Below are positions 1 to 36,135 of a stretch of DNA of 36,135 bases, in pieces; the stretch's first letter is position 1, and each line of letters starts with the position of its first letter. Origin of the DNA: an uncultured archaeon (GTDB lineage Archaea > Asgardarchaeota > Thorarchaeia > Thorarchaeales > Thorarchaeaceae); the NCBI GenBank assembly GCA_964590575.1, contig CAZPWM010000028.1:1-36135 (forward strand), read 5' to 3'. Position numbers and translations under genes: made by a program. Under the pieces are notes generated by a model. That model ran no database searches. It was not told the origin of the DNA and was given only the letters and a program-made list of their open reading frames with translations.

Positions 1-1
1 C

Positions 2-301
2 GATTCACAAGTCGAGCCCACGAGAGATGAGCCCTTAGTAGAGAAGATTGATCTTGGAAACAGTGTCCTGATTTTGATTGAAGGACAGACTGATATTGAG
101 AATACTCCTGTCAAGGTTTCAGGAACAACTATTATTGTACAGTTGGGTTCTGAGAGAAAGGAAGTAGTTGTCGACGTTGGTTTCCAGATTGATCTGGAGA
201 AGTCGAATGTTTCCCATCGTAATGGTGTGATAGAGATCTCTGCTGTCAAGACTGAAAGCGAAGGCACTGGCAGCAATGATGGGATCCTGAAAATTAAATG
301 A
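2..301 (+). CDS. Small heat shock protein (Hsp20/alpha-crystallin family), 5'-truncated by the window edge
   Basis: The frame is open from position 2 (DSQVEPTRDEPLVEKIDLGNSVLILIEG...). EPLV-x-x-I-D at the start of the domain and S-x-x-S-H-R-N-G-V-I-E-I near its end resemble the Hsp20 'A-x-Y-x-N-G-V-L-x-I' signature. The C-terminal I-x-I-like tail is ILKIK. It lies directly upstream of cdc48, a common archaeal arrangement. Confidence 0.7.
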   Translation, partial: DSQVEPTRDEPLVEKIDLGNSVLILIEGQTDIENTPVKVSGTTIIVQLGSERKEVVVDVGFQIDLEKSNVSHRNGVIEISAVKTESEGTGSNDGILKIK

Positions 302-317
302 AATAAGAGTGAGATAA

Positions 318-2507
318 ATGAGCGAAGAATTAGTTCAACTGAAAGTAGCAGCTGCGATGCCAAAGGATCAAGGTCGCGGGATTGTAAGATTAAATTCAGA
401 TGTTAGAAATCACCTAGATATACGCTCTGGCGATTATGTGCTCCTGAAAGGTGCTAAAGAAACTGTGGCTGTAGCTTGGCCCAGTCTCAAGGAAGATGAA
501 GTTCTTGATATGGTGCGAATGGATGGTCTAATCCGTACTAATGCAGGAGCGAGGCTCGGTGAGATAGTGGAAGTCAGTAAGACCACTGTCCCTGAGGCCA
601 CAAGAGTTGTCCTTGCCCCAAGCCAACAGGTCCGATTTCAACCGGGTTTTGAAAACTATGTGAAACAGCAACTTATCAATAAACCAATCACGAGGACCGA
701 TATTATTCTCATCTCGTCGATTGGTCAAGGATTGCAGTTTACGGCTACTAATGTGTCCCCAAGCAAACATGTACGAGTGACACCAGCGACTACTGTTGAG
801 GTGCTAACTAAACCTGCTAAACCTGAAGATGTGACAGTTCCCAATGTTTCCTACGAGGATATCGGAGGGGTTGGAAAAGAACTAGTGAAAATTCGTGAGA
901 TAATCGAGTTACCGATGAAGTCTCCTGAGTTATTCAAAAGGCTTGGAATTGCTCCACCAAAGGGAGTACTACTACATGGACCTCCTGGAACGGGAAAAAC
1001 ATTGATTGCTAAAGCAGTAGCAAATGAATCTGGAGCAAGTTTTAGGGTCATTAATGGACCGGAAATTATGTCTAAGTTTTATGGTGAATCAGAACAGAAA
1101 TTACGCGAGGCTTTTGAAGAAGCGGAGAAGAATGCTCCAAGCATCATTTTCATTGACGAACTCGACAGCATTGCACCTAAACGTGCAGATGTCACTGGAG
1201 AGGTCGAAAGACGGGTTGTGGCGCAGCTTCTTGCTTTGATGGATGGGCTTGCTGGAAGAGGTCAGGTGATTGTGATTGGTGCAACCAATCGAGTCGATGA
1301 TGTCGATGAAGCACTAAGGAGACCTGGTCGTTTTGATAGAGAGATAGAGATAGGCGTGCCTGATGTTGATGGACGTTTGGAGATACTTCACATTCATACT
1401 AGATCCATGCCAATTGATGAGGATGTGGATCTTGTACGTTTGGCTGCGAAGACTCACGGGTTTGTAGGCGCAGATCTTTCTGCCCTTGCACGAGAAGCAG
1501 CAATGCAAGCGTTACGTAGAGTACTTCCTCATGTTGATCCTGAAACCGGAGATATTCCTACTGATGTTCTTAATACGCTCTTTGTGACGCAAGCTGACTT
1601 TGACCTCGCATTGAACGATGTATCTCCTTCAGCTCTTCGGGAGGTTCTTGTTGAACGACCAAATGTGAAGTGGACTGATGTCGGAGGTTTAGCAAAAGTG
1701 AAGCTTCAACTTCAAGAGGCAGTTGAGGCTCCAATTAAGCGTCCTGAAGTATTTCGAGAAATGGGAATACGCCCACCGAAGGGTGTTTTGTTATTCGGTC
1801 CTCCGGGAACTGGAAAAACGCTTCTAGCCAAGGCTGTAGCAACAGAAAGTGAAGCTAACTTCATCTCTGTTCGAGGTCCAGAAATATTCAACAAGTATGT
1901 TGGTGAATCCGAGAAAGCTGTTAGAGAGATTTTCAAGAAAGCCCGTCAGACAGCTCCTTGTGTTCTGTTCTTCGATGAAATCGATGCAATCCTAAGCTCA
2001 AGAGGAATGCGAGATGATACAGGTGTTAGTCAGAGAATTGTGAACCAGTTCTTGGCTGAGCTAGATGGGATGCAGACGTTGCAAAATGTGCTCGTGATTG
2101 GCGCAACCAATAGAGCTGACATACTAGATCCTGCTGTCCTTCGGCCAGGACGATTCGATAGTGTTGTGTTTGTTCCTCCACCAGATTTGGAAGCGAGGAT
2201 TGAGATTTTCCAAGTGCACACACGTGAAATGCCACTTGATTCGGACGTTGACATCGAGAAACTCGCAAAGTTGACAGAAGGCTATTCTGGAGCTGATATT
2301 GAGGGTCTAGTTCGAGAAGCTGCAATGGCAGCGGTTCGCACTGATTGGAAACCAAAACCTGTAAACATGAAGCACTTTGAGGAAGCTCTCGGAGAGATGC
2401 GACCCAGCATCTCACCAGATGATATCAAGCGATTCCTATCTTTGGCTGAGCAAGTTAAGAAAAGACAACCTCAGAGATCATCTGATGTACTACCAGGTTA
2501 TGTGTAA
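318..2507 (+). CDS. cdc48: CDC48/VCP/p97-family AAA+ ATPase (N domain + D1 + D2)
   Basis: Two Walker A motifs (GPPGTGKT twice), Walker B motifs IIFIDE and LFFDE, pore loops SKFYGESE and NKYVGESE, and SRH motifs ALRRPGRFD and VLRPGRFD. The N-domain carries D-x-G-R-G-I-V-R. The protein ends in HbYX-like GYV. Confidence 0.97.
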
Positions 2508-2515
2508 AACAAGAA

Positions 2516-2565
2516 GGGAGCAGATGGAACTATCATCTGCTTCCTAACACATTCTTTTTACTTTG
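2516..2565 (+). terminator. Probable terminator after cdc48 (hairpin plus T-rich tract)
   Basis: GGAGCAGATG-N7-CATCTGCTTCC inverted repeat (2517-2544) followed by TTCTTTTTACTTTG. Confidence 0.55.
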
Positions 2566-2648
2566 TTAATTGAGAGCTACAACCACAATACCCTTTTGAG
2601 CGATATTTTACTGATGAACTTCAGACCCGTAGTTATTGAGGCATTATC

Positions 2649-3518
2649 ATGAATGACTTCTATCCAATATCTCCGCTCGTAGGTATCCCGAACACAAGCT
2701 ATGGCGCACAAGCTGGGGTTATGAATGAGATGTGGGCTGTGCGCGTAGTGAGAGGTAAGAAGATTATCGCAGAGAAGACCATCTCTGAATTAGACCTGGA
2801 AAACATGGTTGGAGTGGCCTACGGTCACATCAGAGTTGAAGGTCTGAGTAGGCACGCAGTAGCTATGATGGCTGGTAGACTGATGCAATTTGCTCGTAAA
2901 TATCAAGCTGCAGGAATCTGTCCAAATTATGAGATACCAGATTTGGCTTATGATGACGGAACAACTCTGGGTGAAATAGCTGCTTCTTCCAGAGGAGAGG
3001 TTACTGTTGAAGACACCTCGCCATCATCAGAATTTCCTGACATGAGAATTGGAGAAATTCCCCCTATTCCACGCACTACTGGAGTTGATTCATGGGCTAG
3101 CCTAATTGAATCTCACGCATTGATGATCTGCGAAGTAGCAACTTATGCATCTGAGATTCCAAAAGGTCATCTGGAAATTATGTTCAATAGAATTGCAGAG
3201 GCCTTAATTCTCCAATGGGCTATGTCGAATCCTGAAGAACCCCCAACTGCAGTGATGAAATTTGGAGCTTTAATTCAAGCTTGTTCTGATGAGAGCCAAC
3301 TACTAAAGACAGGGTCCGGAACTGCAACAATAGAAACTGGTGCATGTAGAATTCTAAGTATATGTAGGTCCTTAGATCCAGATGCATCAAAGTTACCCGC
3401 TGGATACCCCTGCGCATTTCACGAGATAATAGCGAAGAAATTAAGTGAACTTACTGGCGCTAAGATTACAGTTAACACATCATCTACAGGCTGTATTGTA
3501 GGAATGTCACTTGAGTAG
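2649..3518 (+). CDS. Hypothetical protein with a C-terminal V4R/MetOD-like Cys-containing domain
   Basis: 289-aa ORF. The C-terminal pattern TIETGACR...C...PCAFHEIIAKKLSELTGAKITV...GCIVGM matches the strand-C/helix-C/terminal-strand-C layout of V4R-type domains. The N-terminal domain is not recognised. Confidence 0.6.
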   Translation: MNDFYPISPLVGIPNTSYGAQAGVMNEMWAVRVVRGKKIIAEKTISELDLENMVGVAYGHIRVEGLSRHAVAMMAGRLMQFARKYQAAGICPNYEIPDLAYDDGTTLGEIAASSRGEVTVEDTSPSSEFPDMRIGEIPPIPRTTGVDSWASLIESHALMICEVATYASEIPKGHLEIMFNRIAEALILQWAMSNPEEPPTAVMKFGALIQACSDESQLLKTGSGTATIETGACRILSICRSLDPDASKLPAGYPCAFHEIIAKKLSELTGAKITVNTSSTGCIVGMSLE

Positions 3519-3612
3519 CGTGTTAGCTACCCAATAATCTTAAATCGCTAGAAACGCCTCATCTAGAAGTAGACGAGACTGCGTGGTAAGGTCTCGATAG
3601 GAGCTTAGAAAA

Positions 3613-3894
3613 TTGAGCTACTTGACATGGCGAGAGTATACGCGTTCAGGACCTGTGTGTCTAGGGGCGCTCTTGGTTATTGGCGGTGCAATTGTTTCTC
3701 TGCTGGCATCAACTAACCCAGCATATGATTTCATTCCTGGTTACACCGTCATGATTGGTGCGATTGTGGCAGTCTTAGGATTGCTGTTCATCATTATGGG
3801 CTTTGTCTTCACAAGAAGGAAGCGCGATTCGGTACTCAGACCGGTCGATACTAAACTTGACGACACGCCTCCACCTCCACCGCCACCGGACTAA
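3613..3894 (+). CDS. Small two-TM membrane protein with a C-terminal polyproline tail
   Basis: Two hydrophobic segments (VCLGALLVIGGAIVSLLAS and VMIGAIVAVLGLLFIIMGFVF), then the basic stop-transfer TRRKR, ending DDTPPPPPPPD. TTG start. Confidence 0.75.
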   Translation: MSYLTWREYTRSGPVCLGALLVIGGAIVSLLASTNPAYDFIPGYTVMIGAIVAVLGLLFIIMGFVFTRRKRDSVLRPVDTKLDDTPPPPPPPD

Positions 3895-3921
3895 TCAACA
3901 AAATCAATTATTACTTCTGAG

Positions 3922-3948
3922 CCTTTGGGCCCTTTGGGTCCTTTGGCT
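3922..3948. repeat. Three tandem 9-bp repeats (CCTTTGG-NN)
   Basis: CCTTTGGGC / CCTTTGGGT / CCTTTGGCT, enclosed by the inverted pair GAGCC...GGCTC, in an intergenic region. Confidence 0.7.
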
Positions 3949-4054
3949 CTGATTCTCTTTCTTATTATTGAAGTTTGTTTCGTCGCGCAAATCCTAATAT
4001 GCAACCAAGTTGGTTTTTTTCTAGAACCGACTACTGGATGGTGCTATTATCCAG

Positions 4055-4348
4055 ATGAAGCATACACTTGAATACAAAAACAGTCAATTTAACGAGTGTT
4101 CTGGGACACCAACAACTCCTATAACACTGACAGTTGACGAAGCCCAGAAGAAACTCATTCTTGTTGTACCCAGTGGTGCCAGCATGATTGAGCGAAGAGC
4201 TGCCGAACGAAACGCTCGTGGTATCGAGAAGGTTGGTTTTCAGACCAACTCAAAAGGTCGTATTGGCCGAGGCTATGAGCTAGTGATCGAAGGTCATGGT
4301 GGAGGACTACCCGATCGCCTTAGGCATTCTCCACGAGAGGTTTACTAG
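4055..4348 (+). CDS. Hypothetical 97-aa protein, possibly a divergent single gelsolin-like domain
   Basis: ATG-started ORF with GGTG upstream. VDEAQKKLILVVPSGASMIERRAAERNA aligns without gaps to the gelsolin core of the 26686..27624 protein. The fold call is tentative. Confidence 0.6.
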   Translation: MKHTLEYKNSQFNECSGTPTTPITLTVDEAQKKLILVVPSGASMIERRAAERNARGIEKVGFQTNSKGRIGRGYELVIEGHGGGLPDRLRHSPREVY

Positions 4349-4453
4349 GATTACGTCAAGACTGCAGAACATTTGGGAGCTGTTCAATACTCCGAAAAGA
4401 GAAGAAGTACAAGCTCTCAGATATCTACAGTTTGTGTAGGAGCGAGATTCAAG

Positions 4454-6124
4454 ATGTCCGAAGAACGAGCTAAGAGATGGATTGAGGAATCACAGAGAGA
4501 TGAAATAAGACAGTCTGCAGGCAGTCAACATCTGCTGAGAGCTGCAGATCTAGAGAGATCCGGCAATGTAGCTGCTGCTGAACAGGAATATGCACTCGCA
4601 GCAGATGCATTCCTGAAGTCTGCAAGTGAATACCGCGGCGGCAAAAGCTACAAGAAGGCTGCAATCAATATGTGTGCGGCTGGTGACGTGTACTCCGAAC
4701 TAGGTGAAGCTGCCAAAGCTGTGGAGACCTATCAGGGTGCTGCAGAGGATCTCATAGGTGCTTCGACTGAGCATCTTATGTGGGGTGATGATGCAGAAAC
4801 TAGCAAGGGTACAGCTCTTGCGATGACTGCATGTATGATGTACATTATGATTGGGAAAGAAGCTGATGGTTTTTACAAAGCTCGTGGGTTTGTTGCAGAA
4901 CATGCTTCAAAGATACGTCTTCCTGCAACTATAAGATTGAGTCAAATTCCTCAGATGCTTGAGAGTGCAGTTCAATCAGTCAATCTTGAATCCTTTGCAT
5001 CTGCTGAGAATGCAGCAGTAACCGAGCTAAAAGCAGCCTTGGCGAGTGCAAGCAGCTACGAATTCTCCAAATATGTGGATAAGGGCCTCGATATGGTTCG
5101 AGAACTCCTGCGAGGGAAACTAAAAGTCCCGAAGTTATCATCCCTACTTAACCTACCTAATGATCTTACATTCACGGAGAAGTTTCCTGTTCGTGTGAGG
5201 ATTAAAAACTCTGGAGACGGCGAAGCCTCTGGTCTCTCAGTTGAATGGCATATAGATGAAGGTCTGAATCTGGTTTCAGGTGAGCGCACTAAAACGGTGA
5301 AGAGCCTGCCTCCAGGTGAGACTCTTGACATTTCTGTGGTTCTGAAATCCGCACAACCCCTTGTAGGTGAAAAAGAATACTCAATTCTTGTTCGTGGCTC
5401 TTACAGTGACAAATTAAAGACAGAGTACAGTTTCCAAGCGGGACCGGGAACATTGGTTTTAAGAGACTACAAAGTAAGTCAGCAACTTACCCGAGATGCA
5501 GACCTCACAGATGGACGAGTCGGTCTCCTCAAGGAGTCTATTGAAATATCGGATTTGGAAGCCGAACCTCTGGTACGAATTGTTGATAGTATGATTGCAT
5601 CAATGAAGCAGAGTCGCTTAGACATTCAAGATGGTAGTTTGGACATTGCAAAGTCTAGAATCCGCCTCGTGAATGATATGATTGATACTATTGATGCTAT
5701 AGTAGGCGATGATGAGCTGTTAAAGAGAATAGCTGATAAGCGACTTACGGAGAAGAAAGAATTTGCTTTAAAGAAACTCACTCCTATTATTGATGAAGTA
5801 ATCACCTTTGTTGCTAATCAAGAGAAGAAACTCGAAACAGAAGTCCAAAATGCTCTCGCAGATTGGGATGCAAACGCTATCAAGAAGAGAACTCTGAAAG
5901 CGACACTGACGCGTATCAAGGACATAGCTGGAGCTCTTGCATCCTCTGGAGCTGATACTGCCCTTCTCGAGGATGAAACCATGAAAGCACTGAATGATCC
6001 ACTTCTCATAGTGGGCGAACGACCATCATCACCAGAGAAGGTAGAGCTTGCCTTGGTAATGGCCCGTTCGATACGTAACGAAATCACTCAGATGCTTGAA
6101 AAGAGGAAGAATGAGTTGACTTGA
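4454..6124 (+). CDS. Cytoplasmic protein with an alpha-SNAP-like TPR N-terminus, a central CARDB/Ig-like domain and a C-terminal helical/coiled-coil region
   Basis: Likely start is the ATG at 4454 (MSEERAKRW), with AGGAG upstream. SNAP/TPR-like helices: EYALAADAFLKSA, KKAAINMCAAGDVY, AKAVETYQGAA. Ig/CARDB motifs: VRVRIKNSGDGEA...L.PGET...GSYSD. Heptad-like C-terminus. No signal peptide or TM helix. Confidence 0.75.
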   Translation: MSEERAKRWIEESQRDEIRQSAGSQHLLRAADLERSGNVAAAEQEYALAADAFLKSASEYRGGKSYKKAAINMCAAGDVYSELGEAAKAVETYQGAAEDLIGASTEHLMWGDDAETSKGTALAMTACMMYIMIGKEADGFYKARGFVAEHASKIRLPATIRLSQIPQMLESAVQSVNLESFASAENAAVTELKAALASASSYEFSKYVDKGLDMVRELLRGKLKVPKLSSLLNLPNDLTFTEKFPVRVRIKNSGDGEASGLSVEWHIDEGLNLVSGERTKTVKSLPPGETLDISVVLKSAQPLVGEKEYSILVRGSYSDKLKTEYSFQAGPGTLVLRDYKVSQQLTRDADLTDGRVGLLKESIEISDLEAEPLVRIVDSMIASMKQSRLDIQDGSLDIAKSRIRLVNDMIDTIDAIVGDDELLKRIADKRLTEKKEFALKKLTPIIDEVITFVANQEKKLETEVQNALADWDANAIKKRTLKATLTRIKDIAGALASSGADTALLEDETMKALNDPLLIVGERPSSPEKVELALVMARSIRNEITQMLEKRKNELT

Positions 6125-6136
6125 TTTTACTAAAAT

Positions 6137-6182
6137 TGCCATGAGCGATTTTGCTGCATGGCACATCTTTCCTTTTTATTTT
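6137..6182 (+). terminator. Probable terminator (hairpin plus T tract)
   Basis: TGCCATG (6137-6143) and CATGGCA (6157-6163) with an inner AGC/GCT pair, followed by TCTTTCCTTTTTATTTT. Confidence 0.6.
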
Positions 6183-6219
6183 CAAAATTTTGAAATGCTG
6201 AATTTCACAAAATTGAAAT
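6180..6219. promoter_or_regulatory. Tandem palindromic operators TTTCA-N6-TGAAA upstream of the GbsR/MarR regulator
   Basis: Perfect 16-bp palindrome TTTCAAAATTTTGAAA (6180-6195) and a second copy TTTCACAAAATTGAAA (6203-6218), 23 bp apart. Confidence 0.7.
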
Positions 6220-6254
6220 ACTAATGAATTGATATAATCATTGAGGATTCGTCT

Positions 6255-6737
6255 GTGGTTTCAGATAATTTACGTAAAGAATTCCTAGAGATCATTGGTA
6301 AGACATATGATGACTACGGTTATCCAGAGTATTGCGGATGGATAGAAGGTCTTTTCCTACTTGAACAAAAAGAATGGACGCAAAAGGGAATATCTGAACG
6401 ATTGGGTGAACTTTTTCCCACATCAACCTCCGTACCCTCTGTCAATAGGGCACTCAAGATCTTAGAGAGCTATGGAATCATAGAGAAAGAAGGTTCAAGA
6501 AAGATAGGTTTTCGATATCACCTTCAATCATCATCTAATCTTGCTCTTTTAATGTTTCAACAATTGGCTGCTGTGAATCAAGTATTCATTGCAAAGCTAA
6601 AAGCACTTCAAACTAAAAATCAGAAAGCTGACTCAGAATTGCGAAGAGCAATCTCCTCTGAAATCACGATGGCTAAGATCTGGAACCGAGCTGTAGAGCA
6701 AGTTGTAAAATCGATGCAAGAAGATCAAGGAGAGTGA
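6255..6737 (+). CDS. Winged-helix transcriptional regulator, GbsR/MarR family
   Basis: IGKTYDDYGYPEYCGWIEGLFLL resembles the GbsR-like 'G-x-P-R-x-x-G-R-I-x-G-L-L' motif. HTH SVPSVNRALKILESYGIIEK, wing GSRKIGFRY, and a C-terminal dimerisation helix. GAGG upstream of the GTG start. Confidence 0.8.
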   Translation: MVSDNLRKEFLEIIGKTYDDYGYPEYCGWIEGLFLLEQKEWTQKGISERLGELFPTSTSVPSVNRALKILESYGIIEKEGSRKIGFRYHLQSSSNLALLMFQQLAAVNQVFIAKLKALQTKNQKADSELRRAISSEITMAKIWNRAVEQVVKSMQEDQGE

Positions 6738-6743
6738 ATTTGT

Positions 6744-8261
6744 ATGAGTAAGAAATCAATCATCATTATCGGAGCGGGGTTAGCAGGTCTCTCAACTGGT
6801 TGTTACGCCCAGATGAATGGCTACGAGAGTAGGATTTTCGAGCACCACTCACAGCCCGGTGGTGTCGTAGCAGTTTGGAAACGGGGTGAATTCCTGATCG
6901 ACGGTGGAATACACTTTCTTATCTGCCACAAACCTGGGACTTCCATCTATGATGTATACAAGGAGATAGGCGCCGTTGGTTCGTATGAAATTGCGGATAT
7001 GAACAGCTACCTGAAGTTTGTTAATGAAACGGGTACGAGAACAGTTGAATTTACTAGAGACCTGGAGAAACTTGAGAGGGACCTAGTAGCAATCGCCCCA
7101 GAGGATACTGAGGAGATTCGAAATTTTATCAAAGAAGTCGAATGGATGAGTACGTCACCCCTGTTGACAGACCTAGGAATGAGCACGTCTCCTCCAGAAT
7201 TGAGAGGCCGCCTTGATTCATTGAAAGAGATGTGGCAGATGCGTAGTTTCATGAAATACTTCACGGGCAAGTTTTCCCCTTCTGCTGAGGTATATGCGGA
7301 GAAGAACCTACAAAATCCGTTCCTGAAGACGATAATCAAGAACTTGTTCTCTTCAGAAGGCCCACTCTGGTTTGTCATTATGATTCTTGCATGTGTAGCT
7401 GCTGGGCAGCTTGGTCTTTTCAAAGGCGGTTGTCATGAGTTCGTACATTCAATCGAAGAGACTTACAAATCCCTCGGGGGTCAAATTCAGTATAGGTCCA
7501 AAGTTGAGAAGATACTGGTTGAGGATGATTTGGCTGTTGGCGTTGTATTATCCGATGAATCTGAACATAGAGCTGATGTGATTGTATCTGCAGCCGATGG
7601 TAGGAGCACAATTTTTGATATGCTGGATGAGAATTATGTAGATGATAAAATTGAGAAGAGGTATGAAACCTGGAAACCTTACGATCCAATGGTAGTTGTC
7701 AGTCTGGGTGTGAATCGACTGTTTGAAGATGCAGCTCCTCTGAACATCTTCATGATGGATGAACCTTTGATTTATGCTGAGAGGGCTGTCAAGGCACTGC
7801 CATTGAGAGTGTTCAACTACAGTGATGCTTTCGCTCCTGAAGGAAAGTGCGTTATTCAAGTAATGTTAGAGACCGACTGGGAGTATTGGTATGATCTTCG
7901 ACAGAACCACGATGAATACAACTCTGAAAAGAGAGAACTAGCTCAGGAGATAATCAGACGTCTGGAACCCCATTATCCCGGAATCACATCTCAGGTAGAG
8001 ATGATTGATGTTGCCACTCCCTATACCTCTTGGAGGTATACATTGAATGACAAGGGGTCTCCAATGGGATGGATGCTGACCAGAGATACACTCACAGAAT
8101 TAGTTCCACGAACACTCCCTGGGCTTGAAAACTTCTACATGGCTGGCCACTGGGTTCTACCTGGTGGTGGTGTGCCTGGAAGTATCTACACTGGTAGAAA
8201 TGTAGTTCAGATATTGTGTAAGAGAGATGGCAAAGAGTTCATAACAAAACCTAACGTTTAG
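6744..8261 (+). CDS. FAD-dependent oxidoreductase, phytoene desaturase-related family (COG1233-like)
   Basis: IIIIGAGLAGL Rossmann motif, FEHHSQPGG, DGGIH, DVATPYT and C-terminal LPGLENFYMAGHWVLPGGGVP. It starts 6 bp after the regulator, with GGAG upstream. The substrate is unknown. Confidence 0.9.
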   Translation: MSKKSIIIIGAGLAGLSTGCYAQMNGYESRIFEHHSQPGGVVAVWKRGEFLIDGGIHFLICHKPGTSIYDVYKEIGAVGSYEIADMNSYLKFVNETGTRTVEFTRDLEKLERDLVAIAPEDTEEIRNFIKEVEWMSTSPLLTDLGMSTSPPELRGRLDSLKEMWQMRSFMKYFTGKFSPSAEVYAEKNLQNPFLKTIIKNLFSSEGPLWFVIMILACVAAGQLGLFKGGCHEFVHSIEETYKSLGGQIQYRSKVEKILVEDDLAVGVVLSDESEHRADVIVSAADGRSTIFDMLDENYVDDKIEKRYETWKPYDPMVVVSLGVNRLFEDAAPLNIFMMDEPLIYAERAVKALPLRVFNYSDAFAPEGKCVIQVMLETDWEYWYDLRQNHDEYNSEKRELAQEIIRRLEPHYPGITSQVEMIDVATPYTSWRYTLNDKGSPMGWMLTRDTLTELVPRTLPGLENFYMAGHWVLPGGGVPGSIYTGRNVVQILCKRDGKEFITKPNV

Positions 8262-9450
8262 CCATAAAACCCTCAAGACGATTCATTGCCTCTTCTATCA
8301 TATCCGGAGGGGGAAGGAACACACTTCTAAAATGTCCTGCTCCATATTCCTCTCCAAACCCACGACCTGGAACGAAGACGACACCGGTTTCAGCTAAAAC
8401 ATCCTTCACAAACTCCGCATCGTCCTTCCATCTGCCACGCAGCTCAATCTTGGGCATGATATAGAATGCAGCTTCAGGTAGTCTGGTTGATATTGAATCA
8501 ATCTCATTGAGACGCTTGTGGATAAGGTCTCTTCGAGCTCGCATTTTGCTCATTGTTTCCTTGAGATGGCTCCCATCACTTCTTAAAGCCGCAACAGAAG
8601 CAATCTGCGCAGTCGCATTCAAACAGATTCTGATTCGTGCTTGACGAATCATCGCATCATGGAGTGGATCAAGCTCACCATCATTGTCACAGAAGTAAGC
8701 ATACCCCACTCGCCAGCCAGGAGCTAGATACACCTTACTAACTCCATTAAAGCCAATGACCGGAACATCTCCTGAGATACGGGCCATTGGGGTCTGTGGC
8801 TCATCATAAGTAAGCTGGTCGTATATCTCATCCGAAATGAGTGGCAATCCATACTCTCCCGCGATGTCAACAATCTCTCTCAATGTCTTTTCGTTGTATA
8901 CTGAACCAGTGGGATTGTTGGGATTGATCACTAGGATACCTACTGTCTTATCGGTAATCTTGTTCCTCAGATCTTCAGTGTCAGGATTCCAGTCATCCTC
9001 CTCTACGGTCCTGTAAGCTACTGGATTTCCTCCGAAAAACTTCACGAAGGAAATGTAAGGTGGGTAGCTTGGACCAGGAACAAGAAGTTCTGCACCATCA
9101 CTGATTAGGGCTCCTGACAAAAATTGTATTGCCTCAGATACACCTGCAGTCACCACCATCCGGTTGGGGTCCACGTCAATACCATTGATTCTTTTTTCCT
9201 TTTCCGCTGCAGCGCGTCGTAATTCTGGTTCTCCCTCAGAGGGTGAATACCCATTCCATCCATCCTGTCCAGCCTTACAGAGAGCATCTACCATGAACTG
9301 AGGAGTCTTCCAGTCGTATGCTATGGGGTCTCCAATATTGAGATAGAGTGGTTTCTCGCCCGTCCTCTTCTCGTACTGCTTCGCTGCGACAACTATGTCG
9401 CGAATTGCATACTGGAGATTTGCCGCGCGTGGAGTGATATTGAGTTTCAT
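8251..9450 (-). CDS. PLP-dependent class I/II aminotransferase (alanine aminotransferase AlaA/AlaT-like)
   Basis: YAIR, LNIGDP, GYSPSEG, INPNNPTG, SDEIYD, the PLP-lysine motif NGVSKVYLAPGWRVG, and the AlaT-type C-terminal HFRSVFLPP. Confidence 0.92.
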   Translation of the reverse strand: MKLNITPRAANLQYAIRDIVVAAKQYEKRTGEKPLYLNIGDPIAYDWKTPQFMVDALCKAGQDGWNGYSPSEGEPELRRAAAEKEKRINGIDVDPNRMVVTAGVSEAIQFLSGALISDGAELLVPGPSYPPYISFVKFFGGNPVAYRTVEEDDWNPDTEDLRNKITDKTVGILVINPNNPTGSVYNEKTLREIVDIAGEYGLPLISDEIYDQLTYDEPQTPMARISGDVPVIGFNGVSKVYLAPGWRVGYAYFCDNDGELDPLHDAMIRQARIRICLNATAQIASVAALRSDGSHLKETMSKMRARRDLIHKRLNEIDSISTRLPEAAFYIMPKIELRGRWKDDAEFVKDVLAETGVVFVPGRGFGEEYGAGHFRSVFLPPPDMIEEAMNRLEGFMAKR

Positions 9451-9575
9451 TTTTACCCCTGCGTGTAATGCCCATCATCCTACGTATATTGTTTTCCTTC
9501 TGCTCAACTTTATACTTGCTCACTTAGCAATTAAATTTCTAATATATACTACCCACTTGGAATCATCATGGGGCT

Positions 9576-9615
9576 GTTGACCCCGAAATGTAGGGGCCAA
9601 CCTCCCGTAGGGATT
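9576..9615 (-). terminator. Hairpins immediately downstream of the giant gene
   Basis: On the minus strand: TCCC-TAC-GGGA, then GTTGGCCCC-N8-GGGGTCAAC (9-bp stem with one G-U pair). There is no clear T tract. Confidence 0.35.
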
Positions 9616-9626
9616 GTGGTCCTCTA

Positions 9627-12600
9627 CTACATGTCTTTTCTTTTTCTGCGTGTCCAAACCACTTTCGGATGAGGAATAACGACATACAGAAGTGTGAAAC
9701 ACACGAAGCCAACGAGAAGAGCTAGGTCAAGAGGTACATATGCTGTATCTACCTGAAAGAGAGCCGCAGGAAGTGTCACCGGTGCAGCAATTGCATCGTG
9801 TGCCACAACGTACATCAAATTGTTACCATAACACAGCACATCACGTCCGGATGCACTATAGAAATGCCCAACTCTCGGGTCAAAATTGCTTGTGAGGTCC
9901 TCCTTCCAATAGTGCCAGAGCAGTCGGGCAGTAAATCCGTCGACAACATTGATGTACTCCTTGTTTGTCAGCACGAGATCGGTCCATCCATCTGCATTCA
10001 TATCTTCAAGGACAATGTGCGTGTCCTTTCCTCCCAACACCAGTGGAGCATTGTATCTCCAAACCTCGGTTCCAGTAAAGCTGTAGGCAATTGCTCCATA
10101 CCTCTCAAGATTGACCACCAATTCATCCACACTGTCATTGTTGTAGAGGTCACCGGCAAAGAATTCTCTCACTGTGCCAGTGGCGAAGTTGAGAGTGAAG
10201 CTGCCTCCTCCAACAAACTCAAACATATGGATATCTGAGCCGGAGTCCATTACAGCCAAGTCAGCAGATCCGTCTCCGTTGAAATCGCCAGCCGCGAGGC
10301 CATATGTCGATGTTGGAGAAGCAGTGGTGAAGAAAGCACCGTTCCCACCATTGTAGATTCGAGCATTGATTATCGATGCACCCATTGCTATGTCTGCTGT
10401 TGTGCCTCCTCTGAAGTTACCAACCGCCATGCGATACGAAGTTGCAGTCGAGGTAAAGCCATCTGCTTTGGTATTATAGAGAACATTACCCGCCTCATCA
10501 TACCATTCTATGTATACCTGGCTGCCACCAGACAGCTGTCGAATCAAGACAGCAAGTTCCTCAAAATCATTTCCAGCTGCACTACTGAAATCTGCAACCC
10601 TGATGCCTTCGACTTCGTGTGCGTCTGGTGCCTTTATGTGGAATAGGAGTTGGCCATCCAAGCCATCAATTATGTACACACTCTGCAGGCCAGACCACAC
10701 AGCAAGATCCTTGGTGGACCAATCGCTGATGTAGCCAATCTGGATATCAGATATCTTTGATTCAAATGTGATATTCCATCCGACCTTCATTGTCAAGCCA
10801 TCAATGAGAGCGAGAGTGTACTTCCCATCCGTGTTCCGACCTGCAACAACAATCTCGTCGAGAGGTTTCCCATCAATGTCATCAACCCATACGCCATAGA
10901 CGTTATTGACTCCCATCTCCCAGTAGAGGTCATGGTTCTCGTAGGCTACGACGTCTGGAGCCTCGGTTGGAATCACTGCTTGCACGGCGACTATGTCCTC
11001 ATGAGTATAATCCCAAGCAACAATAGAATCGAACTCACTTCCTGGTAGATATGCCCTCGTGACCTCTGTATAAACACCATCTGAATAATTGAACCAGATG
11101 GGCACGCCATTCCTGCCATCAATTGCGAGCACGATACCGATATCCAGTGGGCCGCCAGCATCATAAATCGCACCAGCAGCTACGATGTCATAGTTACCAG
11201 ATCCACCGATTTGAGCGATATCAACATCCCATATGCCAACGAGATACCCCAGCGCCCAGAGATGTGTTAGATCATAGTGCCACTGAGTGACACCCGATTT
11301 GACCTCCTCCAGATAGATGCCACTGTAGTAGGTCTGAACCAGAATCTCAACGATGTTGTCACCATCGAAATCAGCAATCCGTATCTCATTGATAATTCCC
11401 ATATAGGATGAATTGTAGTAGATGAGACCAGTTGTCACGTCAAGTATGTGAGTACTATTCCATGTAAATACAACATCATCAAAACCGTCATAATTGAAGT
11501 CGTGAGCAAGGATGTTGGAGGTCACGCTCGCAGTGAGTGCTGGACTCTGATAGAAAATTGTCCCATTTAGAGGATTCACGACAAAAAGTTCGCCATTGAG
11601 ATTGACAATTGCCACTTGTGGTAATAGGTCGTTAGTGAAATTCCCTACAACCGGTGAGAATTGAGGATACGCACCAAAGGCGTTGTGTGCCAGCATAGTG
11701 CCATTTGCATAAAGGACCCATAACTCGCCTGCATAGTCAGTGAACAGCACTTCAGGAAGTCCATCACCTGTGACATCTCCAGTGGTCAACTGCCAGACAT
11801 AGGAGGTGCTATCATATGACCACATGAGACTTCCATTATGAATGTCCAAGACATAGAGAATAGTGTCATTTCCTGCACAGAGGACCTCTGGTATAGTATC
11901 ATTGTTGATGTCACGGAGTATCATATCATTGAATCCATCATTGGAATCAGTGAATTCCCATCTCACAGATCCATCATCATCGAGTGCGAACACGCTCTTT
12001 TCGTTTGAATGAGCAGCAATAACCTCATCATAGCCGTCCAAGTCGAAGTCGTAGCTATCCATCATATCAGACATGATAACCCAGGTGAAGTCACCGGCAG
12101 TAGGTGTTGTCCAGAGCTGTTGCGAGTACATGAGATTGACTGCTCCCTCGGAGGGATCTAAGTATTCCCACAGGTAGACATCACCACGCTCTGTAGAAAT
12201 ACCAATCTCATCCCATCCATTTCCATTTGTATCAGACACTGTGACTCCTGTCACTGGATGAGTAAATGGATCTGAGAGCCAGACTTCTTCATGGGTCATG
12301 AATCCAGTTCCGTTCGTGGAATGCTTCATCTCATAGACTCCAACTTGATTGTCGAAACCGGCAACAACCTCACGTCTACCGTCGCTATCTGTGTCTCCAG
12401 TGTCTAGGTCAACTACATTCCGTAAATGGTTCTTCGTCCAGTCAGACTGACGATTGATGCCATAGTTGATGAAGTGGAATTTCCAAAATACTGGATTATC
12501 CATAATGATACCTGCGGGAACGTAAACGCTGTAGGAGAATGTTGAGGTATACATGAAACCAGCATCATCCATTGCAACAACAGCTGGCGAGAATACTGAG

Positions 12601-15600
12601 AGCTGTAACGGCCCCCAGAAAATAGTGGGACCACCAGGGAATTGATAATAGACAATGCCGCCAGGAAGCTCAACACGTTCAATATAGTCGGGAATAGTAT
12701 TGAGGTTTTCTTGATAGCTCCAAGTACGACCCTTTGTTGTACTCGCGACCATTCCAATACGGTCTTCCAAGGGAACACCCATAGTTTCGTATATCACGAC
12801 AATAGAGCGTTCTGGTGATTCTAGCTCACCGATGTCGACAAACATTTCATCATCGAAGAGTGTTGTAGCCTGATGAGGACTGGATAGGGTGAAGTTGAAG
12901 TTCGACTCTTCATCACTGACGAACACCCACACATCATAATCGGCCTTCGATGACTTGGTGTAGACAGCTGACATCGCGATGGCATATTGATACTTATCAT
13001 CTCCATCGTCATCAGCTAGCTTCACCACATCCACGTCATGAGCCTGGAAGTATGTCCTATCATTGAAGTTGGGATGGCAGTTCGTCCATGAACCAGAGAG
13101 GTCCTTCAAGATATATGCCGCGCCAACGCGTCCGTAAATATTACCTGAGATGATATTCCATGCATCGTACATGAAGACAAAACCAACATGCGTACTGTCA
13201 TACTCAAAGACACTTGGCCAGTATCTATCATAGAAGGTTGTACCGATGGGCTGCACACCATAGGTGTCTCGCCAGAGGAGCACTCCATGCCACCCTGTGC
13301 TTGTATCAAAGTAGCAGATTGCTACGTAGTGGTTAGCTAGAGTATCGTACACTTCCCACATGATGTACAGGTCGCCATCAGGCATAGATTGTATGGAGGG
13401 TCGAATCTCTCTCACAATGGAACTTGCATTCCCAGTGTATGTCATACCAGTGGATGGAGTAAGGAGGTATTCACCATATGACCACAGATCATTAGGTTCT
13501 AGGTATAACTTAAGCCAGATTCGAGAGGCATTCTCATAGACCATGAAGATGTAGTCATCGAATGGACCGATACCCCGTGCCATGTCCTTTATAGACCGCT
13601 CCGTCGTGATTGTGTCCAATTCATCAGCAGGTGTTCCACTTGGCCAGTGAGCCTTCTTCAGAGGAACAACAGGATAGTTGGGGGATGCAGTGACGTACTC
13701 CACCTTCTGGTATTCAGAGTCAGTGCCCGGAATCCATTCCCAGAGATCGAATCCATGGGTATGACCGATGACAATCTCTTGAGCACCGTCATAGTCTTGG
13801 TCATCGAGCCTGATGACACTGATTGGATTCCAATAGGTCACCTCCTCAGGTGCTTCCCATGCCTTGTAGAACGTGCCTCCTTGACATTCGTAAATGTGAA
13901 CGAATCCATTCTGCCGCTCGAATCGAGTGTCTTCGATTCCACCAATGATCACTTCCTTGTAACCGTCTTCGTCGGTATCACAGAGGGTCATGGTGTTGAT
14001 GTAGTAGTATCGGAAGTCTGGATACTCGGGATTACCCACAAGGAAGTATCGACCTTCCAATGCTGAATGTGTGACAAAGAATTCCGTTTCATTCATTCCT
14101 TCAAAGGTACCAACAGGCACATTGTAGATGAACAGGTATGGACCGGCTGCCACAGCAAGCTCCATTTCACCATTATAGTCGAGGTCGTCACCTGCAGCCA
14201 TGGCTGTAATCTCAGTCACTTCTTCCCAGCCAGCACGACTAGACCACTCAGTATCTCTCAGGTCAATCGAATAGACGAACTGTATTTCGTCACCACCATA
14301 GAGACCCTTGTCTTCAAAGACATAAATCTGCAGATTGGCAGACACGATAATCTCCTTGAGACCGTCTTGGTCCAAATCCACATCTGCAACCAGATGGTTC
14401 GCATGGTCCCATATCCGTCTATTGAAATCCCCAGAGATGCCTTCCAAGTCCTCATAGAGATACGGAGATACATCCGAAATCTCTGTGTGATTGAGGTCAA
14501 AGGACCTAAACATTCGTTTGTAGTTGTTGTTTGCGAGGTGCTCGAAGACGTACACATTATTATCATAATCCCCAACGATCAATTCATTGTTTCCATCACC
14601 ATCGATGTCTCCAGCGGTAATGGTCAATGTCCAATCCCCTAGGTCAGCATCATTACTCCAAGACTCATGAACATGGAATCCGATGTTGTTATAGATCTCA
14701 TATCCAACAAGACCACCACTCATGAGACTGAAGTCAAGTTGTGCTACACGTGGATAGCTTGCAACAATATAGCTCTCAGTTGTGTCGAACTCAGGAGCAG
14801 CCCAGGCAAGTCTCTGGTTCCCCTCACGGTAGCCTGCAAGGGTCCAGTTAAAGTCCATGTCCCAGCCCCAGAACTCGTACCATCGCTCAAGGGTGTAGCC
14901 ACTAAAGTAGCTCCCCATCTTTGGTACGATACGAATGTCTGTGAAGTTCTGGTACTTCATGTTCGTTTCAGGGAGTGGATTAGACATTATCATCTTGTCC
15001 TCGACCCAGGTAGGATTCTCTGCCGTACCATCGTTTATCCAACATGTGGCACCCATCTTGTTAGAGTAGCTGAGTATGAGATCGAGGTCGCCATCACTGT
15101 CAATATCGACCATCTCAGGCTGTCCCCAGATCTTACTTGTCTGTTTGGCATTAATCTCATCATAGTACCCTCTTACAAGTGTAAAGTTCATTGTTCCTGA
15201 TTCATACCACATGTTACGTGCCATGTAGATATGGCCATTTGACACTGTGAAGTCGAGGTCGCCATCACCATCAAAGTCTGCAAAGTCTAATTTTGGCTCC
15301 ACGGGTGCCATGTTTATGACCTCGGTCAGTTCACCAGTAGAATCTATCTCCCAGAGATCTATTCGGTCGCTGAACACAGATAGCTCGTCACTTCGATAGT
15401 AGAAGACAACTGCAGCACGTGTAGGATCAGTCGTAGAGGAGGTGAGGGGGATATCCTCCAAGGATATCTCTGGGTTGAATAGACCAAGTGCAATGAAAGG
15501 CCATATACTGTAGGGATTTGCCAGCTCAAGTCCGTTCATGAACAGTGGCGCTTCGACAGAAACGCTATCCCAGCCATCTCCTGCGATTTCAATATTGATA

Positions 15601-18600
15601 TTATTGAAGTAAGCCTGAGTAGTGAAATCGATTTCTGGGCCAATACCAACTGGCACAACATCAGGAACAGTGAAGACACGTACCTGTCCCTCATTTGTTC
15701 CCATCAGGTAGTTGAATGTAGCACCACCAAAGAGCCATGGATTCAGCGTTGCGTAGCTCCAGGAGCTGTAGGTTGTTCCAGCGTCAGGGACCCAAGGCAT
15801 TCCATACTGCCAGTTCCAAGTTGGTACATCTGGCTGATTTCCAACATAAATCATGTCCCAGATGTTCGCGCCAAAGGTGTAGAATGAATCATCTCCGGAG
15901 TCATATATCACATCATACTCGAATGATGTGTCGTTGTACATTATGGCATTAATCTCGCCAGTTACACTCCCCACGATGATCTTGATTGGCTCATCTAAGC
16001 CCTGAAGGTAACTCATGCCATCAAGTCTTAAGGGTCCTACTGTCACGCTCAATGCGTCGGTGAGTGTGTTGTAGACCTGCTCTAGTTCGATTCCATTGAC
16101 CTGGTAGAACCCTGAGTTATTCACCATGATCTTAGCATACCTGAACCAGTCCCATTTTCTATGTGAAAGCGCGTCGTCAACATCGACTCCAACCACATCA
16201 ACATCTGGATTGTATCTGTCCGATGAGATAAGTTCCCAGTCTGTACCGTCCTGTGAGATATAGAACCAGAAGTCTGAACTTAAGTGACTCAAATCAGTCC
16301 CTGCTTTGAAATAGATCTCAAGGTCGTCATTGCTATTGGCTCCACCCGTTCCTTCCTCATCAAGACCGAAGTCCAGAATTGCAGTGGCATTATCAACACC
16401 AACCAGAAATGCATTGAAATTGGAGAAGTTCCCATCCAACGCGCCTCCATGATGGACCGGTCCAGCCATTCCAGAGTTGTACGGGTACACGCTGGCGTCT
16501 GGTTCAAAGATCAAGAGAACATCATTCCAAACATACTCAATCGGTTCATTCTCTATGATAGTGATATCCAAAGGATCATGGTAAGTTACATTATGGGCAT
16601 ATATCATTCTGTCTACATAATTGTCGAGTCCCCAGAATCCAAAGGTCTCCCATGGTTTGAAGTCACGATACACTTTTTGATAGTCATAGGTGTGTGTCCA
16701 CGGGTTCCATTCAAGCGTGAAGACTCCTTGGCCTTGAGCCACCAACACAATATCATCACCAGGAGTGTTGTCAAGCTCACCTACAGCCATTGACTGGATT
16801 GGTGTCCAAGTGTAGTTCTCTGATGTCCAATTGAGGTAGTAATGGTTATCATAGATCAGCGGGAATGGCTGTCCGTTTATCATGATAGTAATTCCATCAT
16901 TCTCAAAGACATAGACAGTCCCATCTCTTGAGCCGCAAATAATCTCCGGAAGACCATTGTAGTTCGTGTCACCGGTTTCCAGACTGTAGATCTTCTCTCC
17001 CGCGTCAAGTGTTGCCACTTCATCATAGGTGATCCAATGTTCCTCGACAAAGGGATATCCAGAGTGATTGTCGTACTCGAAGAGATGCAGCTTACCATCC
17101 CAGCCGCCTGCAATGATATCAGGTCGATAATCACGATCAACATCATCGACTTTCAATGCGAAGACTCGAAACATGTCTGGTGATGTCCAGACATGATCGA
17201 ACTGATTCTCTGTGTTTGCGTATGGGTCATAGAGGTGACGTTGTTCAAATACGTATACGTATCCATCGGTACACCCAGCCACAATTTCGATGAGGTTGTT
17301 AAGGTCCGTATCACCGAAGTCGAGTGCCATGACATCGCTTTGGAAAACACTGTCCCCTGTGTCCCAGACCTTGTCCCATAGATTTGTCTGAGTGTTCAGT
17401 CTAAACACGTGGATCTGGTTGTCATACAGATAACCACCACCAAGTGCCAGAAAGCCAGTGCCCTCGTCATATGCTACAGCATGAATTGCCGCTTTTGAAC
17501 GCCATGGTTCGTAGTTCATTGCATAATCATTCACCCTATCGCCAAGGACCTGACCGATGTCCTGATCTGATGGCATCTTCTGAACAGTGGGATTGAACAT
17601 CTCAGCAATTTGTCCTTGAAGCTCAGGTGGGAGGTCCTCCCAACCTGCAGGATACTGGTCGAAAGCTGAGGTATCCTCTTCCGTTCCCCGCATGGGTGCG
17701 CTTGGAACATATCCGAATGAACTAACCAACAACATACCCAAGAATGTCAATGCAAGGAACATCAACGCAAGACTACTGCCACCCTTTCTGCTATTCTTCT
17801 TGGAGGTTGTACTCTTCTTCTCTTTCTTAGACGAGTCACTCTTCTTCTCGGAGCTCTTCTCTTTGCTCTTCTCGGAAACATCTTCGGCGAGCGCTTCCAA
17901 CTCGGGAGGTTTCTCACCAGGTTCCGGTCCCCGCCGTTTCTTCCTGTACCTCAGGATCAATGGCAGTCCATAAAGTAGGAATAATATCACAAAGATTCCA
18001 ATCCCAGCTCCCACAGCCAGGTACACAAGTGGGCTGATAGGCTCAAGGTAGGTTGGAGCTGCAGCCACTGTGAAGATTCTGATAGCCATATGGGTGTCGT
18101 CATCGTAGTCTACAGCAAACACTTGGAGTTCGTATGTGCCTATCTCCCACTGCATAGCTGTATAAGTCCAAGTCATCGTCACAGGATTGTAGGTCATTGT
18201 CAGATTGTTACTCCACCCTGCACTCGTGTTATATCTGAACTTCATACTCTTGAATGACGTGAAGTTCAGAACATTCACATCAACAGTCTGGGCGTTGTTC
18301 ACTATGGCCAGAGGCATTAGAACGTCCATTGACGCCTCGCCACGCGACACTGATATCGCCTGCTCATACTCGGTGATTGTGGTGTTTGTCAAGGGATTGG
18401 TCCCAATCACAATCTCCATTCCATCTGGATAGCCATCCCCATCTGAATCCGCTGATGCGGGGTTAGTACCATAGAGGTAGTATTCATCACCGTCAGATAT
18501 GCCATCGCCATCTGAGTCTTGAACGAATATCCCTCCGCCAAGCCTGTAGAGCTTAAGTTGAAACTCAATACCGTCTTCAAGTCCATCGAAGTCTGTGTCA

Positions 18601-21600
18601 AATTCCAGTGTGTCGGGGACCCCATCATCATCTGAGTCGTCATCCAACGGGTCCGTATGGTAGAAATTGACTTCTGCACCATCAGGTAGCCAGTCGTCAT
18701 CACAGTCTGGATCTGTAGCTAATGTTTCATAAATCGCCTGTGATGGAACGAACTGTAATATCGGCGATTCTTCAGCTAACGCAAACATAGATTCGTGCGT
18801 ATACGCATACATCTCTTCAGTTTCCATTCCTATAGACCAGTTACTCGGCGGCCACGGGCCATATGGCCAGACCTCCACTAGGGTTTCTTCGAAATCATAG
18901 AGCTCATCGCCGTCTGTGTCGTTGTATAATGCTGACGTGTTGTAGACCCAGGTTTCCCACCAGTCCGTTATCGTATCGTTATCTGTATCATTGTTTGCAG
19001 GATTTGTGTTGAACACCAGAACTTCCTGATAGTCAATCAGAAGGTCGTCATCAGAATCTCGATCAACAGGAGAGGTATTGTATCTGAAGACAAGGGTCAT
19101 TGCTCTGTATGGATAGATGAGTCCTGACACATTCTCTATTGCCATCTCAGCTCCATCGGGGATGAAGTCATGGTCAGTGTCCTTGTTTGCCGGGTCAAGT
19201 GGAATTGGGTCTAGCCATGGCACTAGTCCAGATGCGAGATAAAGCTCCATTGCGTCACTAAGCCCATCCTGATCCGTGTCTGCTTCTGTGACGTTTGTAA
19301 ATACCCACTCCTGATACATTATGCCAGATTCGTTCATTTTGAAGATATAGAAGCCATTAACCTCTTGATAGTCATTTAATGGGAAGGTCATCTCACCGAA
19401 CTCGTTTGGCTCAGTTATCGAGTCGCCATCGGTATCCCATGAAAGTGGGTCACAGTCATAGAGTTCAATCTCCTCACCATCAGACAGAAGGTCATCATCC
19501 GTGTCATAATCAAACGGATCCGTGTAATAGACGAAAATTTCTTCATAATCCGTGAGCCCATCATTATCCGAATCCTCGTCCATTGGATCTGAGCCATATA
19601 TCAGAACTTCGTCGCCATCGTAGATCATATCCGCGTCGCTATCATCAGTCATGGGATTTGTGTGCCAGAAGTAGACCTCTTCTCCGTCTCCAAGACCATC
19701 GAAGTCTGAGTCCCAGACATTGGGATTAGTGAAGAAGGTGTAGAACTCATCACCATCGGAAATCATGTCTCCGTCGGTGTCCTGTTCTCGTGGGTCTGAG
19801 CCAAGCAGAATCTCCTGAAGGTCAAATAGTCCGTCATCATCAGTGTCAGGGTCTAATGGATTAGTGTGGTTGCTGTACGGGTTCAATACGCCCTCCAGAC
19901 CGTCCAGAATCCCATCATCATCAGAATCACCATCGGTTGGATCAGTGGGCGGCGTCTGAGCAAGCTCATAGCCATCACTGTTAAGCCACAATCCTGGCTG
20001 AGGTGTTCGGTCTGTGACACCTGTGTCTCCATCCGTATCCGGATTACATGGATTGGTGAACACGTGTTTATTCTCAGGCTCACCTTCTTCATCATAGATG
20101 ATAATCCAGAATCCGGCAACTTCTGCGCCATCATTCATGTCCTTTAGGAAGAGGTATGCTTGAGAGTCGACAACTCCATTGTAGAGTTGTAACGCAGAGT
20201 CATCATCTGTATCAGCATCTAGTGGATGAGTAAAGCCTCCGTTGAAAATCAGAGGATTCGGATCCATCGCCCAACCAGTTTCCGAAGTGGAATCTTCAGT
20301 GTCGTTATAGAGTGCAGGGTCTCCGTAATAGGCCCCCATTGGGCCTTCATCTCCATCCACAAGCCCATCTCCGTCTGTGTCAGGATTCAAAGGGTCGGTG
20401 CGATCATTGTAGGACTCCCCTCCGATGATGATCTCTGTGACAGTGGGGGTTACGTTGGAAATGTCGAGTTTGGTGTATATCTCATATGAATCACTGAGTC
20501 CATCTCCATCAGTGTCTTGCTCGAGCGGATTGGTCCCATAGACCTCCACTTCCTTGTAGTCATCGACATCATCCCAGTCAGTATCTTCGCGCATTGGGTT
20601 GGTTCCAAGGTCCCACTCACGTCCATCAAGAAGCCCGTCTCCATCGCTGTCAGGATTGGCATGGTCCGTTCCCATGGTTTGGAACTCGAGTTTGTCATTT
20701 GCCCCATCATTGTCAGTATCTGCCTTGTTCTTATCCAATCCAGGTGTTTCATCTTCGAAAGTGTCCGCAAGCCCGTCTCCGTCAGTGTCAAATCCTACTC
20801 CCGATTCGTTGTACTCCACTTCACCCTTATTCGGTGACAGGTCCCATGGACCGCCAGGCTCCCAAGTGAATTTAGCAGAATCACTGAACATCAGAAATCG
20901 GAACTTCACCTTAAGCGTGAATATCAGCCGCAGCGTTATCTTCATTGGCGCTGGGTCCGCGAAGTCTTGGAAGAACGTCAGAATGATCTCCAGCGTTCCG
21001 TCTATGGTTATAGCCACGATTATCAGCTCTATGGGAATGTGCAGCGATAGACCGAAAATGATAGTGAGGGTCATACTGGATACCTCTGCGGCCACTGCAG
21101 TGGCTGCCTTCTTGACAATATCAATTGCTATCTCAAAGTACACTTCGATTGTTATCATATCCAGACCTAGGAATTCTGCCACCGTATTTAGTGCGCCACC
21201 GCCCACTCCAGCTGTCAGGAAATCAAGAAGCGTGAATACTTTCCCAATGTGGATTTTAATGTGAAGGCTCCACTCTACGATCTTGAAGAAATTATCCCAC
21301 TCAAACATTCCTCCTCTGAAAGTGAAAAGATTCACGACAAATTTAGCAGAACCTTCGAATGAGAGCTTGAGACCAAGGGATGAGAGCATTGTTTTCATGA
21401 GAGCGTTCTTTTCGGTGTCGAAACCGCCAATACCAAGTTCCGCGTAGAATTGTGGCGAAATCTCGAAGAAGCTCAGCATAGTCTTGAAGAAGTCTCCAAT
21501 GTTGTCCATTGAGAAGACCTCACGAGCATCGAAAATCATGCTCACAATCATATCGAATATGGGGTTTAGGTCAATAGCGAAATTGGCTCGGATTCCCAGA

Positions 21601-24320
21601 GCGTACTCTAGGTCAAAGAGGGACCAGTCACCAAGGCCAATTGGAAACTTACCTGAGAACCCTAGTAGGTCGTCAAGACCAGCAAATAATCCTTCAATCG
21701 TGTTCTCAATGTCCTCAAGCACCGGTTTGATGAGCCCACTCAGCCAGTCGAAAACTTTTCCAAGGAGCCATTTCACACCATTTGTGAAAATGTCCTTAAT
21801 ATCCATGAAGAACTCAAGCGTGTCTTCGAGCATGGTCTCATCGAAACCAACGCCAAGGAGGCCCTCCGCATAACCTAGTATCTCACTAATGACCTCCGTG
21901 GAGCTTGGCATATCCTCCTTACTAATACCAAAAGCATCTGGGAAGAATGATTGCAGTAGTTTCAGAAAGGCATCAATTGGAACATCATCAAATGCTGGCA
22001 ATGAGCCAACCAGCGAACCAGCAGCCATTAGAACAGACTGCATGATACCTTGGAATGACTGACCCTTGATCCCCTGAATCATCGTGATGATGCCGCCAAC
22101 AATTTGCCCGGCAGTATCCAAGACCTCATCAGAGCCTGGCAAGCCGCTAATGACATTCTCAACATCCAGATACGAGAGAACATTCTTTATCATAGTGGGG
22201 GCATCGCTGAGTTCAGAAACGAAATTACTGACAGTCTTGCTGACCATGTTCTTCAGAGCGTCACTGTCGGACACAAGGGCAATTAGACCCATGATTGGCT
22301 TCACAGCGCTATTGAGCGCCTCAATGACCTGGGCTGCTTCACCTCCTCCTATGACTTCGTTAATCAAATCTGCAGCAATCTCGAATAGGTCAGGCAGCTG
22401 ATTCTTGTCGAAGGCTCCATTGAAGAAACCAGTGAGCATGGTCATAGTATCTCGGACAACATCCTTGATGGCTTGGGTGACACCACTTGTAGCAGAATCA
22501 AGGATGCTTGAGATTTGTGACTTGAAACCATTGACATCACTGAATGCCCCTTCTTGGAACGATTTGATTACTGCCATCATCTGTTTTGCGAGATCTTCGG
22601 CACCACCGGGGATGTTGGATCCACCAACAATCTCCTGCAACATATCAACTCCGAACTCTAGGAAAGATGTAGTGTCAAAGTCATCGAGTAGATTGAAAGC
22701 GGACATTCCCATCTTCACAATAGACATTACTTTGTCGACAGCATCACTCAGACCCGTGACCGAGAGAATGGAACCCAGAAGGTCGGTTCCGATTGTTTCT
22801 ACAAACTTCACAAAATCCTTGCCTGAGAGGAAGTCAATTGTTGCCTCCACTAAACTTATGATTCGCGGAAGAAGAGTCGAGACCTGACCTGAGGTCATTC
22901 CGAGTGTTGCAGCAAGAGTCTTGTTCAGAAAGGCTTGAAGTGTATTCTTCGTGAAGAAACTGAATATAGTATCAAACACCCCTTTGCCTTCGGAAACAAC
23001 GCTACTTATGATGTCCCAGAGACCATTCTCGGTACCAAGGATTTGACCAATGAAGTCCTTTGCCATCTCCGGAACGGAATCAGGCAAAAGAGCAGTTACG
23101 AGCTCTCCGACTATTTCCAATATACTAGCAATATCACCTCTGAAGTTGAAGAGAGCTTTCAATATAATATTCAAGTAGTCCTTGAATTCCGCCATAAACG
23201 GGAACTCGTTCGCTATGGCTTGGACAATTGATTTTAGTGGGGACTCAAGGTCGAAATCTTTCACAATTCCAATTATTGGTTCAAGAACCTCGAACAAGCC
23301 CTTGATGGTCTCGATAAGGTCCGTGGGTATAGAGATTACAGTTGAACCGGAGTCACCCAGGACACTCAAAAGAACATCAATTATCTCACCAATAGGTCCC
23401 CTGAGAGCAGAAAGCAGAGGAATCTCACCAAGAACATAATCACTAGATGCAACTTCATCTGCAGTGCTTATTTTGATTGCAGGCGAGAAGTCTTCAGGCA
23501 GCTCTTCCTCCTCTAGCTCGACCAGTTTTCCTTCTTCACCCATTTGATAGAATGCTGGCTCGATTGTAGGTGCATGCTCCGCCCACATCGCATCGGTTCT
23601 CTTCTGCATATCATCTTGATCAATCTCACCAACTGCATCTACTGGTTCAATACTTCTCTCAAAGAACGTTTCGAAGTTATCGCCATAAATCTTCAACGCG
23701 ATGGTCCGAAGATCACCAGCAGCGTTCTCATAGTCACTGCTAAGGTCGGCTCTTGTTGAAATGACTTCGTGTATAGTCCACATATCAAAGAAAGCGAGAA
23801 GTAAGCCGTCTACCTGTTCCGCCTTGCTTGTACGAATATTCGTGTTCGCATCAACAAGAAATTGTTCTAAGCTTAATGTATTCCCCATTCCAACGATATG
23901 TTGAGTCATTTCATGTTCTGCCAATAGACTGTAGAACTGGTCCCAAGTAATGTTCATATCTCGAAAATGAACACTCCTCAAATCCGAACTCAAAGCATAG
24001 ATGGCAATCCATGGTTCTGCCATTAACTCATATTGCAGGCTTGACCAATCGCAAATTGACACCATTTGTATATGTTCAAGCCGAAATGCAAGTACTTGGT
24101 GAACATTTTCTGCTATCGTTCTCAGTAGCTTACTTGATGGATCATAAAAGATGTATACAGGGTCTATCTCGTACTTCGCCAATGGGTCTCGGAATAATGG
24201 TTCCTCTTGCTGCATCATCTCGCCAGCCCAAACTGCTTGTGGAATAAACCCAACAAGCATTATCGTGATAAAAACAACAGAAACCAGTTGGATCCTCAGT
24301 AGTCTCCGGTTCATATGCAT
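9627..24320 (-). CDS. Giant (4897 aa) membrane-anchored surface protein with TSP3-like DxDxDG repeats and FG-GAP/VCBS beta-propeller repeats; adhesin-like
   Basis: Uninterrupted ORF with GAGGAGG upstream of the start. N-terminal signal peptide (RRLLR plus hydrophobic core ending AVWA). Many D-T/S-D-x-D-G-L-x-D-x-x-E...T-N-P repeats and many GDxDGDGxxEIxxG repeats. Two internal TM helices (about aa 2097-2123 and 2184-2203), a C-terminal TM helix with an RRKRK tail, and abundant N-x-S/T sequons. Confidence 0.92.
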   Translation of the reverse strand: MHMNRRLLRIQLVSVVFITIMLVGFIPQAVWAGEMMQQEEPLFRDPLAKYEIDPVYIFYDPSSKLLRTIAENVHQVLAFRLEHIQMVSICDWSSLQYELMAEPWIAIYALSSDLRSVHFRDMNITWDQFYSLLAEHEMTQHIVGMGNTLSLEQFLVDANTNIRTSKAEQVDGLLLAFFDMWTIHEVISTRADLSSDYENAAGDLRTIALKIYGDNFETFFERSIEPVDAVGEIDQDDMQKRTDAMWAEHAPTIEPAFYQMGEEGKLVELEEEELPEDFSPAIKISTADEVASSDYVLGEIPLLSALRGPIGEIIDVLLSVLGDSGSTVISIPTDLIETIKGLFEVLEPIIGIVKDFDLESPLKSIVQAIANEFPFMAEFKDYLNIILKALFNFRGDIASILEIVGELVTALLPDSVPEMAKDFIGQILGTENGLWDIISSVVSEGKGVFDTIFSFFTKNTLQAFLNKTLAATLGMTSGQVSTLLPRIISLVEATIDFLSGKDFVKFVETIGTDLLGSILSVTGLSDAVDKVMSIVKMGMSAFNLLDDFDTTSFLEFGVDMLQEIVGGSNIPGGAEDLAKQMMAVIKSFQEGAFSDVNGFKSQISSILDSATSGVTQAIKDVVRDTMTMLTGFFNGAFDKNQLPDLFEIAADLINEVIGGGEAAQVIEALNSAVKPIMGLIALVSDSDALKNMVSKTVSNFVSELSDAPTMIKNVLSYLDVENVISGLPGSDEVLDTAGQIVGGIITMIQGIKGQSFQGIMQSVLMAAGSLVGSLPAFDDVPIDAFLKLLQSFFPDAFGISKEDMPSSTEVISEILGYAEGLLGVGFDETMLEDTLEFFMDIKDIFTNGVKWLLGKVFDWLSGLIKPVLEDIENTIEGLFAGLDDLLGFSGKFPIGLGDWSLFDLEYALGIRANFAIDLNPIFDMIVSMIFDAREVFSMDNIGDFFKTMLSFFEISPQFYAELGIGGFDTEKNALMKTMLSSLGLKLSFEGSAKFVVNLFTFRGGMFEWDNFFKIVEWSLHIKIHIGKVFTLLDFLTAGVGGGALNTVAEFLGLDMITIEVYFEIAIDIVKKAATAVAAEVSSMTLTIIFGLSLHIPIELIIVAITIDGTLEIILTFFQDFADPAPMKITLRLIFTLKVKFRFLMFSDSAKFTWEPGGPWDLSPNKGEVEYNESGVGFDTDGDGLADTFEDETPGLDKNKADTDNDGANDKLEFQTMGTDHANPDSDGDGLLDGREWDLGTNPMREDTDWDDVDDYKEVEVYGTNPLEQDTDGDGLSDSYEIYTKLDISNVTPTVTEIIIGGESYNDRTDPLNPDTDGDGLVDGDEGPMGAYYGDPALYNDTEDSTSETGWAMDPNPLIFNGGFTHPLDADTDDDSALQLYNGVVDSQAYLFLKDMNDGAEVAGFWIIIYDEEGEPENKHVFTNPCNPDTDGDTGVTDRTPQPGLWLNSDGYELAQTPPTDPTDGDSDDDGILDGLEGVLNPYSNHTNPLDPDTDDDGLFDLQEILLGSDPREQDTDGDMISDGDEFYTFFTNPNVWDSDFDGLGDGEEVYFWHTNPMTDDSDADMIYDGDEVLIYGSDPMDEDSDNDGLTDYEEIFVYYTDPFDYDTDDDLLSDGEEIELYDCDPLSWDTDGDSITEPNEFGEMTFPLNDYQEVNGFYIFKMNESGIMYQEWVFTNVTEADTDQDGLSDAMELYLASGLVPWLDPIPLDPANKDTDHDFIPDGAEMAIENVSGLIYPYRAMTLVFRYNTSPVDRDSDDDLLIDYQEVLVFNTNPANNDTDNDTITDWWETWVYNTSALYNDTDGDELYDFEETLVEVWPYGPWPPSNWSIGMETEEMYAYTHESMFALAEESPILQFVPSQAIYETLATDPDCDDDWLPDGAEVNFYHTDPLDDDSDDDGVPDTLEFDTDFDGLEDGIEFQLKLYRLGGGIFVQDSDGDGISDGDEYYLYGTNPASADSDGDGYPDGMEIVIGTNPLTNTTITEYEQAISVSRGEASMDVLMPLAIVNNAQTVDVNVLNFTSFKSMKFRYNTSAGWSNNLTMTYNPVTMTWTYTAMQWEIGTYELQVFAVDYDDDTHMAIRIFTVAAAPTYLEPISPLVYLAVGAGIGIFVILFLLYGLPLILRYRKKRRGPEPGEKPPELEALAEDVSEKSKEKSSEKKSDSSKKEKKSTTSKKNSRKGGSSLALMFLALTFLGMLLVSSFGYVPSAPMRGTEEDTSAFDQYPAGWEDLPPELQGQIAEMFNPTVQKMPSDQDIGQVLGDRVNDYAMNYEPWRSKAAIHAVAYDEGTGFLALGGGYLYDNQIHVFRLNTQTNLWDKVWDTGDSVFQSDVMALDFGDTDLNNLIEIVAGCTDGYVYVFEQRHLYDPYANTENQFDHVWTSPDMFRVFALKVDDVDRDYRPDIIAGGWDGKLHLFEYDNHSGYPFVEEHWITYDEVATLDAGEKIYSLETGDTNYNGLPEIICGSRDGTVYVFENDGITIMINGQPFPLIYDNHYYLNWTSENYTWTPIQSMAVGELDNTPGDDIVLVAQGQGVFTLEWNPWTHTYDYQKVYRDFKPWETFGFWGLDNYVDRMIYAHNVTYHDPLDITIIENEPIEYVWNDVLLIFEPDASVYPYNSGMAGPVHHGGALDGNFSNFNAFLVGVDNATAILDFGLDEEGTGGANSNDDLEIYFKAGTDLSHLSSDFWFYISQDGTDWELISSDRYNPDVDVVGVDVDDALSHRKWDWFRYAKIMVNNSGFYQVNGIELEQVYNTLTDALSVTVGPLRLDGMSYLQGLDEPIKIIVGSVTGEINAIMYNDTSFEYDVIYDSGDDSFYTFGANIWDMIYVGNQPDVPTWNWQYGMPWVPDAGTTYSSWSYATLNPWLFGGATFNYLMGTNEGQVRVFTVPDVVPVGIGPEIDFTTQAYFNNINIEIAGDGWDSVSVEAPLFMNGLELANPYSIWPFIALGLFNPEISLEDIPLTSSTTDPTRAAVVFYYRSDELSVFSDRIDLWEIDSTGELTEVINMAPVEPKLDFADFDGDGDLDFTVSNGHIYMARNMWYESGTMNFTLVRGYYDEINAKQTSKIWGQPEMVDIDSDGDLDLILSYSNKMGATCWINDGTAENPTWVEDKMIMSNPLPETNMKYQNFTDIRIVPKMGSYFSGYTLERWYEFWGWDMDFNWTLAGYREGNQRLAWAAPEFDTTESYIVASYPRVAQLDFSLMSGGLVGYEIYNNIGFHVHESWSNDADLGDWTLTITAGDIDGDGNNELIVGDYDNNVYVFEHLANNNYKRMFRSFDLNHTEISDVSPYLYEDLEGISGDFNRRIWDHANHLVADVDLDQDGLKEIIVSANLQIYVFEDKGLYGGDEIQFVYSIDLRDTEWSSRAGWEEVTEITAMAAGDDLDYNGEMELAVAAGPYLFIYNVPVGTFEGMNETEFFVTHSALEGRYFLVGNPEYPDFRYYYINTMTLCDTDEDGYKEVIIGGIEDTRFERQNGFVHIYECQGGTFYKAWEAPEEVTYWNPISVIRLDDQDYDGAQEIVIGHTHGFDLWEWIPGTDSEYQKVEYVTASPNYPVVPLKKAHWPSGTPADELDTITTERSIKDMARGIGPFDDYIFMVYENASRIWLKLYLEPNDLWSYGEYLLTPSTGMTYTGNASSIVREIRPSIQSMPDGDLYIMWEVYDTLANHYVAICYFDTSTGWHGVLLWRDTYGVQPIGTTFYDRYWPSVFEYDSTHVGFVFMYDAWNIISGNIYGRVGAAYILKDLSGSWTNCHPNFNDRTYFQAHDVDVVKLADDDGDDKYQYAIAMSAVYTKSSKADYDVWVFVSDEESNFNFTLSSPHQATTLFDDEMFVDIGELESPERSIVVIYETMGVPLEDRIGMVASTTKGRTWSYQENLNTIPDYIERVELPGGIVYYQFPGGPTIFWGPLQLSVFSPAVVAMDDAGFMYTSTFSYSVYVPAGIIMDNPVFWKFHFINYGINRQSDWTKNHLRNVVDLDTGDTDSDGRREVVAGFDNQVGVYEMKHSTNGTGFMTHEEVWLSDPFTHPVTGVTVSDTNGNGWDEIGISTERGDVYLWEYLDPSEGAVNLMYSQQLWTTPTAGDFTWVIMSDMMDSYDFDLDGYDEVIAAHSNEKSVFALDDDGSVRWEFTDSNDGFNDMILRDINNDTIPEVLCAGNDTILYVLDIHNGSLMWSYDSTSYVWQLTTGDVTGDGLPEVLFTDYAGELWVLYANGTMLAHNAFGAYPQFSPVVGNFTNDLLPQVAIVNLNGELFVVNPLNGTIFYQSPALTASVTSNILAHDFNYDGFDDVVFTWNSTHILDVTTGLIYYNSSYMGIINEIRIADFDGDNIVEILVQTYYSGIYLEEVKSGVTQWHYDLTHLWALGYLVGIWDVDIAQIGGSGNYDIVAAGAIYDAGGPLDIGIVLAIDGRNGVPIWFNYSDGVYTEVTRAYLPGSEFDSIVAWDYTHEDIVAVQAVIPTEAPDVVAYENHDLYWEMGVNNVYGVWVDDIDGKPLDEIVVAGRNTDGKYTLALIDGLTMKVGWNITFESKISDIQIGYISDWSTKDLAVWSGLQSVYIIDGLDGQLLFHIKAPDAHEVEGIRVADFSSAAGNDFEELAVLIRQLSGGSQVYIEWYDEAGNVLYNTKADGFTSTATSYRMAVGNFRGGTTADIAMGASIINARIYNGGNGAFFTTASPTSTYGLAAGDFNGDGSADLAVMDSGSDIHMFEFVGGGSFTLNFATGTVREFFAGDLYNNDSVDELVVNLERYGAIAYSFTGTEVWRYNAPLVLGGKDTHIVLEDMNADGWTDLVLTNKEYINVVDGFTARLLWHYWKEDLTSNFDPRVGHFYSASGRDVLCYGNNLMYVVAHDAIAAPVTLPAALFQVDTAYVPLDLALLVGFVCFTLLYVVIPHPKVVWTRRKRKDM
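9800..17500 (-). repeat. FG-GAP/VCBS-like and PQQ-like beta-propeller blade repeats within the giant protein
   Basis: Examples: GDTDLNNLIEIVAG, GDTNYNGLPEIICG, ADFDGDGDLDF, GDIDGDGNNELIVG, GDVTGDGLPEV, GDFNGDGSADLAV. The C-terminal part has PQQ-like LYVLDIHNGSLMWSY and INVVDGFTARLLWHY. Confidence 0.85.
18390..20795 (-). repeat. Array of about 26 thrombospondin type 3-like (bacterial TSP3) Ca2+-binding repeats within the giant protein
   Basis: Hand count of 26 D-[TSC]-D-x-D motifs from GFDTDGDG to ADSDGDGYPDG. The core unit is about 22-23 aa, with variable insertions. Confidence 0.85.
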
Positions 24321-24325
24321 ATGCG

Positions 24326-24455
24326 CCTCCTCTCACGACGTCCGGCAGCAGAAGGAGCATTAGAAACCACGCATAGTATGGTGGTAATGACCAAGGCGTC
24401 TTGCATCTCTTATTTGATAACGCATGCAAGCGACCTTCCTCTCCTCGGCCACCCA
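24326..24455 (-). promoter_or_regulatory. Structured 5' leader and ribosome-binding site of the giant gene
   Basis: Nested stems: 24443-24451 with 24388-24396, and 24424-24430 with 24400-24406 (perfect CTTGCAT/ATGCAAG). A second hairpin pairs 24381-24385 with 24366-24370. SD GAGGAGG at 24332-24326. Confidence 0.45.
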
Positions 24456-24470
24456 GCGAACTAGCATTTA

Positions 24471-24493
24471 GTAATATCATACCGATATATTAC
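24471..24493. promoter_or_regulatory. Palindrome GTAATAT-N9-ATATTAC in the putative promoter of the giant gene
   Basis: Perfect 7-bp inverted repeat in an AT-rich, TATA-like stretch about 150 bp upstream of the start codon. Confidence 0.45.
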
Positions 24494-24693
24494 TTCTGCT
24501 CCTATTCGAAATTCTCGCTATAATCTAGAAACACCTCTGGGTGTGACCATTGATTGAGTTGTGGCTGTTGACCTGAACATGGCTGGTACAGGTGTGATTG
24601 CAGTCAACATCCGCGAGTTTTGAATAGTCGTGTACGTGGGCTCGTCATTCACTGAGCTATGTGTATACAAACAAATCCGAAATGAACAAAATA

Positions 24694-25315
24694 ATGAGGG
24701 GCAGTTACCTCAAAAAAGTATTAACGAAACCATATTTTTCAATTGTCCTCTATTACTAAGGAAATAGCACTTTCAATAATGGAAATCCCGCTAATATGAG
24801 AATCACAACTGTAAGACCAACTTCTAACCATTTTGACCTTGTTTTGAGTGAGAATACACTTCCAAGTCGAGAGCCAATAGCAATGCTCCAATTCCTTTCC
24901 GCTCAATGCAAGTTCGGCTGGGAGATTCAGATGACCTTATTTACACACCTTGGAGATATGTTCCATGGCCAGATCACCTTTATGTTCCTCCTATTCAAGG
25001 GGATATATGGATTTGTGTCTATTTTGAAGATTGGTATGTACAAGCTTGGGCAAACATTCGATGGATCACACTCAAAGGATTTCTTTCTTTAGTCCACTTA
25101 CAATAAACATCTTTGGGCTCTTGCTAAATCTAGGTCAATTGCTGGACATCGGACTAGTGATCCTTATTGTTTTCCTAGTAATTAAGCGATGGCTTGTCAA
25201 GACTACTCAACTTAATCGGATAGCTCTATTGTCTGATAATCGGTTTGTCCCAATTATCCTGCGTATATTGTTTACTATCACACTAACCTCATCCGAATCT
25301 ATAACTATTCACTAG
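24694..25315 (+). pseudogene. Probable disrupted gene for a small membrane-anchored surface protein
   Basis: ATG at 24694, in-frame TAA at 24757-24759, then consecutive fragments in three frames (24796, 24906, 25031). Joined, they read ...FNNGNP...MQVRLGDSD..YTPWRY...GDIWICVYFED...ANIRW/DHT... followed by a TM helix and KR. Confidence 0.45.
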
Positions 25316-25378
25316 CGGCTCTTTTTGATTCTGACACGAAGGCAATCACCGCTCAAACTGAAGTTATGTTGAATGTTC

Positions 25379-25693
25379 TCATGCATAAGAACCACCTTCA
25401 TATGGAATTCCCTCCTTGGTTAGGTAGTCATTGAAATTGGAGACCGCTTTTGCATTACCCCCAAATTTATCTTTTATGAGCGAGAGAAGAAGAAGATCTT
25501 TCTGTTCCTGTTTAACGATAGTCCAGTACTCGTAGTCTGAATCGCCCCAAAATTTCTTTGGAGCCTCGCCTACATCCTGTCCTGACATAAAGACATTGCC
25601 GTTATCATCGATCTCAACATCAATGAAAATTGAGGTTTCTCCCCGTTTCTCATAAAGCCTGAGGCGCGAATTGGATTCGTTCATCTTTCTCAT
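25379..25693 (-). CDS. Hypothetical protein (104 aa)
   Basis: Globular-looking ORF with a conserved-looking SGQDVGEAPKKFWGDSDYEYW motif. No function recognised. Confidence 0.75.
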   Translation of the reverse strand: MRKMNESNSRLRLYEKRGETSIFIDVEIDDNGNVFMSGQDVGEAPKKFWGDSDYEYWTIVKQEQKDLLLLSLIKDKFGGNAKAVSNFNDYLTKEGIPYEGGSYA

Positions 25694-25773
25694 CCAGATA
25701 CTATTTTTGTATGGCTTTCAATCTGTCGTCCTTGACCCGGAGGAAACTATATCCAAATGATACTAGCAGAAAA

Positions 25774-26190
25774 TCATAAATCAACGGTATTGTTACGTTT
25801 CATCTGAGCCAGAGTTACGGCCTCATCAACGGACAATTTTTCTTCTGTGAGAAGTTCTGTCAAAATCTCAAGATACTGATCGTTGAGTCTGAATCCATCT
25901 CCTTCAACAACTCGTAGTGTTGCTCGATGATTCCACTCTGCTTCAGTGTCATCTACAGAGTGTAAAGTCACAACATAGTTCTCTCCCGCTCGACCCATCA
26001 TCAGTTTCACATTGCTGTATGTGAGTCCCCTCATTTCGCTGCCAATGGATCTCTGGGCATAGGCTTGAATCGCGGACATGAAGGACCCGAACAATTCCTG
26101 ATTCACTCTAATATCTTCGAGACCTACTGACGCTTGACGAATACCCGCTTCATCAAACACGATTATGCCCTTCACGATTGCGACAACCAT
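25774..26190 (-). CDS. Longin-like domain protein
   Basis: Longin/Roadblock-superfamily topology: beta hairpin (IIVFDEAG), then the helix LFGSFMSAIQAYAQRSIG (typical of Asgard longin-like proteins), three short strands and C-terminal helices. Confidence 0.7.
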   Translation of the reverse strand: MVVAIVKGIIVFDEAGIRQASVGLEDIRVNQELFGSFMSAIQAYAQRSIGSEMRGLTYSNVKLMMGRAGENYVVTLHSVDDTEAEWNHRATLRVVEGDGFRLNDQYLEILTELLTEEKLSVDEAVTLAQMKRNNTVDL

Positions 26191-26265
26191 ATTGTAGTCT
26201 AATCCATTAACTAATGAAGAACTGTATTATTAGTACTTAGTATTGACTTACTGAAGTCCTGCAAG

Positions 26266-26655
26266 TTACTGTCCTAGAAGCTCGCCAACTTCACGAGCAT
26301 ATTTCCTCATTTGGGTGACTGCGAGACCCATCGATGTCAGATCTTTTGCGGAACCCATTAGTAAGAATTCACCTGCATGCGAGAGAACTACAAAACCATC
26401 CTTGCCTCGAACAACAACCTCGTAGAGCTCATCGAGACCTAGTTTTGTTGCGGCCATATCCCCGGTCATAAGAAGTGCAGCACTAACTGCAGCCATGAGA
26501 TCTGGGTCCGCATCAGACTCTTCTGTAGCAAAATACGCAAGTTTGACTCCTTGCTTGCTAACGACAGCTATTGCATCAAGGTCTGCATAATTAGTGAGAC
26601 CCATCAGTAGCTCAACAAGTTCCTTTTCCTTTACAGGGTCAAGATGAGATGACAT
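26266..26655 (-). CDS. Roadblock/LC7 (MglB/LAMTOR-like) domain protein
   Basis: AIAVVSKQGVKLA, DLMAAVSAALL, ELYEVVVRGKDGFVVL and MGLAVTQMRKYA give the canonical Roadblock pattern. GAGG upstream of the ATG. Confidence 0.92.
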   Translation of the reverse strand: MSSHLDPVKEKELVELLMGLTNYADLDAIAVVSKQGVKLAYFATEESDADPDLMAAVSAALLMTGDMAATKLGLDELYEVVVRGKDGFVVLSHAGEFLLMGSAKDLTSMGLAVTQMRKYAREVGELLGQ

Positions 26656-26685
26656 TTTATTTACCTCTTTTCATGCTATTCAGTA

Positions 26686-27624
26686 TCATTTGGCAACTAA
26701 CTTCTTACCCTTTGCCTTTGCTTTGCCCTTCTTCGGGTCTGTTTCTGTTTCTTCTTCCAGCTCAGCTCTAAAGAAGCTAATAAGGTCCCCAAGACGCTCT
26801 TTCATTTCAGCCTTGATTGGACTTAGAATGGCATCAGGGGTTCCTTTGAGCAGTTCAATTCCTAATACTCTTCCATCTTTTACAATGACACGAGGAATGA
26901 ATCCTTCCGCCATAAATGTTCCTTCGGGAGGATCCTTAACTTTTTCAAATTTCCGCTCAACCTTCTCCTGCCCAAACACAGCAATCTTGTGCTCAGCTAC
27001 TGTGAAGAGTTCATTATAAACAATCAGTAACTCCCTCTGATACCCCTCGGGTGGATCAACTGATTCAAGCTCTTTGATCATAGCTTGAATCTCTCCTGAT
27101 GAGACTTGACGCGCAGCTGAAGAAGTTGGTGGTCTTGGAGGCGGTGTTGATACGGTAGAAGTTGTAGTGGTTGGAGATGGTGGCCTGGGAGGAGGAGTTG
27201 CCGTTGCTCTTGATTCAGGCTCTGACGGTTGTGGTCTTGGAGGTGGTGCAGATGCTACCTCGACTTGTTTATCAGTTGCTTCAGTCCTTGGTTTCGGTGG
27301 CATTGGGGGAGGTGCTTGCTCACCAGGTTTCAAAACCCTTGTTGCAGCTGTTGTGCCATCCAAGGCTGTAAAGAAGGTAGGAGGTTCTTCTCCTTCATCC
27401 AATGGGCGTACCTTAAAATGAAAGCCATATTCCGTCCTTAGATTAGTGGCAACTCTTGCTCCAATAAACTTCCTTCTGATGCCTGCTTGGACTCCCTTCC
27501 AAAGGTAGATACTCTTTGTTTCATCATCGACGACACAAACTACCATTGTTGACTCAAGATCATCCTTAGTTATTTCGACCTCATTCAGGGTCCCGTCTTC
27601 CAAAACCTCGTAGCCTACTACCAT
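26686..27624 (-). CDS. Gelsolin-domain protein (1DGelX-like): one gelsolin domain, Pro-rich linker, C-terminal domain of unknown function
   Basis: VVDDETKSIYLWKG...RKFIGARVA...DEGEEPPTFFTAL matches the gelsolin domain pattern (IY-x-W-x-G ... long helix ... EG-x-EP-x-x-F). The linker has repeated PPPRP. The C-terminal domain contains PPEGYQRELLIV. Confidence 0.8.
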   Translation of the reverse strand: MVVGYEVLEDGTLNEVEITKDDLESTMVVCVVDDETKSIYLWKGVQAGIRRKFIGARVATNLRTEYGFHFKVRPLDEGEEPPTFFTALDGTTAATRVLKPGEQAPPPMPPKPRTEATDKQVEVASAPPPRPQPSEPESRATATPPPRPPSPTTTTSTVSTPPPRPPTSSAARQVSSGEIQAMIKELESVDPPEGYQRELLIVYNELFTVAEHKIAVFGQEKVERKFEKVKDPPEGTFMAEGFIPRVIVKDGRVLGIELLKGTPDAILSPIKAEMKERLGDLISFFRAELEEETETDPKKGKAKAKGKKLVAK

Positions 27625-27811
27625 AATCGATCACTACGCTACTCATTAAGCTTGTAACACTGGACAAATGTAGTATCTGACCAGCGTAATGGTTATTCCC
27701 TTTTTGTGGTATATGATTGTTATTGTGTTAGATATGAAGCCGGAATCTGGCTCTAATAGATGTGAATAAGGCTTATGAGTCAGGTGAGCCTACATTATTT
27801 GGTTGCGGACA

Positions 27812-28903
27812 ATGGAAGAACCACAAGCATATTCAAACCCGTATAAGCAACAATTCGATGAAGTTGAGGGCTTAAGCTCGGGCAAACTCATTCTTGCGTT
27901 CATTACATCAACAGTCATTATGCTTGCATCCACATGGGGGCTTCTTACCATACTGAACCTTTCTAGTGTGTTTAGTATTGACCCCTCTCGGTTTCTTCCA
28001 TATACTCTCTACATGTTGGGAGCTTCTGTAGGATCTCTAATCCTCGCATTCATATTATGCGTAATTCTTGTCAAGTGGCCAAGAACGGTCAGTCTGCCCC
28101 TCTATATTCATAGATATGCAAAACGACACGCTGGAGACTACTTCCTCTCCCCAGAACCAGAAGATGAGAATTTAGGGACTGTTTTTAGAAGATCCCTCTA
28201 CGGCTCGGTGTTGGTTGTTGGGATTGCTCTAACGCTCCTCGGTTTTGAATTAATGGTTCAGTTAAGCACGGGGGATCTAATCTTTCTAGGTTCAGTGTTG
28301 ATGATTGTGAGCATAGTCATTCTACCATTTACAATAATGTTGCTCTACTTCGGTCCATGGTTAATGAAAGACTCTGGACTTTTTCATCTTGATTCAAAAG
28401 ACAGGTCTCTAAGCAATGTTGGTGATGATGTTGAGGATATTCTTGAGTTTTTTGCAGGAGTAGACATTGTTCTTGTTTGGTTGGAGCTAACCTTCAATGT
28501 TGCGACAGAAGCTCCATGGATTCCGATATTCATCATTATAGTATCACTGGGTCCACTCTTCTCAATCATTCTCAACTTTACTATTGTTTTCATGGCTTTC
28601 AAAAAGAGAGCCACTCTATCCATGTTGCGATATTTAACGACTAACTTCGATGTACCAGATATGGCTGGTTCTCCAAACTACATACGAAGCAGAGTGGTAG
28701 CTCTAGTTGACCGAGAGTTGCTCAGGATGACTCCAGTTTCATCAACAGGTTCTGAGTCGTATGTTGAAACAGAATTCGAATCCACACCTGAACCGGAACC
28801 ATCGCCTGAACTAGAAACTGAACCTGAACCAGCACCAAAGAGTTTCAACATCCCTCCACCTCCCGGAGACCGCAAAGAGTCAGTTTCCGAGGATGATGAT
28901 TGA
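27812..28903 (+). CDS. Polytopic membrane protein of unknown function with an acidic, Pro-rich C-terminal tail
   Basis: About six hydrophobic segments, a polar loop WLMKDSGLFHLD, and a tail of EPEP repeats ending in IPPPPG. The ATG at 27812 is preferred over the TTG at 27803. The 3' end overlaps the thiQ stop by 24 bp. Confidence 0.85.
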   Translation: MEEPQAYSNPYKQQFDEVEGLSSGKLILAFITSTVIMLASTWGLLTILNLSSVFSIDPSRFLPYTLYMLGASVGSLILAFILCVILVKWPRTVSLPLYIHRYAKRHAGDYFLSPEPEDENLGTVFRRSLYGSVLVVGIALTLLGFELMVQLSTGDLIFLGSVLMIVSIVILPFTIMLLYFGPWLMKDSGLFHLDSKDRSLSNVGDDVEDILEFFAGVDIVLVWLELTFNVATEAPWIPIFIIIVSLGPLFSIILNFTIVFMAFKKRATLSMLRYLTTNFDVPDMAGSPNYIRSRVVALVDRELLRMTPVSSTGSESYVETEFESTPEPEPSPELETEPEPAPKSFNIPPPPGDRKESVSEDDD

Positions 28904-29944
28904 TTCGGTTTTGAAAGCGAATGCAATTGTCTTCTCACCATTAGATCTCAAGCGCATGACAAGCTCTTCATCATAGGTTAGAGCAATTATTGGGATGCCA
29001 TTAAAATCAAGACTCACCTTAAACGATCCTACTTGTGGTGTGATTGCAATAAGCTCAGCTTCTGCCCAATCTACTGGTAATGAGTCGGAAATTATCACAT
29101 CTTCAGGCTTCACACTAAAAATGATTTGAGAATTGATTTCCCCCTCGCCTGGAATTTCAAACCAATTATCATTGGACAAAACTTTGAGGTGACCTCCTGA
29201 TACCTCTTTTATTTGACCTGAAAATACATTGCCACTTCCTAGAAATCTGGCAACAAATTCGTTTGCTGGAGAATCATAGAGTTCTTCTGGAGTACCAACT
29301 TGACTCACGATTCCATCATTTAGGATTGCCACTCTATCTGAGATTGCGAATGCCTCATCCTGACTGTGAGTGACATAGATGGTTGTTATTTTCAGTTTTC
29401 TTTGAATTCGTCGTATCTCTGTTTGCAGCCGCTCCCTGAGCTGTAGGTCCAATGCAGACAAAGGTTCGTCAAGTAAGAGGAGTTTAGGATTAGTAGCAAG
29501 TGCTCGTGCCAGGGCCACCCGCTGTGCTTCTCCTCCACTAACTTCGGATATCTTCCTCAACAACAAATGACGAATGCCCAGGAGATCTGCCAGTTCCTCA
29601 ACTCGTTCAATGGTCTTCTCTCTTGACCAACCTGCCATATCCGGTCCAAATGAGATATTCCCGAATACGGTCATATTGGGAAATAGTGCGACTGATTGAA
29701 ACACCATTCCTATGTGTCTTTCACGCGGTTCGACGTTGACCATATCTTTCCCATCAAAAAGTAGACTACCACCGACGTTCTCGATGAAACCAGCTACCAT
29801 GCGTAGTGTAGTTGTTTTTCCAGATCCGCTGGGGCCTAGAAGAGTCAGAAACTCTCCATCTCGAACTTGAAGGTCAATTGGTCCAATCCTGGAACCGTCA
29901 CTGAATTCTCGTATGAGTCCTCTTAGTTCAACTTCAACCATCAC
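28880..29944 (-). CDS. thiQ: ABC transporter ATP-binding subunit (thiamine transporter)
   Basis: Walker A GPSGSGKTT, signature VSGGEAQR, LLLLDEPLSALD, H-loop YVTH and a C-terminal TOBE-like region. Its start overlaps the permease stop (TGATG). Confidence 0.85.
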   Translation of the reverse strand: MMVEVELRGLIREFSDGSRIGPIDLQVRDGEFLTLLGPSGSGKTTTLRMVAGFIENVGGSLLFDGKDMVNVEPRERHIGMVFQSVALFPNMTVFGNISFGPDMAGWSREKTIERVEELADLLGIRHLLLRKISEVSGGEAQRVALARALATNPKLLLLDEPLSALDLQLRERLQTEIRRIQRKLKITTIYVTHSQDEAFAISDRVAILNDGIVSQVGTPEELYDSPANEFVARFLGSGNVFSGQIKEVSGGHLKVLSNDNWFEIPGEGEINSQIIFSVKPEDVIISDSLPVDWAEAELIAITPQVGSFKVSLDFNGIPIIALTYDEELVMRLRSNGEKTIAFAFKTESIIILGN

Positions 29945-31566
29945 AAAGCACCTCCAGTGCTACCTTTTGAGATTCGTTCCATGACAAGAAATGCAATTAC
30001 ACAGATGATCACAAGAACAAGGGCAGCTGCTCCTGCTTCAACAAAAGCCCGGATACCAAGATAATGGTAGATTGCTACAGCAAGAGTGTAGTTCTGAGGT
30101 AACGCGATAAACAGAGTGGCTGACATCTCTCCAATGGCCATTGCAAATGCGAACACTCCACCAACAAGGATTCCTGGAGCAAGTAGGGGGAGCTCAACAA
30201 AGAGAAGACGTTGGATTCTAGACGCGCCTAAGGAATCAGCCTGTTCCAATATTGCTGAGTCAATCTTGCTCATGGCAATCTCAATCGCTCTGGCACTGAA
30301 GGGAAGTCCAATGATTGTCTGTGCCACAACTATGATTGGCCACGGATTTGTGATAAGTCCTAGTGGAACCGCAATCACAAGAACAAGTCCGTAGGCAACT
30401 GTGACGGAAGATATTCCTAGTGGCAACAGAATCATAGTCGATGCAAGCGTGGGTACAGTCTTCGATTTTGACCTTATAGCGATGGCCAGTGGTACACCTA
30501 GGACCACTGCAAACATAGTCGCCAAACCTGCATAGAATAGCGAATTGACTAGATACCAACTCCCAGCAGTGAAGAGATTGGTGAACCCATCGAAAGTATA
30601 TGTTTGTGCCATCGGATCAAAAACGGATGCTCTGGTTATTGTTGCAATGGGTCCAAGTACTAAGACCACGATTAATACCAGGTAGCCTATGATTAGACAC
30701 CTTTCTGCCAATCGGTAACGACTGAAGGTTGTTGTTTTGATTGAGGCTGTCGGACCACTATCGTCCTCTCGCGTTCCAAGTTTGACATAGACAAAAGCAA
30801 GACTAAGTGTGACGACTATCTGTATTAGTGTCAGTGAGCTAGCTTGTCCATAATCGAAGATTCTGAATGCGTTGTAAATCTGGGCCTCTATTGTCAGATA
30901 GACTCCTTGACCGAATGCCAGAACAATCGGGAATGACATGAAACAGAACATAAACGTCAGAACTGCGGCTGCAAGCAGTGAAGGCATGATATGGGGGAGT
31001 GTTATTCGGCGTAATCTCTGGAGTGGTGTGGCACCAAGTATCTCTGCACTCTCTTCTATCTCTGGATTTAAACGTTCAAGGGATGCAGAAACCATTAGGA
31101 GAACAAGTGGTACATTGTAGAAAGTGTGAGCGAGGATGATTCCAGGAACCCCTTTTGCCAAATTGAAGACTGATGAGCTAGAGCCTTGAATCCACATGAG
31201 GATAGAATCGATGACTCCATAGGGTCCAAACATCTGTAGAAATCCCACGACAACAACTATAGGCGGTAGCACAAATGGAACAATCATCATGGCCTTCACC
31301 AATGATTTCCCTCTGAACCTCAATCTTGCAATCAAGAATGCGCCTGGCAAACCGATGCAGACAGCCATGATTGTACTCAGAATTGCTTGGCTAAATGTGA
31401 AAATAATTGTGAATTGAATTGCTGGTGATGCGACGACGTCAAGGAACGAGGTTCCAGACGTGAATCCTTGCAGTGTCACAATGAGGACGGGGCACAGTAT
31501 GAACACTGTAAGTAATAGGATTGGGAATGCTAGTACTGCATACCCTGCAAGCCCTCGTGCATTCAC
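29941..31566 (-). CDS. thiP: ABC transporter permease, duplicated ThiP/FbpB type
   Basis: About 12 TM helices, two EAA-like loops (EESAEILGA and EQADSLGA), PFVLPPIVV and ILAHTFYNVP. It lies between the binding protein and the ATPase. Confidence 0.88.
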   Translation of the reverse strand: MNARGLAGYAVLAFPILLLTVFILCPVLIVTLQGFTSGTSFLDVVASPAIQFTIIFTFSQAILSTIMAVCIGLPGAFLIARLRFRGKSLVKAMMIVPFVLPPIVVVVGFLQMFGPYGVIDSILMWIQGSSSSVFNLAKGVPGIILAHTFYNVPLVLLMVSASLERLNPEIEESAEILGATPLQRLRRITLPHIMPSLLAAAVLTFMFCFMSFPIVLAFGQGVYLTIEAQIYNAFRIFDYGQASSLTLIQIVVTLSLAFVYVKLGTREDDSGPTASIKTTTFSRYRLAERCLIIGYLVLIVVLVLGPIATITRASVFDPMAQTYTFDGFTNLFTAGSWYLVNSLFYAGLATMFAVVLGVPLAIAIRSKSKTVPTLASTMILLPLGISSVTVAYGLVLVIAVPLGLITNPWPIIVVAQTIIGLPFSARAIEIAMSKIDSAILEQADSLGASRIQRLLFVELPLLAPGILVGGVFAFAMAIGEMSATLFIALPQNYTLAVAIYHYLGIRAFVEAGAAALVLVIICVIAFLVMERISKGSTGGAL

Positions 31567-31580
31567 TTTATTCTCCTCTT

Positions 31581-32765
31581 CTATGGTGTCCTAGTCGTGT
31601 CCCACAGGTTCAGCCAATCAGTAAGATTCGATGCTATCTGATTGGCGCTCAGAAGATGGTTGAGCATACTCACTTCATCAGGATGAATGGCGTATTGATA
31701 CACACTTGGAAGTGTGAGATCTGTTCTTACCGGGAACATCCACTGATTGAGTGGTATCTCTGTCTGAACAGTGACGTTGAGACAATAGTCTATGAATGCT
31801 CTTCCCAACTCTGGGTTGGGACCGTTCTTGACGAGTCCCACTCCTTCGACCTGCATCCATGCCCAATGCTGGTCATCGTAGTAGAATGGAGCCACAGCAG
31901 TATCTGGAGCTGTTCCAAGATCGTTAGCTGAGTACGCAGGATCCGTTCCGTAACTTACCAGCAGATGCTTACTTGGATCACCTGACCAGACTGACCAAGC
32001 TGCTGTCCATCCCTCCTGAACATCTATGGCATTACTGATATTGTTCCACCATATAGTCCAGTCTTCATGTAGTAGTTCTTCATAAACTGCAATCTGAGAG
32101 AGCAGGAAGGCAAGTCCTGGACTGCTAAAACGAGGATTCTCAGTGACTAGAGCTGATGCTAGTTCTGCTTCAGCAAGGTCTGCAAATGTCAGGTTTGCGA
32201 GCTGCGGATGGCTGGTTGTGTTGATTGTGTTCATAGAGTATATCAGGGTAACCAATCCAAAATCTAACGGAGTGAGGTAATGGTCAGGGTCGAGAAGATC
32301 AACAAAGGTCTCATTGATTAAACCCAGACTTGGTGACACATATGGCTCTAAAACATTTCTAGCAGCCTCTTGAAGAATGAGGATATTGTCAATCCCTATC
32401 ACGACATCCGCCACAGGATTTGCAGATTCTGCTACTAACTTAGCGATGATACCATTTGCATCTACCTCTAGGAGAATGATTTCGACATCGACTCCATACT
32501 TTTCCTCAAAAGGTGCAAAAGCCCGTTCAAGAACAGCATCGGCACCCTCATCTCCCCAGTCAAGAAAAGAGCTATAGGTGTAGACCACAATCTGGGCTTC
32601 GTGGTTAGGTGTCCACCAAGTCACAGCAGCATAGGTCGCCACGACTAGAATCACACAGACTGTAACAGCAACAATGATTTTCGTAGGGTCCCTTCTGACA
32701 GGGTACTTCGTCATGCTCTGTGGGGACTCATCCATTCTTTGCGTCACCAAATTGATTCCATGCAA
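31581..32765 (-). CDS. thiB: Thiamine ABC transporter substrate-binding protein (start may be a downstream Met)
   Basis: ThiB/TbpA motifs VYTYSSF, ADVVIGIDN, SSPGLAFL, GWTAAW, VSYGTDPAY, QVEG and QWMFPV. N-terminal TM anchor. Confidence 0.9.
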   Translation of the reverse strand: MHGINLVTQRMDESPQSMTKYPVRRDPTKIIVAVTVCVILVVATYAAVTWWTPNHEAQIVVYTYSSFLDWGDEGADAVLERAFAPFEEKYGVDVEIILLEVDANGIIAKLVAESANPVADVVIGIDNILILQEAARNVLEPYVSPSLGLINETFVDLLDPDHYLTPLDFGLVTLIYSMNTINTTSHPQLANLTFADLAEAELASALVTENPRFSSPGLAFLLSQIAVYEELLHEDWTIWWNNISNAIDVQEGWTAAWSVWSGDPSKHLLVSYGTDPAYSANDLGTAPDTAVAPFYYDDQHWAWMQVEGVGLVKNGPNPELGRAFIDYCLNVTVQTEIPLNQWMFPVRTDLTLPSVYQYAIHPDEVSMLNHLLSANQIASNLTDWLNLWDTTRTP

Positions 32766-32768
32766 GCA

Positions 32769-32799
32769 TTCTTATAACGCTTCTTATAACAGTGTTATA
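32769..32799. promoter_or_regulatory. Candidate ThiR operator between the divergent thiB and thiR genes
   Basis: Palindrome TATAAC-AGT-GTTATA (32785-32799) plus a direct repeat of TTCTTATAAC (32769-32778 and 32781-32790). Confidence 0.65.
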
Positions 32800-32818
32800 G
32801 CAATTGGTGAGATTCGTC

Positions 32819-33751
32819 ATGAGGCCGCCTTGTGAGATTGTACAGAGAGACTTCCTGCAAGCAGTCAGAACATTTGTAGCGAGGTCTTTAAAGGATGAAG
32901 GATTTTCTCAAACCGAAATAGCTTTGAAAATGGATTTGACGCAAGCCGCTGTTAGTAAGTACCTGAGCAAACCATTCACAAAGACTAAGTTAGCCAGTGA
33001 CATTACTCGGGTCACCCTGACATTAACAGAGATGCTAAAGACTGGCGAGTCTAGCGCAGACCAGATTGTCCAAGAACTTTGTTCTGCTTGCATGCGTTCA
33101 CGACTCGGGTCAACTCTCTGTGAGCTACATCAAGACAAGACGCCCTCTCTAAAAGCTGTGAATTGCCAAGTATGTTCTCAACTACTTGGAGGGAGAGATG
33201 ATGACCTTGCTGATCGTGCAACAGTCATTGGAGATATTCTGGAAGGCCTGAGAATCATTGAGCAATCTGAAACCTTCGAGTCTATTGTTCCTCAAGTCCG
33301 GGCTAATTTTGTGGCTTGTAATAATCACGCTAACACTGTGAAGGATGTTGCTGGAGTACCTGGAAGAATCACAATCATAGATGGTCGTGCTCGTGCTCTC
33401 ATTAGTCCTCAATTTGGAGCTTCACAGCATACTGCAGAGTTATTATTACATGCTATGAAAACATGGTCACGAATTCGTGCATGTCTATGTATAAGTGGAA
33501 CCCAGAAGGTTGTGAAGATTGCAAAACGAACCGGGTTTGAGGTTATCTCAATGAAAGATCCTGAAAGTACAGCCTCTAAGATCATCGAGTCTTTGAAGAT
33601 TACTAATCAACTACCTGGACGAAGAACTTCACATCCCGCCATCCATATTCCGGGTGGTTTTGGTATCGAACCTATTCTATATCTCTTTGGCCCAAGTGCA
33701 AAAGATCTCGGTAATAGGAGTCTTAGAATTAGTGATGCGGTAAAATCCTAA
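32819..33751 (+). CDS. thiR: ThiR-type transcriptional regulator (XRE-like HTH + ThiN-like sensor domain)
   Basis: MRPPCE start (ATG at 32819) and HTH SQTEIALKMDLTQAAVSKYL. ThiN-like motifs PQVRAN, DVAGVPGRI, FGASQHTA and GGFGIEP. Divergent from thiBPQ. Confidence 0.85.
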   Translation: MRPPCEIVQRDFLQAVRTFVARSLKDEGFSQTEIALKMDLTQAAVSKYLSKPFTKTKLASDITRVTLTLTEMLKTGESSADQIVQELCSACMRSRLGSTLCELHQDKTPSLKAVNCQVCSQLLGGRDDDLADRATVIGDILEGLRIIEQSETFESIVPQVRANFVACNNHANTVKDVAGVPGRITIIDGRARALISPQFGASQHTAELLLHAMKTWSRIRACLCISGTQKVVKIAKRTGFEVISMKDPESTASKIIESLKITNQLPGRRTSHPAIHIPGGFGIEPILYLFGPSAKDLGNRSLRISDAVKS

Positions 33752-33831
33752 TCTTCAGTGCCTTTGTCTTACATCAGTTTATTTTATCCTTAGCCAGAAT
33801 GAAACCTGTTACAAGTCAGGGGTGTCTAGCG

Positions 33832-34695
33832 ATGGTGACCATTCGACAGGGTATGATGAAAGATTGCACAGACCTCCTTGAGGTATATCAGGGGACAAGA
33901 TGGTTCCATCGTACAAGGGACGGGGGTTACGCCACTGTTGAACAGGTCAAAGATGAACACAAAGGAGCTGCATTTGAAAGATGGGGTTGGCTTGTAGCTG
34001 AAGAGAAGGGGAAAGTCATTGGTGAGATTGTGTTCAGAGCTGAGAAAAATCCTATATCAGGAAAAGTTGGTGTAATTCGCAATCTAGACATTGATGTCCG
34101 AAATCAGAAAAGCGGGATCGGGACTACGCTAACAAGAGCAGCTGAAGATGTACTCCGAAGGAAACGAGTTGTTCGGGTCATTGCAACAACCCCGCCTGCT
34201 GCCTACAATTATTGGATGAAGGTGAAGTATTTCGCTAGGGGTTCGATAATGAACATCAGTCTATCCGCCCCTAAAATCCCCATCCTAAGAACTCCCAAAG
34301 TCAAGACTGTGAATATAAAAAATGTGACAAAGCTTCCAACTTCAATGCACTTCTCTCATATTGCTTACCCGGGTTCATTAGCTGAACTTGCTGCTGATGT
34401 GATTGAGGGTACCATAAAAGGTAACATGATGGAATACTATTCTGATGAGCGTCTTGTTGGTGTTGGTGTCGTTGCCCAGATCGATGCAAAAACTGCTAGG
34501 TTTGTAGCTGACGTGACCAAACGTGGTTTGGCTGTTGCTGATATTGTCGTATCTCGAACAGCTGGGTTTGCTCTGAAGTGGAACGCAACGAAAGTACGAT
34601 CCGTGGTCTCTAAGGATCACCTCGGTATTTTCACTTCTTTTGCCAAGTGGTCTTCTGAAACTTCAACTGATATCCCTGTCACACGCCTTCTGTGA
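33832..34695 (+). CDS. GNAT family N-acetyltransferase with a C-terminal extension
   Basis: WLVAEEKGKVIGEI, acetyl-CoA motif NQKSGIGTTL and AYNYWMKVKY. The ATG at 33832 (GGGGTG upstream) is preferred over 33799. Confidence 0.8.
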   Translation: MVTIRQGMMKDCTDLLEVYQGTRWFHRTRDGGYATVEQVKDEHKGAAFERWGWLVAEEKGKVIGEIVFRAEKNPISGKVGVIRNLDIDVRNQKSGIGTTLTRAAEDVLRRKRVVRVIATTPPAAYNYWMKVKYFARGSIMNISLSAPKIPILRTPKVKTVNIKNVTKLPTSMHFSHIAYPGSLAELAADVIEGTIKGNMMEYYSDERLVGVGVVAQIDAKTARFVADVTKRGLAVADIVVSRTAGFALKWNATKVRSVVSKDHLGIFTSFAKWSSETSTDIPVTRLL

Positions 34696-34698
34696 TTA

Positions 34699-36135
34699 TC
34701 AATCCTCATCAGCAAAGATGAATGGAGCGACCCAGTTTGCAAAGACAAACGAGCTGCCAATTGCCCAAATGCTAGCTAGATTCACATGCCATGTGATGAA
34801 GGGTAATGTGCTAATACCAAGAATGAGGAATGCAGCAGCTACAACTCCGATGAATACCAGGTCAAGAATAATTACAGGCCTAATTGGATGACCATCCTTT
34901 CTCCGGTATATTGGAATGAACATTGCGATTCCAAAGAGCAATAGAATACTCACAATCTCCTCAATTCTGAATGAGGCAAATCCAAATACTCTTTCAATCT
35001 CAGTTGTTTCACCCTCAGGTGTTAGCATTACGACTCGAACCACGTGTTCCGCTTTACTATAGTTCCCTACATCGATGTAGAATGTGAAGGTTCCTCCACT
35101 CACATCTACTGTAAGATTCGAATACCCTGCGACTAGATCATCATCAACATAGATTGAAACTTCTAGAGTAGTCCAATCCGTCTCAACATCGATAACGAAC
35201 GCAGCAAGACCAATTACAACATCTGCGGTAGTCGCAAATCTGAGTACCGGCGGTCCTAAATTATTAATGATTAGGATTATCGTGAAAGAGTATCTGTGAC
35301 CATAGATGTCATACGCCTTGAAGGTCACATTGTGTTCGCCTTCTGAAAAGACTGTTGTATTAAACCTGATTACATTCGCTCCTTCATAAACAGTGATGTT
35401 GTTCACATCAGCTGCGAGAACTTCGTCAACGTATAACGAAAGGGTGGCATTATCATAGGGGGTTGCAATCCTCACGGGGATATCAATAACCCCTGAAATT
35501 TCATTATAGTTAGCATATCCCGAAACGAAAAGCCTAACATAATCCAAAAATACAAGCTCTCTGTTTATAGTGAAGGATTCGCCTTCCGCAGTGTAAACAA
35601 TAATACTTACAATATGATTGCCGTTCTCATACCTGCTTGAGTTCAGTGAATAGTTGCCATCACCAATAGGAACAAGTGTTGCATTGAACTCTGGAACGAG
35701 ATTGCCATCGACTGTTATGTTAAGATAGACTTGACTATAGGTTGACGTAATATTAAGCCAAAGATCGGCAACCCCCGTGATAGTGGCAAGTTCAACAGGT
35801 GAAATCAGTACAACATTCGGAACGCCATGATTATTTACAACAAATTCCACGAAGTAGGTGGCAATCGCATTTTCACCAGTTACATTGTATTCGAAAACAA
35901 GTGTAAAGTTCAGCAGACCCTCAGGTAGGCCTGTTGTATTCACCTGAATTGTTTGCTCTCTGATGCCAATCAATGTTTTATTGAAATCGGATTGAATCAC
36001 GCCTTCAATATAGAGCGTTAGATTCAATGGGTCATATTCTGAACCAATTAAAAGAGTGAGATTGAACACACCCGACACATCTGCACCATAAGCAGGTGCC
36101 TGATGGTCTATAGTGATTGGTTCACCATCATTGTC
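34699..36135 (-). CDS. Surface glycoprotein with tandem Ig-like repeats and a C-terminal three-TM anchor; 5'-truncated by the window edge
   Basis: The frame is open to the window end (DNDGEPITIDHQAP...). Four beta-rich repeats of about 95 aa (IYVD/ITVDG ... NTT..EG.H.V), many N-x-S/T sequons, and three hydrophobic segments at the C-terminus. Confidence 0.85.
   Translation of the reverse strand, partial: DNDGEPITIDHQAPAYGADVSGVFNLTLLIGSEYDPLNLTLYIEGVIQSDFNKTLIGIREQTIQVNTTGLPEGLLNFTLVFEYNVTGENAIATYFVEFVVNNHGVPNVVLISPVELATITGVADLWLNITSTYSQVYLNITVDGNLVPEFNATLVPIGDGNYSLNSSRYENGNHIVSIIVYTAEGESFTINRELVFLDYVRLFVSGYANYNEISGVIDIPVRIATPYDNATLSLYVDEVLAADVNNITVYEGANVIRFNTTVFSEGEHNVTFKAYDIYGHRYSFTIILIINNLGPPVLRFATTADVVIGLAAFVIDVETDWTTLEVSIYVDDDLVAGYSNLTVDVSGGTFTFYIDVGNYSKAEHVVRVVMLTPEGETTEIERVFGFASFRIEEIVSILLLFGIAMFIPIYRRKDGHPIRPVIILDLVFIGVVAAAFLILGISTLPFITWHVNLASIWAIGSSFVFANWVAPFIFADED

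What the first reader, a model, noticed from the sequence alone, without database searches (positions are those of the whole stretch)
9627..24320. Giant 4897-aa Asgard surface protein with two separate ectodomains on one polypeptide
Seen: a signal peptide, about 2050 aa of ectodomain A, a TM helix ending RYRKKRR, a 55-60 aa Lys/Ser/Glu loop, a second hydrophobic helix, about 2650 aa of ectodomain B, and a final TM helix with a basic tail. Established: TSP3-like and FG-GAP repeats are Ca2+-binding modules of adhesins and integrin-alpha heads. Inference: the out-in-out-in topology would fix a TSP3-stalked head and a multi-propeller module side by side at 1:1 stoichiometry, like a single-chain heterodimeric receptor or cell-contact apparatus. 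I do not recognise this architecture from any described protein.
Basis: partly seen in the sequence, partly recalled or inferred. Interest (0 to 1): 0.85.

Follow-up and report, generated by a model that had tools for sequence, protein, structure and literature searches.

The report
Two Asgard surface genes fused into one
This 4,897-residue Thorarchaeota membrane protein is real and arose when two neighbouring cell-surface genes, kept side by side across many Asgard archaea including the cultured Lokiarchaeum ossiferum, merged into one reading frame, which suggests that the two proteins work together on the cell surface.

Summary
Window 9627-24320 (-) is one open 4,897-aa frame with a signal peptide, ectodomain A, a TM helix plus RYRKKRR, a 61-aa Lys/Ser/Glu loop, a second hydrophobic helix, ectodomain B, and a TM helix with a basic tail.

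It is a gene fusion, not a new design. In most relatives A (about 2,050-2,300 aa) and B (about 2,630-3,200 aa) are separate adjacent genes. The internal helix is B's former signal peptide and the loop is A's former cytoplasmic tail. B followed A on the same strand in 41 of 46 near-full A-head loci, and only 3 shared one frame. Ca. Lokiarchaeum ossiferum has the split pair. Fusion arose at least three times.

The frame is not an assembly error. It is open in five further genome records, and a contig from another study crosses the junction with no indel or stop.

A has a head without a confidently recognised fold on a TSP3 calcium-binding stalk. B is a chain of FG-GAP propellers. That they form a two-subunit surface contact complex is inference, and binding was not shown. 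Whether the internal signal peptide is cleaved remains open.

The parts
9627..24320 (-). Whole fused ORF, 4,897 aa plus stop (A-B fusion)
   Evidence: It is the only copy of the A head and of B in this 91%-complete genome.
24222..24320 (-). Residues 1-33: N-terminal signal peptide of A. It has the n-region MHMNRR, a hydrophobic core, and ...AVWA before GE.
   Evidence: Kyte-Doolittle 2.34; charges. The consensus PQAVWAGQ is conserved in 44 aligned homologues. Cleavage is inferred.
23328..24176 (-). Residues about 49-331: N-terminal alpha/beta domain of the A head (Rossmann-like three-layer sandwich)
   Evidence: AlphaFold2 model with pLDDT about 85-92 in this part. VIA-align gives Z 9-11 to lobes of periplasmic binding proteins and LacI, SAVED-CHAT and PurE, which is a generic fold match.
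21681..23324 (-). Residues about 333-880: all-helical domain of the A head
   Evidence: Secondary structure of the AlphaFold2 model, pLDDT about 65-85. No Pfam hit and no PDB sequence hit.
20895..21671 (-). Residues about 884-1142: long-strand antiparallel beta-meander domain of the A head. Strands are 13-19 residues long and include the very hydrophobic pair at 1080-1119.
   Evidence: pLDDT about 70. VIA-align: 47 of the 50 best chains are bacterial outer-membrane beta-barrel proteins, Z 8.0-10.5, 135-202 residues aligned, rmsd 3.2-8.7 A. Foldseek best hit is the EspP beta-domain, E 1.6e-3, TM 0.23.
18366..20843 (-). Residues about 1160-1985: TSP3-type calcium-binding repeat stalk
   Evidence: Pfam TSP3_bac. 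23 strict DxDxDxxxDxxE motifs at 1178-1958. 66-80% identical to Lokiarchaeum A over residues 1101-1600.
18036..18308 (-). Residues about 2005-2095: membrane-proximal module of A, unassigned. By my own reading it is probably a beta sandwich.
   Evidence: It is conserved in split A proteins just before their TM helix. No Pfam hit. The fold was not modelled.
17949..18014 (-). Residues 2103-2124: TM helix 1, the former C-terminal anchor of A, followed by RYRKKRR
   Evidence: It is homologous to the C-terminal TM helix of split A proteins.
17766..17948 (-). Residues 2125-2185: cytoplasmic Lys/Ser/Glu loop, the former cytoplasmic tail of A. It ends in ...RKGG, the remnant of the KKGGA end of A, whose codons formed B's Shine-Dalgarno site.
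   Evidence: GGAGG is present upstream of B in 13 of 14 split loci but in only 1 of 6 fused loci.
17703..17765 (-). Residues 2186-2206: hydrophobic helix 2, the former signal peptide core of B. Whether it is cleaved is unknown.
   Evidence: It aligns with the N-terminal signal peptides of split B proteins, MKLKLL... and MRAKILAL.... Kyte-Doolittle 2.31.
9735..17702 (-). Residues 2207-4862: ectodomain B, several FG-GAP/VCBS beta-propellers with unassigned inserts at about 2500-3000 and 3540-3960
   Evidence: Pfam on the whole protein and on ten pieces. 15 calcium-loop motifs. 42% identical over 2,718 alignment columns to Lokiarchaeum B. Residues 2281-2580 are 65-70% identical.
9666..9734 (-). 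Residues 4863-4885: C-terminal TM anchor of B
9627..9665 (-). Residues 4886-4897 (KVVWTRRKRKDM), a basic cytoplasmic tail, plus the stop codon

Best explanation
The giant ORF is a genuine, recently fixed in-frame fusion of a two-gene cell-surface unit found in Asgard archaea.

Gene A encodes:
- a signal peptide;
- a head of about 1,100 aa made of an alpha/beta domain, a helical domain and a long-strand beta-meander;
- a TSP3-type calcium-binding stalk of about 800 aa;
- a membrane-proximal module;
- a TM anchor and a basic Lys/Ser-rich cytoplasmic tail.

Gene B encodes its own signal peptide, about 2,650 aa of FG-GAP/VCBS beta-propellers, and a TM anchor.

In the ancestral state, B's ribosome-binding site lies inside A's last codons (KKGGA-stop) and B starts 1-4 nt from A's stop, so the two genes are translationally coupled. 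In the window's clade the stop and the frame offset were lost. A's tail became a cytoplasmic loop and B's signal peptide became an internal helix that runs from the cytoplasm to the outside.

Shown: the fusion, its ancestry, its recurrence and its conservation.

Inferred:
- A and B act together at 1:1 on the outer face of the single membrane as a contact or adhesion apparatus. A calcium-stiffened stalk would present the A head beside or above an integrin-alpha-like propeller platform.
- The fused form either stays one chain with a TM hairpin or is cut after the internal signal peptide into the ancestral two chains.
For: The frame is real:
- The frame is open.
- The same fused frame occurs in five other public genome records at 91-93% identity and in genomes G011, G004 and G009. 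These handles and records may be the same genomes.
- Contigs of run X2 match with no differences across 17636-17962.
- One contig of run X6, from another study, spans 17300-18400 with 41 substitutions and no gap. Of the 40 substitutions listed, 28 are synonymous, 12 are not, and none makes a stop.

Ancestry:
- Split adjacent A then B on the same strand occurs in G010, G001, G028, G039 and G035.
- 14 of 19 genome-contig loci are split.
- In a 201-genome draw of the phylum, B's N-terminus lies downstream on the same strand in 41 of 46 near-full A-head hits, and 3 of those share one frame.
- The complete Ca. Lokiarchaeum ossiferum genome has A (2,078 aa) and B (2,629 aa) 3 nt apart.

Coupling:
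- A ends in KKGGA-stop, and the sequence GGAGGTG sits 6 nt before B's GTG start.
- The KKGGA end is also present in Lokiarchaeum.
- In G028 the two genes overlap in ATGA.
- GGAGG is kept in 13 of 14 split junctions and in 1 of 6 fused ones. The six fused loci are one clade, so they count as one event.

Recurrence:
- The fused state needs 2 changes on a 25-row tree rooted with other families.
- It needs 4 changes, at least 3 of them forced by well-supported branches, on a 72-row tree.
- The junction sequences of the lineages differ.

Surface location: signal peptides, charge bias and all 47 sequons in the ectodomains.

Repeats: TSP3_bac and FG-GAP score above the Pfam cutoffs.
Against: - No experiment or prediction here shows that A touches B.
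- Conserved adjacency and fusion are indirect (Rosetta-stone) evidence. They would also arise for two proteins that only need co-expression.
- Adhesion or contact is inferred from repeat types alone. No ligand is known.
- The most conserved part of B (65-70% identity between Thorarchaeota and Lokiarchaeum at residues 2281-2580) is unusually conserved for an adhesin tip. This could point to a conserved internal partner or an enzymatic role instead.
- The pair is patchy. The A head was found in 54 of 201 Asgard genomes searched, so it is not a core envelope component.
- In some paralogous pairs the order is B then A (G039:C23 and G157:C4).
- Topology was not checked with a dedicated predictor.
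Confidence: 0.7

Rival explanations
1. Polyprotein-like processing. The fusion is functionally near-neutral because signal peptidase still cuts after the internal signal peptide (about ...LLVSS|FG). The cell would then carry A as a hairpin-anchored chain and B as a separate type I membrane protein, as in the ancestor. The single chain would exist only as a precursor.
For: Helix 2 is homologous to the signal peptides of split B proteins. It keeps small residues three and one positions before a Phe-Gly: VSS|FG here, against VSA|FS in the split sister L038. The conserved F-G-x-(I/V)-P-x-x-P stretch after the hydrophobic core is retained in fused forms.
Against: The n-region and hydrophobic core were heavily rewritten in the fused clade while the flanks stayed 86-93% identical. 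MKLKLLTVSIIALFVV became SSLALMFLALTFLGMLLV. This fits a change of role to a permanent helix. No cleavage-site predictor was run, and the -3/-1 reading is my own.
Confidence: 0.4
2. Neutral accident between neighbours that do not interact. A and B are merely co-expressed surface proteins with separate jobs, and the fusions are tolerated because an internal signal peptide keeps both topologies correct.
For: No A-B interface was obtained here. Flanking genes are not conserved, so there is no larger operon logic. B-like multi-propeller proteins occur widely in Heimdall, Hod, Odin and Hermod lineages, while A-head relatives are few: 90 representatives among 1.84 billion. B-type proteins can therefore exist without A.
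Against: Adjacency with a fixed order and spacing held in 41 of 46 loci across several Asgard families. Start and stop are coupled, with the ribosome-binding site inside A. The fusion recurred at least three times. The fused gene is the only copy in this genome. The junction shows 28 synonymous against 12 non-synonymous differences.
Confidence: 0.15
3. Assembly, binning or sequencing artefact. The true locus would have a stop or frameshift between A and B, as in the split relatives.
For: The split sister lineage at 86-88% identity differs only by a small rearrangement around the stop. The window is a MAG contig from a low-coverage assembly, with contig word depth about 4-9.
Against: Six species-level genome records, counting the window, share the fused frame. 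Contigs from four runs in four different studies cover the junction or part of it without any indel, and one of them is a strain with 41 substitutions. The internal Shine-Dalgarno site has decayed in 5 of the 6 fused genomes, which a sequencing error would not produce.
Confidence: 0.02
4. Envelope scaffold rather than adhesin. The pair is a structural canopy component of the Asgard cell envelope, which lacks an S-layer. It would space or stiffen the surface rather than bind another cell.
For: Ca. L. ossiferum lacks an ordered S-layer and shows unidentified 'complex surface proteins' protruding from a single membrane (PMC9834061, passages read). That organism encodes the pair. Both proteins are large, membrane-anchored and rich in sequons.
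Against: The distribution is patchy: 54 of 201 genomes, and only 3 of 14 genomes of the window's own genus in that draw. This does not fit an essential envelope component. Abundance data are lacking.
Confidence: 0.2

Closest known systems
Integrin alpha/beta heterodimer (metazoan adhesion receptor)
   Same: B carries FG-GAP beta-propeller repeats with DxDxDG-type calcium loops and a single C-terminal TM helix with a short basic tail. It is paired 1:1 with a second type I membrane protein. The fused form behaves like a single-chain version of a two-subunit receptor.
   Different: B has several propellers over 2,650 aa, not one propeller plus thigh and calf legs. Pfam found no integrin leg domain and the tail has no GFFKR motif. 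A has no vWA or beta-I domain: the VIA-align top 50 for its alpha/beta domain contain no vWA fold, and the family consensus at the equivalent place is YDPxDE, not DxSxS. The relation is functional analogy plus a shared repeat type, not orthology.
Giant repeat adhesins of bacteria and archaea built from TSP3/VCBS/FG-GAP calcium-binding modules (the general class is recalled from knowledge; Pfam PF18884 TSP3_bac and PF13517 FG-GAP_3)
   Same: Very large size, a Sec signal, calcium-binding repeat stalks, and propeller or lectin-like distal modules. This is the same kind of surface protein.
   Different: Here the modules are divided between two coupled genes with separate TM anchors. The A head has no Pfam, PDB-sequence or confident fold match. 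The fusion joins them through a TM, loop and signal-peptide hairpin.
Rosetta-stone gene fusions of interacting subunits, and polyproteins with internal signal peptides (general concepts, recalled)
   Same: Separate adjacent genes in most genomes and one ORF in a few. Internal signal or anchor sequences set the alternating topology.
   Different: These are usually described for cytoplasmic enzymes or viral polyproteins. In the searches run here I found no description of two type I surface proteins of an archaeon fused this way.
Outer-membrane beta-barrel walls (autotransporter beta-domains, porins, TonB-dependent receptors) and large lipid transfer proteins (ApoB, MTP, vitellogenin), structural look-alikes of the A head only
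   Same: The beta domain is a meander of 13-19-residue antiparallel strands. 47 of the 50 best VIA-align chains are outer-membrane barrels, Z 8.0-10.5. For the whole head, 7 of the 10 best Foldseek rows are lipid transfer proteins, which combine a helical domain with large sheets.
   Different: All scores are weak: Foldseek E at best 1.6e-3 and 2.5e-3, and TM at most 0.36. The archaeon has no outer membrane or BAM machinery. The model does not show a closed barrel. This is a resemblance of arrangement only, not membership.

Membership tests
Fusion of a conserved two-gene unit (Rosetta-stone fusion) | The two halves exist as separate full-length genes in related genomes | tested here: met
   A alone has open frames of 2,049-2,258 aa and B alone 2,465-3,178 aa in the loci where the frame is not cut short by a contig end.
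Fusion of a conserved two-gene unit (Rosetta-stone fusion) | The junction corresponds to the end of one gene and the start of the other | tested here: met
   The loop matches A's TM helix plus Lys/Ser tail, and helix 2 matches B's signal peptide.
Fusion of a conserved two-gene unit (Rosetta-stone fusion) | The fused state is derived and heritable, not an error | tested here: met
   The fused clade of 6 is monophyletic (SH-aLRT 97) and sister to split forms, and the outgroups are split. Independent contigs agree. The Shine-Dalgarno site has decayed.
Integrin alpha | FG-GAP beta-propeller repeats with calcium-binding loops | tested here: met
   FG-GAP_3 scores 44.5 bits (cutoff 26.9) on the whole protein. 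FG-GAP scores 31.6 and 31.5 bits (cutoff 22.1) on pieces. 15 loop motifs lie in B.
Integrin alpha | One seven-bladed propeller followed by thigh and calf Ig-like legs | tested here: not met
   No integrin leg family appears among the Pfam hits at E up to 0.01 on the whole protein or 0.1 on pieces. FG-GAP hits are spread over 2,390-4,690, which implies several propellers.
Integrin alpha | Conserved membrane-proximal GFFKR-type tail motif (motif recalled) | tested here: not met
   The tail reads KVVWTRRKRKDM.
Integrin beta (as the identity of A) | vWA-type beta-I domain with a DxSxS MIDAS motif (motif recalled) | tested here: not met
   No vWA Pfam hit. The family consensus at the first strand-loop is YDPxDE.
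Bacterial-type TSP3 repeat proteins (PF18884) | Tandem DxDxDGxxDxxE calcium-binding repeats above the Pfam cutoff | tested here: met
   TSP3_bac scores 34 bits against a cutoff of 25, in 3 stretches. There are 23 strict motif matches. Calcium binding itself was not tested.
Transmembrane outer-membrane beta-barrel (autotransporter, porin, TonB-dependent receptor, Omp85) | A closed barrel of amphipathic strands, residing in an outer membrane | tested here: inconclusive
   Only partial-wall similarity was found: Z 8.0-10.5 with 135-202 residues aligned and Foldseek TM 0.22-0.36. Model pLDDT is 70. The host is an archaeon with a single membrane (PMC9834061 passages).
Large lipid transfer proteins (ApoB, MTP, vitellogenin) | N-terminal beta-barrel, helical domain and amphipathic sheets enclosing a lipid cavity | tested here: inconclusive
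   Seven of the 10 best Foldseek rows belong to this family, but E is 2.5e-3 to 3.3e-2, probability at most 0.41 and TM 0.07-0.11. The N-terminal domain here is alpha/beta, not a barrel.

The most novel reading that the evidence does not exclude
The A-B unit may be a dedicated Asgard cell-to-cell contact machine. It is one candidate for the unidentified 'complex surface proteins' seen by cryo-tomography on Ca. Lokiarchaeum ossiferum.

In this reading the A head, a helical domain plus a beta-barrel-wall-like, very hydrophobic beta-meander, is a lipid-binding or membrane-engaging module. It would be held out on a calcium-stiffened stalk beside an integrin-like propeller platform, so that the archaeon can grip or tap the membrane of a syntrophic partner.

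Recurrent fusion of A and B would then mark an obligate 1:1 receptor-effector pair.
Probability: 0.07. Interest if true: 0.9.

Novelty: new variant of a known kind. Interest (0 to 1): 0.5.

Why it matters
[quoted passage not shown] The cultured ones lack an S-layer and carry unidentified complex surface proteins that are thought to mediate the cell-cell contacts invoked in models of eukaryogenesis (PMC9834061, passages read).

This finding defines a concrete gene pair for that question. All named relatives found are from Asgard archaea. One protein has a head of unrecognised fold on a calcium-binding stalk, and the other is a multi-propeller integrin-alpha-like protein. The two are conserved end to end between Thorarchaeota and a cultured Lokiarchaeon. 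Repeated natural fusions argue that they work as a unit.

This turns an anonymous pair of 'hypothetical proteins' into a testable candidate for part of the Asgard surface apparatus. The Ca. L. ossiferum copy is the A gene with locus tag NEF87_004127 and the gene after it.

The fusion itself is a clean natural example of two type I membrane proteins merged through a hairpin of TM helix, loop and signal peptide.

Tried and rejected
Structure and binding:
- Complex prediction used the A head alpha/beta domain, the A beta domain and B residues 2246-2666. The score was 0.00 in both runs and the tool gave no verdict. This is not evidence either way.
- Foldseek against the PDB found no match at E up to 1e-3, either for the whole A head or for the beta domain alone.
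- VIA-align on the whole head reported only the N-terminal alpha/beta domain. The helical domain was therefore barely tested.
- phmmer of A and of B against PDB sequences gave 0 hits at E up to 0.01.
- The ESM Atlas gave no usable hit for the A head and only generic FG-GAP clusters for B's N-terminus.

Genomic context:
- tblastn of the window's other ORFs against the flanks of the pair in G001, G010, G028, G039 and G003 found nothing shared. The only matches were antisense-frame hits inside A and an ABC ATPase at 26-27% identity.
- Pfam on the window's neighbours shows housekeeping genes and no further surface or secretion genes.

A caspase or legumain-like protease reading of the A N-terminal domain, suggested by the hits 8tl0 and 5obt, was rejected. 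The only cysteine in that domain is not conserved in the family consensus.

Reads and expression:
- The RNA run X13 gave two 151-nt contigs, at 17783-17933 and 18020-18170. They do not bridge the junction and cannot prove transcription.

Literature and tools:
- Four full-text searches found no description of this pair or of the fused architecture. Liu et al. 2021, cited in PMC9258230 for 'integrin repeat-containing ESPs' in Asgard, is not held, and supplements are closed, so a mention there cannot be excluded.
- No SignalP or DeepTMHMM was available.
Full report
**Observation**

Window 9627-24320 on the minus strand is one uninterrupted ORF of 4,897 codons. A 19-residue Kyte-Doolittle scan gives four strong hydrophobic segments:
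- residues 5-33;
- residues 2094-2126, followed by RYRKKRR;
- residues 2180-2206;
- residues 4857-4888, followed by KVVWTRRKRKDM.

A weaker segment at 1082-1118 is modelled by AlphaFold2 as two long beta strands.

The stretch between the two internal helices is 61 residues with 15 K, 12 S and 9 E. Charges follow the positive-inside rule for an out-in-out-in path: the loop has 19 K+R against 11 D+E, the 30 residues after helix 2 have 1 against 7, and the C-terminal tail has 6 against 1. All 47 N-x-S/T sequons lie in the two proposed ectodomains. Pfam confirms TSP3_bac and FG-GAP/FG-GAP_3 above their cutoffs.

No dedicated topology predictor was available.

**Organism and genome**

The window is a whole contig (C28) of a 3.4-Mb genome in 194 contigs, 91% complete. 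All 19 related genome records are MAGs. Twelve are titled Thorarchaeota or Promethearchaeota and the other seven only 'uncultured archaeon' or 'archaeon'. The neighbouring genes are housekeeping genes:
- CDC48;
- an amine oxidase;
- an aminotransferase;
- a Roadblock/LC7 protein;
- an ABC transporter;
- ThiN.

**What the ORF is**

I searched the two halves separately in relatives. Both halves occur as separate, adjacent, same-strand genes in many genomes. Below, A is residues 1 to about 2180 and B is residues from about 2180 to the end. Open-frame lengths:

| Genome and contig | A (aa) | B (aa) |
|---|---|---|
| G010:C2 | 2,304 | 2,698 |
| G001:C3 | 2,252 | 2,671 |
| G028:C1 (another family) | 2,073 | 2,654 |
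| G039:C3 | 2,240 | 2,908 |
| G035:C34 | 1,553 | 1,830 |

The ORF maps and translations show that a split A ends with a beta-rich module, a TM helix, basic residues and a Lys/Ser/Thr/Glu/Pro-rich tail. A split B begins with a classical signal peptide such as MRAKILALMVIYV... or MKMKSK...ISIFVLILM.... The internal 'TM, loop, second helix' of the giant protein is therefore A's C-terminal anchor and cytoplasmic tail joined to B's signal peptide.

**How common each state is**

Among 19 genome-contig loci found with B's N-terminus, 5 have the frame open for 261-1,000 residues upstream and are fused. These are 91-93% identical to the window. The other 14 have a stop 38-151 codons upstream and are split. 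The split set includes two at 86-88% identity.

In an even draw of 201 genomes of the phylum, the A head (residues 35-1150) was found in 54 at E up to 1e-20, and B's N-terminus in 48 at E up to 1e-15.

One search listed 76 match rows. I kept the 46 that cover most of the head and dropped 30 partial rows. Of those 46:
- 41 have B's N-terminus about 2.9-4.6 kb downstream on the same strand.
- 3 of those 41 share one open frame (G000, G004 and G022).
- 5 have no B on the contig. In four of these the A frame itself is only 1,302-1,608 aa, which probably reflects contig ends. I did not check this.

Some dropped rows are also adjacent pairs (G150:C15 and G132:C228). Others belong to paralogous pairs in the order B then A (G039:C23, G157:C4 and possibly G050:C7).

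The complete genome of the cultured Ca. Lokiarchaeum ossiferum B35 has A at L061 10001-16237 (2,078 aa) and B at 16241-24130 (2,629 aa). The A gene matches locus tag NEF87_004127 within one 90% cluster. The two genes are 3 nt apart. Its B is 42% identical to the window's B over 2,718 alignment columns.

**Translational coupling and what changed**

In split members of the genus, A ends ...AAG GGA GGT GCA TAG, which reads KKGGA-stop. B starts at a GTG one base after the stop, in another frame. B's Shine-Dalgarno site GGAGGTG is therefore made of A's last codons. The KKGGA end is also present in Lokiarchaeum A, whose tail is otherwise only four lysines long. In G028 the genes overlap as ATGA.

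In the window the same place reads AGA AAG GGT GGC AGT AGT CTT GCG TTG ATG, which is RKGGSSLALM. The stop codon is gone, and the two frames are now one. The Lys-rich n-region with its start codon is replaced.

GGAGG occurs in the 200 nt or so before B in 13 of 14 split loci. It occurs in only 1 of 6 fused loci, counting the window. The six fused loci are one clade, so this counts as one event. Even so, it shows that the internal ribosome-binding site is no longer maintained, as expected if B is now made only as part of the fusion.

**Is it an artefact?**

No. The evidence is:
- Six species-level genomes carry the fused frame.
- Logan contigs of run X1 (possibly the source sample) and run X2 match the junction region with no differences.
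- One contig of run X6, from another study, spans 17300-18400 with 41 substitutions and no gap.
- Of the 40 substitutions listed, 28 are synonymous, 12 are not, and none creates a stop. This indicates purifying selection across the junction.
- The fused gene is the only A head and the only B in this genome.

**Recurrence**

I built a 25-row tree of B's N-terminus, rooted with two other families. The six fused genomes form one clade (SH-aLRT 97) that is sister to split L038 and L039. The fused G003 is sister to split L049 (SH-aLRT 100). The fused state needs two changes on this tree.

A search of the protein collection with residues 2000-2700 returned 70 proteins. Eight carry TSP3 plus FG-GAP. 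Seven of these are 4,348-4,887 aa and one is a 3,144-aa partial, and they fall in four sequence groups. All 8 have the TM, basic loop and hydrophobic helix junction, but with different junction sequences. For example, G003-type proteins keep KGK-M-TALFG with the methionine and GGAGGA, and P0055 and P0056 keep MRKIRTKVF in frame.

On a 72-row tree the fused state needs 4 changes, at least 3 of them forced by well-supported branches. In that tree 'split' was assigned by length alone, and the root is at the midpoint. The window's architecture is thus one of several independent instances of the same event.

**Anatomy of A**

The head family is small. A search of 1.84 billion representatives found 90 at E up to 1e-3 and 51 at E up to 1e-30. 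The word-indexed search found 45 proteins. Those with names are all Asgard 'hypothetical proteins'.

An AlphaFold2 model from a 44-row alignment has mean pLDDT 76.8 and shows three parts:
- an alpha/beta domain (model residues 15-297);
- an all-helical domain (299-846);
- a domain of 13-19-residue antiparallel strands (850-1108).

Foldseek found nothing at E up to 1e-3 in the PDB. Its weak top rows were large lipid transfer proteins: ApoB100 at 2.5e-3, then MTP, vitellogenin and lipovitellin. TM scores were only 0.07-0.11.

VIA-align matched only the N-terminal domain, as a generic Rossmann-like sandwich with Z 9-11.

I then modelled the beta domain alone (residues 824-1150, pLDDT 70.2). It matched walls of outer-membrane beta-barrels almost exclusively: 47 of the 50 best chains, Z 8.0-10.5, 135-202 residues aligned, rmsd 3.2-8.7 A. 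The best Foldseek hit was the EspP beta-domain at E 1.6e-3 and TM 0.23. I read this as a long-strand beta-meander of unassigned family. It is a lead, not a classification.

After the head come about 800 residues with 23 strict TSP3-type calcium motifs, a small membrane-proximal module, and the TM helix.

**Anatomy of B**

FG-GAP-family hits fall at about 2390-2475, 3012-3085, 3217-3262, 4090-4275 and 4656-4690. There are 15 calcium-loop motifs in B. The stretches at about 2500-3000 and 3540-3960 have no hit.

B-type multi-propeller proteins of 2,700-3,860 aa are widespread in Asgard lineages: Heimdall, Hodarchaeales, Odin, Hermod and Kariarchaeaceae. Some carry C-type lectin and lamin-tail domains.

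Identity to Lokiarchaeum is strikingly uneven:

| Region | Residues | Identity to Lokiarchaeum |
|---|---|---|
| B, N-terminal part | 2281-2580 | 65-70% |
| B, middle part | 3181-3580 | 59-69% |
| B, C-terminal third | 3581 onward | 20-52% (mostly 20-41%) |
| A head | 1-1100 | 35-57% |

**Mechanism**

Shown: this is a coupled two-gene surface unit that has been fused.

Inferred, at about 0.6: A and B act together at equal numbers on the outer face of the membrane. Coupling, fixed order, recurrent fusion and the single copy all point that way. The repeat types are those of calcium-dependent adhesion modules. Asgard cells have no S-layer and carry unidentified complex surface proteins that are thought to mediate contacts (PMC9834061, passages; PMC11284389, passages).

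Open questions:
- Whether the fused chain is cut after the internal signal peptide. The sequence VSS|FG is compatible with signal peptidase by my reading of the -3/-1 rule. Against this, the signal peptide was extensively rewritten in the fused clade.
- What the head binds.
- Why B's N-terminal part is so conserved.

**Comparison with what is known**

The protein works like a single-chain version of a two-subunit adhesion receptor and shares the FG-GAP propeller with integrin alpha. It fails the other integrin features that I could test:
- it has no leg domains;
- it lacks the tail motif;
- A has no vWA or MIDAS partner domain.

It belongs to the broad class of giant calcium-repeat surface proteins. 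FG-GAP or integrin-repeat proteins in Asgard have been noted before; Liu et al. 2021 is cited for this in PMC9258230 (passage read), but that paper itself is not held. Four full-text searches found no description of this pair or of the fusion. Supplements are closed.

**Verdict**

Novelty is a new variant of a known kind. The real interest lies in the underlying A-B unit, found so far only in Asgard archaea, and in its unrecognised head domain. Both are testable in a cultured Lokiarchaeon.

Noticed in passing
G000:C12:23253-28439 (own genome, another contig; loci L002-L008): A separate 2,283-aa open frame is built almost entirely of tandem TSP3-like modules. It gave 13 matches at 40-54% identity to residues 1485-1968 of the giant protein. 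Similar frames of about 2,280 aa occur in many genomes of the genus.
   Followed up: no
window 26266-26655 (-) and 26686-27624 (-): A Roadblock/LC7 domain protein (Pfam E 1.2e-11) lies next to a 312-aa ORF with no Pfam hit. In Asgard genomes Roadblock proteins often accompany small GTPases (recalled). The neighbour was not identified.
   Followed up: no
window 4373-6124 (+): A 583-aa ORF has only a sub-threshold CARDB hit (20.4 bits, cutoff 22.7). It may be another surface protein.
   Followed up: no
G039:C23:5176-19484 (-) and G157:C4:141730-154655 (-): Second, more divergent copies of the pair lie in the reverse gene order, B upstream of A, in genomes that also have the usual A-then-B pair.
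   Followed up: partly
L061 16100-16245 (Ca. L. ossiferum) and L038-L051 junctions: A's C-terminal residues KKGGA are conserved from Thorarchaeota to Lokiarchaeum. This is apparently because their codons (AAGGGAGGTG) are B's ribosome-binding site, so a protein motif is kept by an RNA-level constraint. Lokiarchaeum A lacks the long Lys/Ser tail.
   Followed up: partly
window residues 2281-2580 and 3181-3580 of the ORF (about nt 16581-17480 and 13581-14780): These parts of B are 59-70% identical between Thorarchaeota and Lokiarchaeum. The same query is only 39-41% identical to other Asgard families (G028 and G039). This may mean horizontal transfer of the pair between Asgard lineages.
   Followed up: no
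window 9798-22887, several + strand ORFs of 105-221 aa: Long antisense ORFs lie inside the giant gene. Some give tblastn matches to the antisense of A in G010. These are most likely a by-product of the conserved repeat coding sequence and not genes.
   Followed up: partly
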